DNA from: a virus
DNA length: 64,000 nucleotides
Strand: one strand, 5' to 3'
Virus record (IMG/VR): IMGVR_UViG_3300026521_000471
Span: 122,518-186,517 of that record
Part shown: positions 1 to 64,000 of the stretch, in pieces
Position numbering within the stretch: the first letter of the stretch is position 1
Layout of the letters: each line of letters starts with the position of its first letter
Notes under the pieces: model-generated
The model's database searches: none
Told to the model about the DNA's origin: nothing
The model's input: the letters and a program-made list of their open reading frames with translations, nothing else
Position numbers and translations under genes: made by a program

Positions 1-834
1 CAAACTCTAATCGTTAATAAATTGAAAGGTGTTATTTCTGTTTGTGCTATTGATGCACCTGGTTTTGGTGCTAGAAAAAAAGAATATCTAAAAGATATTG
101 CTGCAATGGTAGGAGCTGAGTTCGTATCTGCTGATTTAGATATTTCTATTGAACAAATTACAGCCGATATGATGGGTTCATGTGAAAAAGCGATTATATC
201 AAAATTTGATACAACATTAGTAAATAGTCAACCTAGAGGAACATCAAAAGATGATAGATTAGCGGAGTTACAAGGTCAAATCAAAGTTGCTGATAATCAA
301 TATGATATTGAATTTTATAAAGAACGTATTGCTAAAATGACTGGCGGTGTAGCTGTTATTCGAGTTGGTGGTGCTTCAGAAACAGAAGTTGAAGAGAAAA
401 AAGATAGGGTCGATGATGCTCTTGGTGCTACTCATGCAGCAGTTGAAAGTGGTATTGTAATTGGCGGTGGATGTGCATTATTACATGCTGCCGAAAGTGT
501 AAATGTTAAAGATTTAAATATTGCTAATTCTGATGAAGCTGCGGGTGTACAAATTATATTAGAAGCTATCAAACAACCACTTAAATTAATTGTTGAAAAT
601 GGTGGAGGAAGTGGAGATTTTGTATCTGAAACTGTTATTAGAAATACTGATATAGAAGGGTATGGATTTAATGCAGCGACTGAAGAGTATGGCGACCTTT
701 TTGAAATGGGTATTATTGACCCAGTAAAAGTAACAAAATCAGCTCTTAAAAATGCTGCATCAGTTGCTACATTACTACTAACATCAAAAACTATCTTAAT
801 GAAACAAAATCAAGCAACAGCTGTTCATGGCTAA
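1..834 (+). CDS. groEL: Chaperonin GroEL (Hsp60), C-terminal ~277 aa; 5' end lies outside the window
   Basis: Open frame from nt 1. Translation QTLIVNKLKGVISVCAIDAPGFGARKKEYL...GGVAVIRVGGASE...GIVIGGGCALL...GIIDPVKVT matches the GroEL C-terminal half motif by motif. Confidence 0.9.
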   Translation, partial: QTLIVNKLKGVISVCAIDAPGFGARKKEYLKDIAAMVGAEFVSADLDISIEQITADMMGSCEKAIISKFDTTLVNSQPRGTSKDDRLAELQGQIKVADNQYDIEFYKERIAKMTGGVAVIRVGGASETEVEEKKDRVDDALGATHAAVESGIVIGGGCALLHAAESVNVKDLNIANSDEAAGVQIILEAIKQPLKLIVENGGGSGDFVSETVIRNTDIEGYGFNAATEEYGDLFEMGIIDPVKVTKSALKNAASVATLLLTSKTILMKQNQATAVHG

Positions 835-862
835 TAATTAATTTTTATTTAATAATCCTTTT

Positions 863-870
863 TGTATAAT
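863..870 (+). promoter_or_regulatory. extended -10 promoter TGTATAAT (member of a recurring TTTGTATAAT family)
   Basis: TTTGTATAATAATATAAAAGGATTATTAATG; about 18 nt to the ATG. Confidence 0.5.
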
Positions 871-888
871 AATATAAAAGGATTATTA

Positions 889-1317
889 ATGACTATAATT
901 GAAATGCTTGAAACTCCAGAAAAATATATTCCACACGGCGATTATTGCTATTATAACAACACCAACTGTCCATTTTGGGAATTAAAAAGTGGTGAATATC
1001 CTCCACAAGAAGATGGATATTGTCATTACTTACACGAATCTGATTGGGATTATAATGAACGGTCTAAAGCTGAAATTGTTTATGCTAAAAATCCAGATCT
1101 AATAGGTACAAATGTAAATGACTACTTTGATGATGATATTGACCCAATATCAGGAAAGAAAACACATTTCCCAGTAAGTTTATTATTCGATCAAGTAAAA
1201 AGTTGTAATGTAAATATGGATGGTTATGACGATACTATTATTATTCAATATGATTCTGATACAGGTGAAAAAAATGAAATTTCCATAGGAGATTTAAAAA
1301 AGACTAACAATGCTTAA
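889..1317 (+). CDS. hypothetical protein
   Basis: The ORF-track start at 862 is a TTG inside the TGTATAAT promoter. ATG 889 is preceded by AAAAGGA. No recognisable domain. Confidence 0.45.
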   Translation: MTIIEMLETPEKYIPHGDYCYYNNTNCPFWELKSGEYPPQEDGYCHYLHESDWDYNERSKAEIVYAKNPDLIGTNVNDYFDDDIDPISGKKTHFPVSLLFDQVKSCNVNMDGYDDTIIIQYDSDTGEKNEISIGDLKKTNNA

Positions 1318-1711
1318 AATAGAAACTTCAACAAATAAATCGTCTAAATCTATGTTTATAAAAGGGATTATCCACTTTACGGATAATGAATTAAATTTTG
1401 AAGTTCTACAAGAAGAATTCTTTTTTAATTTCTTGGAAAAGAATGGGGAATTCTTATCCCAATCCGATTTTGATATTCGCCTTGAATACGATTTAAAAGA
1501 GTTTGAGTGGGATATTAATCCTAAAGAAGATGAAGTGTACGGAGTGCTATGGGAATTTAAATTACACTCTAACAAATCTTGGACGGATTGTGGTTATGAA
1601 TATGATAGTGAGATAGAAACTATTAATTTAACTTTTGATCTTTTTGACTTAGAAGCTACTAATAGGGTTTTAAATGATGAAAGATATTTTAGCTTTGAAG
1701 GAGATAATTGA
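1310..1711 (+). CDS. hypothetical protein
   Basis: ORF track; start codon overlaps the stop of the upstream gene. Confidence 0.45.
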   Translation: MLKIETSTNKSSKSMFIKGIIHFTDNELNFEVLQEEFFFNFLEKNGEFLSQSDFDIRLEYDLKEFEWDINPKEDEVYGVLWEFKLHSNKSWTDCGYEYDSEIETINLTFDLFDLEATNRVLNDERYFSFEGDN

Positions 1712-2151
1712 TGATATGCCCAATTTGTAATAAAGGTAAGGCATTACCAAATGAAAAACAACCTCAGCCTGGAACACATGCTTATACCATAGTTTATGAT
1801 TGTGGTACAAAGATTGATTATGCTTATGGGTATGATGATTATGAAGAAGTTACAGTTAAATGTACCGATAAAAAAACCAATTCAAATGAAAAACCAAAAC
1901 CACAAGAAAAAAATAATAAATTATCTTCAATAATATTTGAACACAAAGGTTTATTTCCGGAATCGGATATACATTTAGTTCATAAAGTTTTAGGATTTAT
2001 GGTTGAAGCTATTGAAGATGCCCCTAAAAATAAAAGAGATATTCAATCTTTAAATGGTTCGGAGTTAATGAAAGAAGTTATGAAAAAAGGTAAAGGATCA
2101 CTCAATCCAAACACAGTTGAAAAAATTATTAAATTTATTAAGGAGATATAA
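1708..2151 (+). CDS. hypothetical protein with N-terminal CxxC pair (zinc-ribbon-like)
   Basis: MMICPICNKG...DCGTK; start overlaps upstream stop (ATGA). Confidence 0.45.
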   Translation: MMICPICNKGKALPNEKQPQPGTHAYTIVYDCGTKIDYAYGYDDYEEVTVKCTDKKTNSNEKPKPQEKNNKLSSIIFEHKGLFPESDIHLVHKVLGFMVEAIEDAPKNKRDIQSLNGSELMKEVMKKGKGSLNPNTVEKIIKFIKEI

Positions 2152-2153
2152 TA

Positions 2154-2675
2154 ATGAAATTAAAAGACTTAATCAATGAAGAAAAAGAAACTAAAGGGAC
2201 TTATGCAGGTGTATTACTTAGTCAAGACGATGAAGATAAAATCATCTCAATAGTGAAAGAAATGGGAATACCTAATCCTATTCCTCGAAAAGATATTCAT
2301 ATTACACTTTTGTATAGTAGAAAGGTACTACCAGATTATAAACCAAATGAAAATTTAGATATTTGGGCATATCCGACTGAATTTCATATTTTTAATGGTG
2401 GTAATGGTAAAGATATTCTTGTATTAAAGATTGACTCTCCTGATTTAGTTAAAAGACATAAAGAGTTGATGAAAGAACATGAAGCTACTTATGATTTCCC
2501 AGAATATATCCCACATATCACATTAAGTTATGATTTAGAAGATTATTTAAATACAGAAGATGATAGACTTAAAGCCATTAATGAAAAATTTAAAAGTTTA
2601 TTACCTAAAGAGTTTCATTTAGTTAGAGAATACGTAGAAGATTTAAATTTAGATTGGGAGAATAGTAATGACTGA
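2154..2675 (+). CDS. 2H phosphoesterase (LigT / 2'-5' RNA ligase / cyclic phosphodiesterase family)
   Basis: Two H-x-T/S-x motifs (DIHITLLYS and IPHITLSYD) with the spacing typical of the 2H family. Confidence 0.6.
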   Translation: MKLKDLINEEKETKGTYAGVLLSQDDEDKIISIVKEMGIPNPIPRKDIHITLLYSRKVLPDYKPNENLDIWAYPTEFHIFNGGNGKDILVLKIDSPDLVKRHKELMKEHEATYDFPEYIPHITLSYDLEDYLNTEDDRLKAINEKFKSLLPKEFHLVREYVEDLNLDWENSND

Positions 2676-3615
2676 AAATCTGTTAAATTATATTAAAGAG
2701 TTATCACTTAATGATAAAAAAACTTTAATTCAAAAAGTCACTAAGCTATTTGAAGAAGGTGGTGAACTTTCTAAAGTAGTTTTACCATTTGAAGGAGCTT
2801 ATGCTACAAATCATAGAGTAGTAAACAAACAAAAGATTCTTGAAGAATGTGCTGATGTTTTTCTAGTAAACCAAAGTATAATGTATAGTGCCGGGTTTAC
2901 TGATGAAGAATTCAATGATATGGTTTTAAAGAAAGCTCAAGTATGGAATGGATTACAAGTTAAAGAAGATAGAGCATTAGCAAAAAGTGATTTGATGCCT
3001 TATGAAATTCATATTACAGTTAATGCTGAAAATGGCATTGATATAGAACAATATAAAAAAGATTGTAAATTTATCGGTGTTAAACCTATTGTACTTGATT
3101 TACAAGATAAATCCGGTGAACCTGTTATGGATGATGTAATGACTTCATCTAAAATTGTTGGTAATAATGGTGAAGCATTTGAAGAAATGAAAAGAATTTC
3201 TAATCATCTAACTTCACTAGGTTATAATGTAATTAGAGAAAAGATTGAAGCCAGTTATTGGCATACTAAAGCACCTTTTAAAATTGATGGCGATACAAAA
3301 ATGCCAGAGGGATGCTATTTTGAATGCCACCTAAACGTTTCTTGTACAGATGAAAAATTACCTCTACTATCAACTATAGCAAAAAATACAAATTGTCATC
3401 TTTCAAAAAATAAATTTAAAGTATTTGATGATGGAAGCTTTACAATTATGATGACTTATCGAAGCTATGACCAAATGTTTGAAGATTTTGAAGATAGTTT
3501 AAAATGGATTAAAAAATGTTTAATTACAGATAATTTTGAATTAGAAAAAGAAGTAGTGGAATTTAGTATCTATGATACAAAAATTACTCATGACTCAAAA
3601 TGGTTGGAAGCGTAA
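2668..3615 (+). CDS. MazG-like all-alpha NTP pyrophosphohydrolase N-domain fused to an unknown ~200-aa C-domain
   Basis: KLFEEGGELSKVV...EECADVFLV resembles the MazG/HisE EExxE...EELAD signature. Confidence 0.5.
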   Translation: MTENLLNYIKELSLNDKKTLIQKVTKLFEEGGELSKVVLPFEGAYATNHRVVNKQKILEECADVFLVNQSIMYSAGFTDEEFNDMVLKKAQVWNGLQVKEDRALAKSDLMPYEIHITVNAENGIDIEQYKKDCKFIGVKPIVLDLQDKSGEPVMDDVMTSSKIVGNNGEAFEEMKRISNHLTSLGYNVIREKIEASYWHTKAPFKIDGDTKMPEGCYFECHLNVSCTDEKLPLLSTIAKNTNCHLSKNKFKVFDDGSFTIMMTYRSYDQMFEDFEDSLKWIKKCLITDNFELEKEVVEFSIYDTKITHDSKWLEA

Positions 3616-3958
3616 ATTGAATACTAATCTTCTTGAGAAAAAAGCTGATGAATTAATAGACAATGCAGGAATTGTTTGTTTATGCGGTAGTACAAAATTT
3701 AAAAAAGAATTTGAAATAGCTACTTCAATATTATCCAAAAAAGGCTTTATTGTATTAAGTGTTGCACAATTTTCCCATCATGATAATTTACCTTTAACCG
3801 AATTTGAAAAAATAACTTTTAATAAGTTACATTTTAAAAAAATAGAATTAGCAGATTTAGTTTATATTGTCAATCCAAATAATTATATTGGTGAATCTAC
3901 AAAGGATGAAATTGAATATGCTAAATCTCTAAATAAAAAAATACAATATATGTTTTGA
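3572..3958 (+). CDS. nucleoside 2-deoxyribosyltransferase / DNPH1(Rcl)-like protein; true start may be the internal ATG at 3590
   Basis: IVCLCGSTKF...KGFIVLS and ADLVYIVN...IGESTKDEIEYAKSLNKKI resemble the DNPH1/NDT fold signature (GS...AD.VvAevt.PSlG.gyE...A...K.i). Confidence 0.4.
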   Translation: MIQKLLMTQNGWKRKLNTNLLEKKADELIDNAGIVCLCGSTKFKKEFEIATSILSKKGFIVLSVAQFSHHDNLPLTEFEKITFNKLHFKKIELADLVYIVNPNNYIGESTKDEIEYAKSLNKKIQYMF

Positions 3959-3989
3959 ATTTGTATAATATAATAAAAAAAGGAAGAAT

Positions 3990-4148
3990 ATGGATCATAA
4001 AATTCGAGAATTATTAGAAAAAATCCAACATTTTACAAATAAAGCCGTAGGTTTACTACAAGAAGAAAAATATGATGAAGCCGCTTTTTTCTTTAATCTA
4101 AGTTCTAGTTTAAATTCTGAAATCGCATTACTAATAAAGAGAGATTAA
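3990..4148 (+). CDS. small hypothetical protein (52 aa)
   Basis: ATG after a TTGTATAAT promoter (3962-3969) and AAGGAAG ribosome-binding site. Not in ORF track because it is under 60 aa. Confidence 0.3.
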   Translation: MDHKIRELLEKIQHFTNKAVGLLQEEKYDEAAFFFNLSSSLNSEIALLIKRD

Positions 4149-4150
4149 TA

Positions 4151-5482
4151 GTGATTACATTAGAATATGTTGCTAGTGCTTGGATGAATTTTAATTTCCT
4201 AAATTCAAAAGACCCGGAATTATTAAAATGGGCATCTGAAAATTATACTGCAAATTTAAAATATATGATGAGTAAATTAGAAAATAATATTTTTGAATTT
4301 TCCGGACTTTATAATGCTTTTTATGAACCCGAACAATATGAGCGTATTTTAGAATGTGGAATAAGTGATCCGAGTTGCGGACATAAACATGTTTATGCTG
4401 ATAGTGGTGGTCTTCAGATGATGAAGCAAAATCTAAATATTACTGAAGAGATTAAAAAAAATATAATGCAAAATCAAGCAAAATACTCAGATTTTGCATT
4501 TATTTTTGATGAAATACCATCTTATAATGTTGATGATACACGAGTATTTGTGAATGAATGGGTAAAACCTTACGGTGAAAGAACAGGACAAAATTTAAAT
4601 ACATTATTAAAAGTTATAAAAGATAATAATTCTCATACAAAAGCAATACCTATTGTTCAAGGTAGAGGAAGAGAGCAAATAACTGAATTTACAAACGCAA
4701 TGTTATCTCAAATATCAAAGAACGATTTAAAATATATTGAAGCTTTTGCTATGGGTAATGCCCATGGAAATGGTTTTGGTTTATTGCAATCTACTAGTAC
4801 TTTTTTATCTATGAAAAATATCGATAATAAATTTAAAAAACACATTCACTTACTTGGAGTAACAGGTTTTGATAGGATGATTCCAATTCTTCAATTAGTA
4901 AAAAATGGTTTATTTGAGCATACCGAAAAGATTTCATTTGATAGCAGTTATCATGCTAAAACCTATGCTTTTGGCAATCTTCAAAAAAGCGTTGAATGGT
5001 GTATTAATGGTATGCAAGATGATAAATTAGGTTTAAAAAGAAATAAAATGACAGAAGACTTTTTTAAAGAATTAGATGATTTTTGGAAAAATTCTCCCAC
5101 GTATAATATTGATGAATTTGATGACTATTTTAAATATTCATCATGGGATAAAGATAAAATCAACACACCAAATAGACAATTAGCTGAGCGAGACGTAGAA
5201 GCATATAAAAAAAATGTAAATATTATTCAAAATTATATTTTCTTAAATATGTACAAATATTTTGAAGTTTTAAATAAATTTATGACTGATGAACTTACTA
5301 TGGAGCAGATTCTCCATAGTAAAAAAACTCTAAAGATATTCCAACCATTACAAAATGTATATTCACTTGATGAATTATATGATTGGGAAAATTATGCCGC
5401 ATCAAATTATAAAGTTCAAGTTAGTAGCTCTATCGATAAAGCACCTTTTGACATTGATAAAGTAACTGATGTTTTATTTTAA
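4151..5482 (+). CDS. tRNA-guanine transglycosylase-fold protein, DpdA-like (putative DNA 7-deazaguanine transglycosylase), paralogue 1
   Basis: GTG start after a ribosome-binding site. YADSGGLQMM matches the TGT catalytic DSGG(F/Y)Q motif. HLLGVTGFDRMIPILQLVKNGL...ISFDSS matches LMGVG.P...G.DMFDC. No CxCxxC zinc site is present. Confidence 0.7.
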   Translation: MITLEYVASAWMNFNFLNSKDPELLKWASENYTANLKYMMSKLENNIFEFSGLYNAFYEPEQYERILECGISDPSCGHKHVYADSGGLQMMKQNLNITEEIKKNIMQNQAKYSDFAFIFDEIPSYNVDDTRVFVNEWVKPYGERTGQNLNTLLKVIKDNNSHTKAIPIVQGRGREQITEFTNAMLSQISKNDLKYIEAFAMGNAHGNGFGLLQSTSTFLSMKNIDNKFKKHIHLLGVTGFDRMIPILQLVKNGLFEHTEKISFDSSYHAKTYAFGNLQKSVEWCINGMQDDKLGLKRNKMTEDFFKELDDFWKNSPTYNIDEFDDYFKYSSWDKDKINTPNRQLAERDVEAYKKNVNIIQNYIFLNMYKYFEVLNKFMTDELTMEQILHSKKTLKIFQPLQNVYSLDELYDWENYAASNYKVQVSSSIDKAPFDIDKVTDVLF

Positions 5483-5494
5483 TAGGAAACATTT

Positions 5495-6805
5495 ATGACA
5501 ACAAATTTAGAATTCGTTTTTTCAGCTTTTCCTCATTATATGAAAATGTGTAGGCAACAGGGTGAGATGTATAAAGCAACAGCCCAGTCAGTCCAAACAT
5601 CAATAGCATATATGAGATCAAAACTCAAAGATAATGTATCTGTAAGTGCTTTATTTAATGCATATACAGAGGAAGATTGTGCTAGAAATGCATCTAATAG
5701 ATTTACAGGTATGAAATCCATTATTGGTAGTAACCTCTATGCTGATAGTGGTGGATTACAAATGATGACTTTAGGACATACAGTTGATGAAGCACAAAGA
5801 AAAAAAATTTATGAAACCCAAATAAAATATGCGACACATGCTATGAGTTTTGATGAAATTCCCGGTATTTTCATTGATAAAAAAAAATATTATAAACCAG
5901 ATACCGTATATAACTGTGGCGTTATTTCTGGGGGAAATTTACTTGAACAGTATAATTTTTTCAAAGAGGCTAGATCAAATACAAAAATTGTGCCAATTAT
6001 TCAGGGATGGGGTTATAAAGATACAGATCTATTTACTCAAGGTTTGATGACAAATTGTAAAAATATTTGGAACGAATTTGATATGTTAGCTGCTGGATTT
6101 CAAAGTTCATCAATTTGGGGAACGGCTCAAAGAGCAATAGATATATATACAAATCCATTACTCAAAAAACAATTTTTAAATCATTATCACATGCTTGGTA
6201 TGAGTGGTTATAAAAGAATAATCCCTATGATAATGATACTTAAAAGCGGATTAATAAAAGATATGAAGACACTTTCATTTGATAGTTCCTCAATATCTAT
6301 GACATATGTAATGGGCAACGTTATAAAATCGACTGATGATTTAATCAATAATAGAAAATATGAATTGGGGAAAGAAAGAACTAAAGAAGTTGAGGATTAC
6401 TATAAAGAGCTGTATGAATTCTGGAAAGATGCACCCAATTGCAATTTTAAAGATTGGGAAGACTTATTAGAAAATTCTCAATGGAATAGTAGGGGTGTTA
6501 AGAGTGCAAAAGCTCGTCATGATGAAACCAATGATATTAATGAATCATTAAAATATCTGACACAAGAACAATATTTTATTTTCTATAATGTATATAAGTA
6601 TGCTATGGTTCTTGAAGATTTTTTAGAGGGTAATATAGAATTATCAGATATATTTAAAGGTAAGGATTTAGAATTATTCAGTCAATTAGAAAAAATAGAT
6701 AATATAGATGATTTCTATGAATGGCAAGATTATGTAAATAAAACACAAAATATAAAATTAGAAATATTTGAGAAAGATAATGATTTTTCAAATATTTTAT
6801 TTTAA
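5495..6805 (+). CDS. tRNA-guanine transglycosylase-fold protein, DpdA-like, paralogue 2
   Basis: YADSGGLQMM and HMLGMSGYKRIIPMI...LSFDSS; collinear paralogue of the upstream gene. Confidence 0.7.
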   Translation: MTTNLEFVFSAFPHYMKMCRQQGEMYKATAQSVQTSIAYMRSKLKDNVSVSALFNAYTEEDCARNASNRFTGMKSIIGSNLYADSGGLQMMTLGHTVDEAQRKKIYETQIKYATHAMSFDEIPGIFIDKKKYYKPDTVYNCGVISGGNLLEQYNFFKEARSNTKIVPIIQGWGYKDTDLFTQGLMTNCKNIWNEFDMLAAGFQSSSIWGTAQRAIDIYTNPLLKKQFLNHYHMLGMSGYKRIIPMIMILKSGLIKDMKTLSFDSSSISMTYVMGNVIKSTDDLINNRKYELGKERTKEVEDYYKELYEFWKDAPNCNFKDWEDLLENSQWNSRGVKSAKARHDETNDINESLKYLTQEQYFIFYNVYKYAMVLEDFLEGNIELSDIFKGKDLELFSQLEKIDNIDDFYEWQDYVNKTQNIKLEIFEKDNDFSNILF

Positions 6806-6855
6806 TTTAAATATTTTATATAAATAATATTAATCAGAATAAAAAAGGGAATAAT

Positions 6856-7917
6856 ATGAAATTAATAGATGTTATTATGGATAACTCATTAGAAATTGAT
6901 GAAGGTTTTATCTTAGAACTAGAGGAATTGGATTTACTTGAAAATATAGTAAATGAATTAGAATTATTAGAAGCTAGAAATATAGCAACTACAAGCAATG
7001 AAAATATAGTGTATGTTAAATCACTTAAAGCATTGCGTGAAAAAGCAAGAAAAATCATTAAAGATGCTATGAAAAAAAATCCAAAAACTAGAGCTGAATT
7101 AATAGCAAAAGTAAGATACTTAACAGGTAGAGGTAAAAAAGAACAACGTATTAAAGATGCTGCAAAAGGAATATATAAAGGTGGTAAACCAGTTGAAGAT
7201 AGCGTATATAATATTACTAAAGCGGATTTAGAAATCATAAAGAAAAATGAAGCAGAAGGTAAATCTAAACCTAAAACATTATCTCCTAACCAAATTACTT
7301 ATAAAGCTAGCCAGACACCAGGTGACTATAAAACATTAACTTTAACTAATCTTTTTGCTATAAAAATTAAAGATAAAGTTTATACAGTTAAATCGGCAGA
7401 AGATAAAATAGAAAAATATGCAACTGATGCAGCAAAAGTTGTAGTTGAAGCTAGAAATAAAACTGCAAAAATTTGTAAAGAGTTTGGGTTAAAAGAACCT
7501 TTCATTCCAAAATCAGAGGAAGAAGCTAAAAAATATATCATTGATGTATTGATTAAACCTATGTCTAAAGCTGCAAGAAATGCTAAAGAAAAAGCTAAAG
7601 AAATGTTAAATCGAAAAATGGCTGGTGAATCATTACCAAAAAATGACTATGTAATTAAAATTGATTCTTATAGACATGGTAAAGTTACAGTTCTTGTTCA
7701 ACTACATCTTGATAAAGTTGTTGAATCATTAGGTTTAGAAGGTATAAAAGCAAGTGAAGTTCCAGATTCATGGTCAGGCACTAAAGCTGCATGGGGGAAA
7801 CAAGTAAAACAGTACAAGGCAGAAATTCAAGATAAGATTGAGTCAATAGCTGGACCAAATGCTACAGTTTCAATCGGTAATGCTGGTGGTTGGATTACTA
7901 TTAGATTTACTAAATAA
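6856..7917 (+). CDS. hypothetical protein (Lys/Glu-rich, possibly structural)
   Basis: ORF track; ribosome-binding site AAAAGGGA upstream. Confidence 0.5.
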   Translation: MKLIDVIMDNSLEIDEGFILELEELDLLENIVNELELLEARNIATTSNENIVYVKSLKALREKARKIIKDAMKKNPKTRAELIAKVRYLTGRGKKEQRIKDAAKGIYKGGKPVEDSVYNITKADLEIIKKNEAEGKSKPKTLSPNQITYKASQTPGDYKTLTLTNLFAIKIKDKVYTVKSAEDKIEKYATDAAKVVVEARNKTAKICKEFGLKEPFIPKSEEEAKKYIIDVLIKPMSKAARNAKEKAKEMLNRKMAGESLPKNDYVIKIDSYRHGKVTVLVQLHLDKVVESLGLEGIKASEVPDSWSGTKAAWGKQVKQYKAEIQDKIESIAGPNATVSIGNAGGWITIRFTK

Positions 7918-7938
7918 TAATACTATAAGGTTGTTTTT

Positions 7939-7946
7939 TGTATAAT
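7939..7946 (+). promoter_or_regulatory. extended -10 promoter TGTATAAT inside the palindrome TGTATAATTACAATTATACA
   Basis: Read from the sequence; 22 nt upstream of ATG 7969. Confidence 0.5.
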
Positions 7947-7968
7947 TACAATTATACAGGAGACAACC

Positions 7969-8862
7969 ATGACAATAGCATTTATTTCGGATATTCATCT
8001 TGATTTTTGGATACCTATAAAATTAAATGGAACTAAAGAAGATTTACGATTAGACAACTTTATATCAAACACTTTAAAACCGATAAAAGCTGATGTACTC
8101 ATTATCGGTGGTGACAATTCCCACTATAATCAACAATTTAAAAAACTCCTTATAAAACTAGCAGAATTAAAATTATTTAAAAAGATAATTATTACTTATG
8201 GTAATCATGATATGTATTTAGTTTCAAATAAACAAATACACGATTATAAAATTTCGATCAATAAAATCACAGAAATGAAAAAAATATGTACTGATATTGA
8301 TACTGTTGAATTTTTAGATGGTAATATAATTGAGGTAGATGGAATAAAAATCGGAGGTTGTGCTATGTGGTATGATTATTCATATGCTAAAAAATTCTTT
8401 AATATGAATGATTTCCATATGCTACAAAAATGGAAACAGGTTATGAATGACGCCAACTATATTTATGGTACAGATCACTTAGGGTTAAATGAAGTTAGAT
8501 CAATGTATTCATATGGAAAAACTAAAATTTATACTTTTGATCCATTGCTATTTTTTGAATCGGAAAAAGATAAACTATTAAAAATAATAGATAAGGTAGA
8601 TATTTTTGTTTCGCATTTTGGTCCAGCTATACCACCCAATTTGGAATCAAAATATATGAATATTGATACAGGTTTTTATTATTTTGATGGCGAACATTAT
8701 CTTTGGGGTGAAAAAGCACCTAAATTATGGATTTTTGGACATACTCATACAAAATATGAATGGAAAGTTAATAATACATGGATGGTATCAAATCCATTAG
8801 GATATAAATCTGAAAATACTGGAACATCTATTGATATAATAGAGTTAGACGACCTTTATTAA
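7969..8862 (+). CDS. calcineurin-like metallophosphoesterase
   Basis: Motifs ISDIHLD, GGDNSHY, YGNHDMY and GHTH. Confidence 0.6.
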   Translation: MTIAFISDIHLDFWIPIKLNGTKEDLRLDNFISNTLKPIKADVLIIGGDNSHYNQQFKKLLIKLAELKLFKKIIITYGNHDMYLVSNKQIHDYKISINKITEMKKICTDIDTVEFLDGNIIEVDGIKIGGCAMWYDYSYAKKFFNMNDFHMLQKWKQVMNDANYIYGTDHLGLNEVRSMYSYGKTKIYTFDPLLFFESEKDKLLKIIDKVDIFVSHFGPAIPPNLESKYMNIDTGFYYFDGEHYLWGEKAPKLWIFGHTHTKYEWKVNNTWMVSNPLGYKSENTGTSIDIIELDDLY

Positions 8863-8916
8863 ATATTAAGTTATATTTAGATATAATTATAATATTAAAA
8901 TAAAAAGGTATTATAT

Positions 8917-9717
8917 ATGAACGATAAAACTTTCGATGAAGAAATTGGTGAATTTTCAGGATTTAGTGAAGCAGATTATAATTTAACTGAACCTATGAAA
9001 TTAATAGCTAAAATGGAGATGAAAGCACTAAATGTTATTTGTGGTGAAAATAATGTTGGGAAAAGCCTAACAAATAAACTTCTCTGGGCTAGTACATTTT
9101 TTATGAATTTAAAAATTACTCAAAGTTTTAATTCATTACCTAAAGAACAAATGTCTGATGAAGAAATATTAGAATTAATATTAAATAATACATTTGATGA
9201 TCAAAGTTTTGAAGGTACTATCAATTATTCATCAAGAGATGAAATAGTAAAGGTGGCTTTTTATAAATTAGAATATAGATTAGAAAATGGAAAAGTATGC
9301 GATCTTGTTATTGATTTTCCTAATAAAGCTAAGCCTATGGGTCCTATTATTTACCTTTCAAAAGAAGCAAGAGATTTTTCTAATATTGAAAAATATTTAA
9401 AGATTAAAAAATTATTAAATATACACGAAATAGAATCTTGGGACAGTATTACTGCTTTATCTGACTTTTTCAAAATCTATGATATTTTAGCTATAGAATC
9501 ACTTTTACAAAAGTTTGATAATGCTAGTGAATTTATCACTCTTATAAATCAAATGCCAGGTGGTAATGAATTACTAGATGATGATTTAGTCGATATAAAA
9601 TTAGATCATGAAAATTCTGAATTATATTATATTGATAAAAATAAGAATCAGAAACGTTTAAGTACATTAGGTGCTGGAACACAATCTATAATATTAATGC
9701 TTCTTTCCGCAGTATAA
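8917..9717 (+). CDS. hypothetical P-loop protein (AAA/ABC-like ATPase N-domain)
   Basis: Walker A-like GENNVGKS near the N-terminus. Confidence 0.4.
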   Translation: MNDKTFDEEIGEFSGFSEADYNLTEPMKLIAKMEMKALNVICGENNVGKSLTNKLLWASTFFMNLKITQSFNSLPKEQMSDEEILELILNNTFDDQSFEGTINYSSRDEIVKVAFYKLEYRLENGKVCDLVIDFPNKAKPMGPIIYLSKEARDFSNIEKYLKIKKLLNIHEIESWDSITALSDFFKIYDILAIESLLQKFDNASEFITLINQMPGGNELLDDDLVDIKLDHENSELYYIDKNKNQKRLSTLGAGTQSIILMLLSAV

Positions 9718-9735
9718 AAATTTATTTAGCCTTTT

Positions 9736-9743
9736 TGTATAAT
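9736..9743 (+). promoter_or_regulatory. extended -10 promoter TGTATAAT embedded in the inverted repeat AGCCTTTTT...AAAAAGGCT
   Basis: Read from the sequence; upstream of ATG 9764. Confidence 0.5.
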
Positions 9744-9763
9744 AATTATAAAAAGGCTTTATT

Positions 9764-10117
9764 ATGTTTTATATTTTATACTCTAACAAAACAATAAATA
9801 AATCTCCTGAAATATCCTATGCTAATGGCACTACTCTACCCTTTAAGGAAGGATATTTTTTATTTGATGACAGCGATAAATCTATAAATTTTTGGATTAA
9901 TGAATCATCTAATTATATCGAATTTGAAGGTAACAGATTTAAAATTGATAAAAAATTAAAATTCAAAAATAAAAATCATGCTACAATAATCCTTAATTCT
10001 TTAAAATTAGCCGAATTGAAAAAAAATGGTGGTGACTTCTTCTTCCCGAATACGTTTAAAAATATCAAAAATACCTTTGAACAACTTATAAGTACCTACC
10101 CCGAATATTCCATTTAA
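9764..10117 (+). CDS. hypothetical protein
   Basis: ORF track; TGTATAAT promoter and AAAAGG ribosome-binding site upstream. Confidence 0.4.
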   Translation: MFYILYSNKTINKSPEISYANGTTLPFKEGYFLFDDSDKSINFWINESSNYIEFEGNRFKIDKKLKFKNKNHATIILNSLKLAELKKNGGDFFFPNTFKNIKNTFEQLISTYPEYSI

Positions 10118-10157
10118 AAAATTGTAAAATAAGTATAATATATCACAAGGAGTAAAA

Positions 10158-11531
10158 GTGAGTGAAATTTTTAATGTACCAGAAATAATAGAAAATATAA
10201 GTGGTGAAAAAGTAAGTTCTTATCTTGAAGCAGAGCATAGAAGTTTTGCAATTTATACATTGCAGCAAAGAGCAATACCTTTCTTTAATGGGATGAAGCC
10301 CGTTCAACAAAGATGTCTTTGGCAATTAAGAGGAACTAGTAAATATGAAAAAGTCGCAAAACTAACCGGACAAGTTATGAGTATTCACCCACACGGCGAT
10401 GCTTCAATTGCAGATTCAATAAACCAAATGGCCGGACCATATTGTAACAATATTTCATTTTTTGATGGTCATGGTGCTTTTGGAACAAGAATTAATCCAA
10501 CAGCATTTGGTAGTCCAAGATATGTATCAGCAAAATTTAGTTCATTTGCAAAAGAAGTGATCTTTAAAGATTGGGAAATTGTAGAATTACAACCAACATA
10601 CGATGAAACTGATATGGAACCAACATTACTTTTGCCATTAATCCCACTTTTATTATTAAATGGTATTCAAGGTATTGCTACAGGTTATTCTACAACAATT
10701 TTACCTAGAGACCCTAAAGATGTAATTGATAGACAAATAAAAGTTTTAAAAGGACAAAAGATTGATAATCCTTTACCATACTCTAAACCTATTGATAACT
10801 GGGCTATCCGACATGAAGATAATCCTAACAAATATACATTCTTAGGTGAATGTGAGATCATTGATACGAGTAGTGCAAAAATCACTAAATTGCCATTTGG
10901 TATGACTCATGCTAAGGTTGTTGAATCATTGGCGAAAATGGTTGATAAAGGGCAAATTGTTGATTATACAGACAAGTCTAAGACTGATATTGATATTACA
11001 GTAAACTTTAAACGAGCAGCTCTCAAAAATAAAAGTGGGGAATTTGCTGCAAGAAAATTAAAACTTTCCGCAGGTATGACTGAAAGAATAATTGTCTTGG
11101 ATTCAGAAGAATCTAAAGCAGTCGTAGAATATGATGATGCTGCACAATTTATTAAGGATTATACAGAATGGAGATTAAGTTTTTTTCCAAGACGATATGA
11201 ACGATTTATACAATTAAATCTAGCAGAAATCAGTAGATTAAATGATATAGTTTTGGCAATCGATAATAATTTAGGTGGTCAAGCTAAAAATATTAAAAAT
11301 AAAGCAGATTTAATTACATTTATTGAGGGTATTGGAGTTATCGATATAGAATATATCGCATCTTTACCAGTTTATAGATTTACAGAAGAAGAATATGATA
11401 AAGCTAAAGCAAAAATTGCCGAATTAGAAAAACAAAATATGGAATATAATAACATTATTGATGATGTAGATCTCCAAAAAAATATTTTTATAAATGAACT
11501 AAAAGAAGTCAAAAAGAAATTTGCCAAATAA
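10158..11531 (+). CDS. type II DNA topoisomerase, medium subunit (T4 gp52-like, GyrA N-terminal-like)
   Basis: GTG start with AAGGAG ribosome-binding site. AIPFFNGMKPVQQR and HPHGDASIADSINQMA resemble the GyrA/ParC region around the catalytic Tyr (YHPHGD). Size (457 aa) matches gp52. Confidence 0.75.
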   Translation: MSEIFNVPEIIENISGEKVSSYLEAEHRSFAIYTLQQRAIPFFNGMKPVQQRCLWQLRGTSKYEKVAKLTGQVMSIHPHGDASIADSINQMAGPYCNNISFFDGHGAFGTRINPTAFGSPRYVSAKFSSFAKEVIFKDWEIVELQPTYDETDMEPTLLLPLIPLLLLNGIQGIATGYSTTILPRDPKDVIDRQIKVLKGQKIDNPLPYSKPIDNWAIRHEDNPNKYTFLGECEIIDTSSAKITKLPFGMTHAKVVESLAKMVDKGQIVDYTDKSKTDIDITVNFKRAALKNKSGEFAARKLKLSAGMTERIIVLDSEESKAVVEYDDAAQFIKDYTEWRLSFFPRRYERFIQLNLAEISRLNDIVLAIDNNLGGQAKNIKNKADLITFIEGIGVIDIEYIASLPVYRFTEEEYDKAKAKIAELEKQNMEYNNIIDDVDLQKNIFINELKEVKKKFAK

Positions 11532-11579
11532 TATTTATTAGTAGTAATAAATAAAGTAAAAATATCAGCAGGTTTATAA

Positions 11580-12767
11580 ATGGCAATTACACAGATAGCA
11601 GACTCAAATAATAATATAGGTACATTATATGAAGAGGTATTAAAACCTCTTTATGGTGATGATGCAGATAGAATTTTATCTAATACAATATTAATCAGAA
11701 GTTTTTTTTTAAATATTATTAAAAAATTTGTTGATTCTGAAAATATGATTAATATTCGAGAATTTTCAACGGATCCTATTATGTATTACTTAACAAGTGG
11801 CGAGTACAACTATGATATTATTAAAGATTATATTACCGACTCAATAGTAATTCCCAATACTACTGATCTAAGTATGTTAAATAATCAAATTAATAATTTG
11901 GAATATAAATTACCATTAGTAGTCGAAGCTCTATCATACAATAATGTTACTGAAGAATTATGGGATCAATATTTGGATGATATTTTTTTATACTACGCTG
12001 ATGATGCAAATAATCCAGTTCATAAAATTATAATTGAAGATGTCATATCGGTATTCAAGTTATGGAATGATACATCAAATACAAACCAAAAAGAAATGCT
12101 AAAAGCATACAATGCAAATAATAATATTTCGTATGATACTAATACTTTTTGGTTTGAACCATTTAATTCCATATCTAGTAAATATTGGGAAAAGTTTTCA
12201 TTCGCTTTAACTATTAATGATTATGATATTTATGATTCTAATAATGATACGTATCTAGATATTATAGCGAATGAGTATTTCACCAATGGATATTTTGATG
12301 AAATAATAATAAAAATAAACTACTACTATTGGTTTGATAATTTTCAAAAAATTACTGATTGGGTTGAAAAAAATCTAAAATCTGCTCTGGTTTCATATAG
12401 ATTCAATACAATATTTTCAATTTCTAATAGATATGCAACTACTGAAGAAGCCGAAAAATATAATGACATCGTACGTCTAAATACTGAAGATGAGGAATTA
12501 ACTATGTATAAAGAACGATTACCAATACTCCTTGATACTATTCTTAAAAACCCTCAAACATATGGCTTTGAACTTATTGGTGGATATTTTGGTAAAGAAG
12601 GATATAGTAATAATGCTGTTGATCAATCAATTTATGATAATGAGTTCAAAGATTATCTATGTGATATAGCTAATAGCTCACCATTTAGCAGTTTAAATGA
12701 TATGTATGTTAGAGTATTTAATGATCCAAATAAAAAAATTTTTATTTGTATTGATAATACCCCTTAA
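11580..12767 (+). CDS. hypothetical protein
   Basis: ORF track. Confidence 0.45.
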   Translation: MAITQIADSNNNIGTLYEEVLKPLYGDDADRILSNTILIRSFFLNIIKKFVDSENMINIREFSTDPIMYYLTSGEYNYDIIKDYITDSIVIPNTTDLSMLNNQINNLEYKLPLVVEALSYNNVTEELWDQYLDDIFLYYADDANNPVHKIIIEDVISVFKLWNDTSNTNQKEMLKAYNANNNISYDTNTFWFEPFNSISSKYWEKFSFALTINDYDIYDSNNDTYLDIIANEYFTNGYFDEIIIKINYYYWFDNFQKITDWVEKNLKSALVSYRFNTIFSISNRYATTEEAEKYNDIVRLNTEDEELTMYKERLPILLDTILKNPQTYGFELIGGYFGKEGYSNNAVDQSIYDNEFKDYLCDIANSSPFSSLNDMYVRVFNDPNKKIFICIDNTP

Positions 12768-12776
12768 AGGTAAATT

Positions 12777-13214
12777 ATGAGAATAAAAAAATATTACAAT
12801 AATGTAATTGTGATTTTTGAGACTATTAATGACAATATAATAATTAAACATGAATCAGTTATTTTTGATATAGTATCTACTTTTGAGGAAACAGCTTTAT
12901 TAAATAAGAATATTGAATTTGATAAGTTAATTAAATTACAACAAAAAAACCCTAGACATATTTTAATACCTTATAATACAAAACCACTAGACAATATACG
13001 TATTATGTTAAAAATGTTAAATAATTTTCTAAGAGTTACTAATCAATCTTATGATTTTATAATCGAAAGTATCATTGTACAAAATGATATTGAAATATTA
13101 GCTTATGGTCATGAAATATATCTTAATTCTATAAAAGATATTACATTTTCACCATTAGCTCGATCGAAATGGTCAAATCCTCAATTAATAGCTAAAATAT
13201 GTAATGTAGATTAA
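12777..13214 (+). CDS. hypothetical protein
   Basis: ORF track. Confidence 0.4.
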   Translation: MRIKKYYNNVIVIFETINDNIIIKHESVIFDIVSTFEETALLNKNIEFDKLIKLQQKNPRHILIPYNTKPLDNIRIMLKMLNNFLRVTNQSYDFIIESIIVQNDIEILAYGHEIYLNSIKDITFSPLARSKWSNPQLIAKICNVD

Positions 13215-13271
13215 TATTTATTTAAAATTAAGTTTTATTTTAATATAATTATCGAAAATAAAAGGATAATT

Positions 13272-13925
13272 ATGGTTAATAAGCTCACAATAGAAAATGC
13301 TTGGAAGCAAGATCCATTTAAATCATACTATGTTATACAAAATCCAAAAATCGATAAAAAGAAGCAAAAAATATCTGGACTAAGTATTAAATACGTTGAA
13401 TATCGTGTTAAAGATTGGGATGATAAATTTGTACGTTTTGAAAAAGTAAATAAACTTAAAAATAAACGATTCGCAGATATTATATCATTCGATAAACGCT
13501 ATCCTGATGCTGAAAATGAAGTATATGCTGAAAAAGTTTCAAAAGCAAAAACTAAACCGGATACTTATGTTTCGTATGGTATTTTTATCGACCCACAAAT
13601 GGCTACGTATCACAAATTAATTAGATTACATAGACTGGCAGAAGATATGGCTGGCATATATAAAGCCTTAAAAAATAATGAAATTAATAGTGTAGATAAT
13701 GAAACTAATAACTCTTTAAAATCTAAAAAGAAAAAAACAGATACAAGTGATAAAGGTGAAGTTATATCTAAAGAAGCGGAAGATGATATTAAGTCGGGAG
13801 TTAGTAATAAAGTGACGTTTAGCATAGATGAGGTTAAAAAATATTTTGAAGAAATCCAAAATACTGATTACTTTACTAAATTAGAGGATATTCAAATTGA
13901 AAATCCAGATTTAGCTACAAAATAA
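13272..13925 (+). CDS. hypothetical protein
   Basis: ORF track. Confidence 0.4.
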   Translation: MVNKLTIENAWKQDPFKSYYVIQNPKIDKKKQKISGLSIKYVEYRVKDWDDKFVRFEKVNKLKNKRFADIISFDKRYPDAENEVYAEKVSKAKTKPDTYVSYGIFIDPQMATYHKLIRLHRLAEDMAGIYKALKNNEINSVDNETNNSLKSKKKKTDTSDKGEVISKEAEDDIKSGVSNKVTFSIDEVKKYFEEIQNTDYFTKLEDIQIENPDLATK

Positions 13926-13935
13926 GGAGATAAAA

Positions 13936-14382
13936 ATGGCTAAGGTAACATCTTGTGGTATTGTACCAATAAGAAATAATAATGGGCATATCGAAATTCT
14001 TTTAGGACAACCAATTAATGGCGGTTTCTATGGTATGGGATTTTTAAAAGGTCAAGTAGAAAATAATGAAACTGATTTAACCGCTGCATTACGTGAATTT
14101 GCGGAAGAAAGTGGCGATCTGGATATTGAATTGATAGATAAAGAGTTGTTTTTTACACAAAATAATCCAAAAAAATTAATTCATATTTGGCCTGCAACAG
14201 TTCTTGATACGGCGCACAACAAGTCAAAAATTAGAAATGATGGGGTCGTTGAAGATCATGATGAAGAAAATGATTATATTCAATTCTTCGATATAAATGA
14301 TTTACCTATGGTTTTTAGAAATCAACAAGATATTCTCGATGAATTATTACTATTCATCGAAAAGAACAAAAATAAATTTTAA
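13936..14382 (+). CDS. Nudix hydrolase
   Basis: Nudix box GFLKGQVENNETDLTAALREFAEESG (G x5 E x7 REf.EEsG). Confidence 0.6.
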   Translation: MAKVTSCGIVPIRNNNGHIEILLGQPINGGFYGMGFLKGQVENNETDLTAALREFAEESGDLDIELIDKELFFTQNNPKKLIHIWPATVLDTAHNKSKIRNDGVVEDHDEENDYIQFFDINDLPMVFRNQQDILDELLLFIEKNKNKF

Positions 14383-14444
14383 TCTTAAATTAAGATAGTT
14401 TAGATTATAATACATTATTCAAAAACAATATAAGGAATTAAAAA

Positions 14445-15659
14445 ATGAGTCAATTAAATGCGAGTAAGTTTGAAAATAGTTCTCAATTAGAGAATCTGTA
14501 TAAAGTAGCGTGTGATACAAGTGTATCTGTTATTGTTGAAGGTGATCATGGAATTGGTAAATCTGAAAGTGTTTATGCGTTTGCTAAGAAAAATAATTTT
14601 CATGTGGAACCCTTATTTCTATCACACCAAGAAGTTGCCGATTTAATTGGTATTCCAACACTTGAGAGAGATGAAAATGGACAGCCACTTACAACATGGT
14701 CAAAACCTATTTGGCTTCATAGAATGGAAGAAGCAGCTGCAAGAGGACAAAGAACCATTCTATTCTTAGATGAATTAAATAGAGCACAGACTGAAGTAAG
14801 ACAGGCTGCTCTACAACTTGTACTTGATAAAATGATTCATGAGCATAAACTACCAGATACTGTTGTAAATGGAGTAGCTTTCCAAGCATTTGTTGTTGCG
14901 GCAGTTAATCCTGCAGATGGTTTCTATCAAGTTGATGAACTTGATCCAGCACTAATGGATAGATTTTTACATTTTAAACTTACAGTAAACGCTGATAGTT
15001 GGTTAGATTGGGCTTCTGAAAACGGAGTACATAAAACTATTATCAGTTATATCGCTAATAGTAAAGATAAGTTATATGTGCGTGATGAAAATGCTGCAAT
15101 CTTTCCAACACCAAGAAGTTGGACAAAGTTAAGTGAGCTTCTTCTTTCGTATGAAGATAAAAATATTGACAATCAAGCATTGATGCATAATCTTATTACT
15201 GGTAAAATTGGATATACTGTCGGTGCACAATTTATGACATATTACAAAGAAAATTCTGTAATTGTTTCAGTTGAAGATATTGAAAAAATTACTAAAAAAG
15301 CATGGCCTTCTGCTGTTAAAAAATATGGTGATGCTACGGTTGAAGCATGTGATATGGTAGCTAAGAAAATATCAAAAGAGATTGATGAATTGGAAATTCC
15401 ACTTCTAAAAGAGTTAAGTGCAAACTTAGTAGAAAAGTATCTTAATGATGAAGGTAAAGTTAAGTTTGAAGATGCAAGACCGTTAATTTGTTATCTACAT
15501 GCACTACCAATTGAACAGCTAGCAGCAGTTATTAAAGAAATCCAAGTTGAGGATGAAGAAAATAATTCTAAAAGATATGATAACCTTGCAGAAATTACAC
15601 CTCAAAAAGAAATTTTTAGAAGAATTGTGAAAAGAGTTAAAAAACTTTCAATCGACTAA
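14445..15659 (+). CDS. AAA+ ATPase, MoxR/CbbQ-like (AAA_5)
   Basis: Walker A GDHGIGKS, Walker B ILFLDELNRA, sensor region AAVNPADG; typical MoxR layout. Confidence 0.7.
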   Translation: MSQLNASKFENSSQLENLYKVACDTSVSVIVEGDHGIGKSESVYAFAKKNNFHVEPLFLSHQEVADLIGIPTLERDENGQPLTTWSKPIWLHRMEEAAARGQRTILFLDELNRAQTEVRQAALQLVLDKMIHEHKLPDTVVNGVAFQAFVVAAVNPADGFYQVDELDPALMDRFLHFKLTVNADSWLDWASENGVHKTIISYIANSKDKLYVRDENAAIFPTPRSWTKLSELLLSYEDKNIDNQALMHNLITGKIGYTVGAQFMTYYKENSVIVSVEDIEKITKKAWPSAVKKYGDATVEACDMVAKKISKEIDELEIPLLKELSANLVEKYLNDEGKVKFEDARPLICYLHALPIEQLAAVIKEIQVEDEENNSKRYDNLAEITPQKEIFRRIVKRVKKLSID

Positions 15660-15672
15660 GATTTTTTTAATA

Positions 15673-15690
15673 GTGGGGATTTCCCCCCAC
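15673..15690. terminator. GC-rich hairpin GTGGGGA-ttt-CCCCCAC (possible terminator) after the MoxR-like gene
   Basis: The only GC-rich stem in an otherwise AT-rich intergenic region. Confidence 0.35.
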
Positions 15691-15723
15691 ATAAATAAGT
15701 ATAAACCAATAGGAGATAGTATT

Positions 15724-15909
15724 ATGTCTTTAGAAAATATAAGATTCCAAAAAATTTCACTTAATAAGTTTTCTGATAATGAGAAAGCTGATTTAGTTAA
15801 AGAACTTAAAAAACGTAATATTTCTCATCGTTTAACTTCAACATCAATTTTATTTGATGAAAGATATTTAAAACAAGTTAAGGATTTGGTTCCACCTTCT
15901 TTAAGATAA
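15724..15909 (+). CDS. small hypothetical protein (61 aa)
   Basis: The ORF-track start at 15673 is a GTG inside a GC hairpin. ATG 15724 is preceded by AGGAGA. Confidence 0.35.
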   Translation: MSLENIRFQKISLNKFSDNEKADLVKELKKRNISHRLTSTSILFDERYLKQVKDLVPPSLR

Positions 15910-16018
15910 ATCTTTTAAATTACTTTTAATTATTAATTTTGTATAATAATTAAATTACTACTAAAAAAGTACCATATAACTTTATATATGGAAAAAATAC
16001 AAATGGATAGAATCAATT

Positions 16019-16804
16019 ATGAATATTACTCAACCCGAACCTAATTTAAATACACCTCCAAAGAAAAGAAGAGGACGTTTAAAAAAAGGGGAAAAAGTTA
16101 CTGCTAGTGGTTATAAAACTATGACTATGGAAGAAGCTTATAAATCTGTTGAAGGTATGAAATATAAAATAGCAAATAAATATAAAGTTTTTTGTAACGC
16201 AAGTGTTTCATATGAAGATTTAATTGGAGCAGCAAATATAGGGCTTGCATGGGCATATAGAGATTGGGATGCAAATACTGCTAAATTTACTACTTTCTCA
16301 CACAATAGAATTGAAAGACAAATTGACCTATACTTATGTGAAATGCTACCAAAATATAAAAACAATGTAGATGCTAAAAATTGGCTAAGAAGAAAAAATG
16401 ATGAAAGCTTTAAACAACTTCAAGAAAGAAAAGTAACTAAAGACCCAGAATTTAATGAATTGCATGGTTTAGATGGTAAAAAAGAATTCACCAAAGAATT
16501 ATATAATTTATATACTCAAAAAATGGCTAATAAACTATATAACAATGGACAACATCTAATTGTTACTTCGGCAAGTGGTTTTCAAAATGGCGATAATGAA
16601 GATTTCAATATTTTTGATGCTCTTAATGATGATAATGACAATGTTGATATAGAAGAGGAATTTGATATTAATGAATTAGAAGATGTAACGCAAAAAGAAA
16701 TAGCTTCTATGATTCTTGAAGGGTATTCTATTCAAGAAATTGCTAAAAAATTTGGCGTTTCAAAAGCTAAATTAATAAATTTAGCGGGTGTAAAGGAATT
16801 TTAA
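16019..16804 (+). CDS. sigma-70 family RNA polymerase sigma factor (regions 2 and 4)
   Basis: DLIGAANIGLAWAYRDWD...FTTFSHNRIERQI resembles regions 2.2-2.4. C-terminal SIQEIAKKFGVSKAKLINL resembles the region 4.2 helix-turn-helix. Confidence 0.6.
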   Translation: MNITQPEPNLNTPPKKRRGRLKKGEKVTASGYKTMTMEEAYKSVEGMKYKIANKYKVFCNASVSYEDLIGAANIGLAWAYRDWDANTAKFTTFSHNRIERQIDLYLCEMLPKYKNNVDAKNWLRRKNDESFKQLQERKVTKDPEFNELHGLDGKKEFTKELYNLYTQKMANKLYNNGQHLIVTSASGFQNGDNEDFNIFDALNDDNDNVDIEEEFDINELEDVTQKEIASMILEGYSIQEIAKKFGVSKAKLINLAGVKEF

Positions 16805-17049
16805 TGTTACCTTCTATAAATGAAAATCAAGCTGATTATGTATTAAGTTTAGTTAAAAATGGTTTGAACGATCTTATTTCACATACAGAATTAGATGAAA
16901 GTAAAGATTCAATAAAATTTACTCTACAACCAGATTTAATAGAAAAATTTTCTAATAAATTTCCAGATGCGAATTTAGTAGATTTGGATAATGTTGTTAC
17001 TTGGATACTTTATAAATCTATGATGTTTAAAAAGGAAGATGATGGATAA
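16804..17049 (+). CDS. hypothetical protein
   Basis: ORF track; start overlaps upstream stop. Confidence 0.35.
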   Translation: MLPSINENQADYVLSLVKNGLNDLISHTELDESKDSIKFTLQPDLIEKFSNKFPDANLVDLDNVVTWILYKSMMFKKEDDG

Positions 17050-17437
17050 TACTGTAACTATTAATGCTCCAGATTATACAATAGATGGAGATTTAAATAT
17101 TTTAAGTACTACTTTACATAGTGGATCTTGGCAATCGCCATTATTTGATAATGCTACAATCGTATCAGGTAACAGTAATCCACTAATTATTGGGGATAAA
17201 GATCCCAATGAACAAGAAATTTATATTGTGGAAAAATGGCAAACCAAAGCACCAATTATTATTGATGCCGACTTAATAATATCATTAAAAAAAGATATTT
17301 TAAGTGAAGATGAATTATATAAAAAAATAATGGATAAAATCAATAGTGATTATCCAGAAGTAGCTCTTAAAATTGGAGCTAATAAACTAAGAATTAGAAA
17401 ATTATCAATACCTATTGAAATAAAGGACAATCAATGA
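17039..17437 (+). CDS. hypothetical protein
   Basis: ORF track. Confidence 0.4.
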   Translation: MMDNTVTINAPDYTIDGDLNILSTTLHSGSWQSPLFDNATIVSGNSNPLIIGDKDPNEQEIYIVEKWQTKAPIIIDADLIISLKKDILSEDELYKKIMDKINSDYPEVALKIGANKLRIRKLSIPIEIKDNQ

Positions 17438-17802
17438 CACTTTTAGAAATTATGAATGAAAATAATATAGATCCAAATTGGATTTTTACACATGCTAGAT
17501 TACATGATAAAGAAGGATTATTTTTCTTTGAATCCATTATAAAAGAAAATGATGAAGGTGAGGATGAACATTATTTTGATACAAAATGTATGCTAATTGA
17601 TGGAGCTCGTCTTGATTATTCCGATGATATGGAAAAAAATTTAGAGCTCAATAGTAAAGATGGTATGATTATCTTATCTCGTATAGATGGAGCATCATTG
17701 ACACTTAAAAAAAGCGATTTTGAAAATTTACCCTTTAAAGTAACGGAATTTGGCTCAAAAATAAATCATTCAAAACCTAATGAATTTATTAAAATCGATT
17801 AA
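17434..17802 (+). CDS. hypothetical protein
   Basis: ORF track; ATGA overlap with upstream gene. Confidence 0.4.
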   Translation: MTLLEIMNENNIDPNWIFTHARLHDKEGLFFFESIIKENDEGEDEHYFDTKCMLIDGARLDYSDDMEKNLELNSKDGMIILSRIDGASLTLKKSDFENLPFKVTEFGSKINHSKPNEFIKID

Positions 17803-17811
17803 AGGACCATT

Positions 17812-18864
17812 ATGGGATGTTGGAATGAAACATGTGGACTCTCACAAAAATCTATTAGTTATGGTGAAGCAGTATATGCCGTAATCATTCTAAATGAAAA
17901 TGCAGTATATAAATCATGCTATGCTAATGGAATGGCTAGACCTTTTTCTTTTTTAATAGAAGGAACCTATGATGATTATGGCTCTATCGAAAATATTAAA
18001 GATACATTTGCAGCAAAATCTTTAGTTTTATTATTCAATGATCTAATAAATGAAAATAAACTTATTATATCGGATGAAGTTATGAATCAGAATTACTTTA
18101 ATAATGAAGAAATTGGCTATGATGGTAAATACTTTGCCCATCCAGAAGCAATTTTTAAATTTATTGAAAGAGGGTATCTAAGCCTAAGTACAAATTCTTT
18201 CGACGGTGGAAAAAATGAACAAACATTTTCTTTTACTCTTTTTGATTGTGATGCATATGATGCCATGAAAGAAGTAATTGAATATAGAGAAGTAAAATAT
18301 ATAGATCTTCAATATGATGTACAAGAATTTTTAAATACCCTATTAAACAAAAATAATATCAATTTAAATAAGGCTGAAATAAGAGAAAAATTAAAAGATG
18401 ACAATTTGAGTGATGAAGAAAAAGATATACTTATTGAACTTTTATTCCAGGACCGTAATTCATTATGGGGTGGTGAGAAATTAAAGTCTAAAGCATCTAA
18501 ATGGGGAAACATGTTGTCATATTTAAGAAGTTATGAAAGTGTTAATCGAGATGCATTTAATAAACTAGAAAAAATAGTAAGATCAACATATAATCAAAAT
18601 AACAATAACGACATCAATACAACTATATCAGATTTTATAATAACACTCTTGATATTTAATACTTTTAGAAAATCTTGGGCACCACAAGGTCATGCATCAC
18701 AGGATGATAATCTTATTGAAATAATTGATTTCACAGAACGGTTTTTAAGAAAATTATACAAGAAGAGAGATATTTTAAAAGAAGAAGGCTACTATGAAGA
18801 TGAAAATGAAGTTATAGGTAGTGTTTCAATATTAGATGAAAAGAAATTACTATGCAATTCGTAA
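17812..18864 (+). CDS. hypothetical protein
   Basis: ORF track. Confidence 0.45.
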   Translation: MGCWNETCGLSQKSISYGEAVYAVIILNENAVYKSCYANGMARPFSFLIEGTYDDYGSIENIKDTFAAKSLVLLFNDLINENKLIISDEVMNQNYFNNEEIGYDGKYFAHPEAIFKFIERGYLSLSTNSFDGGKNEQTFSFTLFDCDAYDAMKEVIEYREVKYIDLQYDVQEFLNTLLNKNNINLNKAEIREKLKDDNLSDEEKDILIELLFQDRNSLWGGEKLKSKASKWGNMLSYLRSYESVNRDAFNKLEKIVRSTYNQNNNNDINTTISDFIITLLIFNTFRKSWAPQGHASQDDNLIEIIDFTERFLRKLYKKRDILKEEGYYEDENEVIGSVSILDEKKLLCNS

Positions 18865-19349
18865 ATGTATTTGACTTGGATTGTACCCTAATAGATAGTT
18901 CACACAGAATAAATAAATTTGGAGATCCAAAAAAAGGTCTAGATTTAGACTATTGGATCGACCATTCAATATCAGAATTCATAAATAAAGATAAGCTCTT
19001 ACCTTTAGTAGAAGTTTTTCAAGAATTTAAGAAAACAAATTTTTCAAACATCGCTGTAACTGCAAGAGAAATGACTAACGCAGATTATGAATTTTTAAAA
19101 CAGCACGATTTACATTTTGATATGATATTACATAGAGAAGATAGCGTTGAATTAGATCACATACTTAAAAGTAGAAAATTAGATGAATTATTTGCATCCA
19201 CAAACTTAAAGCCTTTTTTAGCGTTTGATGATAAAGAAGAGAATTTAGAAATATTTAAAAAATTTGGTTTTACATGTATTAATGCTATCGAAATTAATAC
19301 TATTATGTTAGGCATATCATTAAAATGCAATGCAGAAAAAAATAATTGA
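18852..19349 (+). CDS. HAD-superfamily hydrolase-like protein
   Basis: N-terminal FDLDCTLIDS (the DxDxT motif I of HAD phosphatases). Confidence 0.5.
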   Translation: MQFVNVFDLDCTLIDSSHRINKFGDPKKGLDLDYWIDHSISEFINKDKLLPLVEVFQEFKKTNFSNIAVTAREMTNADYEFLKQHDLHFDMILHREDSVELDHILKSRKLDELFASTNLKPFLAFDDKEENLEIFKKFGFTCINAIEINTIMLGISLKCNAEKNN

Positions 19350-19386
19350 AATAGGATCTTCCCTATTTCAATTTTTTCCTTTTTAT
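19348..19386. terminator. rho-independent terminator-like hairpin with T-run
   Basis: GAAATAGG-atcttc-CCTATTTC stem followed by AATTTTTTCCTTTTT. Lies between convergent genes. Confidence 0.55.
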
Positions 19387-19408
19387 AGGCAAGGTAAAGG
19401 TGTCCACC

Positions 19409-19705
19409 TTATTCTTTTGAAAAAATTCGTTCTGCAAATTGAGTAACAGGTCCTCTAAGAACTTTTTGTAATTCTATACCAAATAGATTTACTTCTTCAT
19501 GTTCTTCTTTTGTAGCATTTAAAAGGGTGGTTAAACCATTAGTATATCTTGTAATATACTGATTATCAATCTGTCTATTTGAACCTAATACAATAACTTT
19601 ACAAGAAGAATCAATACGACTTAATACTAGTTGTAATGTAGAATTACTCATATTTTGAGCTTCATCAATAATTACAATAGCATCTGAAAGTGTTCGACCT
19701 CTCAT
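19409..19705 (-). pseudogene. phoH 3'-end fragment: ~88% aa-identical duplicate of the last ~96 codons of the PIN-PhoH gene at 20493..21920
   Basis: Translation (M)RGRTLSDAIVIIDEAQNMS...ELQKVLRGPVTQFAERIFSKE aligns with the C-terminus of the full gene. Similarity stops exactly at RGR. The fragment has no N-terminal ATPase part. Confidence 0.75.
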
Positions 19706-19727
19706 ACTACCAAAACTTTTTAATAAT

Positions 19728-19736
19728 TGTATAAAT
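19728..19736 (+). promoter_or_regulatory. extended -10-like TGTATAAAT upstream of the GIY-YIG homing-endonuclease gene; the leader closely resembles the one at 863
   Basis: ATTGTATAAATAATATAAAAGGATTAAGG compared with TTTGTATAATAATATAAAAGGATTATTA. Confidence 0.45.
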
Positions 19737-19762
19737 AATATAAAAGGATTAAGGACAAATTC

Positions 19763-20500
19763 ATGATATATACCATATATAAAATCACAAATAAACTAAA
19801 TAATAAAATATATATAGGAGCCCACACAACAGAGGACATTTCCGACAATTATATGGGTTCGGGAGCAATATTAAAAAAAGCTATTGAAAAATATGGGTTA
19901 GATAATTTTTATAAAGAGGTGTTATATACGTTTACAACCGAAGAAGAAATGTATTTAAAAGAAGCAGAGTTAGTTAATGAAGAATTTATTCAACGAGATG
20001 ATACTTATAATTTAAAGGTCGGTGGATATGGAGGATGGTCTTATATTAACGAAAATAAATTAAATAATACAGAAAAAAATAGATTATCAAGATTAAAAAA
20101 TTTGGAAAAAGCAAATGAAGCAAATAAAAAATTAGTTGCTGAAGGGAAGCATAGAAAAGGCTTTAAGATTAGTGCGGAAACAAAATTGAAAATGTCGTTA
20201 AATAAGAATCGGTCATTTCCTGGCGAAAAAAACCCTCAATATGGGAAAAAATGCGTTAATAAAAATGGTAAAAATTTGATGATATTAAAAGAGGAAGTAA
20301 ATGACTATATTAAAAAAGGTTGGGAGTTAGGTCAAATACAAAATAAACCAGATACCAAAGGAAATAAAAATGCGTCCTTTGGTAAAAGCTGGTACACAAA
20401 TGGTGAAGAAAGTAAATTATTAAGCCAAGAAGAGTCAATTAAATACATTTCTTTAGGTTGGACAAAGGGTAGAACATTGAAAAAAAGTAAGACTAGCTAG
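19763..20500 (+). CDS. GIY-YIG homing endonuclease (Seg/I-TevI-like)
   Basis: N-terminal IYKITNKLNNKIYIGAHTT...YNLKVGGYGG is a GIY-YIG module. The Lys-rich C-terminal half resembles a DNA-binding region. Flanked by duplicated phoH 3' sequence. Confidence 0.7.
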   Translation: MIYTIYKITNKLNNKIYIGAHTTEDISDNYMGSGAILKKAIEKYGLDNFYKEVLYTFTTEEEMYLKEAELVNEEFIQRDDTYNLKVGGYGGWSYINENKLNNTEKNRLSRLKNLEKANEANKKLVAEGKHRKGFKISAETKLKMSLNKNRSFPGEKNPQYGKKCVNKNGKNLMILKEEVNDYIKKGWELGQIQNKPDTKGNKNASFGKSWYTNGEESKLLSQEESIKYISLGWTKGRTLKKSKTS

Positions 20501-20520
20501 TCTTACTAAAAATTTTTTCC
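20486..20520. terminator. 22-bp perfect palindrome (AGTAAGACTAGCTAGTCTTACT) spanning both convergent stop codons, with T-runs on both sides (bidirectional terminator-like)
   Basis: Read from the sequence. The homing-endonuclease and phoH reading frames both end ...SKTS within the palindrome. Confidence 0.5.
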
Positions 20521-21920
20521 GCAAATGTTGTTATAGGTCCTCTTAATACTTTCTGTAATTCTATACCGAATAAACTTACTTCTTCATGTTCTTCTTTTGT
20601 AGCATTTAAAAGTGCAGTCAAACCATTCGTATATTTGGTAATATATTGATTATCGATTTGTCTATTTGAACCCAATACAACAACTTTACAAGAAGAATCA
20701 ACCCTAGTCAATGTTAGTTGTAGTGTACTAGTACTCATATTTTGAGCTTCATCAATAATTACAATAGCATTAGATAAAGTTCTTCCGCGAAGTGCACCAG
20801 TCCACATAGTTTCAACTTGATAACGTTCTACTAACTCTTGGACTTTTTCAGATATTCGTTCTTCAGTTACAGTTTCTCCCTTACCAGGCTTATTTTCTTT
20901 TGATTTTTTTAACATTTGACCCGCAATATAAGCAAGAGTATCAAATAATGGGAAATTATATATCTCAAATTTTGCTTCATTCGTTGAAAGATAACCTACA
21001 TCTTCTCCTTTAGCTAACGATTCAACTGAGTTTCTAATATAGACTATACGTTGATATTCTTTACACTTAATCAATTCCATTGCTGCACTAATAGCTAAAA
21101 GGGTTTTACCAGAACCAGCTTTAGCTTCAGCTACAACGATATTATAATGATTATTAAGTAATGCATTACTAAAAAATAATTGTTCGGCATTCATAGGATT
21201 TACATTTTGTTTACGTAATTCTTTTTCATCTAAAAATTGTATTTTATTATTAATTATATAAGCAAGTATTTTTTGCCCGTCTTTATTAAAAATATAATTA
21301 AAATTATTTGGTTTGTGTTCGGAGTTAAAATCTAAAATATTATCTCCCTCTCGAACTTCCTGTCCATTTAAATTAATTTCTTTAATAAAATCTAAAGAAA
21401 TCTCTTTATTTCCTAAATTTAATGGTTCTGTCTCCAGTCCTAAACTTATAGCTCTTGTTCTAGCCATCACATCTAATGATATAAATTTAATATGTTCATA
21501 ATTTATATCCTCTGTATTATGTATTAAATCCAATGTAATTTCTAAGATCTTTCTATCATTTCTTATACTATTACTCGTATTATCAGAATCAGCTTTATAT
21601 ACTTCCTTGGATATAATATGAATAACAGTATCATCTACTTTAGTTTCGATTAAAACTATATCAAATGATTTATTGTTGTCGCTATTTGCTTTTATAACTC
21701 TTTTATCTTTAATTTCCGCATCAAATAACATTCTACCGAACTCTCTGGCTTGGAAATTTATTTCATCCCAACCACTTTTTTTACTATCTATTTCATCTAA
21801 TACTGTTTCTGGTAAAATAATAAGATTTTTACCATTATCCGATAAAGTGAATAGATTTTTTGCGTCGTCAAGTATTATATTTGTATCTAAACAAAATACT
21901 TTTTCAAATTTTTTAGTCAT
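20493..21920 (-). CDS. phoH: PhoH-like ATPase with N-terminal PIN domain (YlaK-type)
   Basis: PIN-like FCLDTNIILDD; Walker A AKAGSGKT; IIDEAQN; C-terminal PhoH signature. Confidence 0.85.
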   Translation of the reverse strand: MTKKFEKVFCLDTNIILDDAKNLFTLSDNGKNLIILPETVLDEIDSKKSGWDEINFQAREFGRMLFDAEIKDKRVIKANSDNNKSFDIVLIETKVDDTVIHIISKEVYKADSDNTSNSIRNDRKILEITLDLIHNTEDINYEHIKFISLDVMARTRAISLGLETEPLNLGNKEISLDFIKEINLNGQEVREGDNILDFNSEHKPNNFNYIFNKDGQKILAYIINNKIQFLDEKELRKQNVNPMNAEQLFFSNALLNNHYNIVVAEAKAGSGKTLLAISAAMELIKCKEYQRIVYIRNSVESLAKGEDVGYLSTNEAKFEIYNFPLFDTLAYIAGQMLKKSKENKPGKGETVTEERISEKVQELVERYQVETMWTGALRGRTLSNAIVIIDEAQNMSTSTLQLTLTRVDSSCKVVVLGSNRQIDNQYITKYTNGLTALLNATKEEHEEVSLFGIELQKVLRGPITTFAEKIFSKTS

Positions 21921-22087
21921 AAATAAAGTCTCCTTTTTGACATTTAAACGGATAGGAATAATTCCAATCTCATTTTTATTTATGAAATATTTCCCCCACT
22001 TACACCTTTTTCAAATATTTAACTATTAACAAACAATAAAAATTACTACGTACACCATATAAATAAAAAGAAAATAAGGCATTAAAA

Positions 22088-22531
22088 ATGAAAATAAGAA
22101 ATATTCTATTAGAAGCTAAAAAAAGAAGATGGAAAGGTCTAAATAATCATATCGTAGAAATTTTACCAAATAAAACGGGTTTCGGAACTGGTTCTGGTAA
22201 GTTTAGAATTAATAAAAAAGATGATAATGAAATTTGGACAATAAAAGTTGGACCAAATAGTACAAAATATTATATATATCTTGGTATAAGTCCTAATGCT
22301 AAAAAAATTGGATTTCGTATCCAGCCAAATAAAATAAATAGTGGAGTTGATGGTCATAAATTATTTAACAAAATTAAAAAATTAACAGATACTTTCAATA
22401 ATCAAATAATTTATCCAAAAAATAATAATACTGTAAATGAAGATTTTATTGATGAATTAATTAAATTAAATACTAATTTGTTTAATGAAATCAATAAAGC
22501 TGTGATAGATTTAAAAGAAAACTTTAAATAA
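22088..22531 (+). CDS. hypothetical protein
   Basis: ORF track; AAATAAGGCATTAAAAATG ribosome-binding site. Confidence 0.4.
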   Translation: MKIRNILLEAKKRRWKGLNNHIVEILPNKTGFGTGSGKFRINKKDDNEIWTIKVGPNSTKYYIYLGISPNAKKIGFRIQPNKINSGVDGHKLFNKIKKLTDTFNNQIIYPKNNNTVNEDFIDELIKLNTNLFNEINKAVIDLKENFK

Positions 22532-22536
22532 TTTTT

Positions 22537-23946
22537 TTATTTAAAGTTTTTTAATTCTATTTTTTCAACCTCAAATGGGTATTGAGCCTCTTTATAAAAA
22601 TCTTTTCTAGATTTTATATGTTTTTTATCATATTTTAAATTAGATGTTATATCAATTACTGTAACATGTTCTTTCTGTCCAGATTTTCTTCTAAGCCCTC
22701 TTCCAATCGATTGTATAACTTTTGTAAAACTTTTTCCAGGTGTAGGTGCAAGAATTAAGTTGTTAATATGTACAATATCAATTCCAGTACTAAGTAATGA
22801 ATATGTTCCAACTGTTACTAAATTACCACCATAAACGAATTCATTAAATTTCTCTTGTCTTTTATCAACCGTTAATTTTGAACTAATATAACCACACTCT
22901 AGAAATTCTGATAAATCTTCAGCCGGATCTATATTCTTCATCAATATCAATGTGTTACCTTCTAATGAATCAACAATGGCTTTCATTAATTTTTGAAACA
23001 TTTCATTACTTTGTAAAAAAACAGTCTCTTCATGCCAGTCAATAAATGAGCCTAAATATTCTTTAGGGTAAACCAATTCAAAAATATTAATATCTATTGA
23101 AGATAATATATTTCTCTTTTGTAATTCATGTGCTTTTACATCATAAACCACAGGACCAAAACCAGCTGTTAAATTAGCTTTGTCTAAAGGATCTTTTGGC
23201 ACAGTACCCGTCAAACCTATTCTCAAATATGAATTTTTTGCCTCATTCATAATTTGTTGAGCTACATATGCTTTAGCGCCATGTACTTCATCCCATATCA
23301 CACATTCAAAATCTCGTATAAAATGTTTATTATTTTGTAGTGTTTGCCAAGTAGCCACAATATTAATTTCATTATCTTTTTTACCACTACCAAACATACC
23401 GACAGGAATATCAAATTGTTTTATATAATCAAATGTCTGTTTTAACAATGATGATGATGGTACAATGACAATCGTTTTCATATTTAGTTTATTGGCATAT
23501 TTAACGATAGCTGATGTCAATAAGGTATTATGATGAACTGTTCCATTTGCTATTTGATATAAATGATTTTCAGAATTAACTTCGACATCATATAATAAAC
23601 CCTGTTCATTTAGATTCTCTATATTTGTAACTACTGCCATATGTTTTTCATCAACATTATATAATCTATCACCTATAGACAATTCATTGACTTTTTTTAT
23701 AGTTTGGTCATCTAACATTAAGATATGATTATCAGTAGTTATTATATTCTCTATTGCATCAATCTCTAGCTTTATTAAATTATCCTCTTTTACAATAAGA
23801 CCTTTAATATCAACCCATTTACCGACCTCATCTTGAATTTGAATTGGTGTACGTTGAAAATATTCCTCATCTCTACGAAATGCAATATCTTCTTCTAACG
23901 ATATTATTTTAAATAATTGTTCAAAAGTTAATTCTATTTCTTCCAT
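22537..23946 (-). CDS. C-terminal fragment of a split SF2 (UvsW-like) DNA helicase: 137-aa C-intein (IntC) followed by helicase motifs Ia-VI
   Basis: A TAA lies immediately upstream of the ATG. Residues 1-137 carry intein block B (TTDNHILM) and blocks F/G (LLYDVEVNSENHLYQIANGTVHHN). The +1 Thr then starts TLLTSAIVKYA...TIVIVPSSSL (motif Ia), DEVH (motif II), GLTGT (motif III) and QSIGRGLRR (motif VI). The P-loop (motif I) is absent and is found in the N-fragment at 39479..40027. Confidence 0.8.
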   Translation of the reverse strand: MEEIELTFEQLFKIISLEEDIAFRRDEEYFQRTPIQIQDEVGKWVDIKGLIVKEDNLIKLEIDAIENIITTDNHILMLDDQTIKKVNELSIGDRLYNVDEKHMAVVTNIENLNEQGLLYDVEVNSENHLYQIANGTVHHNTLLTSAIVKYANKLNMKTIVIVPSSSLLKQTFDYIKQFDIPVGMFGSGKKDNEINIVATWQTLQNNKHFIRDFECVIWDEVHGAKAYVAQQIMNEAKNSYLRIGLTGTVPKDPLDKANLTAGFGPVVYDVKAHELQKRNILSSIDINIFELVYPKEYLGSFIDWHEETVFLQSNEMFQKLMKAIVDSLEGNTLILMKNIDPAEDLSEFLECGYISSKLTVDKRQEKFNEFVYGGNLVTVGTYSLLSTGIDIVHINNLILAPTPGKSFTKVIQSIGRGLRRKSGQKEHVTVIDITSNLKYDKKHIKSRKDFYKEAQYPFEVEKIELKNFK

Positions 23947-24057
23947 TTATAGTCCTAAGAATTTATATAATATATTAATTATACATTTTATGTTAATAAA
24001 TATTTAAAGTATAATAGTGTATAATAATAACTTATTACCATAAAAAGGGATTTTAAC

Positions 24058-24999
24058 TTGAAATTTTTAATTAGTTTTTTATTTATCATAACACACTTAC
24101 AAGCACTAAGTACAGAACAAATAAATAAAATAAAATCAACCTATAAAATAGGAATGGAAATAAAAGCGTCAGATGGGATGACATTTGGTTATAGTTTAGC
24201 AAGTATTATGGGACAAGAAAGTTCTTGGGGACGATACGTTGTTGGTGATAAATGGGCAAATGGAAAATTAAAGCCTCTTTATGATTCATCGTTAGGAAAC
24301 TTTCAAGTAAAATTAGAAACAGCAAAAATAACAATTAAAAAATTTCAACATTTAAAAAAGAAATATGCATATTTAATTTATGATGGAAGAATAAATTATG
24401 ATAAATTTGCTAAATATAAATCGGATTATATATATCTAAAAACTATTACTAAAGATGGTTTTAATAGTTATTTTGAAGCTAAATCTGTACATTTATTAAA
24501 TAATAAAAATTATGACAAAATATTATATTATGAATCAATATTAAATAATCCTATTTGGATTAAAAGATATAACTCTGAGGAGAAAAGAGCTATAAGAACT
24601 TTTAAATGGGCAAAAAAAGAATTAAAATACCATAAAAATATTCATAAAAATAATATTAAAAAATTGAAGATTAAATTAAAAGAACAATACCCACAAGATT
24701 TAGCACACCTTAAAGAAGTAAAAATCCAATATATAAAAATGAAAAGGAAAGTAGACAAAGATGTATTGATGGTTAATAAATTATTAAGTGATTTTAATTT
24801 TGGTGCTGAAATTGCTGGACACTATCTCCTTTTATGTTATGAACAAGCTAAGAAAAAACATTTTAAAAATCCTCTTAAAAAAGCAATAGGACGATATAAT
24901 GGTGGGTGGAATAATACTCAATATTATCTAAAAGTCAAAGAACGTATGAAAGTTGTTAAAAAAGTTATCAATAATAATTTAAATACAATGAATAAATAA
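24058..24999 (+). CDS. lytic transglycosylase (SLT domain) with signal peptide
   Basis: TTG start after AAAAGGGA. N-terminal hydrophobic signal sequence. LASIMGQESSWG and LGNFQV match the SLT catalytic E-S and GLMQ-like motifs. Confidence 0.55.
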   Translation: MKFLISFLFIITHLQALSTEQINKIKSTYKIGMEIKASDGMTFGYSLASIMGQESSWGRYVVGDKWANGKLKPLYDSSLGNFQVKLETAKITIKKFQHLKKKYAYLIYDGRINYDKFAKYKSDYIYLKTITKDGFNSYFEAKSVHLLNNKNYDKILYYESILNNPIWIKRYNSEEKRAIRTFKWAKKELKYHKNIHKNNIKKLKIKLKEQYPQDLAHLKEVKIQYIKMKRKVDKDVLMVNKLLSDFNFGAEIAGHYLLLCYEQAKKKHFKNPLKKAIGRYNGGWNNTQYYLKVKERMKVVKKVINNNLNTMNK

Positions 25000-25023
25000 A
25001 AGAAAAATAAGGATGAAACATTC

Positions 25024-25377
25024 ATGGTTATAAATTTTGATAAACAAATAGACCCAAATATAACAGATATTAAAGTAGCTGGACAAGACTTTGAAATGAT
25101 TAATCTTGTAACTGGTGGATCAATGGGGTGGAGTATCGATATTGATCTAAATATTATCAGTTTTCTGGGAACAACAGATGTTCAAATTACTTTTAATTCA
25201 GCATCTTCATTAGAACTTTACTCTAAACAAATAGAGTTGGCTACTAGTACACCATATAATCCATATACACATGGATTAGCAGAAGATCCTCATTATGATA
25301 AAATACCGACAGGTCAAATTCAAACACATACATATACTGATACAGATATTGAACAAGACTTGATCAATAATAATTAA
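25024..25377 (+). CDS. hypothetical protein; paralogue of the next gene (shared C-terminal HTYxDTDIE(Q/K)DLIN motif)
   Basis: ORF track; C-terminal motif shared with 25394..25768. Confidence 0.45.
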   Translation: MVINFDKQIDPNITDIKVAGQDFEMINLVTGGSMGWSIDIDLNIISFLGTTDVQITFNSASSLELYSKQIELATSTPYNPYTHGLAEDPHYDKIPTGQIQTHTYTDTDIEQDLINNN

Positions 25378-25393
25378 ATAAAGGAATTAAATA

Positions 25394-25768
25394 ATGGTTA
25401 GATTAGAATTTGTTAAAGGACAAGGTGGTGTTGCAAATATCATTAATGGTAATCTAAGAGATACTGATAGAGAAGAATTATTAGATATTGAAGATGCAAC
25501 ACGAGTTATAGTTAATTTCTATTCAGCTATCGCTATAAATGATGATTTAATTGCTATGGAGATATCTGGGTATATTATTGTTTTTGAGTCATTAGAAGAT
25601 ATGGAACCATATCTAACACAAATAGATTTATTAGATGGTGAAATTTTTAATCCTGGTATTAATGGAATAAAAACTCCGGATTGGGATGTAGCAAGTAGAG
25701 ATAAAACCGAAGGTATTGTAGAACATACATATGAAGATACCGATATTGAAAAAGATCTAATAAATTAA
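25394..25768 (+). CDS. hypothetical protein; paralogue of the previous gene
   Basis: ORF track; ends ...EHTYEDTDIEKDLIN. Confidence 0.45.
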   Translation: MVRLEFVKGQGGVANIINGNLRDTDREELLDIEDATRVIVNFYSAIAINDDLIAMEISGYIIVFESLEDMEPYLTQIDLLDGEIFNPGINGIKTPDWDVASRDKTEGIVEHTYEDTDIEKDLIN

Positions 25769-25812
25769 TATATCACATATAAATAAAAGTGTAAAAAAAA
25801 TAAGGAGTTACT

Positions 25813-26022
25813 ATGAAATTAGGTGAACTATTAAACAAAAATACAATAAATGAAAATTCAAATATTACTGAAGATGTTTTAAGACAAGCAATGGCAGAAT
25901 CAGGTAAAACTCGAGCGAATGACCTAAAAGCATACTTAAAATATAAATTTCCAGATATGCCTTTTACTGCTAAAGAACTAACAGCTATTGTAAAAGAGTT
26001 TAGAACAACTCTAGATTATTAA
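25813..26022 (+). CDS. hypothetical small protein
   Basis: ORF track; AAGGAG ribosome-binding site. Confidence 0.35.
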   Translation: MKLGELLNKNTINENSNITEDVLRQAMAESGKTRANDLKAYLKYKFPDMPFTAKELTAIVKEFRTTLDY

Positions 26023-26024
26023 TC

Positions 26025-26624
26025 TCAATTATAAGGTTCTATATTAAATTCTTCAAATAGAACCTTAAGCCCAACAGTTAATTTTCCCGACTTTGGAAAG
26101 TCAGGAAATTTTTTCTTTCGTCCACTCAATCCATATTCTTTTTTTAATTTATTATAATTTCGTTTAGATACCTTTTGAGCTTTTGGTTCTTCTGATGGAT
26201 GTATATAAAAATTTCCTTCTTCATCTTGATATGCACCAGCTTCTAAATAATCTGCTAAATTTCGTAAAAAATCTGGCAAACTGATCGGGTGGTTAGTTTC
26301 ATCTGCTCCGAAATATCTTTTCCAGTTATTTGTGATTTTTCCTTCCATTGCATTTGCCCTAAACTCTAAAGCATTTCTAATCGTACCTTTTTGTTCAGAA
26401 CATTCTTCATTTTTTAATTTATGAATATGATCTAATACCATTTTATCGAGTTCAACCTCAATTCCTAATAATGGACATATTTTATTATTTTCTAACCATA
26501 ATTTTTCTTTTAATTCTTTTATATTTTTCTGTTTTAATTGTATTAATTGTTTCATAGTTTTATTTATATGATAAAAATTGTAAAATTGATATAAAAAAAA
26601 TAAGGTTTTGTAATGGATGAGCAA
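26025..26624 (-). CDS. putative His-Me finger nuclease (HNH / T4 endonuclease VII-like)
   Basis: ICPLLG...VLDHIHKL...EEC loosely resembles the endo VII CxxC...HLDHDHEL core. Free-standing on the minus strand between plus-strand genes. Confidence 0.35.
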   Translation of the reverse strand: MLIHYKTLFFLYQFYNFYHINKTMKQLIQLKQKNIKELKEKLWLENNKICPLLGIEVELDKMVLDHIHKLKNEECSEQKGTIRNALEFRANAMEGKITNNWKRYFGADETNHPISLPDFLRNLADYLEAGAYQDEEGNFYIHPSEEPKAQKVSKRNYNKLKKEYGLSGRKKKFPDFPKSGKLTVGLKVLFEEFNIEPYN

Positions 26625-28034
26625 ATAGATGATACAGAATATGAAGACGCTTTAGCCGAATTAGAGGCAGAATCATCTTCAAAAAAGAAAAAGAAGAAAA
26701 AAACAGTTGAACATTCAGAAGGCAAACTATTAGATATTGAAGATAAAGAACGAATTTTACTTGCTCAACTTATTAATAACCCAGAATTATTTGTTAAAGG
26801 TATAACTTTTCTAGATAAAGATTTCTTTGAATCAAAAATTAATAAATTAATTGTGGAATTTATGATTGATTATTATGATTTATATAAAAGTATCCCGCCT
26901 GAAGATGCTATACTATTAGAATTAAATTTAGATAACGTACATGATGATTGGTTAGATATAAATAAACCTTGGCCAACAGAGTATCTTGAAGACTATTTAA
27001 ATGCGTTTATAAAAAATATGAGTATGAAAGGTGCTATCGAAGATAGTATTGAATTACTAGAAGAAGAAGATTATGGAACTATTGAGAAGAAGATTAAAGA
27101 TGCTGTAAACGTTGATATTGATACAAAGTTAGGTGTAACCATAGATACTGATAAAGATAATTTTCGTGACTTATTTAAAATGCTAACATCAACTGAAGCT
27201 ACAATTCCAACTGGATGGTGGAACGTAGATGATAAATTAGATGGTGGTGTAACAATACCAAGTTTAAATTATTTATTAGCTAAATCTGGTGGTGGTAAAT
27301 CAATAGGTTTAATAAATTTAGCATGGAATTATATTCAGATGAAAAGGGATGTTATTTATATTTCTCTAGAACTAAAGGAAGAGAAAATCATGAAGAGGTA
27401 TATAACCCACTCAACTAAAATTCCGACCCATCAAATTGAAAAGTCTGAGATGGAAATTTATAACCATCTAAAGAAATGTGATAATAAGGGGTATGGTCGA
27501 TTTACTGTTCATTTCTATCAACCCAATACACTAAGTGCAATGAAGTTGGAATTATTTGTAAGAAATTATTTACAAAAATATAATACAGTACCTATTATTA
27601 TTCTAGATTATGCAGGTTTAATGACACCAAATGGTAAAAATTGGCAAGGTATGTTTGAAAAAGATAAATATGTTTCTGAAGAATTAAGAGCTGTGGCAAC
27701 GTTATTTGATACGATCGTTTGGACAGCAGACCAATATAATAGATGTATATCATTTGGTGAACAGGTAATAACACCGAATGGTAAAAAAAATATTGAAGAT
27801 GTTGAAATAGGGGATAAAGTTCTTGGGGGCAATAATAGTTATCGTACTGTAACAGCGATAACGGAGCCGGAAGAACAAGAAGTATATAAAATTACTTTAA
27901 AAAGTGGAAAAACTATCAAAGTATCAGGAAGACATATCTTCCCAAAAGTTTTAGAAGATGGGAAATTAGTAGAAGATTGCATATTATCTTCATTAAGTAT
28001 AGGTGACAAGTTGGTGGTCTCCGATAAAATATGA
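26613..28034 (+). CDS. DnaB / T4 gp41-like replicative helicase N-extein, interrupted after the QxNR motif by the N-terminal half of a classical split intein (IntN ~99 aa)
   Basis: TGWWNVDDKLDGG...LLAKSGGGKSIGLINLA (Walker A), IIILDYAGLM (Walker B), ...WTADQYNR. This is followed by CISFGEQVITPNGKKNIEDVEIGDKVLG (intein block A), TLKSGKTIKVSGRHIFP (block B) and ...SIGDKLVVSDKI, then a stop. Confidence 0.75.
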   Translation: MDEQIDDTEYEDALAELEAESSSKKKKKKKTVEHSEGKLLDIEDKERILLAQLINNPELFVKGITFLDKDFFESKINKLIVEFMIDYYDLYKSIPPEDAILLELNLDNVHDDWLDINKPWPTEYLEDYLNAFIKNMSMKGAIEDSIELLEEEDYGTIEKKIKDAVNVDIDTKLGVTIDTDKDNFRDLFKMLTSTEATIPTGWWNVDDKLDGGVTIPSLNYLLAKSGGGKSIGLINLAWNYIQMKRDVIYISLELKEEKIMKRYITHSTKIPTHQIEKSEMEIYNHLKKCDNKGYGRFTVHFYQPNTLSAMKLELFVRNYLQKYNTVPIIILDYAGLMTPNGKNWQGMFEKDKYVSEELRAVATLFDTIVWTADQYNRCISFGEQVITPNGKKNIEDVEIGDKVLGGNNSYRTVTAITEPEEQEVYKITLKSGKTIKVSGRHIFPKVLEDGKLVEDCILSSLSIGDKLVVSDKI

Positions 28035-28270
28035 AAAATGGAACATTCAGATTAAAAACTAGATTATTTATCTTTCCAAAATCATTCTTTGGTATTGAGA
28101 AGTGGGGCATTCAAAAAGTATATCAACGTTTTTGGAAAGACTATGTTAATTATGAAGAGCCAGACTTTGCATGTTGGGAAGATTACTGCTGGGATAATCA
28201 AATAGAAAGATTAATTTGATTTTAAGGTTAATTTAGATATTATTTTTAAATATAATTCAAGGAGAATAAT

Positions 28271-28795
28271 ATGCTAGTTATTAAAGCTATACAATTTGCA
28301 GCAGAAAAACATAAAGGTCAAGAACGAAGATGTTCTGGATTACCCTATGTAACACATCCAATTATTGTATCTCAACTAATTGCAAAATATAAAAATGGCT
28401 CTAAAAAGCTAGATGAATTACAATGTGCTGGATTACTCCATGATGTTTTAGAAGATACAGATTGTACATATTCTGAGTTAGAGCGGGAATTTGGTCCATT
28501 AGTAGCTTCAATAGTCGTTGAATTAACGTCAGATCCTGTAGCAATTAAGCAGCTAGGTAAGAATGAATATTTAAAGCAAAAAATGATTAAAATGTCTAAA
28601 TATGCTTTTATCATAAAATTAATAGATCGACTTTCAAATGTTTTAGACAAACCTGGAGAGTCATATGTTAAAAAGACGTTAAATATGATGGAATTTCTTA
28701 AAAAAAATCGTCCTGATATAACTGAACGGCAATTAAGAATTATAAATGAGATAGAAAATGTGTGTCTGGAGTTTCAAAAAAATGAGTGTAAGTAA
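28271..28795 (+). CDS. HD-domain (p)ppGpp hydrolase-like protein (RelA/SpoT HD family, small alarmone hydrolase)
   Basis: AAEKHKGQERRCSGLPYVTHPIIV...AGLLHDVLEDT...EREFGPLVASIVVELT matches the RelA/SpoT HD-domain signature. Confidence 0.65.
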   Translation: MLVIKAIQFAAEKHKGQERRCSGLPYVTHPIIVSQLIAKYKNGSKKLDELQCAGLLHDVLEDTDCTYSELEREFGPLVASIVVELTSDPVAIKQLGKNEYLKQKMIKMSKYAFIIKLIDRLSNVLDKPGESYVKKTLNMMEFLKKNRPDITERQLRIINEIENVCLEFQKNECK

Positions 28796-29300
28796 ATTTG
28801 AATATCAACTATTAGAAGATGAATTGAAAAAAACTAAACGTGAGTTAAACCAATTAAAAAATATGCAAGAATTTGAATATCTAGTAGGTCAAGAATTTAA
28901 AATGCCTATGAAATTTGGTTTTGATATTACAGAGTCAAATATTAAATCACTAAAAAGTGATTTAGGATTCATTTTATGGGCACTTATAAAAAATAACCAT
29001 TTAACTCCAGAAGATTTTGATGATGAAGTAATGTCAGCTGTTGAAAAAATAAATCAAATACGTCCAAAAAATTACGTAGAATTTAAAGCAGCAATATCGT
29101 TTAGTAGATTACGTCAATCTAATAAATATGGTAGTACCTATATTGAAGAATTTCAAACACAAATTTTAAATGATGTTTATTGGTTAGGAATCTGGTTTTA
29201 TATTAAAAATCCACAAGAATTTTTATTTGAATATAATAATAAAATTATGCAATTAAACACTAAAAATTTTTCATTTGTAAACCCCCAATTATTTGTTTAA
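28782..29300 (+). CDS. hypothetical protein (start moved to the internal ATG to avoid overlap)
   Basis: The ORF track gives 28758. ATG 28782 (MSVSKFEY) lies closer to the stop of the upstream gene. Confidence 0.4.
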   Translation: MSVSKFEYQLLEDELKKTKRELNQLKNMQEFEYLVGQEFKMPMKFGFDITESNIKSLKSDLGFILWALIKNNHLTPEDFDDEVMSAVEKINQIRPKNYVEFKAAISFSRLRQSNKYGSTYIEEFQTQILNDVYWLGIWFYIKNPQEFLFEYNNKIMQLNTKNFSFVNPQLFV

Positions 29301-29333
29301 TAGTTATAAATATTTTAAAAAGTAGGTTTAAAT

Positions 29334-31511
29334 ATGGATGTTAAATATTTTTTAGAAAAATTAGGAAGTTTATTAATTATTGGATTTGTTATTATATCCA
29401 CGTCTATTATACTTTATTTTAGCTATAAGTCAAATAATAAAGATATTATGGATGACATTGACAATAATTTACGCCACGAATTGATTATTTTATCTATTGC
29501 GTCCGAAGATTTGTTTAACAAATATAACAATATACTTACAATGTTAGGGGATAATATTTTATCCAAAGATAATAAACAAAAATATTTAGATACAGCATTA
29601 AAATTAGAAACTGATGCAGTGGGCTATGGTTTTATATCACCCGAAGGTAATATATTAATTAACTCCTCAAACGTCGATATAAAGAAGATCTCTAATTTTA
29701 TCTCCAACCCCAAAACTAAAGGAACATTTCTTAAAACTATAAAATCAAAATCATCAATTTTAGGACGGTCATATTTATTTAAACCGACAAATCAATTAAT
29801 TGTACCAATAAGAAAAAGTATTAGGAAAAATTCAAAAGTATATGGTGTACTAGCGGTAGGCATTAATATAAATAAGTCGTTTTCTAATTTATTTACAAAT
29901 AAAATACATAACAATTCTATAATTTTATTAATCAAAAATAACTCAGCTAGAATTCAATATTCAAACGATAATACGTTCGAAATAGATTCTATTTTAAAAA
30001 CCGATAATCCTCGACTTTTTAAAACTATAAATCAAATGACATTGACTAATACATCATTAAATAATATAAAATATAGGGTAGGTGTAAAATTTATTGAAAA
30101 ATACAATCTATGGCTTGTTATAGGCTTTCCTTCAAAAGTTATATCTTCATTAAAAAATGAATGGTTAATAAATGCTGTATCTATATGGTTTGTTTTTAAC
30201 GTAAGTTTTATTATAATGATATTAATTATTAATAAGATTAATAACGATCGGAAAAATGAATTGGAATATATTTCTATACATGATCCATTAACACATATTG
30301 GAAATAGATATTATTTAAATAAGAAAATAGTCGATTACGAAGAATATAGTATGCTATTTTTAGATCTAGACAATTTTAAATTTATAAATGATAACTTCGG
30401 ACATAATTACGGAGATAAATTTTTAGTTTCTATAGCAACAGAACTTAAAAAAAATATTTCTGCTGATGATTTATTAATACGTTTTAGTGGTGATGAATTT
30501 ATAATTATTACTAGGGAAATGAATAAAGATAAATTATTAAGTTTTGCTAAAAGATTATTGAATATGACTAATGAGAAATTTAAATATGAGCATAAGACAA
30601 CCATGAGTATTGGTATTGCACAACGAGAGGGATCTGAAGATCTACATAATGTAAAATATAAAGCAGATTTAGCTTTATATATAGCAAAAGAAGAACTAAA
30701 CACCATTATATTCTATGATAAAAATATAGAAGAATCATTTAAAGAAGAACATTTAATAGAAAATGAACTATTAGAAGGTATTATTTTAAAAGAAATTTTC
30801 ATGGTTTATCAACCACAATTAAATACTAAAAATAAAATCGTAGGAATAGAAGCATTAGTTCGATGGAATAATTCAAAGTTAGGTTATATAAATCCCGAGA
30901 CATTTATCAAAATCGCTGAAAAAAATGGAAATATGATAATTTTAGGTGATCATATATTAAATCAAGTTTTTAGTGATATTAATACATTTAAAAATATAAT
31001 TCCAGATAATTTTAATATATCTATTAATATTTCTGTTAAACAATTTATGGAAGATAACTTTGTACAAAAATTAAAGGATAAATTATACCAATATAAAGTC
31101 AATCCAAATAATATCACATTAGAAGTAACAGAAAATATATTTATTTTAGATTTAAACTATATGGAACAAATAATAAATGATTTGCATACATTGGGTGTAA
31201 AAATTTCTATTGATGATTTTGGAACAGGATACTCTTCTTTATCTTCTGTTAAACATCTGACTATTGATGAAATAAAGATTGATAAATCTTTTGTAGATAA
31301 TATTGAAAACGACCATAGTTCCAAAAGTATGGCTGAAGTAATTATTAAAATGAGTAAAATTTTTAATACCATTATTTTAGCTGAAGGTATAGAAAATATC
31401 AAACAAAAAGAAATTCTTGATAACTTAGGGTGCGATTTCTACCAAGGATATTACTTTTCAAAACCTTTACCATTAACAAAATTAAAAGAGTTCATAAAAA
31501 ATAATATTTAA
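29334..31511 (+). CDS. membrane-anchored sensor protein with GGDEF (SGDEF variant) and EAL domains (c-di-GMP cyclase/phosphodiesterase family)
   Basis: Two predicted transmembrane segments flank a ~250-aa extracytoplasmic region. GGDEF domain: HDPLTHIGNRYYL, LDLDNFKFINDNFGHNYGDKFL, RFSGDEF. EAL domain: EALVRW, LEVTENI, DDFGTGYSS, KIDKSFV, AEGIEN, QGYYFSKP. Confidence 0.8.
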   Translation: MDVKYFLEKLGSLLIIGFVIISTSIILYFSYKSNNKDIMDDIDNNLRHELIILSIASEDLFNKYNNILTMLGDNILSKDNKQKYLDTALKLETDAVGYGFISPEGNILINSSNVDIKKISNFISNPKTKGTFLKTIKSKSSILGRSYLFKPTNQLIVPIRKSIRKNSKVYGVLAVGININKSFSNLFTNKIHNNSIILLIKNNSARIQYSNDNTFEIDSILKTDNPRLFKTINQMTLTNTSLNNIKYRVGVKFIEKYNLWLVIGFPSKVISSLKNEWLINAVSIWFVFNVSFIIMILIINKINNDRKNELEYISIHDPLTHIGNRYYLNKKIVDYEEYSMLFLDLDNFKFINDNFGHNYGDKFLVSIATELKKNISADDLLIRFSGDEFIIITREMNKDKLLSFAKRLLNMTNEKFKYEHKTTMSIGIAQREGSEDLHNVKYKADLALYIAKEELNTIIFYDKNIEESFKEEHLIENELLEGIILKEIFMVYQPQLNTKNKIVGIEALVRWNNSKLGYINPETFIKIAEKNGNMIILGDHILNQVFSDINTFKNIIPDNFNISINISVKQFMEDNFVQKLKDKLYQYKVNPNNITLEVTENIFILDLNYMEQIINDLHTLGVKISIDDFGTGYSSLSSVKHLTIDEIKIDKSFVDNIENDHSSKSMAEVIIKMSKIFNTIILAEGIENIKQKEILDNLGCDFYQGYYFSKPLPLTKLKEFIKNNI

Positions 31512-31568
31512 GTTAATTATAAGTTTATTTTGTATATAATAAAACCTAATAAAAATTTAGGAGTTAGA

Positions 31569-32492
31569 ATGGAAAAACTTATGAAGACCATTGGATGGTC
31601 AGTAGTACTAGGTATTGGCCTTGTTATAATCTTAGGATTTATGGCAATCACAAAAACTGGATTTGCAATTGTAAATGACGGTGAAAGAGGCGTTATGAAA
31701 ACAGGTACAAAATATGATATGACGGAAGTACAACCCGGTTATCATTTCTTTATACCAATCTATCAGAGTATTGAGATAGACACGATTCGTCCAAAACTTA
31801 TTAATTATTCAAGAACAGAAGCAAACAAAGAAGATTCTGAATTACTTATTTTTGAACCGGTTCTTAAAGGTTTAGATAAAAAAGGTATTCCTATTGAGTT
31901 AGCTTTAAGTATTGAAGTAAAACCCGTAGCAGATCAACTAGCTGAAATGTATAAGAATGATGGTGATTTTGAAAATGCATTCTATAAAAAAGTTAAGCAG
32001 GTAAATAGAGAGGCCGTACAAGCTACAATTTCTAGATTTAGTGTTGATACTATTATGGATAAAAGACCTGAAGTTGAAAAGTATCTTACAGAAAAACTTA
32101 ATGAAAGTTACTCTAAAAACCCATATTTTAAATTGGTAAATATCAATCTTAAAGATATTATAGTGCCAAAAGAGATCGCTGATAAGATGTTAGAAGTTCA
32201 ATCGGCTAAACAAGATGCTCTCAAATCACAAGAGTTAATTAAGAAAGCACAAAATGAAGCTAAAGCGAGAGAAGCTAAAGCTCAAGGTGAAGCTAATGCA
32301 GTTAAAATTGCGGCACAAGGTAGAGCTGATGCTATTTTAGTCGAGGCTAATGCCCAATCAAAAGCTAATAAATTACTTAGTGCATCATTAACTGATAAGG
32401 TTATTAAAATTCAAACCGTTGAAAAGTGGAATGGTTCTGTACCTACTTATGTTGGTGGAGAAAATTCACAATTTATTATGGATATGAAATAA
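31569..32492 (+). CDS. SPFH / band-7 domain protein (HflC/prohibitin-like)
   Basis: The ORF-track start at 31530 is a TTG inside the TGTATATAAT promoter. ATG 31569 follows TTAGGAG. One N-terminal transmembrane helix, an SPFH core, and an Ala/Lys-rich coiled C-terminus (KAQGEANAVKIAAQGRADAILVEANAQ). Confidence 0.7.
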   Translation: MEKLMKTIGWSVVLGIGLVIILGFMAITKTGFAIVNDGERGVMKTGTKYDMTEVQPGYHFFIPIYQSIEIDTIRPKLINYSRTEANKEDSELLIFEPVLKGLDKKGIPIELALSIEVKPVADQLAEMYKNDGDFENAFYKKVKQVNREAVQATISRFSVDTIMDKRPEVEKYLTEKLNESYSKNPYFKLVNINLKDIIVPKEIADKMLEVQSAKQDALKSQELIKKAQNEAKAREAKAQGEANAVKIAAQGRADAILVEANAQSKANKLLSASLTDKVIKIQTVEKWNGSVPTYVGGENSQFIMDMK

Positions 32493-32582
32493 TCCTTACA
32501 ACTAAATATCTAGGTTTTTAACCTAGATACCTCTCTTTATACTAATCCCTAATAAACCCATATAAATAAATTAAAAATATGG

Positions 32583-32786
32583 ATGTATAGAATGAAAAAA
32601 CAATTTACATACCAAAATAATATTTTAGCATTTCCTTGCGGTATTGAAGTTGAAATCAACAAACAGAAACTCAAAGACATTTATAAAATCTTTAAATTGG
32701 AAAATGAATTTGAAGAAATGATTAAAATAGGTTATAGTGAAATACCCCAATGGGCTGCTTCTCAAATTAGACAATATCTAACATAA
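32583..32786 (+). CDS. hypothetical small protein
   Basis: ORF track. Confidence 0.3.
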   Translation: MYRMKKQFTYQNNILAFPCGIEVEINKQKLKDIYKIFKLENEFEEMIKIGYSEIPQWAASQIRQYLT

Positions 32787-32824
32787 AAATTGTATAATAA
32801 AAAGAAACAATTAAGGAGTATATT

Positions 32825-33940
32825 TTGGCTTTACCAAAAAAGAAAAAAATTTTTTCTATCCCACTTAACCCGTACACTTCAAAAGAAGACTTTGAAAACA
32901 TCTTTGTTCCATTCTTAAAAAAGAATGCCGATTGGATTTATGATGTATATTTTACAAGTAGAATCCCACCATTTATGCAAGATGCAATGGGAGCAAATTT
33001 TGATAATAATTCATTAGTACAAATTTTTAATAATGCTATGGCATTAGAACAAGCTACAGGAGTTAGAGTTTCAGCAACTTTCAATAATGTTAATGTTCCA
33101 CCTACTGCAGAGAATTTAGAAATATTTTGTTCAAATCTACAATTTTTATATGATGCAGGACTCAGAAGCATGACACAACCACACAATCATTGGATGATGA
33201 CCGGTGTATTTAAAGAAAAATTTCCCGAATTACAAGTAAAGAATACAGTTTTAAAAAGAGTTGCTACAGCACAAGACTTTTGGACTGCATGTGAAGCAGG
33301 TTATGATTATATTAATATTGATAGAATTCTTTTGCGTGATGAAGAAATGCTAAAGAGAATTAAAAAAGCCCAACTTAAATTTGAAAAAGAAACTGGAAAA
33401 TATGTACCTATCGCATTACTTGCTAATGAAGGGTGTAGAGGTAAATGTCCGGTAATGAATGAACATTATACAATTAATAATGCTAGTGGTAGCAAACAAC
33501 CAGGAACAGACAAACCATATTTTTATCAAAAAATTAGTGAAGTTAGTTGCCCTAAATGGAGATTAGAAGATCCTGCTTATTCATTCAAAATAGGCAACAT
33601 ACCACCATATCGAGAAGATTTTGAAAGACTTTTAGAGTATGTAGATGTAATAAAAACTCATGGTAGAGAAGGGTTTGGACTACTAAATGATACTATCAAA
33701 TTCATTGAGAGTTATATTAATGGTGATGAAGAATTACATGACATTTCAATTAGAGGTCAAATTGAAGATTTAAAAGTCGACCAAAATAAATTGCAATTAT
33801 GGCGAAAACATATTAGAACGTGTCAATTTGAATGTTGGGATTGTCATCTTTGTGATGAACTAGTAGCATCAGCTCAAAAAAAGAAGGATAAAGATTTAGG
33901 TACATCAATAGATGATTTAATAAATTCATATGAAGGATAA
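32825..33940 (+). CDS. hypothetical Cys-rich protein (possible TIM-barrel/metalloenzyme)
   Basis: TTG start after AAGGAG (6-nt spacer). Cys clusters CRGKCPV...C and CQFECWDCHLC. Confidence 0.45.
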   Translation: MALPKKKKIFSIPLNPYTSKEDFENIFVPFLKKNADWIYDVYFTSRIPPFMQDAMGANFDNNSLVQIFNNAMALEQATGVRVSATFNNVNVPPTAENLEIFCSNLQFLYDAGLRSMTQPHNHWMMTGVFKEKFPELQVKNTVLKRVATAQDFWTACEAGYDYINIDRILLRDEEMLKRIKKAQLKFEKETGKYVPIALLANEGCRGKCPVMNEHYTINNASGSKQPGTDKPYFYQKISEVSCPKWRLEDPAYSFKIGNIPPYREDFERLLEYVDVIKTHGREGFGLLNDTIKFIESYINGDEELHDISIRGQIEDLKVDQNKLQLWRKHIRTCQFECWDCHLCDELVASAQKKKDKDLGTSIDDLINSYEG

Positions 33941-34202
33941 CATTATGATTAAGATAATTTCAAAATATGATGATAATTCATCATTAGATTTTTTAGCGAC
34001 TAAATGTAATTATGAAGTTGTTATAAGTACTATTGATGATACAACACAATCCACTATATGTGATGGTAAAGATGCAGGACTAAAAGCATTAGAAGTAATT
34101 GATCAATATAAATTGCTTTCTGATAGTAATCCTCCTTTCCCATTCATAGAATCGACAATAGTAAAATATCTTGCTCCATTAATTAATAAGATAGGTTTAT
34201 AA
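33930..34202 (+). CDS. hypothetical small protein
   Basis: ORF track. Confidence 0.35.
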   Translation: MKDNIMIKIISKYDDNSSLDFLATKCNYEVVISTIDDTTQSTICDGKDAGLKALEVIDQYKLLSDSNPPFPFIESTIVKYLAPLINKIGL

Positions 34203-34204
34203 TT

Positions 34205-34816
34205 ATGAGTGTTTTACTTGGAAGTAAGATTATAGAAGAAGTATCTAATGGGAAAATTATCATTGAACCATTCAATAAATCTTTTGTAGGACCAAATTCT
34301 ATTGATATAACATTAGCTAATAAACTAATTACATATGAACATTGTGAAATTAGAAAAATTGATGGGGAATATACTGTTGTACCCGCAAAAATATTTGGTT
34401 ATCAAGAGCCTATTATTGATATGGCTAAAGAAAATACAACGTATGAATTAAAAATTCCGGAAGAAGGATTAGTACTTTCTCCAAATATTCTATATTTAGG
34501 AAGTACAAATGAAAAGGCAGGAAGTGATTATTATGTCCCAATGTATGAAGGTCGTAGCTCAATGGCTCGATTAGGAATACAATCTCATGTTTCTGCAGGA
34601 TTTGGGGATATTTTTTTTAAAAGTAATTGGACCTTAGAAATAACAGTAGTACATAAAACAAAGATATACCCAAATTGTCGAATTGGACAAGTATATTTTC
34701 ATGAAGTAAATGAATTAGAAAGAAGAGATTTAATTAAAATGAAAAAATACTACCAAGGAAAATATTCAGACCAGATAGGTCCTCAAAAATCTAAATCATA
34801 TTTAGATTTTCAATAA
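34205..34816 (+). CDS. dCTP deaminase / dUTPase-superfamily protein (Dcd-like)
   Basis: IIIEPF...NSIDITL...YEGRSSMARLGIQSHVSAGFGD matches the Dcd signature (GRSSLARLGL, trimeric dUTPase fold). Confidence 0.7.
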   Translation: MSVLLGSKIIEEVSNGKIIIEPFNKSFVGPNSIDITLANKLITYEHCEIRKIDGEYTVVPAKIFGYQEPIIDMAKENTTYELKIPEEGLVLSPNILYLGSTNEKAGSDYYVPMYEGRSSMARLGIQSHVSAGFGDIFFKSNWTLEITVVHKTKIYPNCRIGQVYFHEVNELERRDLIKMKKYYQGKYSDQIGPQKSKSYLDFQ

Positions 34817-34840
34817 ATAAAATAAAAAAGGAGATTTACT

Positions 34841-35755
34841 ATGGCAGTAATTCAAAATATATTCAAAAATCTTGAATACAAATTAAATATGACCGAAGAA
34901 ATAAAACTTTTCAAATGGTCAAATAAAAATATTAAAGAAAAATTAGCGGAATTAATGGATTGGAATGAACAATATTCACCAGAAGCAGTTATTGTTAAAG
35001 CAGCTGAGCAAATTTTAGAATTAAATTATCCTAATGATTATTTAAAGTATTCTGCTATGCAGCAAAAATTTAAACACTCACATCCATTTTATATTGAAAA
35101 TACCGTTGATGATGTATCGGGATTTATTGATTGGGTGAATAGTGTATTTGACCATTTTGATGGGCTTCAAGAAGGTTTATTAGGTGGATTAGTAGTAACT
35201 CCAGCTATTGAGGGGTCTATGATTTCATGCGAATATGAAAAAGGGAAACTTGTAAGAGTACTTAACAAGGGTGATGGAGATGACGCAGAGATGATTATTA
35301 ATATGATGGATTTATCATCAATCCCACAAGAAATTTCAGTTAAGAAAAATATAGCTGTTAGAGGAATAGTCACCCTTAAAGATCCAAATAAAAAGAATAA
35401 AGGACAAACTGTTACATCGGCTGTTAATTCAATAATGTTTGCAGATAATGCTGATGATAGTAATCTAGTATTCATACCTAATGAATGGCTTGCTGCTGAC
35501 GGTAAATGGCAGAATACTTCAAAAACATATCAAATACTTAAAGATAATGGATTTATTGTTCCAGCAGTACATAAGGCTGCACAAGTTATTGAGGCTCTTG
35601 AAAAATATGAAGAATACATTGCAACAGATTTTGGTTATGAATTAATGGGTTGTAGAATTGAAGTAGAAAAATCAGATACAATTAATGAGCTTATTGACAT
35701 TATGAAAGAAGAAAATCTTTCAGATTATCAACATAAAATAATTTTGATGGGATAA
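34841..35755 (+). CDS. hypothetical protein
   Basis: ORF track; AAAAGGAG ribosome-binding site. Confidence 0.45.
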   Translation: MAVIQNIFKNLEYKLNMTEEIKLFKWSNKNIKEKLAELMDWNEQYSPEAVIVKAAEQILELNYPNDYLKYSAMQQKFKHSHPFYIENTVDDVSGFIDWVNSVFDHFDGLQEGLLGGLVVTPAIEGSMISCEYEKGKLVRVLNKGDGDDAEMIINMMDLSSIPQEISVKKNIAVRGIVTLKDPNKKNKGQTVTSAVNSIMFADNADDSNLVFIPNEWLAADGKWQNTSKTYQILKDNGFIVPAVHKAAQVIEALEKYEEYIATDFGYELMGCRIEVEKSDTINELIDIMKEENLSDYQHKIILMG

Positions 35756-35768
35756 AGGTTTTATACCT

Positions 35769-36050
35769 TTATCCATTATATCTGAATGGTTCACTATCAA
35801 TCGTTATTGTCCCTTCAGATGAATCTGTATCTCCTGCAAATAATGAATCCTCTTTATTTTCACCATCTTGAATGAATGTCCATATTAATGTATTACCTTT
35901 AGTTTTAAATTTCAAATTTTTAATTTCGATACCTAATTCTTCAGCATACTCAATTAAACTATCTTTTATATCAGCCTTAACCGCTTCCAATCCCTTATAA
36001 TCATTTTTAACTTCTACACTATTACTCTCTAGTAAATCCTTTAATTTCAT
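35769..36050 (-). CDS. hypothetical protein
   Basis: ORF track; part of a 4-gene minus-strand block. Confidence 0.4.
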   Translation of the reverse strand: MKLKDLLESNSVEVKNDYKGLEAVKADIKDSLIEYAEELGIEIKNLKFKTKGNTLIWTFIQDGENKEDSLFAGDTDSSEGTITIDSEPFRYNG

Positions 36051-36337
36051 TTGTTCTTCTCCTTATTTAATTTTTTATTTTTACCCCATTTTTTAAAAGT
36101 TTTAGCTAGGGTCGCTCTTTTTTTTAATAATACCGCTTCATCATGATCTTTCTTTGAAGCTTTAGGATTATTTATAATTTTATCAGCTTTTTCAATAGCT
36201 GTTTTAATACAATCATAAGATGTTTTTCTAAATCCCATATCTTCACATTGTTGAGTAAAAGCTCCAACTGTTCCTTTTTTCTTCATAGATTTAGCTACAT
36301 CTTGAGCCCACCATTCATTTAATTGTTTTAATTTCAC
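36047..36337 (-). CDS. hypothetical basic protein
   Basis: ORF track. Confidence 0.4.
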   Translation of the reverse strand: MKLKQLNEWWAQDVAKSMKKKGTVGAFTQQCEDMGFRKTSYDCIKTAIEKADKIINNPKASKKDHDEAVLLKKRATLAKTFKKWGKNKKLNKEKNK

Positions 36338-36346
36338 TTTGTACTC

Positions 36347-36901
36347 CTAAAATATAAATATTTCTTTAATTTCTGGCATTAACTCAGCAATATCACTACT
36401 AACAATCTCAGTCAAATTCTTATCTACATAATTAATAAACTCGTTAATAAGTATTTTTGACTCCTTAATCATTTTATTTACTTGTTCTTCTTCAGGTTTA
36501 TCCTCTATACCTTCAAATAAATAAAGGGCTGAAGTATCCAATTTATTATATATGGCATTCATAATTTGGTTATTTGTTTTTGAACCTATTTTAGAACCAA
36601 ACATTAATGAACCTTTCAAATATCGTTCTCCAGGCGATCTAAAAGCAGACCCCATCCTAGTAACTGATATACCAAATTTAAAATATATTTGTAATGGATT
36701 CTTATCTGGAAATGCTGAAAACTCATAAATTATATCTAATGTATCATTCCAACCTGTTCTAAGTTCTATTGCTTCGATACTAATACCATAATCTTTAAAA
36801 GAATTATCTATTTGAACTAAAAATTCATCTTTTGATTTTTTTAAATAAAAATATTGTATATCCTTACTGGGAAACATACCCAAATTATTGATAAATTCCA
36901 T
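36347..36901 (-). CDS. hypothetical protein
   Basis: ORF track. Confidence 0.4.
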   Translation of the reverse strand: MEFINNLGMFPSKDIQYFYLKKSKDEFLVQIDNSFKDYGISIEAIELRTGWNDTLDIIYEFSAFPDKNPLQIYFKFGISVTRMGSAFRSPGERYLKGSLMFGSKIGSKTNNQIMNAIYNKLDTSALYLFEGIEDKPEEEQVNKMIKESKILINEFINYVDKNLTEIVSSDIAELMPEIKEIFIF

Positions 36902-37143
36902 TATATTTCCTGGATTATTATAGTATTCATACCTAAATAAGAGATACTATATTTTCTCATTAGAGATGGTATAGAATTCATATCATCAACTATATTTTTA
37001 ACTCTTTTCGATGGTAATGATACATCAATTTCGTACCCATTTGACTTTTTAAAGTATTTAACTTTTAAATTATTATTTTTAAAATATTCTTCAATATCAC
37101 TTATTTTAGATTCATTTATCTTCAATATATTCTTTAATAGCAT
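36901..37143 (-). CDS. hypothetical small protein
   Basis: ORF track. Confidence 0.35.
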   Translation of the reverse strand: MLLKNILKINESKISDIEEYFKNNNLKVKYFKKSNGYEIDVSLPSKRVKNIVDDMNSIPSLMRKYSISYLGMNTIIIQEI

Positions 37144-37252
37144 AGTATTTTAACCTTTTTTTCTTTTATTTATTAAAAAATTACTTTTTAGTACCAAAAT
37201 TATAATTAATTTTGTAAAGTAATCTAAAAGAACTATATTTTAAAGGCATAAT

Positions 37253-37807
37253 ATGATAATTAAAAAACATAGAAATAATTTAAATCTATTGAACTGCTCT
37301 AAAGAAGAAATGGAAAAGATACTTACTTTTCTAGAAAATGATATGGATACTTCACTAAAAATAGAAGAATATCCGACATGGGATAAATGGAGTGATCATA
37401 TTAATATTATGGATCATGCCAATTCTTTAGGCGATATTTCCGAATTTAAACGTTCGGGAGTATATAAAATATACCATAAGAAAAAACTTATATATATTGG
37501 TGAAACTAGATGTGATGGTTCATTAAGTACTAAAGATCATAAAGTTAGAAATGGTATGTGGGCTAGAAGAGGAGATTTTAGAAGTACAGCGTTAAGTAAT
37601 GGGACTGTTAAAAACCCATATGGTAATGCTTTATCATTTCTTGAAAAGTTTGGGGTAGATGAATTAAAAAATGTAACTCATAGATTCCATGTTGTATCAC
37701 CAGAATTTTGTCTTGAAGCTGAAACAGATTTATTACAGCAATATTATGATAAACACAAAACATTACCAATATTACAAACCGAAATCGATTATAAGCGTGT
37801 TCAGTAA
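37253..37807 (+). CDS. GIY-YIG domain nuclease (possible second homing endonuclease)
   Basis: SGVYKIYHKKKLIYIGETR... is a GIY-YIG motif pair with a downstream Arg and Asn. Confidence 0.5.
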   Translation: MIIKKHRNNLNLLNCSKEEMEKILTFLENDMDTSLKIEEYPTWDKWSDHINIMDHANSLGDISEFKRSGVYKIYHKKKLIYIGETRCDGSLSTKDHKVRNGMWARRGDFRSTALSNGTVKNPYGNALSFLEKFGVDELKNVTHRFHVVSPEFCLEAETDLLQQYYDKHKTLPILQTEIDYKRVQ

Positions 37808-37855
37808 TTTTTAAATAAAATGTAAAATATTACTATAATCAATTAAAGGCTTAAA

Positions 37856-38881
37856 ATGAAATATGAATGTATAATGGATTTTGCATTAACCGATAATAAG
37901 GTTGGCGATATAGTAAATATTGAAAAAACGAATGCCGGATACTTAGTAAATGATATTGAAATATTAGATTCTGAATCAACATACAAATATTTTAAAAAAA
38001 GAAAAATCCCAGGTTTTAACCATGCACCATTTAGCCATTCAAAAATGGAGACATGGGCTAGTTGTCCTAAAAAATTTGAATTTAATTACATCATTCGTCC
38101 ACCTAGGGAATCTACACCCAACCCTATTTTAGAAAAAGGAACTTTATTTCACGCTGTTTTAGAGTTTGATATGGTAGATAAACTTGATGATTTTGATATT
38201 CCTGATAATTTTGAGGCTCTGTCTCGTGATGATTGTGGAAAAATTATTACTCAAGCATTAGAATTTTCAGAAAATTCAGAAATTTACCAATGGATTAAAA
38301 ATCTAAAAGGTAAAAAAGTACCAGAACAAGAAATGTTCCTTGGACCAAATCTTGAACCTGTAGAATGTTTAGAAGATTCTTTAATACGAGGCTTTATAGA
38401 CTTAATAATTTGGGATGATGAAACTGGTTCGTGTTATATATTTGATTGGAAAACAGGCGGCAAATCAAAAGAGGCTCTAAAAAAGTGGCCTAAATCAAAA
38501 GACCAATTAGAATTATATGCCATTTGGGCTCATGAAGTTTATGGTGCTAGTTATATAGAAACTGCGTTTGTTTATGTAGAACATAATCATATGGCTAAAT
38601 ATACATTTGAATCTAAAGATATTCCTATACTCAAAAAAAAGTTTTTAAATAAAATAAATAATATTGAAAAAGATAAAACTTTTAATAAATCTATATCACA
38701 ACTTTGTGCATGGTGCGATTTTAAAGAATTATGCTTAGGTATTCCAGCAGATAAAAATCCAAGAGAAATAACTAAGGATGAAATATTTTCCGCAGCTAAA
38801 GGTACACCTAAAAAAAATAAATCAAATTCTAAAAATACTGCTTTCTTAAATAAAATTAGAAAAGGTCGAAATAAAGAATGA
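37856..38881 (+). CDS. PD-(D/E)xK nuclease of the Cas4/RecB-nuclease family (4-Cys cluster)
   Basis: GFIDLIIWDDETGSCYIFDWKTGG (D...D.K motif), N-terminal CPKKF Cys, and C-terminal CAWCDFKELC. Confidence 0.6.
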   Translation: MKYECIMDFALTDNKVGDIVNIEKTNAGYLVNDIEILDSESTYKYFKKRKIPGFNHAPFSHSKMETWASCPKKFEFNYIIRPPRESTPNPILEKGTLFHAVLEFDMVDKLDDFDIPDNFEALSRDDCGKIITQALEFSENSEIYQWIKNLKGKKVPEQEMFLGPNLEPVECLEDSLIRGFIDLIIWDDETGSCYIFDWKTGGKSKEALKKWPKSKDQLELYAIWAHEVYGASYIETAFVYVEHNHMAKYTFESKDIPILKKKFLNKINNIEKDKTFNKSISQLCAWCDFKELCLGIPADKNPREITKDEIFSAAKGTPKKNKSNSKNTAFLNKIRKGRNKE

Positions 38882-39486
38882 AACTCGAAACATTAATTTC
38901 AACAGTTAAAGATAAAATTATATACAAAATGGATTTCTATCAATCTATTATTATTATTAATGTTCCAAAGCAAAAAATTTTAAATAAAGGTACTATAATT
39001 TTTTTGCTAAATAAACAATCAGGTGTATTATCTGGAGAATGGTTTAATAATAAAAATAGCAATATAAAATTATTTGGAATTCTAAATAATAAATTTATAA
39101 AATCCATATTAAAAAATAAAAAATTAAGATTATTAAATAGTATCTTACCTGATGTATTAGTCAATAAAGATTTTATAATAGAATATAAATTTCTTTCACC
39201 AGAAGAGAAAAAATTATTGAAAGAGTATATAATATCTTCTGAAGAACAAATACACAACAAGTATATGACATTTGATAATAAATTTAATAAAGTCTCTTGG
39301 GAACAAAGCATTAAACTATCTTCTAACTATTTTGTAGAATGGTGTAAAGATAGCTCAAATATACAAGATTGTATTAAAAATGCAATCAACATTGCTAATA
39401 AAAATTTAGATATAAATTTAAAACGCAGAGCAATTTTAAATAAATGTTTTATAGATATTAGAAAATGGAGAGAAAAAAATGGCTAA
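38878..39486 (+). CDS. hypothetical protein
   Basis: ORF track. Confidence 0.4.
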   Translation: MKLETLISTVKDKIIYKMDFYQSIIIINVPKQKILNKGTIIFLLNKQSGVLSGEWFNNKNSNIKLFGILNNKFIKSILKNKKLRLLNSILPDVLVNKDFIIEYKFLSPEEKKLLKEYIISSEEQIHNKYMTFDNKFNKVSWEQSIKLSSNYFVEWCKDSSNIQDCIKNAINIANKNLDINLKRRAILNKCFIDIRKWREKNG

Positions 39487-40027
39487 AAAAAAGAAAAATA
39501 TACCTATCCATATTACAAAACGTGATTCATCAACATTTGTTTTAAATAAGATTTCGTCTAGTATGTTATATCATGTACAACAAAAATTCGCATATTTACC
39601 ACCAGGTTATAAATTTCAACCTAGATTTAGACTTATGGGTATTAAAGGTGTACAAGTTAAGCTAGTACACGCAGATGGTTCATTCCCAATGGGATTATTT
39701 TCAGAAGTTGTAGAATATTTAACAGAGGTGCAAAAAAAGAAAGTTACTATGAGCAGTGAAGTAATGGAACATTTTTTACCACTAACTGATTTTTTTGAAG
39801 ATGGTATAAAAGATGATATATTCTCAGACTATGAATTCGATGGTAATCCTGTAATATTAAGAGATTATCAATTAGGTGCAGTTGAAGCCGCTTTTGAAAA
39901 TAGAAACGGCTTATTAAATTTATCTACTGGTGCAGGTAAGTGCTTAGGTGGTGAAACTAAAATACGAGTAAAATTAAGTAGTGAACTAATTAAAAAATAT
40001 AAAGTTATTATAAAAGGCGAATTATGA
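39479..40027 (+). CDS. N-terminal fragment of the split SF2 (UvsW-like) helicase: Q-motif and P-loop, followed by a 28-aa N-intein (IntN)
   Basis: ...RDYQLGAVEAAF...LLNLSTGAGK then CLGGETKIRVKLSSELIKKYKVIIKGEL and a stop. CLGGETKIRV fits intein block A (C-L-x-G-[DE]-T-x-[IV]) directly after the Walker A lysine. The matching IntC and C-extein are at 22537..23946 on the minus strand. Confidence 0.75.
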   Translation: MAKKKKNIPIHITKRDSSTFVLNKISSSMLYHVQQKFAYLPPGYKFQPRFRLMGIKGVQVKLVHADGSFPMGLFSEVVEYLTEVQKKKVTMSSEVMEHFLPLTDFFEDGIKDDIFSDYEFDGNPVILRDYQLGAVEAAFENRNGLLNLSTGAGKCLGGETKIRVKLSSELIKKYKVIIKGEL

Positions 40028-40314
40028 AATTATGGATGAATGGATATGATACGACCATAGATGATTTTCCACAAATCATCTATAAAAATAAAATTTTATC
40101 ATATGAAGAACAAGCCTTTTTAACTAATAAAATTTTTGGCTTATTTCAATTAACACATCGAGATAAATTTAAAGAAATAAATGAAATAAAATTAAATACA
40201 AATGAATTACCATTTAAAAAATTATATCAATTAATTCATTCAGATGATAAATATGAATTTGAAGCTGAATATATGGTATATCTATTAAATTATTTCTCCG
40301 TGGAACTAGATTAA
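40024..40314 (+). CDS. hypothetical protein
   Basis: ORF track; ATGA overlap. Confidence 0.35.
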   Translation: MKLWMNGYDTTIDDFPQIIYKNKILSYEEQAFLTNKIFGLFQLTHRDKFKEINEIKLNTNELPFKKLYQLIHSDDKYEFEAEYMVYLLNYFSVELD

Positions 40315-40517
40315 TGATAACTGAAATTATAAGATTTAACTGTCATGTATTAAAGGTAAATAAATATAACAAAATAACTCCTGATGAATTGTTATTAGAA
40401 TATAAAACTCGTAACAACCTTATTTTAGAAAATACGGAAGTATATGTTGAAAGCTGTAAATGGGCTGCTGGAAGTACTAGTACTATTATAACAAAAGTGA
40501 AAAGGATAGAAAAATGA
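40314..40517 (+). CDS. hypothetical small protein
   Basis: ORF track. Confidence 0.35.
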   Translation: MITEIIRFNCHVLKVNKYNKITPDELLLEYKTRNNLILENTEVYVESCKWAAGSTSTIITKVKRIEK

Positions 40518-40963
40518 CTTATGCTCAAAATAAAAAGGCTAGATTTAATTATGAAATCATAGAAATATTTGAAGCAGGGATTGTACTAACAGGTGGTGAA
40601 GTAAAATCTGTAAGAGATAGTACAATTTCTCTTAAAGAAAGCTATGTTAAAATAAAAAATAATGAATTATTTTTAACTCAAGCTCATGTTTCAGTCCCTA
40701 CATACATACCATCATATGCAGTATTTGATGAAGTCCAAGATAGAAAATTGTTAATGCATAAAAGAGAGATTTTAAAACTTAAAAATAAATTGAAAGAACA
40801 GGGTTTGACTTTAATTGTATTATCAATTTATCAACGTGAAGGCACAAAAAAGATAAAAGTACAGTTGGCATTAGCTAGAGGTAAAAAATTATATAATAAA
40901 AAACAAACTATCAAAGAACGTGATATTAAACGAGATATGGAAAGAACATTAAAAAAATTCTAA
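40514..40963 (+). CDS. smpB: SsrA-binding protein SmpB
   Basis: KKARFNYEIIEIFEAGIVLTGGEVKSVR...LLMHKREILKLKNKLKEQGLTLIVLSIYQREGT.KIKVQLALARGKKLYNKKQTIKERDIKRD aligns along its full length with bacterial SmpB. Confidence 0.85.
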   Translation: MTYAQNKKARFNYEIIEIFEAGIVLTGGEVKSVRDSTISLKESYVKIKNNELFLTQAHVSVPTYIPSYAVFDEVQDRKLLMHKREILKLKNKLKEQGLTLIVLSIYQREGTKKIKVQLALARGKKLYNKKQTIKERDIKRDMERTLKKF

Positions 40964-41003
40964 TAGGTATAAATAATTATAAAATAATCTTAGGAGCAAT
41001 AAA

Positions 41004-41297
41004 ATGGCAAGAAAGAAAAAGATTCAAGAAGAAGTAGAAGTACCAGTTGTTGAAGTAACTGATGAAGAGATTCAAGAAGAAGTAGAAGTAGAAGTAGAAG
41101 TACCAGTTGTTGAAGTAACTGATGAAGAGATTCAAGAAGAAGTAACTGATGATTTTGATAATATTGCAATTACTGATTATGCTATGGTATCAAATGAATT
41201 AGCAAAAAAAATACTTGAGAAAAAAGGTAAAAAAGTATTATTTGAAGAGCCAGAAGACGTTCAATCTAGCTTTCATATGAAACCATTAAAAAAATAA
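41004..41297 (+). CDS. acidic repeat-containing protein
   Basis: ORF track; contains tandem EEVEVPVVEVTDEEIQEEV repeats. Confidence 0.45.
   Translation: MARKKKIQEEVEVPVVEVTDEEIQEEVEVEVEVPVVEVTDEEIQEEVTDDFDNIAITDYAMVSNELAKKILEKKGKKVLFEEPEDVQSSFHMKPLKK
41021..41152. repeat. tandem direct repeat (~48-60 nt unit, 2.5 copies) within the coding sequence
   Basis: GATTCAAGAAGAAGTAGAAGTACCAGTTGTTGAAGTAACTGATGAAGA is repeated with a 12-nt insertion. Confidence 0.7.
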
Positions 41298-41352
41298 TTT
41301 TTTATTGTAAAATAAAATTATATTAAATAAAAAAATGACTTTAAATTTTTAA

Positions 41353-41494
41353 GTGTTTAGTCATCACTTCATTAAATCAAAATATATTATGTTAGTCTCT
41401 GTATGTTAATAATAAAGTATATTCGTTAATATACGGAGGTTAATCCTCAAAAATATTTTTATAGACTTAAAAAATAATTGTGTTAGTCTATCAC
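41353..41494. promoter_or_regulatory. three copies of a 15-mer GTGTT(T)AGTC(T)ATCAC-like motif in the intergenic region upstream of 41507 (candidate operator sites)
   Basis: GTGTTTAGTCATCAC (41353-41367), TGTTAGTCT (41390-41398) and GTGTTAGTCTATCAC (41480-41494). The last copy ends 13 nt before the ATG. Confidence 0.4.
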
Positions 41495-41506
41495 AAAGGA
41501 AAAATC

Positions 41507-42295
41507 ATGTATAACAAAAAATTAATAGCTTGTATAAAAGCTGATGGTAAAATTTTAAGAGAACAGGGTGAAAACGTATATCTCCCATTTGGTACAGAGT
41601 ACCAAATTTTTCTTAAAAATGAAAACGATAGAAAGGTTGAAATATCCATAACTATTGATGGTGAAGATGTTTTAAATGGTAGTAAACTATTATTATCTCC
41701 AGGTAAAAATATGGAACTAAAAGGTTTTATTAGAGATATAAATGGTGGTGAAGATAATAGAGCTTTTAAATTTATAGAAAAAACTCAAGAGATTAGTGAA
41801 TTTAGAGGTGATAAACCAGAAGATGGTCTTGTTAAAATTACTTATCAATTTGAACAAGAATCTATTACTAATAAACTTAGGGATTTTTGGTATTCTGATG
41901 ATAGAATATATACAAATCATACTAACCCAAGTTTTGGACCTGGATTTATTGAAACATCGACTACACCTACATATGGAACAACAAGTATATCATCAAATGA
42001 AGTATTTTGTAGTACTGAGATGGTATCCAACAATATTAGTACAAATGCTTTAAGAAATAATGATATGGGTATTACCGTAGAAGGTACTGCTACTAATCAA
42101 AAATTCCAAGAAGGTAATATCGGATATTTAGAAAATGAAACACATTCGATAATTCTTAAGCTAGTTGGTGTAAATGGTAATGAAAAGATTTCTGAACCTA
42201 TAACTGTCAAAACAAAAAAGCAATGTCCATCTTGTGGACGAAAATATAAAAGTTCATTTCAATATTGTCCACAAGATGGGACATATTTAAGATGA
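41507..42295 (+). CDS. hypothetical protein with C-terminal zinc ribbon (CPSCGRKYKSSFQYCPQDG)
   Basis: The ORF-track start at 41480 is a GTG inside the repeated motif. ATG 41507 is preceded by AAAGGA. Confidence 0.45.
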   Translation: MYNKKLIACIKADGKILREQGENVYLPFGTEYQIFLKNENDRKVEISITIDGEDVLNGSKLLLSPGKNMELKGFIRDINGGEDNRAFKFIEKTQEISEFRGDKPEDGLVKITYQFEQESITNKLRDFWYSDDRIYTNHTNPSFGPGFIETSTTPTYGTTSISSNEVFCSTEMVSNNISTNALRNNDMGITVEGTATNQKFQEGNIGYLENETHSIILKLVGVNGNEKISEPITVKTKKQCPSCGRKYKSSFQYCPQDGTYLR

Positions 42296-42297
42296 TT

Positions 42298-42305
42298 TGT
42301 ATAAT
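42298..42305 (+). promoter_or_regulatory. extended -10 promoter TGTATAAT
   Basis: GATTTGTATAATATATAAAAAGGATCAAAATG. Confidence 0.5.
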
Positions 42306-42322
42306 ATATAAAAAGGATCAAA

Positions 42323-42589
42323 ATGAGTTATAAATTAGATTTATTAAATTCTACAAATAATAGTTTTTTGGGTTATATTGGTGCAGCTGTTTTAGGATAC
42401 ATTCTAAGTCTAATGTTTAATTTGGTATTATCCAATCAGGTGGGGACTGCCATAGTATTATATACTACCTATATGATATTTATCATAATTAGTCAAGTAA
42501 TGTGTGAGAAAAATATTAAATATTTATGTCAATTTAATGAATTTTGGTATTCTCTAGAACAATTAATCATTAATAAATTACATAGATAA
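42323..42589 (+). CDS. small membrane protein (2 transmembrane segments)
   Basis: ORF track; TGTATAAT promoter and AAAAAGGA upstream. Confidence 0.4.
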   Translation: MSYKLDLLNSTNNSFLGYIGAAVLGYILSLMFNLVLSNQVGTAIVLYTTYMIFIIISQVMCEKNIKYLCQFNEFWYSLEQLIINKLHR

Positions 42590-42597
42590 AATTTAAT

Positions 42598-43017
42598 ATG
42601 GCGTTAATTCAGAATCAATTCTATTCACAAATATCATTAGCAACAATTAGTAAAATTGCTAAAAAACAACCATATAAACAGAAATTAGAATTTTGGGAAT
42701 GTGATGTTAGATTTAATTTAAAAAATTCCAATTTTAATTTTGAAGTTATAGAGCCAAAAATTAATTTTGCTTTATATTCCGATAATACAAATAATGTGAC
42801 TTTTGATAATACAGTTTATAATACTGAATTAAAACGTTTCTGGACAAAAGAAGAAGCTGAAAATTTTATTATTTTCAGCTTAATGCAAGTTTTTAAACCA
42901 TTAAACAATTATATTTTAAATAATAAAATTGATAAAAAATTTACAAATATAATCGAAAACAACCCTGACAAAATATTAAAAGAAATAGAATCTGGATATA
43001 AATGGTTTATTAATTAA
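42598..43017 (+). CDS. hypothetical protein
   Basis: ORF track. Confidence 0.4.
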   Translation: MALIQNQFYSQISLATISKIAKKQPYKQKLEFWECDVRFNLKNSNFNFEVIEPKINFALYSDNTNNVTFDNTVYNTELKRFWTKEEAENFIIFSLMQVFKPLNNYILNNKIDKKFTNIIENNPDKILKEIESGYKWFIN

Positions 43018-43071
43018 TTTTTAAGTTTATTTCTTTTATAATTATGTATAAAATTATATAAGGAATATTAT

Positions 43072-44325
43072 ATGGCTATTTTACAGCTCCATTCTGATGA
43101 TCCAAATTTTGGATACATTATCAAAAAAAACCCAAATTCATCTATGCAAATAAGAAGTATACGTAAAGGTACTGCTTTTACATGGTATTCTCATAATGGT
43201 ACCGACTTTAATATTTATTTTAAAGATGCTGATAATGATGTATCGTTTGGATCGCAAGAATTCGATTATCTAAATATTTCTAAATATAATTCACCGATGT
43301 TTATTATCAATGCAATAAGTGAGTTTTTTTCAAGTACTGTTAGAGAAGAATCAGAATTAGATATAAAAAGTTCAAAATATTTTTATATTAACTTACTTGA
43401 AATCAAAAGAATAAAACAATTAATGGATTTTAAGAAATATTTCCCTGATTTTGAAATTGAAATTACCGAACAAGTTGGGAAAAATTATACTATTAAAGTA
43501 ATAACTGAAAATAGTTGGTTTATGTTATTAAATTATATTAATCTTATGATGATTTTTATTGCATTATCAAGTAACGACTACGTACATTTAGATAGTTCAA
43601 ATATTGAAAAATATCTAAATGCTATGAATCGATTGGATGCACCATTTTTTATACGTTATTTAGTAAGTAGAAATCTTATTAAAAGTAAAAACCAATTTAA
43701 AAAATATAAACAATTACTTGAAAAATCAAAAAGATATAATATCAATATGGCATATGGTAATACGGCTATGCAACGGAAAGACAAAATAGAACGTTTATTA
43801 TCATTTGATAAATCGATTCTTGATATTGGGTGTGGAGAAGGTTTTTATGCTATAGATTTTTCTAAAAAAATAGAAAAATATTCTTATAATGCCATTGACA
43901 TTAATCCTAATCTATTAGAGTCGATCAAGATAAAAGCTTCAAAAAAAGAAATTACAAATATTAATCTCTTTAATAGTCTAGAAGATTTTATAAAGATTTA
44001 CAATGATGAGTTAGTAGATATAATACTAACTGAAGTTATTGAACACATGCCAAAAGATGAATCAAAAAGATTAATAGAGACAGTATTGATGTCTATTAAT
44101 TTTAATACATTCATTATTACCGTACCAAATAAAGACTTTAATATTTTTTATGAATTAGGTGATGAAATGAGACATGATGATCATGACTGGGAACCTACAT
44201 TTGATGAATTTAAAAATTTTATAGCTAATTTTAATAATGATGGTTTATCTTTTGAATTTATAGAAATAGGTGATACTATCGATGGTATCTCTACAAGTAT
44301 CGGTTGTATAATTAAAAAGGTATAA
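43072..44325 (+). CDS. hen1: Hen1-like RNA 3'-terminal 2'-O-methyltransferase (bacterial Hen1 architecture: N-terminal domain plus C-terminal Mg-dependent methyltransferase)
   Basis: C-terminal domain: ILDIGCGEGFYAIDF (SAM motif I), LTEVIEHMPKDE (the Hen1 EVIEH metal motif), MRHDDHDWEPTFDEF (Hen1 HxDHxFEWTxxEF). The ~240-aa N-domain is consistent with the ligase-activating domain. Confidence 0.8.
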   Translation: MAILQLHSDDPNFGYIIKKNPNSSMQIRSIRKGTAFTWYSHNGTDFNIYFKDADNDVSFGSQEFDYLNISKYNSPMFIINAISEFFSSTVREESELDIKSSKYFYINLLEIKRIKQLMDFKKYFPDFEIEITEQVGKNYTIKVITENSWFMLLNYINLMMIFIALSSNDYVHLDSSNIEKYLNAMNRLDAPFFIRYLVSRNLIKSKNQFKKYKQLLEKSKRYNINMAYGNTAMQRKDKIERLLSFDKSILDIGCGEGFYAIDFSKKIEKYSYNAIDINPNLLESIKIKASKKEITNINLFNSLEDFIKIYNDELVDIILTEVIEHMPKDESKRLIETVLMSINFNTFIITVPNKDFNIFYELGDEMRHDDHDWEPTFDEFKNFIANFNNDGLSFEFIEIGDTIDGISTSIGCIIKKV

Positions 44326-44327
44326 AA

Positions 44328-45212
44328 ATGCTATTAACATTTGGAGGATATGGTGGTGAATATTGCTGTGGTGAACTCAGTAAGCTTCATATTAACAATA
44401 TAAAAGAACTACTTAGACGTTTTGAATACGAAGATATTATTGGACATTTCGATACAATTTTTAGTAGTAGTGGATGGGAAAGACAATATTATGATTTTGA
44501 TGATATTGAACATATTTCTAGCTGTGCCATTGATGGTAGTATTTCTATTAATCCTAATGAACGCGAACATACAAAGTATGATTCTATTAATATTAGTGAT
44601 TTAACTATCAATATCAATGATGATGACTTTTTATCTGATGGTTGGTATATTTCATCAGCTTCCATAGAAAAAGGTATTTTTTTTGAAGCAGAAATTTTAG
44701 ATGATGTCAATGAATTTAATAAAGATTTACTGATCATAGATGCAAAAGATACAGATTATATTGGTACTGGAGACATTTTAGTTACTGATGTTTTTTACAA
44801 TAATAAAGTCCTCGAAATGAACTATGATGTTATGGATACATTCGGTAAAGGTTTCTATCAAAGTATTTTTCATGTTAAAGATAGGATACATTATGACGGA
44901 AAGGAAAAACTCCTAGACGATTTTAAAAACTCTTTTAATATTATTGAAATGGTTGGTATGGATCGTGAAGATATAATCTTTGAATATTTAGAATATGTAG
45001 AAGCTGCAAATAATAAGCATTTAATAAAAGATGATCGAATTATAGTTTGGGCTAGTCCATTCTTATATGAACATTTTGAAAAAGAAGATGTAGACCTTTT
45101 ATGGATGACTGAAAAGAATATTAAATTCGCATTGAAAAATGGTTTAAAAGATGAAATACCACCAAATATTTTTGAACGTATTATTATGAGGTTTCCAGAA
45201 TGGCTAATTTAG
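44328..45212 (+). CDS. hypothetical protein
   Basis: ORF track. Confidence 0.45.
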   Translation: MLLTFGGYGGEYCCGELSKLHINNIKELLRRFEYEDIIGHFDTIFSSSGWERQYYDFDDIEHISSCAIDGSISINPNEREHTKYDSINISDLTININDDDFLSDGWYISSASIEKGIFFEAEILDDVNEFNKDLLIIDAKDTDYIGTGDILVTDVFYNNKVLEMNYDVMDTFGKGFYQSIFHVKDRIHYDGKEKLLDDFKNSFNIIEMVGMDREDIIFEYLEYVEAANNKHLIKDDRIIVWASPFLYEHFEKEDVDLLWMTEKNIKFALKNGLKDEIPPNIFERIIMRFPEWLI

Positions 45213-45490
45213 TATATGGTATTACCATTGATAGAAAATTATTTCATGGCAAAATTATAAAATCCAGTTTGAAATCTATGATTTCTATTAAGACAGTTGA
45301 TAATAGAATTTTAAATTTTCCTAAGTCTCATAAATTATTTAAAACAAAAGAAGAACGAGATATAGAAATTTTTTTAAATAATAATAATTTAAGCATAGAT
45401 AAAGTTGCAGAGTTATATAATATTAACAAAAAAGAGGCAATTTTAGCTTACCAATCAGCTATTAAAAAATTTCCCGAAAAATTTATATAA
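45200..45490 (+). CDS. hypothetical protein
   Basis: ORF track. Confidence 0.35.
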   Translation: MANLVYGITIDRKLFHGKIIKSSLKSMISIKTVDNRILNFPKSHKLFKTKEERDIEIFLNNNNLSIDKVAELYNINKKEAILAYQSAIKKFPEKFI

Positions 45491-45499
45491 AGGATCATT

Positions 45500-46093
45500 G
45501 TGAATATTAAAAGCAATATAAAATCTAACATTAAAGGTAAATCCTTAATAAGAACAAAATCTTACATTATACCGACTACTGTAACATTTCTTATAGGTTG
45601 TTTTATATGGTTATTAGATGGTAGCTGGGGAGTATATTTAACATTTTTAATTATAGGTATCATTACCCACTTTATTTATGTAGGTATAAATGAACATTCA
45701 AGATATAATCATGATCTGCATTGGGATAATGAAGCCTATTATAATTGGTTTGCCATTGTTGGTTTACCAATGATATTAATTGGTATTTTTTACCCATTTG
45801 CTATATCCCCAGCAATCCACGACTATTATCATGCAGAACGAATTGATGAAGAAATACCTATCGACAAAAATATTTCTCTTATGTACAATGACTACCATAG
45901 TACATTTATATTAATGGTTGAAGGAGAAAAACAACCTCTTCTAATTGATAAAGGTGGTTCTAGCGATACTTACAATCGTATGAAAGCTAGCTATCTTGAT
46001 AAAAAAATAAAAGTAGTTAAAAAAAGATATAAATCTTGGACTGATGACGAAATTCAAACAGTTTATCAGTTAGATGGTTACACATTCAAATAA
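45500..46093 (+). CDS. hypothetical membrane protein
   Basis: ORF track; hydrophobic helices. Confidence 0.4.
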   Translation: MNIKSNIKSNIKGKSLIRTKSYIIPTTVTFLIGCFIWLLDGSWGVYLTFLIIGIITHFIYVGINEHSRYNHDLHWDNEAYYNWFAIVGLPMILIGIFYPFAISPAIHDYYHAERIDEEIPIDKNISLMYNDYHSTFILMVEGEKQPLLIDKGGSSDTYNRMKASYLDKKIKVVKKRYKSWTDDEIQTVYQLDGYTFK

Positions 46094-46102
46094 AGGATTT
46101 TT

Positions 46103-48793
46103 ATGAATAAAATTAAAACACAAGTACATACTATAATAATGCTTATTGGACCTAGTGGTTCTGGTAAAACAACATTCGCTAATGAAATTCTAATACCCAC
46201 ATTACAAGAATATAAAGGTAGTGGAAATGACAATTTAAAAACAAATATACAATATATTAGTTCTGATGATATTAGAAAAGATATTTTAGGATATAATTAT
46301 AGTAAAATAGATGAAATTATGACTGAAAGTTCAACACAAGCATTTGAAATATTATTTACAAAATTAAGAGCTGTTACTAGTTATCCAATCAATGCTGAAT
46401 TTGTTATTTTAGATACAACTGGATTAAGTGAAAAATTTAGAAATGATGTTTTAGATATAGCAAAAGATAATAATTATAATGTCGATATTATAGTTTTCGA
46501 TTATAAGAATATTGATGAATATCAGAAAAATTTTTCTGATGAAGTTTATCAACAACCTAGTACTAATGGCAAAATTATTTCTAAGCATATAAAAAGATTA
46601 AAAACAGAAACATTAAAAACATTAAAAAAAGGTGTATATAAAAATATTCATAAAATTAAAAATAAAGATTTTCTTTTAGAAGTTGAACAGGAGAATCCAT
46701 ATGATTTAACACCTACTATGTTAAAACCTCTTTATAGTGTAGATGTATGGGATTGGAAAAAATATACTGATAGAATATTAAATAGTACTTATGATTGGAT
46801 TACTATTGGTGATGTTCATGGATGTATTCATGAATTAAAACAATTACTTGAAAAATATGGTTTTATAATTGAAGACAATGAAATCATAGATACAAACAAA
46901 ACAAAAAATATAGGATTGATTTTTGCAGGTGATTTAATTGATAAGTCGTCAGAAGAAGATTTAACTGAAACTATAAGATTTATACATAAAAATATGATAA
47001 AATTTCAAGATCGTTTTCAATTAATATTAGGTAATCATGAAGAGATGGTCTGGAAATGGATAACAAATCATAAAGATTTAGAAATTACTCCAGAACGATT
47101 GGATCAGAAAAAAAGATACTATAATACAGCAATTTTACTAGAGAAAAATGAAGAGTTAAAATCTATGTTTTTAGATATTTTTCATAATATGAAAGGTTGG
47201 GTTAAATTTATAGGATTAAACAAAAGAAGTTTTGTAGTTACACATGCACCATGTGAGGTTAAATATCTCGAAAAAATGGATCGTATTTCATTAAAACGTC
47301 AATATAAATGCGCTAGTAGAAGTAAAAACAAAGATAAGACTAATGATGAACTAACACCATATTTAAAAGAAGAAGCAGTTAATAACCATCCAGTTCACAT
47401 ATTTGGTCATATGGGACAATCATCTGTTAGATCTTTTAAAAATAAAGTTTGTATTGATACAGGCTGTGTATATGGTGGAAGATTAACTGGATACAGTATA
47501 GGATACGGTAAACCATTTATTCAAAGTGTAAAATCATTATCTCCTAAGAGTGCAAGAAACGACTTTGGAAATAATCTATTTGAAGATATAGGTAAAGCTA
47601 TAAAAGAAGTATCTATTGAAGATTTAAATCCATACAACCAAAAAAGATTAGATTATATAGTAAAAAATGGCATAGGATACATAGGAGGTACAATTTCACC
47701 TTCAAATAAAAACATCGAAAAAAATTCACTAGAATCTTTAGATAGTGGACTTAATTATTTCAAAGATAAAGTAGATAGTGTAGTTCTACAACCTAAATAT
47801 ATGGGGTCTAGAGCACAACTGTATCTCTTTAAAGATAATATTGAAAAATGCTATGCTACAAGTAGAAATGGATATAAAATTAGAGAGGACTTAACTGATT
47901 TATTCTCATCTAAATTAATAGAATACAAGCATATTTTTGATATGTATAATGCTGATGAGATAATTATAGATGGTGAATTATTACCATGGGCTCTTTTAGG
48001 AAAAGGTTTGATAGAAACACATTTTAAAACTGCGGATATAGCTATCCAAACAGAAATCGACTTTCTGGATGATAATGGGTTTGATAAGGCTTTTTTAAGT
48101 TTAAAGGATGAATTTAATGAATCAGAATTTTTAAAAGATAAAAATATTTTAGCTAAAAAAGAATTAGCTAAAAAATATGGTCACAAATATCACTCTTATA
48201 AAGATTTAAAATTTGAAATTGATAGATTCATACCTTTAAGTAAACACAAAAAAGCTTGGAAAATTTTCAATAAACAAATAACCCTTTATGGAGATGATAC
48301 AAATACAGATTTTAAAGGTTTTAGATTATTAAAAGTAATATCAAATAACAATATAATCGATTTGGATCTAACCCCTAGCGAACACTTTAAACTATTAAAT
48401 TCAGATGATATTCATATTGTTGATTTCAATGATAAAGACTATTTAGTTAAAGCTGAAAGATGGTATGATGATTTAGTGAGTAATCAAAATATGGAAGGTT
48501 GTGTAATAAAACCGGAAGTAAAGTTATTAGAATCTTGGATTGCTCCATATTTAAAAGTAAGAAATGAAGAATATCTTTCTATCATTTATGGGTATGATTA
48601 TAAATTCCCTGTCAAATTTAATAGATTATTAAATCAAAAAAATATTTCTAAAAAATTAAGACTCTCTATATCAGAGTATAAATTAGGAGAAGAAATGCTT
48701 AAAGCTCCTATGGGTAGTAAAGAACAAATACAGATTATAGCCAATCTATTATTTGAAAATGAAAAAGAAGAAAGCGTCGATCCAAGATTATAA
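46103..48793 (+). CDS. pnkp: bacterial-type polynucleotide kinase-phosphatase-ligase (Pnkp): P-loop 5'-kinase, metallophosphatase, and adenylyltransferase/ligase domains
   Basis: IMLIGPSGSGKTTFAN (kinase P-loop). ITIGDVHGC, IFAGDLIDK and LGNHEE (calcineurin-like phosphatase). C-terminal ...VVLQPKYMGSRAQLY (nucleotidyltransferase KxxG motif I). At 896 aa with this domain order it matches Clostridium-type Pnkp. Confidence 0.85.
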   Translation: MNKIKTQVHTIIMLIGPSGSGKTTFANEILIPTLQEYKGSGNDNLKTNIQYISSDDIRKDILGYNYSKIDEIMTESSTQAFEILFTKLRAVTSYPINAEFVILDTTGLSEKFRNDVLDIAKDNNYNVDIIVFDYKNIDEYQKNFSDEVYQQPSTNGKIISKHIKRLKTETLKTLKKGVYKNIHKIKNKDFLLEVEQENPYDLTPTMLKPLYSVDVWDWKKYTDRILNSTYDWITIGDVHGCIHELKQLLEKYGFIIEDNEIIDTNKTKNIGLIFAGDLIDKSSEEDLTETIRFIHKNMIKFQDRFQLILGNHEEMVWKWITNHKDLEITPERLDQKKRYYNTAILLEKNEELKSMFLDIFHNMKGWVKFIGLNKRSFVVTHAPCEVKYLEKMDRISLKRQYKCASRSKNKDKTNDELTPYLKEEAVNNHPVHIFGHMGQSSVRSFKNKVCIDTGCVYGGRLTGYSIGYGKPFIQSVKSLSPKSARNDFGNNLFEDIGKAIKEVSIEDLNPYNQKRLDYIVKNGIGYIGGTISPSNKNIEKNSLESLDSGLNYFKDKVDSVVLQPKYMGSRAQLYLFKDNIEKCYATSRNGYKIREDLTDLFSSKLIEYKHIFDMYNADEIIIDGELLPWALLGKGLIETHFKTADIAIQTEIDFLDDNGFDKAFLSLKDEFNESEFLKDKNILAKKELAKKYGHKYHSYKDLKFEIDRFIPLSKHKKAWKIFNKQITLYGDDTNTDFKGFRLLKVISNNNIIDLDLTPSEHFKLLNSDDIHIVDFNDKDYLVKAERWYDDLVSNQNMEGCVIKPEVKLLESWIAPYLKVRNEEYLSIIYGYDYKFPVKFNRLLNQKNISKKLRLSISEYKLGEEMLKAPMGSKEQIQIIANLLFENEKEESVDPRL

Positions 48794-49068
48794 TAGTATT
48801 TTTGTATAATTCTAATAAATAATTAGTCATATCGACAAAAGGAGATAATTATGTTACATTCAATTAGTAGATCTTATTTAAATTTTATTCTTACTCGGAT
48901 AGCATTTACGTAAATACATTTATTGAATCTTCTATAAAAAATATCTTTGATTTAGGTGGTGATTTATGAGTTTAATAATCATCTCCTATATAATAAAATG
49001 GTATAAAAAGAAAAAATAGAAGTCAAATCACTATGGTAACATGATTTGTATATTTATCGGATGAAATT

Positions 49069-49407
49069 TCATCTAATTTGATTATCATCCGATATTAAAG
49101 GGTTTACTCGATAACCTTTGTAAATTTTATTTTTTAACGAATCATTCACACAAGCATCATACTTTTTTAAAAACTGATTTGATATTTCTAAATATCTATT
49201 TTGTAATTCATATGATTTTACATTATTAACTTTATTTAAAAAATTTATTACTTCTTTTTTATATATTAAACATGAATCTTTAATATTTCTTTGATCAATT
49301 ATAATTATTTTATTTTTGATATATGAAATCCCTTCAGATGCATTATACCATTGATCATCAGCGTTTAAAAATATTATACTAATTAATATTATTAATATCT
49401 TTTGCAT
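49069..49407 (-). CDS. hypothetical secreted protein (signal peptide)
   Basis: ORF track; N-terminal MQKILIILISIIFLNA. Confidence 0.4.
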   Translation of the reverse strand: MQKILIILISIIFLNADDQWYNASEGISYIKNKIIIIDQRNIKDSCLIYKKEVINFLNKVNNVKSYELQNRYLEISNQFLKKYDACVNDSLKNKIYKGYRVNPLISDDNQIR

Positions 49408-49772
49408 TGTTCAGTATCCTCCATTAATCTTTCTATCGGTTCCCATTTAGCATTTGTACTGATTTTTTTATATTTTTTCTTGAGAGATTGTAATATACTA
49501 TAATTTTCTAAATACTCATCCCATTCCGTATCACTTACTGCACATGGATTATGTTCAGAACGACGCACTATATCTTTCAATATCATCATTTGAGTAATCT
49601 CTATTCGTTCAGTATTTTCCGATATACTATCTAATATACCCTCATAACTAATATACCCACCAATACCGACTGTAATAACAAAAGATAAAAATCCGTATAA
49701 GGCAACGACTGTATTCGTCATTTTATTAAATTTATCAAAAAATGAATTATTATTTTCTTTATTTTTAGACAT
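49392..49772 (-). CDS. hypothetical type-II membrane protein
   Basis: ORF track; a single N-proximal transmembrane helix. Confidence 0.4.
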   Translation of the reverse strand: MSKNKENNNSFFDKFNKMTNTVVALYGFLSFVITVGIGGYISYEGILDSISENTERIEITQMMILKDIVRRSEHNPCAVSDTEWDEYLENYSILQSLKKKYKKISTNAKWEPIERLMEDTEQCKRY

Positions 49773-49816
49773 TTTATTACCTCTATTTTTCTTTATTTAT
49801 ATTTAAGTATTTTTTT

Positions 49817-49824
49817 TGTATAAT
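49817..49824 (+). promoter_or_regulatory. extended -10 promoter TGTATAAT upstream of pncA-rlmN-nadE
   Basis: TTTTTTTGTATAATATAATAT; about 88 nt upstream of ATG 49913. Confidence 0.45.
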
Positions 49825-49912
49825 ATAATATAAATAAAAACACACTTTGTGTATTATTAAAACTGTTATTGGATCTAACACAAGTTAGAATGAATAACTA
49901 AGGAGAACTAAT

Positions 49913-50551
49913 ATGAAAAAAATACTTATAGTAGTAGACTACCAATTTGACTTTGCTAGCCCAACAGGGGCTCTATCAGTACCCAATGCTGATAAAATAG
50001 TTGATAACATCCAATCTTATATCAATGATAAATCGTATGAAAATATAATTTATACTTTTGATACTCATACATCTGATAAATATAATGGTTCTGATGAATC
50101 TAAAATTTTTCCTTCAATTCATTGTGAATTTGGAACAATCGGTTGGAATTTTTATAAAATTAAACCCAGATATAAAAATTGGGATAATTTTATTGCAAAT
50201 CGTGGAATCGATGAAGGTACAGTACCTTTTAACACCTTTATAGTTGAATCGGAAATGTTTTTTACAAAAGATGTTTTTGATATTTGGCAAGGAAATTCAA
50301 TCTTTAAATCTATTTTTACAAATACCTTTAAACCAAAGGACACAATTATAGACATTGTAGGTGTAGCTACAAATTACTGCGTATTTATGAATGTTATGGG
50401 TCTAGTAAAAAATGGTTATACAGTTAATGTTCTTTCAGATGCTGTTGAAGGGATTAAATCATTTCCAGATGGATCAATAGATGATAGTTTTCAAACAAAT
50501 ATCAATGTTATGAAAAATAAAGGTGTAACTTTTTCTGGAGACATAAAATGA
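49913..50551 (+). CDS. pncA: nicotinamidase PncA (isochorismatase/cysteine-hydrolase family)
   Basis: ILIVVDYQFDF (VDxQxDF), catalytic-triad context, and ...VGVATNYCVFMN (nucleophile Cys). Confidence 0.75.
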   Translation: MKKILIVVDYQFDFASPTGALSVPNADKIVDNIQSYINDKSYENIIYTFDTHTSDKYNGSDESKIFPSIHCEFGTIGWNFYKIKPRYKNWDNFIANRGIDEGTVPFNTFIVESEMFFTKDVFDIWQGNSIFKSIFTNTFKPKDTIIDIVGVATNYCVFMNVMGLVKNGYTVNVLSDAVEGIKSFPDGSIDDSFQTNINVMKNKGVTFSGDIK

Positions 50552-51444
50552 TTATGAAAGTAATAGAAAGTTCAGAAGAGAATGTTTGGAAATATATTTT
50601 TAATGATAATGAAATAGTTTTGGAAAGTGTATTATATAAATACGGTTCATTCGATAAAAGAACTGTTATTTGTTGTTCTGTACAAAGTGGTTGTCCGGTT
50701 GGATGTACATTTTGTGGAACAGGTGCAAATTTCTTAAAAAATATTTCATCAGATCAAATAGTTGAGCAAATAACAACTATTTTTAAAGATAAAAATATCG
50801 AGGATATAAACAGTAGATGTGAAAAGCTTCAAATAATGTTTATGAGTATGGGTGAACCATTTCTTAATTACAAAAATGTTAAAGAAGCAATAATTAAATT
50901 GAATAAATTATACCCTAATGCCGACTTATTAATATCTACTGTTGGTATTAATGATGATAAAATTTTTAAAGATTTTATTTCATTATCTAAAATGATTAAA
51001 AAAGTTGGTTTACAATTTAGTATTCATAAATCAAATGATACAGATAGAGATAAATTAATACCCTTTAAAAAGAAATATACACTTAGGGAAATCAGAGATA
51101 GAGGTACTATTTGGCATAAAGAAACAGGGAGACAAGTATATCTCAACTACTGTGTTGATGGTACAAATAATAGTCAAAATGATATTGAGAATCTTAAGAA
51201 TCTCTTTTCTCCAATTATTTTTAATATGACATTTAGTGTTATTTGTGAAGCAGATGAAACAATGAAAGATAGTTCATGTAGAAATTTGAATACGATTAGA
51301 GATTTTGAAAAATCTTTTATTGAAGAAGGGTATAATACCAGAATATTTGATCCTGCTGGACAGGACGATATTGGTGGAGGATGTGGCCAATTATGGTTCG
51401 TTCAAGATTATCTTAAAAATAAAAAAATGAAAGCAGAGGTATAA
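50548..51444 (+). CDS. radical-SAM RNA methyltransferase of the RlmN/Cfr family, lacking the N-terminal domain
   Basis: CCSVQSGCPVGCTFCGTG (CxxxCxxC), FMSMGEPFLN, and C-terminal GQDDIGGGCGQLWF (the second catalytic Cys motif DIDAACGQL of RlmN). Confidence 0.8.
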   Translation: MIMKVIESSEENVWKYIFNDNEIVLESVLYKYGSFDKRTVICCSVQSGCPVGCTFCGTGANFLKNISSDQIVEQITTIFKDKNIEDINSRCEKLQIMFMSMGEPFLNYKNVKEAIIKLNKLYPNADLLISTVGINDDKIFKDFISLSKMIKKVGLQFSIHKSNDTDRDKLIPFKKKYTLREIRDRGTIWHKETGRQVYLNYCVDGTNNSQNDIENLKNLFSPIIFNMTFSVICEADETMKDSSCRNLNTIRDFEKSFIEEGYNTRIFDPAGQDDIGGGCGQLWFVQDYLKNKKMKAEV

Positions 51445-51448
51445 AATT

Positions 51449-52402
51449 ATGGAAAAAATAGAAACACTAACCGATATGGTAGAAGTAATCAGAGAAATAA
51501 AAACACCGACAAGTCAAAAAGCTAATATGGTTGTAGGAAATATTAGAGCACAAATTAAAAATTACGTACAACGTAATAATCTTAAATCACTTGTAGTAGG
51601 TGTGAGTGGGGGTCTTGATTCAGCTGTTGTAGCGGCTCTTTGTCAAGAAGAATTTACAGGAGTACCTCTAATTGGTCTTTCTATTCCTATGAGTTCAACT
51701 AACGCTCACAAAGAACAGGCAGAATGGGTAGGTAATACCTTTTGTACGGCTTTTGAAGAATTCAACTATTGGGATGAAACTTTTCAGTACAATGAAGAAG
51801 AAGGTACTGATATGATGAGTGAAGTATTTAATACCGTTTCAGCAACAGATAAAGTTGCTGAAAAAGCAGGATTTAAAACGGAAGATTTTCCAAAAAATGT
51901 TCTTCAAGGTAATATTAAAGCGAGGCTTAGAATGATAACTCTTTATGACCTTGCAAGAAAAACAAACGGTATGGTTCTTTCAACAGATAACCTTTCTGAA
52001 TTTCAAATGGGATTTTGGACTATTTGTGGTGATGTAGGTGATTTTGGACCTATCCAAAATGTTGGTAAGGGGTTTGAGCTTCCAGCCATAGCAAGAGCTC
52101 TTGGAATAAGAGCAGATATTATCACTCAATCGCCTAGTGATGGACTAATGGTAACTGAAGAAAATACAGATGAGGCTCAACTTGGAGCTAATTATGAGGA
52201 AGTTGATACTATTATGAGTATTTATCTTGGCAATATCAATAAACCAAAAGAAATTATAGATAAACTTAAAAGTAACCTATTTAATATTATTAATGATAAA
52301 AAGAGTGCTAAGAAAATTTCAAATGTAATTACACGTTATGAAAATTCACACTTTAAACGTAATGGTACAATCAACCTTACAAGAGAACAGATCGGAATCT
52401 AA
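51449..52402 (+). CDS. nadE: NH3-dependent NAD+ synthetase NadE
   Basis: LVVGVSGGLDSAVVAALC (PP-loop), KARLRMITLYDLAR, VLSTDNLSEFQMGFWTICGDVGDFGPIQ and QSPSDGL...LGANYEEVD all align with E. coli NadE. Its length and motifs do not fit QueC. Confidence 0.8.
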   Translation: MEKIETLTDMVEVIREIKTPTSQKANMVVGNIRAQIKNYVQRNNLKSLVVGVSGGLDSAVVAALCQEEFTGVPLIGLSIPMSSTNAHKEQAEWVGNTFCTAFEEFNYWDETFQYNEEEGTDMMSEVFNTVSATDKVAEKAGFKTEDFPKNVLQGNIKARLRMITLYDLARKTNGMVLSTDNLSEFQMGFWTICGDVGDFGPIQNVGKGFELPAIARALGIRADIITQSPSDGLMVTEENTDEAQLGANYEEVDTIMSIYLGNINKPKEIIDKLKSNLFNIINDKKSAKKISNVITRYENSHFKRNGTINLTREQIGI

Positions 52403-52427
52403 ATTCCGATCAAAAAAAAGGATATTT

Positions 52428-52772
52428 ATGGTTTACCGTTCTAAAGCTGATTTAGAGGAAATTAGAAAGTCACAAAATAATATTAAATTATATGCTGTAT
52501 ATTCACATCTTGCATTACCCGTATTTAAAATCAAATCATTAAGTAAAAAATATGTATATTGGGAAGATAATTCAAAACATCCATATCCTAGTAATTCAGC
52601 AGGTTATATATTAACAGACAATTTATATGAAGGTTGGAAAATATATAAAGATACTTATAATAAACGGAAAAAATTTATTGAAGACCAATATAAATCAGAA
52701 ATACAAAAATTAACAATGGCAGAATCTATACTAGATTCTCTTTCAAAATCAAATCCAGAACTTTTTATCTGA
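52428..52772 (+). CDS. hypothetical protein
   Basis: The ORF-track start at 52338 overlaps nadE. ATG 52428 follows AAAAGGA. Confidence 0.35.
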   Translation: MVYRSKADLEEIRKSQNNIKLYAVYSHLALPVFKIKSLSKKYVYWEDNSKHPYPSNSAGYILTDNLYEGWKIYKDTYNKRKKFIEDQYKSEIQKLTMAESILDSLSKSNPELFI

Positions 52773-52801
52773 TTTTAAGTATAATTCCATTATAATCCAC
52801 T

Positions 52802-53122
52802 ATGTTAAATAATTTAAAATTAAAGTTCATTTATACATTTATCAATTTTAAAATACAAAGGGTAGGACATATGTTAAATCTCAAAATAGATCCAGATAAT
52901 AAATCCATAAAATTATCTATTTTATTACTTGGTGAAGATGAACCATTAGATATAGATATTAAATCTTATGAACTAATAGAAGAAAATAATAAATCTTATA
53001 TAAAAATAAATGATGTAGAAACTAGTAAAACATGGATGAATATCCTAATATTAGAATTTGTTGAAAATAATAAGATAGAAATTTCAAATAAAATTTCAAA
53101 ACTATTGAAAATAATTATATAA
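52802..53122 (+). CDS. hypothetical protein
   Basis: ORF track. Confidence 0.3.
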   Translation: MLNNLKLKFIYTFINFKIQRVGHMLNLKIDPDNKSIKLSILLLGEDEPLDIDIKSYELIEENNKSYIKINDVETSKTWMNILILEFVENNKIEISNKISKLLKIII

Positions 53123-53135
53123 AAAAGGACATAGC

Positions 53136-53339
53136 ATGACACATAATGAATTAACAAAATTAAATAATTTAGTAGAAAACCTAAATACAAAATTTAATGA
53201 AAATAAAACATTAGAGGGTTTTATACGTTTTACGAAAAAAATTAATATGGTTGAGACAGTTTCATTTAAACAAGTTAAGTATGAGATTGATTTAATGTAT
53301 GAACGTCTTTTAGAAGAACAAGAAGAAAATACATGGTAA
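53136..53339 (+). CDS. hypothetical small protein
   Basis: ORF track. Confidence 0.3.
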   Translation: MTHNELTKLNNLVENLNTKFNENKTLEGFIRFTKKINMVETVSFKQVKYEIDLMYERLLEEQEENTW

Positions 53340-53348
53340 AGGATAACT

Positions 53349-54488
53349 ATGAAAAAAAGTATGAGAGAAGAATCTTTAGGAACTAGACTTAAAGGTTATG
53401 AAAGAGAGTTTGAATCAGTAATCGATCCAAAGGATTTTATTATTTGTAGAATTGATGGACATAAATTTAGCAAATATACAAAAGGTATGAAAAAACCATT
53501 TGATAAAATGTTGTCAAATACAATGGAGGAAACTACTAAAGACCTTGTTGAAAAATTTGGAGCCGTAACGGGCTATACGCAATCTGATGAAATTTCATTG
53601 GTTTTTGTCCCTCAATTCAAAGAAAGATTAATACCTATTGAAACCAAAGAATTATTTGTTCTTAATGATGAAGAAGCAACCTATAAAGTTTATGACAAAG
53701 AATACAACTTGCTAGGTTCATTAGATATTAGTTATGAAGATATGGATGATGAATATTTCAGTATTAACTTTTGGGTAGTTTCTGATACTAATGATGAAAT
53801 TATCGATCAATGTTCTTGGCAAAATAGAAACTCTAAAACTGAGGCTAAAGCATTAGAAACGCTTTTAAAGTATATCATTAAGAAAGTTGAAATAACAAAT
53901 GAGCAAATTTTTGGAGGAAGAGTTCAGAAATTAACTTCTTTGATTGCGGCATATACTACTATGCAGTTTAATAAACACTTTTCTAAATTTTTAGAAAAAA
54001 CATACGAAGATTATGAAGAAAAATTAGAAAAGGGCGAAATCGATACGAATAGTTTAGAGGCCATGAAATACCTTAAAACAATGGATGAAAAAGTAGGTAA
54101 TGCTTGGTTTGATGCTAGAGTTTATGGCGTATCATCTAAAGAAGAAGCATTTAACAGTATTATGTGGCGAATTCGTGATGCCGAGAAGAACTCTAGATCA
54201 ATGTTTGCACAGACATACTGCTCTCATAAATCGCTATTAGGAAAAAATGGTCTTGAACAGGTTGAATACTGTAAAGAAACTACTGGTAAAGATTGGGAAG
54301 AAGTTGAAGATAAATACAAATATGGCATTTTAGTTAAAAAAGAAAAATATCTTAAACCTATTTCTGAAGGGACTATGGATTATGCTCAAAATGATTTTGT
54401 AGAAAGATCCAGAATTATTAGTTGGGCTGAAAAAATTACTACTTTCTCTGGTGAAAAAGTTGAAATGGTTGTTAGGAAATATAAATGA
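53349..54488 (+). CDS. Thg1-like protein (tRNA-His guanylyltransferase family 3'-5' nucleotidyltransferase)
   Basis: FIICRIDGHKFSKYTKGMKKPFDKMLSNTMEETTKDLVEKFGAVTGYTQSDEISLVF aligns with Thg1 (VVVRLDGRNFHRF...GQSDEYSFVF), including both metal-binding carboxylate motifs. Confidence 0.8.
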   Translation: MKKSMREESLGTRLKGYEREFESVIDPKDFIICRIDGHKFSKYTKGMKKPFDKMLSNTMEETTKDLVEKFGAVTGYTQSDEISLVFVPQFKERLIPIETKELFVLNDEEATYKVYDKEYNLLGSLDISYEDMDDEYFSINFWVVSDTNDEIIDQCSWQNRNSKTEAKALETLLKYIIKKVEITNEQIFGGRVQKLTSLIAAYTTMQFNKHFSKFLEKTYEDYEEKLEKGEIDTNSLEAMKYLKTMDEKVGNAWFDARVYGVSSKEEAFNSIMWRIRDAEKNSRSMFAQTYCSHKSLLGKNGLEQVEYCKETTGKDWEEVEDKYKYGILVKKEKYLKPISEGTMDYAQNDFVERSRIISWAEKITTFSGEKVEMVVRKYK

Positions 54489-54751
54489 TTTCTAATCCTC
54501 CAGAAGATTTAGTAGAGGTTGTGAAACTTCTACTAACAGATAATCTTAAAGATTTTAAACCTTTAGATGATTTTATTAAAACAGATGAAAATGATTTGAT
54601 AAAATATCATTTTAGTTTGGGTATGGAGTTAAGAAATCATTATAGTTTATGGACGAAAAGATTCGAAGATAAAAATGGCTTTGAAATTCATCCAGATGAC
54701 GTATCATTTGAATTTATAAAATATGCTCATACACAATTAAAAATTAATTAG
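54485..54751 (+). CDS. hypothetical protein
   Basis: ORF track. Confidence 0.35.
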   Translation: MISNPPEDLVEVVKLLLTDNLKDFKPLDDFIKTDENDLIKYHFSLGMELRNHYSLWTKRFEDKNGFEIHPDDVSFEFIKYAHTQLKIN

Positions 54752-54759
54752 GAAAATTT

Positions 54760-55188
54760 ATGAAACCTACGTCTATTGGAATTATTCCCTATCGGTTTTC
54801 TGAAAACGGGGTATCTATTCTTTTAATGCGGTCTTCTAAGAAAAATGATAGATTCGATTTTGTTAAAGGTAAGATAGAACCTTATGAAACTAGAGTAGAC
54901 TGTTGTTTACGAGAAGTTCAGGAAGAAATAGGTGTTTCACTTTCCAAAGAAGATTTAGACTTTTCTGTTAAGCAATACAATAAGAAGAAAAATATTGAAT
55001 TATTCTTTATTCATTGGGATAAATATTTGTATAAGCAATTTAAATTAGATGAACGAGAAGTTTTTGAACTAAAATGGTTTAATTTGAATGAAATACCTAC
55101 AATTTCTCAGAACCAACGTTTGATTATTACGAAAATAAATGAAAGATTTAACAAATTACATCAACTACTAAGGAGTAACTATGTTTGA
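54760..55188 (+). CDS. Nudix hydrolase
   Basis: Nudix box GKIEPYETRVDCCLREVQEEIGV. Confidence 0.6.
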   Translation: MKPTSIGIIPYRFSENGVSILLMRSSKKNDRFDFVKGKIEPYETRVDCCLREVQEEIGVSLSKEDLDFSVKQYNKKKNIELFFIHWDKYLYKQFKLDEREVFELKWFNLNEIPTISQNQRLIITKINERFNKLHQLLRSNYV

Positions 55189-55326
55189 TGAATTAAAAAT
55201 TACTTGTCTTAAAACTGGCGAATTTAAAATACTTAATATATGGGAAAGTAGACTATCTATTCATGACCTCAATATTATAACATTGTTTTACAAAAATCAT
55301 AAAGATTTTACTATTGAAGTTGTTGA

Positions 55327-55848
55327 ATGAACGCCTTGTTCTTAGATATTGATGGAGTTTTAAATAATTACCATCTTAAAGAACCATTTACTTTTCCAAA
55401 CGGTTATACACAGCAACCAGTTAAAGGCACTCAAAATAAATGGAATGGTTTAATGGGTATGGATTATGATAAAGTTAATTTATTAAATGAAATACTTGAA
55501 AGTAACGAGTGGAAAGTAATAATATCAAGCTCTTGGTATTATTCGGATAGTACTGTTAATGCGTTAAAACATTTTGGTTTTAAATATTCAGATAGAATTA
55601 TTGGTGGTACAAATAGAAAATCATATGGTAGAGGAAAACAAATCCTAGATGCTGTTGAAGATTTTAAAGTAACAGATTTTATTATTTTAGATGATGAACT
55701 ATTTGATATTACTGGAAACTCTGAATTTGTTAGTAATAATATGCGAGAAATATTTAGAGATAGAGTGTTTAAAACAAATCCATACATAGGTTTAACTGAA
55801 AAGACAGTCTCTAATATTTTAAAAAGATTAGACTATTTTATAATTTAA
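55327..55848 (+). CDS. HAD-like phosphatase
   Basis: LFLDIDGVLN (motif I) and FIILDDE (motif IV-like). Confidence 0.5.
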   Translation: MNALFLDIDGVLNNYHLKEPFTFPNGYTQQPVKGTQNKWNGLMGMDYDKVNLLNEILESNEWKVIISSSWYYSDSTVNALKHFGFKYSDRIIGGTNRKSYGRGKQILDAVEDFKVTDFIILDDELFDITGNSEFVSNNMREIFRDRVFKTNPYIGLTEKTVSNILKRLDYFII

Positions 55849-55886
55849 GGTATAAATATATTAAAAATAGAATATGGAGAATATTT

Positions 55887-56141
55887 ATGAAATTTTCAAC
55901 AGTAAAAGAAATGGAAGAGACATTGAAAAAAATTAAATCAAAAAAAGAATTATCTCAAGATATATCATTTAGAAGTCAAGGTGAAGAAATTTTTCTTGAA
56001 TTTATAGGTGAAGGAACAAGACAAAATCTTAAAGATATGATATGGATAGGTAGAGAAACAGCAGATAATCTAAGGATTTCATTTGATGATAATGGCGATG
56101 ATTCAATTAATATCCTAGAATATTCTTTAAATAGAGGATAA
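55887..56141 (+). CDS. hypothetical protein
   Basis: ORF track. Confidence 0.35.
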   Translation: MKFSTVKEMEETLKKIKSKKELSQDISFRSQGEEIFLEFIGEGTRQNLKDMIWIGRETADNLRISFDDNGDDSINILEYSLNRG

Positions 56142-56145
56142 TAAA

Positions 56146-57297
56146 ATGCGAGTTGATAATATCTTAATAAAAACAGAGTATGGAGATATAGAAATCTCAG
56201 GAAGAGTAGATAGCGGTGAATTTATTCCAGATGATTTAGATATTTCAACGGAATTAGGTGAATTTTTAGGAAAATGGATTGAAGCTGGAAATTTATTTTT
56301 TTCAGATAATGAAATTGATATGGTCGGTCAAGATATTGATGATGATTTAATCGATGAATTAAAAAATTTCGTTACATTGAGTGATTTTTCAGATCCTATG
56401 AGAGCATTAGCTTTACATCAACATACAGGATACGATTTTACAAATATTGATGAAGATAGAAACCCATACACATTTACATCTGGAAGAGAAGAATATATGG
56501 TTTTGACCGATGATGAAGCTGATGAAATGGCTAAAGAACGGGTTGAAAATTTATTAGATGATGTAGGATTTGATGGATTTAGTGATTGGGCTAAAGATCA
56601 TGCATTAGATAATTTTATTGATACTGATTGGTTTGACGATGCAAAAATTGAAATGAGTATGAGCTATGCTGAAGATATTAAACACGAGGGTGCAAATTCG
56701 GATGAATACATTAATAGACTACATGAAGAAATGGTAGAATTAGGTGTTCTTTTTGAACCGGAATGGCCTGAAGAACCAGATGAATCAGATTATACCTATG
56801 AAAGAGAGGAATTTGATAGTTCAGATTTTTATGATAATGAACCAGTAGAAGATGATTATGAAACTGAAGAAGAATGGGAAGAAGCACATAGTAAATGGGA
56901 AGATGATTTATCAAATGCTGAAAAAGAATGGGAAGAAGAACAAGACCGTTTAGAAGAAGAAGCTCAAGAAGAATATGACGATGCGATTGAAGCTTGGGAA
57001 CGTGAAAAAGAAGAATATGAATCAGATTTAGAAAATGATATAGATAATAATATTGAAGAGTTTGCTGAAAAACGTGTAGAAGATGAAGACGGCATCGAAT
57101 ATTGGAAAAATAATATTGGTGATATTTCCGATGTAGTAAAAGAACAAGGTTTATTAGACGAAGACGCTTTTATAGAATGGATTGTTGAAACTGATGGTAG
57201 AGGTACTAATATTGCAACTTATGATGAGGCGGAGTACGAAGAAACTGTAACCTTAAATGGTGAAACTGAAGATTTTTATATTTACAGAACCGAATAA
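56146..57297 (+). CDS. highly acidic (D/E-rich) hypothetical protein
   Basis: ORF track; low-complexity acidic C-terminal half. Confidence 0.45.
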   Translation: MRVDNILIKTEYGDIEISGRVDSGEFIPDDLDISTELGEFLGKWIEAGNLFFSDNEIDMVGQDIDDDLIDELKNFVTLSDFSDPMRALALHQHTGYDFTNIDEDRNPYTFTSGREEYMVLTDDEADEMAKERVENLLDDVGFDGFSDWAKDHALDNFIDTDWFDDAKIEMSMSYAEDIKHEGANSDEYINRLHEEMVELGVLFEPEWPEEPDESDYTYEREEFDSSDFYDNEPVEDDYETEEEWEEAHSKWEDDLSNAEKEWEEEQDRLEEEAQEEYDDAIEAWEREKEEYESDLENDIDNNIEEFAEKRVEDEDGIEYWKNNIGDISDVVKEQGLLDEDAFIEWIVETDGRGTNIATYDEAEYEETVTLNGETEDFYIYRTE

Positions 57298-57367
57298 ATT
57301 ACCACTTTATATTTTTTTAAGACTCTTTTAGATATAATTATTATATATTAAATAAAGGGGTCTTAAA

Positions 57368-58771
57368 ATGGCTTTATTAACTTACGATGAAGTATTAGAA
57401 ATCACAAAAATAAATGAAACTTTTAAAATGAAACACCAAAAAATAGGTAACACAGAAATTGCAATGTGTACTTATTTTTTAGCAAATGCAGGTGATTTTT
57501 TTGATGCAAAATTAGATGGCTCTATGGTTAGAGCCACAGAATTAAGAGGTATAACATTTGTAAAAGCTCCAAATTCAGACTGGAAAACATATTTGTTTAT
57601 CGATAAATTTTTTAATATCGGTCAAACAAATGGAACTAATATAACAAATATGGAACTTTCTATCAATGACTCAACTGAAATTTGTAATATTAATAAACTT
57701 TTTATCGATGAAAATGAGAAAACATATCGTGCAATAGATTTAAAGTTAAATATGATTGTTGCTGAATTTGATAGAAATACTGAAACTCATGGGGATTTTT
57801 TTCAAATTTTATCACTAGATAAAAAAGTTTTACCTACATTGAAACCTGAAAATTCTTGGATGTATGAGGATGTAAAAGATTTAGAAATTGTAAGAATTGC
57901 AAATAAAGAAGATGGATCCGCAATAAGATTTCTTTTAATTGAAGGAAAATTAGTGGCTAAAACAAAATTTTCTTTTGAATCAGAACAATGCAAATTAGCT
58001 ATGGAAATAGTTGAAAAAGATCCTAAACTTAAAGCATTTATTTTAACAACTTTAGAGTTTGGATATGCAGCAATTTTTGAAATAGTTTCACCATTTAATA
58101 AAATCGTTTTAACATATCCAGAAACATCTCTTAGATTGTTGCAACTAAGAGATGAAAATAATGATGGGTTATATCTAAATATATATGATAATACATTAGT
58201 AAAAGCATTTAATATCTTGACTGCCAATCAAGAACCTTTATACACACTTGATGAGTTACTTAAATTAAAAGAAACCGTTGAAGATAAAGAAGGTTGGGTA
58301 ATTACATTTGAAAATGGAAAAATGGCAAAGGTAAAAACTGATTGGTATATGTCACTTCATGGTATTTTAACTGATGGGTTAAAAGAACATAAAATAATTG
58401 AAAAGGTTTTAGACGAAACGATTGATGATACTATAGCAATGATACCAGAAGAAAATATTGAAGAACGAGATTTTATTGATGGTATCTCTGAAATTATAAT
58501 TAATCATGTAAATCATTTAGTGTCAGATGCAGAAGCTAAATTTAAAAATTCATGGAATGGAAATAAAAAAGAGTTAGCACTAAAATTTAAGGATGATAAA
58601 CGTGCTTTTCCATATATAATGAGTTTTGCAAATGGAAAAAATATTGAAGAAATTGAAAAACAAGTTATAGATAGAGTTAAATTTGAATGTAGACGTTTAG
58701 AAATGGCTAAACAATACCTTAAAAATTTAGGTTTTGACAAAGAACTCGAAATAAAAATTGAGGATGATTAA
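57368..58771 (+). CDS. rnl1: RNA ligase 1 (T4 Rnl1 / gene 63-like tRNA repair ligase)
   Basis: ELRGITFVKAPNSDWKTYLFIDKFFN, ANKEDGSAIRF (motif I KxDGS), EFGYAAIFEIVSPFNKIVLTYPE and KEGWVITFENGKMAKVKTDWYMSLHG align block by block with T4 Rnl1. Confidence 0.85.
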   Translation: MALLTYDEVLEITKINETFKMKHQKIGNTEIAMCTYFLANAGDFFDAKLDGSMVRATELRGITFVKAPNSDWKTYLFIDKFFNIGQTNGTNITNMELSINDSTEICNINKLFIDENEKTYRAIDLKLNMIVAEFDRNTETHGDFFQILSLDKKVLPTLKPENSWMYEDVKDLEIVRIANKEDGSAIRFLLIEGKLVAKTKFSFESEQCKLAMEIVEKDPKLKAFILTTLEFGYAAIFEIVSPFNKIVLTYPETSLRLLQLRDENNDGLYLNIYDNTLVKAFNILTANQEPLYTLDELLKLKETVEDKEGWVITFENGKMAKVKTDWYMSLHGILTDGLKEHKIIEKVLDETIDDTIAMIPEENIEERDFIDGISEIIINHVNHLVSDAEAKFKNSWNGNKKELALKFKDDKRAFPYIMSFANGKNIEEIEKQVIDRVKFECRRLEMAKQYLKNLGFDKELEIKIEDD

Positions 58772-58773
58772 TC

Positions 58774-58941
58774 ATGAAATACGGTTTTAGTTTATTTGAA
58801 TTAATTATTGTAGTTGTAATATTGGGAATTCTAGCAGCAGTTGCTATTCCTAGATTATCAAATTCTTCATCAAATAATGATAAAATTTCATACAAAAAAA
58901 TAATTTTTACTAATGGTGATGGTGGATCCGCCGAGAATTGA
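58774..58941 (+). CDS. short type IV pilin/pseudopilin-like ORF (55 aa): prepilin leader and N-terminal hydrophobic helix only
   Basis: MKYG|FSLFELIIVVVILGILAAVAIP is a canonical class III signal peptide with Glu at +5. The 3' end overlaps the tmRNA 3' terminus. Not in ORF track because it is under 60 aa. Confidence 0.35.
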   Translation: MKYGFSLFELIIVVVILGILAAVAIPRLSNSSSNNDKISYKKIIFTNGDGGSAEN

Positions 58942-59301
58942 ACTCGGGTCTGCCACTACTTCCATTTAAATCTCATTTACAAGTTTAGTTTGATTTTTAA
59001 TACTTTAATACTTAGATAACCAAACAAATCGGTATTAAAGGCACTTGATATAATTTTCGTCTAAAGGTATCAAGTTTAACTTTAGCTTATCTATTTTTTA
59101 TTATACACTCTGTATTTATTAGTAAATAGACAACTAATAAACTGAGTGATTCCGGGCTCCCAGAGGGAGGATTAAGCAGCTACTCTCGCAGTCTGTGGAA
59201 TATAAAGTTTTGTGTTTGCATTTAAGCTTTTTTGATGATTAAGTCATCACTCTACTTGCAATTTAAATTTCTTATAGCAACATCGATCCCAATTCGGACC
59301 C
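58920..59301 (-). ncRNA. ssrA: tmRNA (SsrA), 382 nt
   Basis: Minus-strand 5' end GGGUCCGAAUUGGGAUCGAUG resembles the tmRNA 5' end GGGGCUGAUUCUGGAUUCGAC. The 3' end is ...CCGAGUUCAAUUCUCGGCGGAUCCACCA (T-arm plus acceptor plus CCA). The acceptor stem pairs with a G3:U70 wobble (alanine identity). An internal tag ORF (59219..59172) reads GCA AAC ACA AAA CUU UAU AUU CCA CAG ACU GCG AGA GUA GCU GCU UAA, giving ANTKLYIPQTARVAA, followed by a CUCCC/GGGAG helix. Confidence 0.8.
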
Positions 59302-59310
59302 ATAAAAAAT

Positions 59311-59337
59311 ATCAGTATATAGAAATTATATACTGAT
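59311..59337. other. perfect 11-bp-stem hairpin (ATCAGTATATA-gaaat-TATATACTGAT) just upstream of the tmRNA 5' end
   Basis: Read from the sequence; flanked by a T-run on the minus strand. Confidence 0.5.
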
Positions 59338-59575
59338 ATGATAATATCCTTTATTTTATACCCAAGGTAACAAAGAACCCTTTACATAAAAAAACACATA
59401 CGATATTAATTTATCTTTTTACTTGTAAGTAAATTAGAGCGTTATCAATTAAGATAAATACGTTCCATAAGAGTTATTTTCTCTAGGTCAATCTCTAAGA
59501 TAAAATTTTAAAGAGTAATTTAAATCTCTTATATATTTATTTTACAATTTTTAATTTAATTATAAGGTATTTTTT

Positions 59576-59584
59576 GATATAATA
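59576..59584 (+). promoter_or_regulatory. extended -10 promoter TGATATAAT upstream of rsr
   Basis: TTTTTTGATATAATATATTAC, 36 nt before ATG 59620, which carries a TAAGGAG ribosome-binding site. Confidence 0.45.
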
Positions 59585-59619
59585 TATTACAAATTTTAAA
59601 TAATTAAGGAGATTGTCCT

Positions 59620-61119
59620 ATGGCAAAATTTAACCAAGGTACTAAAAGTATCCCAAATAGTAAAAATATGGCTGGAGGGGTATCATATGATCGCCCAATA
59701 AAAAAAGAGGTTGCGACTGTTGTTTTAAACTCTATGCTTAATGGTGATTCATATTATGAAAAAGAAGGTGAACGTTTAAAACGAATTGAAACTCTTATCA
59801 CTACATCAAAGTCTGATGCTGAGTTTGTAGCAAAAGCTATGGTGTTTACTAGAACAAATGGTCGTCTTAGAAGTATTTCACATTTCATGGCAAATATTTT
59901 AGCAGAAAATGTAAAAGGTAGTGACTTTTTACGTTCAGCATTAACAAAAGCTATTGTAAGACCGGATGATATGACAGAAATGTTATCACTTTGGGATACA
60001 AGAAATCCAAATAAAATGGTTCCGAATTCACTTAGAAGAGCCTTTAAGAAAGCTTTGGAAACTAAATTTGATGAATATCAATTTCGTAAATATGCTCAAC
60101 CAAAATCAAAAGTGAAACTAAAAGATGTCGTTAAACTAGCACATCCTTCACCTAAGAATTTTGATGATGAAACTATTTTTAAAAGAGTTATCGAAGATCA
60201 ATTAAAGGCTGTTGAAACAGCACAAACTATCAATGCATCTAAAACTGGTGAAGATCGAGTTGAAGCATATATGAAAGAAATTAAATCTGGTAAAATGGGT
60301 TATATGGCAGCATTAAAAAATATTAGAACATTGATGGAAAATAATATTTCAGAAGATGACTTAAAACAATGGTCTAATTTTATAACTGATCCTAAAAGGG
60401 TACAAAAATCAATGGTACTTCCATTTAGATTTGTTGATGCATGGAATGCTGTAAAAGATTTACCTATTAATGAATTTAAGAAAAATATTGTTAAGAAAGC
60501 ACTTGAGAGAGCTTTTGCCCTATCAGCTGGAAATACAAATATTGCTTCTGATGATGAAAAAGTGGCTATTTTACTTGATGAATCAGGTTCTATGGGCGGA
60601 TATTCAAATAATGACCGTAAAACACCATTTTATATTGGTAAAGTATTATCAGCTGCGATGAAAGTAGGTATGGATGATGATAAGTGTCTGTTTTATACTT
60701 GGGCAGATACATGTACAAGAAGAGATATAAAAGGTTTGTCATCTTTTGATTTTATCAATAATTTAAATACTAGAGGTGGAGGTACTGATGTATCAGCTCC
60801 TTTAAAAGAGTTAATTAAAACAAAAACATTTGTTGATAAAATTATAATCTTTAGTGATATGCAGATGTATGGTGGATGGGGAAATATTGGAGATCAACTC
60901 AAAAATTATTTAAAAACATATCGTAAAGAAGTCAATCCAAATGTAAAAGTATTATTTTGGAATTTAGAAGGATATGGTGGTGGTTCACCATTAGATATTG
61001 AAAAAACATCTGATATTTTTGAAGTAGCTGGTTTTTCAGATAGCATGCTTCAAATTATACCTAAATTATGGAGTGATAAAGATTTTTTAATTAAAGAGAT
61101 TGAAGCTATATCACTTTAA
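59620..61119 (+). CDS. rsr: Ro60-related protein (Rsr): TROVE domain plus vWA domain
   Basis: N-terminal NMAGGVSYDRPIKKEVATVVLNSMLNGDSYYEKEGERL (TROVE), KLKDVVKLAHPSP (the Ro60 RLSHLKP region), vWA MIDAS VAILLDESGSMGG and TRGGGTD, IIFSDMQ, and C-terminal VAGFSDSMLQII (Ro60 CGFDTGALDVI). Confidence 0.8.
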   Translation: MAKFNQGTKSIPNSKNMAGGVSYDRPIKKEVATVVLNSMLNGDSYYEKEGERLKRIETLITTSKSDAEFVAKAMVFTRTNGRLRSISHFMANILAENVKGSDFLRSALTKAIVRPDDMTEMLSLWDTRNPNKMVPNSLRRAFKKALETKFDEYQFRKYAQPKSKVKLKDVVKLAHPSPKNFDDETIFKRVIEDQLKAVETAQTINASKTGEDRVEAYMKEIKSGKMGYMAALKNIRTLMENNISEDDLKQWSNFITDPKRVQKSMVLPFRFVDAWNAVKDLPINEFKKNIVKKALERAFALSAGNTNIASDDEKVAILLDESGSMGGYSNNDRKTPFYIGKVLSAAMKVGMDDDKCLFYTWADTCTRRDIKGLSSFDFINNLNTRGGGTDVSAPLKELIKTKTFVDKIIIFSDMQMYGGWGNIGDQLKNYLKTYRKEVNPNVKVLFWNLEGYGGGSPLDIEKTSDIFEVAGFSDSMLQIIPKLWSDKDFLIKEIEAISL

Positions 61120-61139
61120 TATTAGATAGGGAAACCTAT

Positions 61140-61970
61140 CTAATCAATGGGTGACAAATCAACTAATTCTTGATTTCCTTCTTCATCAATTTCAATCTCA
61201 AATTCTCTACCTTCTAAATTTTCTTTAGCATACTCATCACTATAATAATAGTCCCACGAAGTTTGTAAAGAGTTTTGTAATGTATCATAATGTTCTTCTA
61301 AAAGATTATTAACTTCTTCAACATAAAGCTCTATTTCATTTTCTATTTGACTTTCTATTTCAGCTCGTATTTCAGAAGTTAAATCATAAAATTCATTCAA
61401 ATCCATATTATAAACATCTTGAAAAAACATTTTTGATGCTTTAATGCCATCTTTAATACTATTCAATGAGTCTTTATATTCCGGTTCATAACCTAATTCA
61501 TTTAACCATTTTTCAATTGACTGTTCAACTTCAAAAACTATTTCGATTTGTTCTCCATCCTCTAATGGATCTAAAAAAATCCTTGATTCGATTTCACTAT
61601 CTATAACATCAGTATCGATATAATAATCTTCAGTTTCTAATTCATAATTTTGAAAACTATATGGAAGATCATAAACAAATGATTCTTTTTCAAATTCATC
61701 CAAACGAGATGACTTAATTTCTTTAATAGATTTATGACCATCATCGATTGTACCTCTATATTCTAATTCATTTCTATAAAGGTCGAATGTAAAACTATCT
61801 TCATCTATATCTATCCCAAATTCAGTTTTCATAGTATTGACAAAATCATCAAAAATCCACTCATACCAATCTTCAGGAACTAAAAATTCATCTTCCTGAA
61901 AATTAACAATTATTTCTTCTTTTAATTTTTGAGGTAAATCCTCAAATTTTACAATTTCAGTTTTAAACAT
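61140..61970 (-). CDS. hypothetical acidic protein
   Basis: ORF track. Confidence 0.45.
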   Translation of the reverse strand: MFKTEIVKFEDLPQKLKEEIIVNFQEDEFLVPEDWYEWIFDDFVNTMKTEFGIDIDEDSFTFDLYRNELEYRGTIDDGHKSIKEIKSSRLDEFEKESFVYDLPYSFQNYELETEDYYIDTDVIDSEIESRIFLDPLEDGEQIEIVFEVEQSIEKWLNELGYEPEYKDSLNSIKDGIKASKMFFQDVYNMDLNEFYDLTSEIRAEIESQIENEIELYVEEVNNLLEEHYDTLQNSLQTSWDYYYSDEYAKENLEGREFEIEIDEEGNQELVDLSPID

Positions 61971-62015
61971 AATATCTCCAATTAAGTTTTTATTATGTTT
62001 ATTTATACCTTATTT

Positions 62016-62291
62016 CTAATCATTACGGATGATACCAAATATTTCATCCATTTCAATAATTAATAATTTTTCTTTATCTAATTCAATTTCAGTACCAGAA
62101 AATTTTCCAAAAACAACTGTCGTACCAATATCTACACCGAAATCTTCTTTAGTATCATCGTTACATGCTACAATTTTTCCAAAAGATGGAGTTTCTTTTG
62201 ATGAATCAGGTATAATAATACCACTTGCTGTTGTTTTCTGAGCTTCCTCTACTTTTACCGCTACTCTAGTTCCTAATGGTTCAAAATTCAT
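62016..62291 (-). CDS. groES: co-chaperonin GroES / T4 gp31-like (Hsp10)
   Basis: MNFEPLGTRVAVKVEEAQKTTASGIIIPDSSKETPSFGKIVACNDD...GTTVVFGKFSGTEIELDKEKLLIIEMDEI matches the GroES mobile loop and beta-barrel signature. Confidence 0.8.
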   Translation of the reverse strand: MNFEPLGTRVAVKVEEAQKTTASGIIIPDSSKETPSFGKIVACNDDTKEDFGVDIGTTVVFGKFSGTEIELDKEKLLIIEMDEIFGIIRND

Positions 62292-62315
62292 TTTAATTCC
62301 TTATTTTTTATTTTA

Positions 62316-62606
62316 TTATACAAATTTTTCAGGGTATTTTTCTAACATTTTAGTAAACATTTTATGAAGATCATTAATATTTACTTTAAACTGCTCTTCT
62401 ATAACCTTATTAATACTTAATATAGTTTTTAACATGGCTTCATCTTCTGATTTTTCTAATAAATGTTTAGATTTTCTTTTTGTATTTCCTCGACCAACAT
62501 CAATAATACAAAACTTATTTGTAATCCTTAAAATTTTTCCAGTAGAAATTTTTCCAGACCACTCATCTTGATACCAAACTTGCATACCTATTTCAAAATC
62601 TTTCAT
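62316..62606 (-). CDS. hypothetical protein
   Basis: ORF track. Confidence 0.4.
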   Translation of the reverse strand: MKDFEIGMQVWYQDEWSGKISTGKILRITNKFCIIDVGRGNTKRKSKHLLEKSEDEAMLKTILSINKVIEEQFKVNINDLHKMFTKMLEKYPEKFV

Positions 62607-62643
62607 TTAAAACCTTATTAAAAAACTTATATTATATATATTA

Positions 62644-63717
62644 TTATACAATGAATGTAGCAATAAATGCCCATATCAATAATAAAATCTGCCAACCAAT
62701 TATAGCTTCAAAATAACGACGTATTGGAGTACCAAAATACCCACTACCAATAGATAAACATTTATGCATCGGTGATATATTATAGGCAAAAAATTCAAGA
62801 ACTAAAAACCATACTAAATATTGTACACCATAAATGGTTGTTAATAATGCTACAATTCCTGCAAACTTTCCACTACTACCCATTAACCAGCTCGAAATAA
62901 ATGCGAAGCTACTTATCGCTATTAATCCAGACATAGTACTAATATCAAATATATTTTTATGACTATTAATAAATTCTATAATTTCTGTATTGTGACTTTT
63001 AAAAAATACTGATAACATTAGAATTACACTCAATAATAAAACTAACCACCAGTTTACATACCCAAATAACTCTTTAATATTATATGATTTTGTTAGTATG
63101 ATATAATAAATTGTAAGAATACCAAATATTATGGCTCCATTAAAACCGAATGCTAATAATCCAACACCTACAATCAAAGGTATTGCACCAGTTATGAAAC
63201 GTTTAATATCATATTTATCAAAAATTGACGCATCTAATATTATATCACTTTCGTCAAATTTCCAAAATATATACCATACGATATATAAGAAAGTGATTAA
63301 AATTAATGGCCACACATACCCTATAAATGCTCCCCAACTTAATCCTAAAGCTGCCATCGGTAAAATTACTGTTTTCTCTAAAGGAGACCATAGATAATAA
63401 TGATGTGTTGATAAATAATCTATAATACCAAATTTAGATCTAGATTTCCTACATTTTCTTTCGCCTTGATTACAATTATCCTTACTGCAACATGGGGCTA
63501 AATTTGATAATATACCTGCAGAAACAGTCACTCTACCAGGTATCGGCAATATACCACCGATAAATGATATTAAAGCAATTACACCCCTTTTACTTGGAAT
63601 TTTTTCAGATATATACTTAAATACATCCACCATCAAATTATGTGTTTTCATAATTCCTGAACTTATCATTACACCGATAAGAAAAATTAAATATGTTTGT
63701 ACTAATAAATATGACAT
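62644..63717 (-). CDS. polytopic integral membrane protein (about 9-10 transmembrane helices)
   Basis: ORF track; hydrophobic helices throughout; ribosome-binding site AAAGGAGGAA upstream. Confidence 0.5.
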   Translation of the reverse strand: MSYLLVQTYLIFLIGVMISSGIMKTHNLMVDVFKYISEKIPSKRGVIALISFIGGILPIPGRVTVSAGILSNLAPCCSKDNCNQGERKCRKSRSKFGIIDYLSTHHYYLWSPLEKTVILPMAALGLSWGAFIGYVWPLILITFLYIVWYIFWKFDESDIILDASIFDKYDIKRFITGAIPLIVGVGLLAFGFNGAIIFGILTIYYIILTKSYNIKELFGYVNWWLVLLLSVILMLSVFFKSHNTEIIEFINSHKNIFDISTMSGLIAISSFAFISSWLMGSSGKFAGIVALLTTIYGVQYLVWFLVLEFFAYNISPMHKCLSIGSGYFGTPIRRYFEAIIGWQILLLIWAFIATFIV

Positions 63718-63796
63718 ATTTCCTCCTTTTGTATTAAGTATTTTACAAATTATGATATTTTATATAATAAATATACTTAAAATTAAGGAAAATTTA

Positions 63797-64000
63797 ATGT
63801 ATTTTGCAATAATTAATGAGAAAAATGAATATCTAAAAGTAGAATTTGTCGATAATATATTTTGTTTAAATAATAAAGGGGTGGTCTTTACTAGTAGTTC
63901 ATTAGAAGTAATAAAAAAAGTATTGGATGGGGGTGAGGGTACATTAGAAATACCCTCAAATAGTTTTAAAAATCTTAAAGCTGTACAATTAGCAATTAAT
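63797..64000 (+). CDS. hypothetical protein, 3' end cut by the window edge
   Basis: ATG 63797 after AAGGAA; open to the end of the window. Confidence 0.3.
   Translation, partial: MYFAIINEKNEYLKVEFVDNIFCLNNKGVVFTSSSLEVIKKVLDGGEGTLEIPSNSFKNLKAVQLAIN

Follow-up and report, generated by a model that had tools for sequence, protein, structure and literature searches.

Does the helicase gene of a very large uncultured phage that stops inside an intein encode one part of a working enzyme, and if so, where is the other part? The gene is an open reading frame (ORF) at 26613..28034 (+; 473 aa plus stop) in a 64-kb window, the whole stretch of viral DNA that was analysed. The evidence presented below makes it very probable that this ORF encodes the N-terminal precursor of a phage replicative helicase made in two pieces, which trans-splicing would join.

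The ORF begins with an ATG, and its TGA stop overlaps the ATG of the next ORF. Its N-extein (aa 1-377; 26613..27743, +) consists of a DnaB N-terminal-like region followed by a RecA-type core that extends up to the H4 motif. Residues 32-377 are classified as 'DnaB-like replicative helicase' in PHROGs (phrog_19, E 6e-46), and residues 198-377 match positions 2-180 of the 255-position Pfam DnaB_C profile (E 4.9e-14). The RecA-type core, Walker A, Walker B, H4 (QxNR), and the DnaB_C match together assign the protein to the DnaB/gp41 helicases. The GGGKS, ILDYAGLM, and DQYNR motifs are invariant in the helicase alignment, as are all columns from S225 to S230 of the Walker A P-loop AKSGGGKS (aa 223-230; 27279..27302, +). 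The P-loop is uninterrupted here; in some relatives a second, atypical split intein is inserted in Walker A, as seen in the GGGK|C... and ...HHN|S sequences of P0051 and P0036 at this position. Because the DnaB_C match ends at position 180 of 255, the helicase domain is about 75 profile positions short, and the complete core C-terminus (the equivalents of SGSIEQDAD and KQRNGP) is absent from the window ORF. The source phage has a low GC content (27%). A tblastn search of the 473-aa protein against 50,697 cultured-phage records gave no match exceeding 31% identity, so the source phage is not one that has been described.

The intein is inserted directly after Arg377 of the H4 motif DQYNR (aa 373-377; 27729..27743, +). 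At the junction, ...VWTADQYNR is followed by CISFGEQVITPNGKK, and the Cys codon occupies 27744-27746. The N-terminal intein half (IntN; C378-I473, 96 aa; 27744..28031, +) contains the block A Cys1 and block B, and it finishes at the canonical split point. Block B is S438-G-R-H441 (27924..27935, +), which is the TxxH motif in the SxxH form seen as SEEH in gp41-1. All 15 aligned homologs share S438, H441, and P444, and the region around S438 aligns with the gp41-1 sequence 'CSEEHLFP'. Intein residue 1 is Cys in 13 of the 15 aligned homologs, as it is at C378 here, and Ser in the other two (P0026 and P0029). Residues 378-469 yield only Hint-type Pfam matches (Hom_end_hint, Intein_splicing, Hint_2, and PT-HINT), each under its gathering threshold, as expected because only half of the domain is present. 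Proteins of 465-495 aa in about 35 homolog clusters share the same ending, at 51-94% identity and ≥91% coverage, and keep Cys1 (or Ser1), S438, H441, G464, and D465. The earlier note had described a DnaB/gp41-like helicase that terminates in an N-intein with blocks A and B and the usual DnaE-type split point, a description borne out by the DnaB_C and Hint matches and by the alignment to the gp41-1 intein 6QAZ given below. Its 'classical' N-intein of ~99 aa is indeed canonical, but its length is 96 aa.

The C-terminal half was sought throughout the window. When a family HMM for the IntC and the helicase C-terminus was run on all six-frame segments of the window, the best match had an E of 0.96 and scored 5.9 bits, compared to 221 and 206 bits for the positive controls. 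No C-half was detected in the 26.6 kb upstream or the 36 kb downstream of the N-half. Window searches by tblastn returned only noise with the C-termini of XaC1, T4, E. coli DnaB, ESh36, and Ssp DnaB and with the Npu DnaE IntC, and likewise with P0055, P0073, P0155, P0212, and P0241-P0245. A weak match at 59641..59685 was rejected as a partner; it is the N-terminus of a Ro60/TROVE protein. The only match to the pattern ...HN[CST] over the window was the UvsW-like intein at 22537..23946. These searches agree with the earlier note that the partner is absent from the window. The partner was also not found within 10 kb of the N-half in four related loci (L003, L008, L009, and L010).

A matching partner family was found outside the window. 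The C-termini of the closest intein-free relatives were built into a profile (A2) that was searched against 1.84 billion proteins. An earlier, mixed C-extein profile (A1) had been swamped by the marine gp41-8-like group, and the restriction to A2 solved that problem. The A2 search returned small proteins composed of an IntC and a C-extein, and phmmer with one of them (P0243) gave 51 members of the partner family. P0319 is a 201-aa protein with a 37-aa IntC ending in THN|S followed by the helicase C-terminus. Its blocks F and G (...DIEVDGDHLFYCNGILTHN|SAAGD) provide the penultimate His, the terminal Asn, and Ser +1, all of which are conserved across the partner family. The earlier note had predicted a separate small ORF with an IntC ending in HN, then S/T/C and the DnaB C-terminus. 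The P0319 family is such an ORF, and its members pair with the N-fragments by strain across samples. The expected RESGxIEQDAD string is not present; the C-extein instead carries its phage equivalent, SEENIQGGISKIQAADNV.

The window IntN and the P0319 IntC were fused in silico. The fused sequence aligns end-to-end with the gp41-1 intein 6QAZ (phmmer E 1.2e-19), with 54 of 121 aligned residues identical (45%) and the same split point. It scores 37.2 bits against Pfam Intein_splicing, which has a gathering score of 35.8. The intein identity is not a matter of chance because the fused sequence both passes the Pfam gathering score and aligns full-length to 6QAZ. A weak match to the Ssp DnaB mini-intein 1MI8 (E 8e-5) was also obtained. 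The split lies between blocks B and F, and the two halves have sizes typical of the class: 96 aa for IntN (range ~90-105) and 37 aa for IntC (~35-40). When spliced in silico, the two exteins form a sequence that is colinear across the junction with P0055, an intein-free helicase (E 1e-119).

The missing quarter of the helicase is encoded far away together with the other intein half, so joining at the protein level would be needed to obtain the full enzyme. We infer from these sequence features that trans-splicing occurs in this helicase, probably as follows. Translation of the window ORF would give a 377-aa helicase fragment (DnaB N-terminal-like region, Walker A, Walker B, and H4) fused to the 96-aa IntN, and a second gene elsewhere in the genome would give the 37-aa IntC fused to a ~164-aa C-extein. 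In IntN the central strands are basic (net +5, intein aa 45-70) and are predicted to dock onto the acidic IntC (net -6), and the reconstituted HINT domain would perform class-1 protein trans-splicing. Cys378 would form the thioester, the C-extein Ser+1 would attack it, and the terminal Asn of IntC would cyclise. The predicted reaction would join ...ADQYNR to SAAGDV... and yield a contiguous ~541-aa helicase (~61 kDa) that is colinear with the intein-free relatives. The C-extein would complete the RecA-type fold, with GGISKIQAADNV corresponding to the bacterial SGSIEQDAD and FLKTRDSSGVG corresponding to the bacterial GKQRNGP segment. We presume that this GKQRNGP-type segment (here FLKTRDSSGVG) holds the DnaB arginine finger. 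Split-intein halves bind tightly, and the two chains might associate without splicing to form a non-covalent helicase, or the N-fragment might have a function of its own. Either outcome is unlikely because Cys1, the block B Ser and His, the penultimate His, the terminal Asn, and Ser+1 are all conserved, and gp41-1, the closest characterised homolog, splices according to the literature.

The occurrence of the two halves was compared strain by strain. The exact N-fragment of the window and P0319 are both present in Logan run SRR7968103. The N-fragment (P0001) and the partner allele (P0316) of a sister strain are both present in JGI 3300026484 and in Logan SRR7968107. P0319 is most likely the partner of this strain's N-fragment, located on another assembled contig. 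In this strain the window's protein is encoded on a 224,467-bp JGI contig and the partner on Ga0256828_1000001 (289,880 bp); in the sister strain the halves are again on separate contigs, of 221,509 and 109,916 bp (Ga0256837_1000002 and Ga0256837_1000041). Three IMG/VR scans, by junction or by family, did not find an N-fragment of this lineage on the 289,880-bp contig. By blastn, the partner loci do not overlap with the window, and the A2 profile search of IMG/VR gave only two loci, both unrelated. The placement of the halves on different large contigs in all assemblies of the two close strains, and the lack of the N-fragment on the 289,880-bp viral contig, are what would be seen if the halves resided on different replicons, such as a second segment, a co-infecting phage, or a satellite, and active helicase required both molecules in one cell. 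This arrangement is distinctly unlikely in light of a 52%-identical relative, in which the partner P0349 and the N-fragment P0034 are encoded on the same strand of a single contig (Ga0486129_000021; 89,055 bp), 51.5 kb apart. Orthologs from both contigs are interleaved on the contig of this relative, where the RNase HII of the partner contig and the DNA ligase of the window are adjacent. The GC contents of the partner locus (27.3%) and the window (27.2%) are equal, small ORFs of the partner contig and the N-half contig share a C-terminal tail motif, and it is simpler to suppose that a huge genome was assembled in fragments. Linkage rests on co-occurrence and on the 52%-identical relative because the 289,880-bp contig is without this lineage's N-fragment. 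We infer that P0319 belongs to the same genome molecule as the window. A more speculative idea, to which we attach little probability, is that the phage has two genome molecules, each replicated or packaged on its own; in a milder version, it has a single >500-kb genome with the distant halves in different transcription classes. With two molecules, the helicase would be made by trans-splicing only when both were in the same cell; with a single large genome, splicing would time helicase assembly.

Sequence divergence bears on whether the ORF is instead a decaying gene, a non-functional remnant that lost its 3' part by deletion or rearrangement inside the intein. The lack of a partner in the 64-kb window and within 10 kb in the related contigs is in keeping with decay, as is the region just 3' of the ORF, which differs between strains. 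However, the N-extein is 99% identical in amino acid sequence to that of the sister strain with a dN/dS of 0.011. The IntN dN/dS is 0.17 compared to the sister strain P0001 and 0.25 compared to P0020, values that are rough estimates because dS is high (0.7-1.6). IntN is under purifying selection. The intein halves differ by 27% and 11% between two strains, compared to 1% and 4% for the exteins. The ~35 clusters have an identical architecture with the catalytic residues intact, and the matching partner family co-occurs with the N-fragments strain by strain. The earlier note would have taken the absence of a partner anywhere in the genome for decay, and a partner family is what was found. Decay is largely refuted and has become very improbable. 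The idea that the reading frame of a contiguous intein-containing helicase was broken by a sequencing error or misassembly, with the remainder in another frame, as might be suggested by an UNVERIFIED T4-like record (Shigella phage ESh36) in which a contiguous gp41 intein is annotated as broken pieces, has next to no probability here because no IntC or C-extein exists in any frame downstream or elsewhere in the window, independent JGI, ENA, and Logan assemblies contain an identical 473-aa protein followed by the same genes, and the position of the stop is exactly that of the gp41-1 split.

The two-piece, trans-spliced helicase proposed here was compared with known systems. Split inteins in gp41 helicases and the predicted uncoupling of their halves have been described (PMC2677866). 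The gp41-8 intein (PMC2677866), which is of environmental phage-like origin, interrupts the same type of host protein, a phage DnaB/gp41 helicase, and it has the same canonical split into a long IntN and a short IntC. A comparison of the junctions places both inteins after the H4-motif Arg with Ser +1 (LNR|SAY, PMC7090010 supplement, and YNR|SAA here). The gp41-8 halves flank a free-standing endonuclease gene (PMC2677866), whereas the halves are not adjacent here. The helicase exteins in this lineage are only ~30% identical to the marine gp41-8-like group. We take the marine N-fragments P0062, P0063, and P0065, with the partners P0155 and P0160, to resemble gp41-8. The best structural-sequence match is gp41-1 (6QAZ and 6RIZ; E 1.2e-19), which comes from a cyanophage-like gp41. 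Its split (...YVKE|MMLKK...) is at the same point as the split here (...VSDKI|MILDE...), and both inteins have block B in the SxxH form, an IntC end of LFYxNxILTHN|S, an acidic IntC, and basic IntN strands (PMC2677866). The gp41-1 intein differs in being inserted three residues further along (SGY|SSS, PMC7090010 supplement) in a T4-like cyanophage gp41, and in its 'fractured gene' locus the halves lie on either side of a homing endonuclease (PMC2677866). The 'fractured gene' layout of adjacent halves on one strand with a flanking homing endonuclease was not found in the window. The cyanobacterial DnaE split intein (Ssp/Npu) resembles the arrangement proposed here in that an essential replication protein is encoded at distant loci and formed by trans-splicing. 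The model of PMC2677866 calls such a separation of loci genomic uncoupling and places it at 'step IV'. The DnaE intein differs in residing in the Pol III alpha subunit of a cellular genome, and the Npu IntC has no tblastn match in the window. The Ssp DnaB mini-intein (1MI8) and the ESh36 gp41 intein also place a HINT domain within a DnaB-family helicase, but each of them is a single chain that splices in cis, and their insertion sites are different. The ESh36 intein follows ...SDIAE|, 14 residues downstream of the insertion point here, and the Ssp DnaB intein is inserted within RESG|SIEQDAD.

The gene beside the helicase was considered as a trace of intein mobility. The earlier note had suggested that a minus-strand nuclease at 26025..26624 might be a mobility remnant. 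The gene actually spans 26025..26555 (-) and encodes a 176-aa endonuclease VII family protein (phrog_423, E 1.3e-24) that is conserved 5' of the helicase gene in related strains. It was rejected as a homing remnant on its family assignment, position, and conservation, and the mobility idea is unsupported because the gene is not at the split point. Only in the sister strain does a free-standing homing endonuclease (578 aa) directly follow the IntN stop codon, and no C-half was found behind it. This gene abutting the stop codon is a dated snapshot of mobility.

Phage gp41/DnaB helicases with naturally split inteins have been known before, so the principle is not new; this is the known gp41-1/gp41-8 split-intein arrangement in a new phage lineage. 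The lineage consists of huge, low-GC, uncultured phages with ~35 N-half clusters and 51 C-half relatives. It would supply, from phages, a case of the complete genomic uncoupling that the 'fractured gene' model foresees as its last stage. Few tools for protein ligation are used as widely as the gp41-1 intein, and the fast-diverging intein halves and Ser1 alleles of this lineage are raw material for new orthogonal split-intein pairs. The window also contains a second, independent split intein, as had been noted from the sequence earlier: a UvsW-like helicase is divided by an atypical intein between 39479..40027 (+) and 22537..23946 (-). Piecewise assembly of replication proteins appears to be tolerated, since the same genome splits its UvsW-like helicase and relatives encode their DnaB-like helicase in three pieces, and these phages may make use of it.

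The helicase gene at 26613..28034 (+) encodes 473 amino acids, and residues 32–377 match a DnaB-like replicative helicase (PHROGs phrog_19, E 6e-46). DnaB_C covers residues 198–377, equivalent to profile positions 2–180 of 255, and past residue 377 the Pfam matches are exclusively of the Hint type. At the extein/intein junction, ...VWTADQYNR|CISFGEQV..., the Cys is encoded by 27744–27746, and the IntN extends from C378 to I473 with block B at S438-G-R-H441. The Hint-type matches and the Cys junction bear out the earlier note's description of a helicase ending in an N-intein, but the IntN is 96 residues long rather than ~99. The TGA stop codon of this N-half is overlapped by the ATG of a 62-aa ORF.

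The intein C-terminus expected of a partner was not found in the window. A regular expression for intein C-termini identified a single intein-like end in the window, located in an unrelated UvsW-like helicase (22537..23946, -). A tblastn comparison of the window with IntC and C-extein queries drawn from eight sources yielded nothing above noise. When all of the window's six-frame segments were scanned with a partner-family HMM, the best score was 5.9 bits (E 0.96), compared to 221 and 206 bits for the positive controls. These results agree with the earlier proposal that the C-terminal partner is absent from the window. A weak partner match at 59641 was rejected because it corresponds to the N-terminal end of a TROVE-domain protein. 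In this strain the distance between the two halves is no less than 26.6 kb in one direction and 36 kb in the other.

The partner had been expected to be a small ORF elsewhere, with an IntC followed by the helicase C-terminus, and a family of this architecture was identified by profile searching. After EQFNR, the intein-free contiguous relatives P0055–P0059 (~44% identical) read TGLGDKEANEVSEENIQGGISKLQTCDNMFAMIP..., and a profile of the C-termini of intein-free relatives was run against 1.84 billion representative proteins. Past the intein-free sequences, the output consisted of small proteins with ~38–41 residues (76 in P0245) before the helicase C-terminus, and these residues are an IntC ending ...LFYCNxILTHN|S. 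A phmmer search with P0243 returned 51 relatives. Contig Ga0486129_000021 (89,055 bp) carries both halves on one strand. Its partner, P0349 (87,481–88,356), is a strong member by the family HMM, and its N-fragment, P0034 (34,637–35,998), lies across a gap of 51.5 kb and is 52% identical to the window's N-half.

The main evidence that P0319 (201 aa) is the window's partner is a two-by-two pairing of alleles across samples, from which we infer the linkage. The exact 473-aa N-half is found on contigs up to 224,467 bp, and P0319 on contigs up to 289,880 bp (Ga0256828_1000001, which is IMGVR_UViG_3300026521_000003). Both co-occur in Logan run SRR7968103, on contigs of 10,487 and 49,912 bp, respectively. 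The sister strain has its N-half, P0001, on Ga0256837_1000002 (221,509 bp) and its partner allele, P0316, on Ga0256837_1000041 (109,916 bp), and this pair co-occurs in JGI sample 3300026484 and Logan run SRR7968107. Differences between P0319 and P0316 fall at 4/37 IntC positions and at only 6/164 C-extein positions. This fast IntC and slow C-extein mirror the fast IntN and slow N-extein of the N-half, indicating parallel divergence in both genes. The GC content is 27.3–27.6% at the partner loci and 27.2% at the window. On the single contig of the relative carrying both halves, the ortholog of the partner-contig RNase HII adjoins the ortholog of the window DNA ligase, and window ORF 32825..33940 has its ortholog (63%) 2.2 kb from the partner gene. 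Thus, this strain's two contigs match one genome there. The 289,880-bp contig as deposited in IMG/VR yielded no N-half of this lineage, and blastn gave no overlap between the partner loci and the window. IMG/VR contains the partner contig, and neither contig carrying the N-half was found there. N-half and partner always lie on different large contigs in both strains, and the phage genome would exceed 500 kb if these contigs do not overlap.

The window IntN combined with the P0319 IntC gives a 133-aa intein plus Ser+1 that passes the Pfam Intein_splicing gathering score. It aligns end-to-end with the fused gp41-1 intein structure 6QAZ (E 1.2e-19, 54/121 residues identical), and the natural break is at the same position (...YVKE|MMLKK... 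in gp41-1, ...VSDKI|MILDE... in window/P0319). The net charge is -6 for IntC and +5 for the central strands of IntN, and gp41-1 and gp41-8 have the same charge polarity (Dassa et al., PMC2677866). The protein spliced in silico (541 aa) is colinear with intein-free P0055 through the junction (E 1e-119). The N-half and its partner are predicted to splice and would form this 541-aa helicase. The C-extein presumably holds the arginine finger of the helicase.

The alternative that the N-half is a decaying remnant was considered using its homologs. From 5.8 billion proteins, ~35 clusters were recovered (427–495 aa, 51–94% identical, at least 91% query coverage), each consisting of an N-extein and an IntN with the same end point. 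An alignment of 15 homologs shows conservation of Cys1 (Ser1 in two), S438, H441, P444, G464, and D465. Compared to the sister strain, the N-extein is 99% identical with a dN/dS of 0.011, and the IntN is 73% identical with a dN/dS of 0.17; the IntN value against P0020, the N-half of another related strain, is 0.25. By these estimates the IntN is fast-evolving yet under purifying selection, which speaks against a decaying remnant. Relatives P0026, P0029, and P0053 carry a second allele at the QYNR site that begins with Ser rather than Cys (QYNR|SIFIGEKV..., SVCLHSKV..., SLVLNSKI...). Their IntN is distinct and longer, and there are therefore two intein lineages at one insertion point.

The minus-strand nuclease beside the helicase (26025..26624) had been proposed as an intein-mobility remnant. 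This idea was rejected because the gene belongs to the endonuclease VII family (26025..26555, -; 176 aa; phrog_423, E 1.3e-24), lies at the 5' end of the helicase gene away from the split point, and has an ORF of like size and strand upstream of the helicase in relatives (176 aa in L003, the sister-strain locus, and L078; 192 aa in L009). The L009 blastn alignment with the window continues through the nuclease gene. We read it as a putative resident recombination/resolvase-type gene. Its start is most plausibly the ATG at 26555, which leaves it clear of the helicase start; the longer 199-aa version opening at the TTG at 26624 probably overextends the gene.

The sister strain has a free-standing 578-aa homing endonuclease (L003 11424..13160, -; phrog_3339, E 3e-115; phrog_559 HNH; Pfam DUF7487) that begins two bases past its IntN stop codon (~28034 in the window) and has no counterpart in the window. 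The final ~35 nt of the IntN gene cannot be aligned between the two strains, and in P0020's strain three different genes occupy this spot. The differing genes identify the IntN 3' flank as a variable insertion hotspot. The window also encodes a 725-aa cyclic-di-GMP turnover protein with a Cache-like sensor region, GGDEF, and EAL (29334..31511, +). The sister strain keeps this protein, and P0020's strain instead has a dCache-GGDEF protein.

The earlier note counted the DnaB-like helicase intein as a second, independent split intein of this genome, and the window does contain another one, in a UvsW-like SF2 helicase. The N piece (39479..40027, +; 182 aa) ends ...LSTGAGK|CLGGETKIRVKLSSELIKKYKVIIKGEL, a 28-aa IntN directly past Walker A. 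The C piece (22537..23946, -; 469 aa) opens with ~139 intein residues, which end at ...NGTVHHN|TLLTSAIV and are followed by ResIII/Helicase_C. The halves are on opposite strands 16 kb apart, and the split is atypical, with a very short IntN and a long IntC. Outside the window, relatives P0051, P0036, P0043, P0053, and P0060 point to a DnaB-like helicase that is apparently divided into three pieces in some related phages. The first piece ends KSGGGK|CLSFQTLINIKVS..., a short IntN at the P-loop. The middle piece starts with a ~150-aa IntC ending HHN|S and finishes with the same QYNR|C (or QYNR|S) IntN that the window's N-half has, and the C piece is presumed. If this reading is true, one helicase would require two different split inteins.

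Naturally split inteins of phage gp41 helicases are already known, and what sets this one apart is that its halves are completely separated. The gp41-1 to gp41-9 split inteins occur in environmental phage gp41 helicases, where the two halves typically flank a free-standing homing endonuclease, and endonuclease loss was proposed as a possible route to genomic uncoupling of the kind seen for cyanobacterial DnaE (Dassa et al. 2009, PMC2677866). In its native context gp41-1 has the junction SGY|SSS, and gp41-8 has LNR|SAY (supplement of PMC7090010). By its junction, YNR|SAA, the window intein therefore sits at the gp41-8 site, but in structural-sequence comparison its best match is gp41-1. Distant marine helicases P0061–P0070 (~30% identical) have an IntN end at the same site. 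In this gp41-8-like group, partners P0155, P0160, and P0212 are on the same contigs as their N-halves. In Shigella phage ESh36 (ON528746.1; L002 1492..4374), a T4-like gp41 is interrupted after ...SDIAE| by a large contiguous intein (CLDKSTVV...ANGILTKN|SAGLPATADF) that contains an endonuclease domain. The UNVERIFIED record annotates this gp41 as three separate CDSs.

The window has 27% GC throughout and phage-type replication and RNA-repair genes (PhoH-PIN, UvsW-like helicase, DNA ligase, Pnkp/Hen1, RNA ligase, Thg1-like protein, Ro60/TROVE). Against 50,697 deposited phage genomes, the helicase protein reaches just 25–31% identity in its closest matches, which are mostly jumbo phages, pointing to an undescribed large phage as the source. 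An RNA-repair/RNA-quality-control cluster (43072..48793, 53349..54488, 57368..58771, 59620..61119) includes a Hen1 methyltransferase, Pnkp (kinase/phosphatase/ligase), a Thg1-like tRNA-His guanylyltransferase, a T4 Rnl1-type RNA ligase, and a Ro60/TROVE-vWA protein, a gene set unusual for a phage. The partner contig additionally encodes Tpt1 (PTS_2-RNA), a CYTH protein, a class II aminoacyl-tRNA synthetase, and the Apyc1 anti-Pycsar nuclease. Many small ORFs around the partner gene share the C-terminal tail [FY]PE[LK][WF][VI]-stop (e.g. YPELWV). There are 10 such tails in 12.8 kb of the partner contig (IMGVR_UViG_3300026521_000003, 51..10690) and three in the window, in ORFs ending at 45470, 52752, and 62336. 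These ORFs look like a large family of small paralogs.

Follow-up and report, generated by a model that had tools for sequence, protein, structure and literature searches.

The 64,000-nucleotide stretch of viral DNA analysed here (the window) encodes a 725-amino-acid membrane protein which we take, with somewhat more confidence than doubt, to be a captured cellular dCache-GGDEF-EAL receptor, a putative ligand-gated c-di-GMP phosphodiesterase that is kept under selection by a jumbo phage of ~220 kb. In most bacteria, c-di-GMP governs the switch between the motile and the attached state. Biochemically the protein is an ordinary member of its family, and its interest lies in its location on a phage and in the genes that accompany it. 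The coordinates of the gene, its domains and its neighbours are given in Table 1.

Table 1. Features of the dCache-SGDEF-EAL gene and its neighbours, with positions numbered from the first nucleotide of the window
Feature	Coordinates	Strand	Evidence
Stand-alone SpoT/RelA-type HD hydrolase domain, 174 aa, upstream	28271..28795	+	Pfam HD_4, NCBIfam
Upstream co-directional ORF, 172 aa, no family	28782..29300	+	Gene calls
dCache-SGDEF-EAL membrane protein gene, 725 aa	29334..31511	+	ORF; Pfam GGDEF and EAL far over cut-offs
Predicted TM helix 1 (~residues 11-30)	29364..29423	+	Kyte-Doolittle 19-residue window, peak 2.32
Predicted periplasmic double-Cache (dCache) sensor, residues 31-275	29424..30158	+	AlphaFold model, Foldseek, sub-threshold Pfam
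Predicted TM helix 2 (~residues 279-299)	30168..30230	+	Kyte-Doolittle peak 2.61
GGDEF domain, SGDEF motif, without I-site	30276..30695	+	Pfam PF00990, E 9e-31
EAL domain, complete catalytic set	30762..31466	+	Pfam PF00563, E 3.9e-66
SPFH/Band-7 membrane protein, 307 aa from the likely start, one N-terminal TM helix	31569..32492	+	Pfam Band_7, phrog_200
Terminator-like hairpin right after the SPFH stop	32507..32529	+	Consensus scan, 10-pair stem

The protein comprises, in order, a first transmembrane (TM) helix, a periplasmic dCache module, a second TM helix, a GGDEF domain with an SGDEF motif and an EAL domain. The original prediction had described a membrane-anchored GGDEF(SGDEF)-EAL protein with an extracytoplasmic region of ~250 amino acids between two TM helices, and this description is borne out by the open reading frame, by a Pfam search in which both domains score well above their cut-offs, and by hydropathy, which places ~245 amino acids between two TM segments. 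What it had missed is that the periplasmic region, judging from its structural model, forms a full dCache sensor. The Pfam dCache_1 match (residues 58-263) lies below the gathering score (24.6 bits against 45, E 2e-5), and precomputed matches to PF02743 are present in many homologues of the protein. An AlphaFold (AF2) model of residues 31-275 (pLDDT 91.4, pTM 0.87) has a helix (H2-47) followed by two alpha/beta (PAS-like) modules. Foldseek comparison of this model against the PDB returned solved dCache ligand-binding domains (E ~1e-11, TM 0.65-0.77), with the top matches (Tlp3, PctA, Mlp24, DctB and CtaA) all belonging to this class. The amino-acid-sensing dCache_1AA subclass is recognised by the motif YxxxxRxWY ... 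Y ... D (PMC8915833); YxxxxRxWY is absent from the periplasmic domain, the sole Trp of which is residue 260.

The EAL domain, at residues 477-711, covers positions 2-236 of the 236 in the PF00563 profile and scores 223 bits (cut-off 31.3). The catalytic signatures that had been read from the sequence were all located, EALVRW at residues 506-511, DDFGTGYSS at 627-635, KIDKSFV at 648-654 and EGIEN at 684-688, and the loop 6 motif DFG(T/A)GYSS is intact (DDFGTGYSSLS, residues 627-637). Twelve residues (E506, R510, E529, N565, E597, E600, D627, D628, K648, E684, E687 and Q704) are unchanged across 19 homologues, this phage and a sister phage described below, none of the catalytic Glu or Asp residues being lost on alignment; the metal- and substrate-binding roles of the EAL residues follow the established literature on this domain. 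The domain also aligns end to end with that of MorA (4rnh), in which both Asp of DDFGTG are present, with Asn-Asn in their place in the MorA variant 4rnf. By sequence, the EAL domain appears fully competent. The best five matches in an NCBIfam scan are all named phosphodiesterases with scores far below their cut-offs, and no NCBIfam equivalog was found for the 725-amino-acid protein, the named phosphodiesterase and cyclase models all falling far short of theirs.

The GGDEF domain matches PF00990 over residues 315-454 (107 bits against a gathering score of 23.8). As first predicted, its active-site motif reads SGDEF (residues 385-389), with S385 in place of the first Gly of the canonical GG(D/E)EF, and the RxxD I-site is lacking; the position of the latter, five residues before the motif, is occupied by SADD, and the site is missing throughout the aligned homologue family. 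The GTP and Mg ligands D344, N352, D361, R383, D387 and E388 are conserved, the first four of which we take to correspond to D327, N335, D344 and R366 of PleD. Position 455, just before N456 and presumably equivalent to the phosphate contact R446 of PleD, is Leu in this phage and Gln in the sister phage, and Lys or Arg in 17/17 bacterial homologues aligned; in this alignment, the loss of the basic residue appears to be specific to the two phages. The SGDEF motif also occurs in the nearest bacterial relatives, and appears to have been inherited from them rather than to have arisen by degeneration in the phage. Active SGDEF and AGDEF enzymes have been reported (PMC8079147; PMC3974145), including the SGDEF protein MbaA, which is reported to synthesise c-di-GMP in vivo (PMC8079147). 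In the light of these reports, the non-canonical motif weakens a claim of cyclase activity for the phage domain, but such activity is still conceivable.

Comparison with characterised proteins places the phage protein among known arrangements. MorA of Pseudomonas aeruginosa (PDB 4rnh), a bifunctional enzyme, is the best match of solved structure (E 6.7e-66, residues 313-715, all motif positions aligned), and differs in having a canonical GGDEF motif and a Lys where the phage protein has L455. Caulobacter CC3396/PdeA, a soluble protein, likewise combines a non-canonical GGDEF domain that keeps its nucleotide-binding residues with a competent EAL domain, whereas in the phage protein this pair of domains is attached to a transmembrane dCache sensor. 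In CC3396, the degenerate GGDEF domain is reported to bind GTP and to switch on the EAL phosphodiesterase (PMC8079147). MbaA, the inner-membrane component of the NspS-MbaA polyamine sensor of Vibrio cholerae and reportedly a bifunctional protein (PMC8079147), similarly has a periplasmic domain and cytoplasmic SGDEF and EAL-type domains. It carries an EVL motif where the phage protein has EAL, and is partnered by NspS, an adjacent periplasmic binding protein; gene calls, Pfam and NCBIfam revealed no nspS-like periplasmic binding-protein gene near the phage gene. The likeness to MbaA, drawn from descriptions and not from sequence comparison, is one of analogy and not of orthology. Among phages, c-di-GMP-type domains are known from cultured genomes (reviewed in PMC10333796), and Pseudomonas phage YuA gp44 and its relatives and Bacillus phage G gp350 are GGDEF-only proteins without EAL domain, sensor or membrane anchor. 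No full GGDEF-EAL hybrid from a complete cultured phage genome was present among the GenBank phage matches listed.

The closest counterparts are cellular. The best cellular matches are chromosomal dCache-SGDEF-EAL proteins of the Arcobacteraceae (such as Halarcobacter sp. WP_417324324.1 and Arcobacter sp. F155 WP_129083266.1), also the nearest named homologues in a cluster look-up, which share 37-39% identity over 90-98% of the phage protein and agree with it in full-length architecture, approximate length (~750 aa), SGDEF motif, lack of an I-site and invariant EAL residues. The phage copy differs from them by a deletion of ~25 residues in the periplasmic domain near the membrane and by the lost Lys/Arg before N456, and it adjoins an SPFH gene, whereas the bacterial copies sit among housekeeping genes. 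In a phylogenetic tree it groups with the Arcobacteraceae clade at a bootstrap of only 46/100, and the GC content of one related bacterial locus, ~26%, matches that of the phage. The phage probably infects a member of the Arcobacteraceae. Outside the phage pair, 3/3 homologue contexts inspected were ordinary bacterial chromosomes; a profile search of genome contigs with the family alignment gave generic GGDEF-EAL proteins among the matches listed and identified no donor lineage. A scan of IMG/VR yielded 229 relatives, many of them at the ends of predicted viral regions, with this phage and its sister not among them. On four contigs longer than 100 kb that carry GGDEF-EAL genes (with PAS domains in two cases), the flanks show no clear phage functions, and none of the four has genes in common with the window. 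Of the GGDEF-EAL matches that databases label as viral, many come from bacterial contigs filed wrongly or from the edges of proviruses.

The DNA around the gene, with a GC content of 27% and nearly all genes on one strand, looks like that of an uncultured T4-superfamily jumbo phage of ~220 kb, and the phage-like genome of the original prediction is well supported by gene content, on which the assignment rests. Phage-type genes include those for a T4-type topoisomerase II (best matches in jumbo myophages, 34% identity), PhoH, a DnaB-like helicase, UvsW_N, T5 dNMPase, T4 RNA ligase 1, PNKP, Thg1, Acb1 and a sigma factor; genes for cellular housekeeping functions are absent from the phage DNA examined. 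Genes of this type, among them the DnaB-like helicase, a dCTP deaminase and a DNA ligase, lie on the same strand on both sides of the GGDEF-EAL gene. An opposite-strand ORF upstream of DnaB was considered as the missing C-terminal part of DnaB and rejected, as it gave only a weak endonuclease VII match. Virion genes (capsid, portal, terminase, tail) were not found in the window or in ~10-14 kb on either side (~80 kb), and 7.8 kb added by one further extension held no structural gene. The GGDEF-EAL gene is 100% identical on an ENA contig of 140 kb and a JGI contig of 224 kb, and the same gene order recurs in these independent assemblies and in sister-phage contigs from Logan and ENA. A megablast search with 24 kb matched no GenBank phage, and the phage is without a close cultured relative. 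Its genes related to nucleotide signals or NAD encode Acb1 (E 1e-33; a separate gene for an anti-CBASS enzyme), the SpoT-type HD hydrolase, MazG, NUDIX, NAPRTase, NAD synthase and NADAR proteins. Just outside the window, the same contig carries two stand-alone canonical GGDEF genes of the same kind as YuA gp44 and phage G gp350. The product of one (249 aa) can be aligned, over its GGDEF domain, to a GGDEF protein of solved structure and keeps the motif positions; the sister contig encodes an orthologue with 84% identity.

The sister phage, represented by a contig of 221.5 kb, keeps the block HD_4 - orf172 - GGDEF/EAL - SPFH, and the genes conserved there include at least the receptor and one small GGDEF gene. 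The two GGDEF-EAL orthologues share 83% protein identity with a dN/dS of 0.13 at a dS of 0.66; the ratio is 0.17 in the dCache region and reaches its lowest value within the gene, 0.089, in the GGDEF domain. The gene is intact, with all domains under purifying selection, in two diverged phages. Its GC content (23%) is near the phage average, which argues against a recent insertion.

Both genes upstream are shared with the sister phage. The HD hydrolase (HD_4, E 1.3e-12; NCBIfam spoT_relA N-terminal region, E 4.7e-24) holds the same position there and has a dN/dS of 0.047, while the 172-amino-acid ORF, the stop of which lies 33 nt before the GGDEF-EAL start, is 88% identical and has no Pfam or NCBIfam match. 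For the downstream gene, the predicted SPFH/band-7 identity stands (Band_7, E 3.9e-20, 73 bits against a gathering cut-off of 23.6; phrog_200, E 2e-39), but the predicted start does not: translation likely begins at the ATG at 31569, which has GGAG 6 nt upstream, rather than at the alternative TTG at 31530. Hydropathy places the TM helix of the SPFH protein at ~residues 20-45 (numbered on the 320-aa reading), and the sister protein is 95.8% identical (dN/dS 0.033). An HflK equivalog identity was rejected (38 bits against an NCBIfam cut-off of 159). Homologues in phrog_200 (SPFH/prohibitin/HflC-like) with 24-25% identity occur in Staphylococcus, Enterococcus, Aeromonas, Alteromonas, Fusobacterium and Lak phages, in none of which a pairing of SPFH with a GGDEF-EAL gene was seen. 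As the adjacency is found only in the two sister phages, it shows no functional link. The hairpin downstream possibly marks the end of the transcription unit, the consensus scan having returned 2 sites against 0.9 expected and hence constituting weak evidence. A promoter scan was uninformative (38 sites against 38 expected), repeats between 28 and 33 kb were AT-rich chance matches only, and in the window plus its two flanks Rfam detected a tmRNA as the sole match and no c-di-GMP riboswitch. No c-di-GMP receptor was found in the ~80 kb examined.

On the favoured reading, that of a captured receptor with phosphodiesterase output, the protein would insert in the host inner membrane during infection, with the dCache module periplasmic and the GGDEF-EAL module cytoplasmic. 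A small ligand, presumably not of the amino-acid-motif type, would bind the dCache module, and the signal would cross the second TM helix and a short helical linker and alter the activity of a cytoplasmic dimer. Hydrolysis of c-di-GMP by the EAL domain would probably be the dominant output; the SGDEF domain, which keeps its GTP-binding residues and has lost two canonical positions, would most likely be a GTP-sensing regulator and at most a weak cyclase. Together with the two stand-alone canonical GGDEF proteins, the receptor could allow the phage to set c-di-GMP in the infected cell, and control of motility, matrix or surface structures by this route may favour the spread of infected cells or block superinfection. 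The intact, conserved receptor and the two small c-di-GMP synthase-like genes thus suggest that the phage probably controls the c-di-GMP signal of its host during infection. Reprogramming of host biofilm or motility, and interference with cyclic-nucleotide defence signalling, the two roles put forward in the original prediction, are both putative. That a lytic jumbo phage installs a ligand-gated circuit of its own, in which two small cyclases supply c-di-GMP and the dCache phosphodiesterase receptor reads an extracellular cue, is a tentative extension that we hold with more doubt than confidence.

An MbaA-type bifunctional switch, in which a periplasmic ligand decides whether the SGDEF domain makes or the EAL domain degrades c-di-GMP, so that the level could move in either direction, is regarded as possible but fairly unlikely. 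The activity reported for MbaA, the retention of D344, N352, D361, R383 and D387-E388, the strongest constraint in the gene falling on the GGDEF domain, and the bifunctional nature of MorA, the best PDB sequence match, would all suit such a switch. Constraint of this kind is, however, equally expected of a GTP-sensing regulatory domain, the otherwise conserved Lys/Arg before N456 is lost in the phage lineage alone (L or Q), no nspS-like gene adjoins, and production of c-di-GMP could already be served by the two canonical GGDEF proteins of the phage.

An anti-defence role, by which the EAL domain would destroy c-di-GMP or a related cyclic-dinucleotide alarm, such as that of CBASS with a STING-type effector, is considered improbable. 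The apparently competent EAL domain would serve it, and the genome encodes many enzymes for breaking down nucleotide signals or restoring NAD (Acb1, SpoT-type HD, MazG, NUDIX, NAPRTase with NAD synthase, NADAR). But a simple signal eraser needs neither the complete periplasmic sensor nor the two TM helices, which are under purifying selection, and the putative c-di-GMP synthases of the phage would oppose erasure. Use of c-di-GMP as an immune signal is known mainly from bacteria without housekeeping c-di-GMP signalling of the kind encoded by the same-family genes of the Arcobacteraceae relatives. It is the architecture of a host sensory receptor, together with the dedicated Acb1 already present, that weakens the defence reading. 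Least probable by far is an artefact, whether through mis-assembly or mis-binning of bacterial DNA with a phage or because the gene is a functionless passenger in decay. The absence of virion genes from the ~80 kb and the many misfiled or provirus-edge matches in viral databases would fit this, yet the gene order is the same in independent assemblies and in the 221.5 kb sister genome, same-strand phage-type genes flank both sides, the GC content is near the phage average, and the ORF is intact and constrained.

If the receptor is active, the virus would control a central behavioural signal of its host and couple it to an extracellular cue. Should the virus-run circuit hold true, the protein would be a virus-encoded receptor for an extracellular signal, steering motility, attachment, receptor display or the timing of the virus itself. 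The gene can be cloned and offers a concrete case in which to study the reprogramming of infected cells, and it adds to the catalogue of jumbo-phage nucleotide-signal enzymes, represented here also by Acb1, the SpoT-type hydrolase, MazG and the NAD-salvage genes.

The GGDEF-EAL gene encodes a protein in which both the GGDEF and EAL domains are detected by Pfam far above the curated cut-offs, together with a dCache_1 match below its cut-off, and in which hydropathy analysis distinguishes two transmembrane segments enclosing a loop of ~245 amino acids (Table). These features confirm the original prediction of a membrane-anchored SGDEF-EAL protein with a ~250 amino acid region between two helices; all four EAL strings quoted there occur in the protein, and the SGDEF motif lacks an RxxD I-site, the position of which is occupied by SADD. 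The SPFH/band-7 gene placed downstream is likewise present (Band_7, Pfam E 3.9e-20), and its product contains a single N-terminal transmembrane helix, but its start coordinate required correction. The ATG at 31569 is preceded by GGAG and yields a protein of 307 amino acids, matching the gene-caller length, and is almost certainly the true start. SPFH genes are frequent among cultured lytic phages, and this neighbour can be considered a common phage gene with an unproven tie to the GGDEF-EAL enzyme.

The structure of residues 31-275, modelled from an alignment of 49 homologues (mean pLDDT 91.4; pTM 0.87), comprises two alpha/beta modules following a long N-terminal helix. All of the best PDB matches from Foldseek were to double-Cache ligand-binding domains (E ~1e-11; TM 0.65-0.77) of chemoreceptors, kinases and one diguanylate cyclase, including Tlp3, PctA, Mlp24, DctB and CtaA. 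The amino-acid-binding motif YxxxxRxWY (PMC8915833) is absent from the periplasmic domain, and the ligand is thus probably not an amino acid.

A second phage (221,509 bp JGI contig, 3300026484 Ga0256837_1000002, with Logan/ENA fragments), here termed the sister phage, carries the same HD_4 - orf172 - GGDEF/EAL - SPFH block, with 83 % identity between the two GGDEF-EAL proteins. Nei-Gojobori comparison of the two genes (dS 0.66) gave a dN/dS of 0.133 for the whole gene, with values of 0.166, 0.089 and 0.121 for the periplasmic, GGDEF and EAL domains, respectively, against 0.012-0.107 for neighbouring genes. These ratios indicate that the gene is functional in the phages, under constraint somewhat below that of its neighbours. 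Conservation in the neighbourhood is highest for the Cys-rich ORF (98.7 % identity; dN/dS 0.012), and the SpoT/RelA-type HD gene is also retained (dN/dS 0.047); the HD protein is similar to small alarmone hydrolases, with (p)ppGpp or ppApp as possible substrates. An identical GGDEF-EAL protein is encoded on contigs of 224,467 bp (JGI) and 140,120 bp (ENA), the latter differing from the window at 277/22,178 positions, none of them inside the gene.

The same phage contig encodes two stand-alone GGDEF proteins, each above the Pfam cut-off, giving three GGDEF-domain genes in the phage. The 249 amino acid protein matches a solved GGDEF protein across the whole domain, with motif positions retained, and has an ortholog on the sister contig (84 % identity); its gene adjoins that of the NAPRTase. 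No c-di-GMP riboswitch was detected by Rfam scan of the window and both flanks.

The gene content argues strongly that this DNA derives from a phage. The G+C content is 25-31 % throughout the window, with nearly all genes on one strand, and PHROG and Pfam matches include GroEL (Cpn60), MazG, a metallophosphoesterase, T4-type topoisomerase II, PhoH, two helicases with intein fragments, dCTP deaminase, NAD-dependent ligase, a PD-(D/E)XK exonuclease, PNKP, Thg1, NUDIX, T4 RNA ligase 1, a TROVE protein, NAD synthase and a sigma factor. The nearest topoisomerase relatives (34 % identity) occur in jumbo myophages (Atu_ph07 and RaK2-like). No virion gene was observed in the window or ~10-14 kb beyond each end. 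Both chaperonin subunits are phage-encoded. The NAD synthase, NAPRTase-like, NADAR and NUDIX genes suggest an NAD-reconstitution pathway of the type countering NAD-depleting defences. The DnaB-like helicase lacks the final third of the DnaB_C profile, which was not found nearby; this ORF and the separate ResIII helicase ORF could represent split inteins or interrupted genes.

Features of the phage contig (L166 and L164, DNA upstream and downstream of the window, respectively; residues refer to the GGDEF-EAL protein)
Feature	Position	Strand	Details
GGDEF-EAL gene	29334-31511	+	ORF, 725 aa
Transmembrane segments	residues ~11-30 and ~279-299		hydropathy
dCache_1 match	residues 58-263		Pfam
GGDEF domain	residues 315-454		Pfam E 9e-31
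EAL domain	residues 477-711		Pfam E 3.9e-66
Stand-alone GGDEF protein	L166:2230-2979	+	249 aa, RFGGDEF; ~5.7 kb upstream of window position 1
Stand-alone GGDEF protein	L164:3854-4432		192 aa, RIGGDEF; ~5.3 kb past window position 64000
SpoT/RelA-type HD hydrolase domain, stand-alone	28271-28795	+	174 aa; two genes upstream of GGDEF-EAL gene
Cys-rich ORF	32825-33940	+	371 aa; phrog_1458, phrog_36869
Acb1 anti-CBASS 2H-phosphoesterase homologue	2154-2675	+	PF23474, E 1e-33
Cpn60/GroEL	22-834	+	5' end before window start
Cpn10	~62016-62291	-	
ResIII helicase ORF	22537-23946	-	intein C-terminal-like stretch at start
DnaB-like helicase ORF	26613-28034	+	stops ~90 residues into Hint/intein N-terminal part
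SmpB	40514-40963	+	Pfam E 1.4e-48
tmRNA	58920-59301	-	Rfam 115 bits; tag peptide ANTKLYIPQTARVAA
NAD synthase	51449-52402	+	NAD genes
NAPRTase-like	L166:815-2179		NAD genes
NADAR	L166:7381-7896		NAD genes
NUDIX	54760-55188		NAD genes
PNKP-like	46103-48793		RNA-repair-type cluster; kinase/phosphatase/ligase, 896 aa
Thg1	53349-54488		RNA-repair-type cluster
T4 RNA ligase 1	57368-58771		RNA-repair-type cluster
TROVE (Ro-like)	59620-61119		RNA-repair-type cluster

Few c-di-GMP elements are known from phages, according to a 2023 review; for the Cariaco Basin, a Mu-like viral contig with a diguanylate cyclase has been reported (PMC7785012), and peptides from PB1-like phages bind the host cyclase YfiN (PMC8085984). 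Among the matches listed for the GenBank phage collection, complete cultured phages yielded GGDEF-only proteins (Bacillus phage G and YuA-like Pseudomonas phages) and a partial EAL match (Escherichia phage P1 record), with no full-length hybrid in a complete cultured phage genome; the full-length hybrid matches in this collection lie in bacterial assemblies filed there by mistake or in short contigs lacking annotation. Five large viral-labelled IMG/VR contigs (L126, L143, L086, L110 and L156; 93-259 kb) also bear GGDEF-EAL genes, with PAS domains in those of L126 and L086 and a G+C content of 25 % in L126 and L143. None shares genes with the window, and no clear phage functions were observed in the scanned flanks of L126, L086, L110 and L156.

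Beyond the sister phage, the best matches are full-length proteins of the same architecture (33-39 % identity over 90-98 % of the length), the closest cluster of which is annotated as Halarcobacter/Arcobacter. The three homologue contexts inspected lie among ordinary chromosomal genes, without an SPFH neighbour, and one related locus has a G+C content of 26 %. The G+C content (23 %) and GC3 (16.5 %) of the phage gene are near those of other phage genes. The phage pair occupies a long branch of a neighbour-joining tree, in which it groups with the Arcobacteraceae SGDEF clade at a bootstrap of only 46/100. Capture from an Arcobacteraceae-like host is thus likely but not proven.

In an alignment with 18 full-length homologues, the EAL residues E506, R510, E529, N565, E597/E600, D627/D628, K648, E684/E687 and Q704 do not vary and are shared by both phages; the catalytic Glu and Asp residues on which the prediction depended are intact. 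A solved GGDEF-EAL fragment of MorA matches residues 313-715 (E 6.7e-66); in the MorA variant 4rnf, Asn-Asn replaces the two Asp of the DDFGTG seen in 4rnh. In the GGDEF domain, the residues that bind Mg and guanine are retained, as is the Arg preceding the motif, and two positions deviate. Position 455, which we take to correspond to PleD R446, holds leucine here and glutamine in the sister phage, in place of the Lys/Arg of 17/17 bacterial homologues aligned, a loss confined to the two phages within the alignment. The replacement of the first Gly by S385 is common to the nearest bacterial relatives (P0003, P0006, P0007, P0008 and P0014). SGDEF by itself does not imply an inactive domain, since SGDEF proteins such as MbaA reportedly synthesise c-di-GMP in vivo (PMC8079147). 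The favoured reading is that of a ligand-gated phosphodiesterase in which a GTP-binding SGDEF domain would be regulatory; its main rival is a bifunctional switch resembling MbaA.

The protein could alternatively serve in anti-defence, as raised in the original prediction. This is less likely, considering that the phages have conserved both the sensor and the membrane anchor, that putative cyclases are also phage-encoded and that a dedicated Acb1 is already present in the phage. For the favoured ligand-gated phosphodiesterase, we infer the membrane topology, gating, net c-di-GMP direction and phenotype. As a dCache-GGDEF-EAL receptor the protein is ordinary for its class; it has been captured by a jumbo phage, which has maintained it.

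Follow-up and report, generated by a model that had tools for sequence, protein, structure and literature searches.

The question raised by this locus is how a phage helicase whose gene breaks off inside the nucleotide-binding P-loop could still become a working enzyme. In the window (the whole 64,000-nucleotide stretch of DNA analysed), one open reading frame stops 28 codons after the Walker A lysine, and the remainder of the helicase is encoded elsewhere. The analysis points to a naturally split class 1 intein, divided at the S1 site, that breaks the UvsW helicase of a jumbo phage between the Walker A lysine and threonine; very probably the two halves are rejoined by protein trans-splicing, as judged from the encoded sequences. 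The window itself is phage-like, with a GC content of 27% and genes for topoisomerase II, PhoH, DnaB, ligases and members of PHROG families. The DnaB gene also carries a split intein, for which no C-terminal partner was found in the window.

Gene halves of a predicted UvsW-type helicase

Translation of the N-fragment gene agrees with the original prediction, in that ...NRNGLLNLSTGAGK, ending LLNLSTGAGK, is followed directly by the 28-residue intein piece CLGGETKIRVKLSSELIKKYKVIIKGEL and a stop codon (Table 1). The N-extein comprises the UvsW N-terminal domain, motif Q/I and the Walker A motif as far as Lys154 (STGAGK). The C-fragment opens with MEEIELTFEQLFKII..., runs to ...YDVEVNSENHLYQIANGTVHHN (ending NGTVHHN) and then continues as TLLTSAIVKYANK... 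(TLLTSAIV...). The first residue of the C-extein, Thr+1, completes Walker A (GAGK/T), and motif II (DEVH) and the Helicase_C domain follow in the same fragment.

Pfam identifies UvsW_N in the N-fragment (E = 1.3e-7) and both ResIII (E = 1e-10) and Helicase_C (E = 1.5e-8) in the C-fragment. Both fragments match DNA helicase families of PHROG, the C-fragment matching PHROG 16 with E = 8e-57. The combination of UvsW_N, ResIII and Helicase_C with Walker A and DExH motifs is that of a UvsW-type SF2 helicase. When the exteins are joined in silico they yield a protein of 483 residues and 54.9 kDa, shorter than the approximately 510 residues first estimated, with the junction STGAGK-TLLTSAIV and a restored GAGKT. 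Across the junction, the joined product can be aligned gap-free with the helicase of Sinorhizobium phage Phosso, which lacks an intein (...ATGAGKTLLTATL...; ATGAGKTLLT), to which it is 35% identical, and its top PDB match is T4 UvsW (2OCA, E = 5.7e-28), colinear over residues 27-464. The protein assembled from the two genes is a predicted SF2 helicase of the UvsW type, broken between the Walker A Lys and Thr. The gapless exteins, the motifs and the recurrent gene layout described below uphold the earlier reading of an SF2 helicase split after the Walker A lysine by an intein with a very short N-terminal part (IntN) and a long C-terminal part (IntC).

The two genes lie on opposite strands, as first described, and the gap between them, originally given as about 16 kb, is refined to 15.5 kb (23946 to 39479), with about 20 genes in between. 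Since the halves are far apart and on opposite strands, a single-chain helicase would arise only via trans-splicing. The helicase had also been called essential, an assumption that is unsupported: T4 uvsW mutants are viable, and uvsW is dispensable in T4.

Table 1 Positions of the helicase and intein parts in the window, and of the two helicase genes on the contigs compared.
Feature	Record	Positions	Strand	Content
N-fragment ORF	Window	39479..40027	+	182 aa: 154-aa N-extein, 28-aa IntN, stop
N-extein of UvsW helicase, aa 1-154	Window	39479..39940	+	Pfam UvsW_N, PHROG, T4 UvsW colinearity
IntN, 28 aa + stop codon	Window	39941..40027	+	CLGGETKIRVKL (block A β-hairpin), then SSELIKKYKVIIKGEL (tail)
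C-fragment ORF	Window	22537..23946	-	469 aa: 140-aa IntC, then rest of helicase
IntC, 140 aa	Window	23527..23946	-	α1 FEQLFKIISLEE, block B, block F, block G
C-extein, ORF aa 141-469 + stop	Window	22537..23526	-	Pfam ResIII, Helicase_C; PHROG 16
N-half and C-half genes	Window, in window positions (likewise arranged in ENA ERZ27262639 k141_278161, 140 kb)	N 39479-40027; C 22537-23946	N +; C -	Divergent, 15.5 kb apart
N-half and C-half genes	NCBI JACCDW010215491.1, 261 kb	N 50938-51483; C 62186-63619	N -; C +	Divergent, 10.7 kb apart
N-half and C-half genes	JGI Ga0486129_000021, 89 kb	N 27036-27521; C 38769-40175	N -; C -	One strand; 15-aa IntN

Intein anatomy and catalytic residues

All landmarks of a class 1 intein are found in the two fragments. 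Cys155, directly after the N-extein, is Cys1, and block A reads GAGK/CLGGETKI at the junction. IntC carries block B (TTDNH, with His74), block F (YDVEVNSENHLY, with Asp120 and His128) and block G (VHHN, with His139-Asn140), after which Thr+1 serves as the Walker A threonine too. A stop codon follows IntN and a methionine starts IntC in two separate genes, the arrangement of a naturally split intein; the IntN stop codon shares bases with the start codon of the following ORF (ATGA). IntC is 140 residues long, three more than the 137 first reported.

A perfect block A had been read at the start of the 28-residue IntN. Cys1 and block A do align; only about 12 of the 28 residues form the canonical hairpin, and the rest correspond to a conserved extra helix: the IntN consists of a 12-residue core hairpin and a 16-residue tail that matches the extra helix of contiguous relatives. 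This tail, SSELIKKYKVIIKGEL, is conserved and amphipathic and contains a KY motif. The net charge is +4 for IntN and -18 for IntC, with ortholog medians of +2 and -14; charge complementarity between halves is typical of natural split inteins. A Thr+1 nucleophile together with Cys1 is a less common pairing, and such inteins can be slow.

Predicted fold and position of the split

The Pfam Intein_splicing match in the C-fragment is below the curated cut-off (31.2 vs 35.8 bits), and a single-sequence search of the PDB returned PolB16 only (8cpn, E = 0.1) and missed VidaL. The assignment as an intein therefore rests on the motifs, a family profile and the predicted fold. When a profile built from 14 full inteins of the family was run against the PDB, the best match was VidaL (6vgv, E = 1.8e-12), and gp41-1 (6qaz, E = 3e-10), Cat (6dsl, E = 4.4e-8) and PolB16 (8cpn, E = 6e-7) were also matched. 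The AlphaFold2 model of IntC alone, calculated with 72 aligned sequences, has a mean pLDDT of 91.8. All 50 Foldseek PDB matches listed for this model are inteins or bacterial intein-like HINT domains, and they include RadA, GyrA, Prp8, VidaL, gp41-1, Npu DnaE, Cat and PolB16.

Mootz and co-workers distinguish two atypical split sites (PMC13014065), S1 after the first hairpin and before helix α1, as in VidaL and PolB16, and S2 after α1, as in AceL TerL and GOS TerL. In the IntC model, α1 spans residues 8-19 (FEQLFKIISLEE) and is the first structured element. The UvsW intein is, by this model, an atypical split intein of the S1 type with a short IntN and a long IntC. An S2 split of the AceL type, suggested by the similar IntN lengths (28 vs 25 residues in AceL), was considered and rejected, α1 being encoded in IntC.

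At the same Walker A site, other UvsW helicases carry inteins of this family in contiguous form (P0294, P0319, P0320, P0321 and P0095), and other contiguous members sit in other ATPases. The alignment with contiguous inteins that had been proposed as a check succeeded, with the IntN+IntC concatenate aligning end to end with these same-site relatives. The split point of the window falls in a linker whose length varies by roughly 25 residues among the contiguous relatives. In the model of contiguous P0319, the β-hairpin (CVSYDTLIEID) is followed by a short extra helix (SEFGKYLLK), a strand and α1, and the split of the window maps between the extra helix and the following strand. The conservation of the IntN tail and the model of its contiguous counterpart suggest that the tail helix may act as a docking or affinity element. 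Some relatives possess an IntN of 14-16 residues lacking the tail, which is thus not universally required.

Conservation among relatives

A search with the N-fragment retrieved 71 clusters at 43-96% identity and lengths of about 124-218 residues, nearly all about 160-190. All but one of them (70 of 71) end in G[AS]GK/C plus an IntN of 14-32 residues, with a median of 26. Cys1 (Cys155) is invariant in the 72 aligned N-fragments, and the IntN tails share the motif P-x-x-[LI]-x-x-K-Y-K-H-L, in which Lys173 and Tyr174 are kept in at least 90% of the 72 sequences. The most divergent IntN pieces end after 14-16 residues (CLGGDMKIKVKIDDK), a VidaL-like length. The corresponding search with the C-fragment yielded 60 clusters that open with an IntC of 122-148 residues, each with HHN/T at the junction (60 of 60), and His74, His139 and Asn140 are invariant or at least 90% conserved across the wider family.

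The intein diverges 2-4 times faster than the exteins while its catalytic residues stay fixed. Identity to the window is 49% for IntC vs 88% for the C-extein in one relative (P0213), and 36% vs 61% in another (P0249). Conservation of the exteins among relatives (51-96% identity for the C-extein and 42-97% for the N-extein) indicates purifying selection. Some relatives have a second intein at motif II (WDE/C), which is either split, giving a helicase in three pieces (P0293 + P0273), or contiguous (P0237). Several relatives come from contigs measuring 221-262 kb, another comes from a 496-kb contig, and a 100% identical copy is found on a 224-kb contig; hence the host of the intein is taken to be a jumbo phage.

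Genomic organization

The two-gene layout is repeated in independent assemblies from ENA, Logan, JGI and NCBI. On the three contigs checked (Table 1), the N-half always follows a PD-(D/E)XK nuclease gene, within a block that extends from this nuclease to SmpB, and the C-half is always beside PhoH. On the JGI contig the C-half gene is located 11.2 kb upstream of the N-half gene. The separation of the UvsW halves is old in the clade, and the opposite-strand state seen in the window is ascribed to an inversion of the segment that contains the C-half and PhoH. A repair and recombination helicase is kept as two distant pieces throughout a jumbo-phage clade.

At 2-4 kb from the halves there is a gene for a GIY-YIG endonuclease, along with a duplicated fragment of PhoH. 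Among the ORFs neighbouring either half, no endonuclease remnant was detected, whether by Pfam or by comparison with the endonuclease-like ORFs that the RecA and ClpB loci described below contain. Neither locus gave a megablast match among 50,697 phage records, which leaves the phage of the window without a sequenced close relative among them. A scan of IMG/VR with the C-fragment alone gave no match, and a scan with an alignment found just distant helicases at 30-38% identity, none of them from the clade with the split UvsW.

Proposed splicing pathway and alternative explanations

The two genes would be expressed apart, as an N-fragment of 20.6 kDa and a C-fragment of 53.8 kDa. The basic IntN would dock onto the acidic and largely pre-folded IntC, with its 12-residue β-hairpin completing the HINT fold and its amphipathic tail helix adding affinity. 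A thioester between Lys154 and Cys1 would then form and be attacked by Thr+1, cyclization of Asn140 would free the intein pieces, and an O-to-N shift would leave the 483-residue helicase with an intact GAGKT P-loop. Since the P-loop is incomplete in each fragment, splicing should be a prerequisite for ATPase activity.

Splicing could be real and at the same time regulatory, the halves lying in separate transcription units, where the gene for the C-half precedes that for the N-half or faces it, and active helicase appearing only once both are expressed. The halves are more than 10 kb apart throughout a deep clade, they sit in different surroundings (the C-half beside PhoH, the N-half in the nuclease-SmpB block), and completion of the P-loop by splicing would make a clean on-switch. 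However, scans for promoters and terminators gave signals no better than those in shuffled sequence of this 27% GC DNA, promoter-like sites being no commoner, and the difficulty of a precise removal is enough to account for the persistence of a split intein, with no benefit to the phage. A regulatory role is considered unlikely.

A very unlikely alternative is that the intein pieces are splicing-dead and act as a non-covalent dimerization module, or that the enzyme is a two-subunit helicase held together by an inactive HINT domain. The evidence for splicing is indirect, the intein diverges fast (35-49% identity in IntC where the exteins retain 51-88%), and some IntN pieces are cut to 14-16 residues, all of which would suit a fragment that had lost its activity. 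Yet every residue of the splicing chemistry is kept (Cys1 in 72 of 72, HHN/T in 60 of 60, and an invariant block B His), and a 168-residue HINT domain left in the P-loop would part Lys154 from Thr+1 and block nucleotide binding. That misassembly, a frameshift or a sequencing error produced an artificial split, or that a rearrangement left a decaying pseudogene, is hardly credible: the window does derive from metagenomic assemblies, its halves are on opposite strands and the neighbouring GIY-YIG gene and PhoH duplicate betray mobile-element activity, but identical proteins and layout recur in several independent assemblies and samples, the ORFs are clean (stop after IntN, Met at IntC) in approximately 70 and 60 diverged clusters, and the exteins are under purifying selection.

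Trans-splicing of the UvsW halves thus remains the favoured explanation. For semisynthetic protein labelling and for editing proteins in live cells, natural split inteins are highly valued when their IntN is of peptide size. The UvsW intein would offer a cysteine-dependent example with Thr+1 and a 28-residue IntN, of which the 12-residue core may suffice because relatives use 14-16 residues.

A wider family of P-loop inteins

An exhaustive search with IntC against 1.84 billion cluster representatives gave 139 matches, of which 103 begin within the first 20 residues, 100 of these with a Met start. Among the 103 N-terminal matches, 92 end in HHN, 78 have Thr at the +1 position and 15 have Ser there. 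According to Pfam, the hosts of 92 members are P-loop NTPases, with AAA_2/ClpB (17), AAA_5 (14), RecA (6), SF2 helicases (5-6) and PhoH (3) accompanied by terminase, DnaB, clamp loader, ABC ATPase and SNF2 proteins. The family amounts to approximately 90 clusters at 50% identity, mostly split, and its full range of hosts covers ClpB/ClpX-type AAA+ proteins, MoxR-like AAA_5, RecA, UvsX-like proteins, DnaB, PhoH, clamp loader, terminase, SNF2, ABC ATPase and UvsW. Inteins with a very short IntN had been thought to occur in only a few environmental phage genes, which holds for the literature (PMC13014065, PMC11923092) but not for the databases, with their roughly 90 split clusters.

Two members are arranged in tandem around an additional ORF. 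In the RecA member (L095), the N-fragment ...NSAGK/CLTYETYTNLMVEDDFYQYLKSRGFIQDGAEKT, ending in a stop, is followed by a 289-residue ORF with NUMOD3 and a TnsA-like nuclease domain, and then by IntC-RecA. In the ClpB member (L097), the N-fragment ...PTGVGK/CLAKDEKIKVRVSNKLLKVLQQNGLI, again ending in a stop, is followed by a 364-residue ORF with a weak match to DUF559 (Vsr-like), and then by IntC-ClpB. These RecA and ClpB members are fractured genes, which the UvsW gene of the window is not. In the model put forward by Dassa et al. 2009 (PMC2677866), an intein becomes split when a free-standing endonuclease gene invades it; the endonuclease is lost later, and the halves are then dislocated. The tandem RecA and ClpB layouts fit this model in their apparent gene order, but at the S1 site. 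The UvsW of the window would be the last stage of such an endonuclease-invasion route, reached when the endonuclease gene was lost in the UvsW phage clade and the halves subsequently moved apart.

An even chance is given to the broader proposal that the UvsW intein is one of a large, seemingly undescribed and mostly split family with short IntN that targets the Walker A P-loop, and that the S1 split arises when a free-standing endonuclease gene inserts into the variable loop after a family-specific docking helix. Atypical split sites would then share with the canonical split inteins the proposed route of gene breakage by endonucleases. If true, the origin of atypical split inteins would be explained, and dozens of new natural inteins with short IntN would become available for protein engineering.

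Comparison with known inteins

The literature consulted counts about five natural atypically split inteins, among them AceL TerL, GOS TerL, VidaL and PolB16, with Cat being an engineered consensus (PMC11923092, PMC13014065). Neither an atypically split intein at Walker A of UvsW nor a large split family with short IntN is reported in the four publications covered (PMC13014065, PMC11923092, PMC10189870 and PMC11766414), a set that stands apart from the original descriptions of VidaL.

VidaL (VidaL_T4Lh-1, 6vgv/6vgw) resembles the UvsW intein in being naturally split at S1, cysteine-dependent and equipped with a short IntN. Foldseek superimposes it on the IntC model with an rmsd of 2.1 Å, at a structure-based identity of only about 23%. 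The VidaL chain reads ...VVQIRLTKKG / MIEEKKVTVQELRELY, where the split position is deduced from the published 16-residue IntN, and the succession of hairpin, split, strand and α1 (...VVQIRLTKKG MIEEKKVTVQELRELYL...) follows the same design as in the UvsW intein. Both IntC sequences start with M-x-E-E...V-T-V-x-E-L. In contrast, the IntN of VidaL has 16 residues and that of the UvsW intein 28, with the added conserved helix (PxxLxxKYKHL), and VidaL ends in SHN rather than HHN. PolB16 OarG (8cpn) is likewise a natural split of the S1 type, with an IntN of 15 residues, but it is cysteine-less (Ser1/Ser+1), has a 168-residue IntC and resides in a PolB polymerase instead of a P-loop protein (PMC10189870).

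AceL-TerL and GOS-TerL share with the UvsW intein their natural occurrence in phage-like metagenomic genes and a short IntN (25 and 37 residues). They differ in the S2 split, which places α1 in IntN (PMC13014065), and in their host, the terminase large subunit. The gp41-1, NrdJ-1 and IMPDH-1 inteins (Dassa et al. 2009, PMC2677866) also break phage genes, but they are split at the canonical endonuclease site, with an IntN of about 100 and an IntC of about 40 residues, at one locus; the UvsW intein is split at S1, has no flanking endonuclease gene, and has its halves encoded on opposite strands at a distance of 15.5 kb. The inteins described in the P-loops of ATPases (DnaB site b, MCM site a, RFC and others; Novikova et al. 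2016, PMC4760082) lie within Walker A as well and use the P-loop Ser/Thr as the +1 residue, but these are contiguous and come from cellular genomes, whereas the UvsW intein is split and phage-borne.

On its residues and profile matches, the UvsW intein is classified as a naturally split intein of the S1 type and a distant relative of VidaL. It is set apart by the conserved helical extension of its IntN, by its insertion into the P-loop of a UvsW helicase, where it has been kept through a jumbo-phage clade, and by the dislocation of its halves, whose gene order is even permuted.

Inteins in DnaB, UvsW, RecA and ClpB genes

The DnaB-like replicative helicase ORF retains an intact P-loop and terminates in a split-intein N-piece of canonical size (~93 aa; DQYNR/CISFGEQVITPNGKK…VVSDKI-stop). 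No IntC partner matching this piece was found within the window. In the relative P0030, DnaB is divided into three pieces, and the P-loop short-IntN intein is among its inteins. The UvsW proteins of some related phages (P0293, P0273, P0237 and P0004, relatives of the C-fragment in the window) carry a second intein at motif II (WDE/C), which is split in some of them, yielding a three-piece helicase, and contiguous in others; motif II of the UvsW in the window is intact (DEVH).

Members of the intein family located in RecA and ClpB exhibit a tandem "fractured gene" layout, with an endonuclease-like ORF between the short IntN (33 or 26 aa) and the long IntC. The ORF at the RecA locus carries NUMOD3 and a TnsA-like domain; the one at the ClpB locus has a weak DUF559 match.

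A probable homing-endonuclease insertion at the PhoH locus

The PIN-PhoH gene and a 98-aa ORF flank a GIY-YIG endonuclease ORF (region 19409..21920), and the PhoH C-terminus is duplicated with high identity in the 98-aa ORF. This arrangement looks like the footprint of a homing-endonuclease insertion.

Coordinates of the features discussed (in the window unless a contig is named)
Feature	Position	Strand	Basis
Paralogous ORF, 443 aa	4151..5482	+	PHROG 10773
Paralogous ORF, 436 aa	5495..6805	+	PHROG 10773
98-aa ORF	19409..19705	-	
GIY-YIG endonuclease ORF (SegE-like, NUMOD3)	19763..20500	+	
PIN-PhoH gene	20493..21920	-	
DnaB-like replicative helicase ORF, 473 aa	26613..28034	+	
Small HD-domain protein (RelA/SpoT-like)	28271..28795	+	sequence motifs, by eye
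Membrane protein, 725 aa, GGDEF and EAL-like regions	29334..31511	+	sequence motifs, by eye
SmpB	40514..40963	+	Pfam SmpB
Hen1-like RNA 3'-end methyltransferase	43072..44325	+	
Pnkp-like kinase/phosphatase/ligase, 896 aa	46103..48793	+	
tmRNA, full-length	58920..59301	-	Rfam RF00023, 115.5 bits
Intein family member in RecA, tandem fractured-gene layout	contig L095, 2798..5317		
Intein family member in ClpB, tandem fractured-gene layout	contig L097, 964..5242		

Other genes in the window

The putative GGDEF/EAL-like membrane protein is adjoined by the apparent HD-domain protein. The two neighbouring paralogues share a match to a PHROG family of unknown function. The Hen1-like and Pnkp-like proteins constitute an RNA-repair pair that is found too in the 261-kb relative L009. 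The phage-encoded tmRNA specifies the tag ANTKLYIPQTARVAA, and the gene for its partner, SmpB, lies beside the UvsW N-half, a position that is conserved in relatives.
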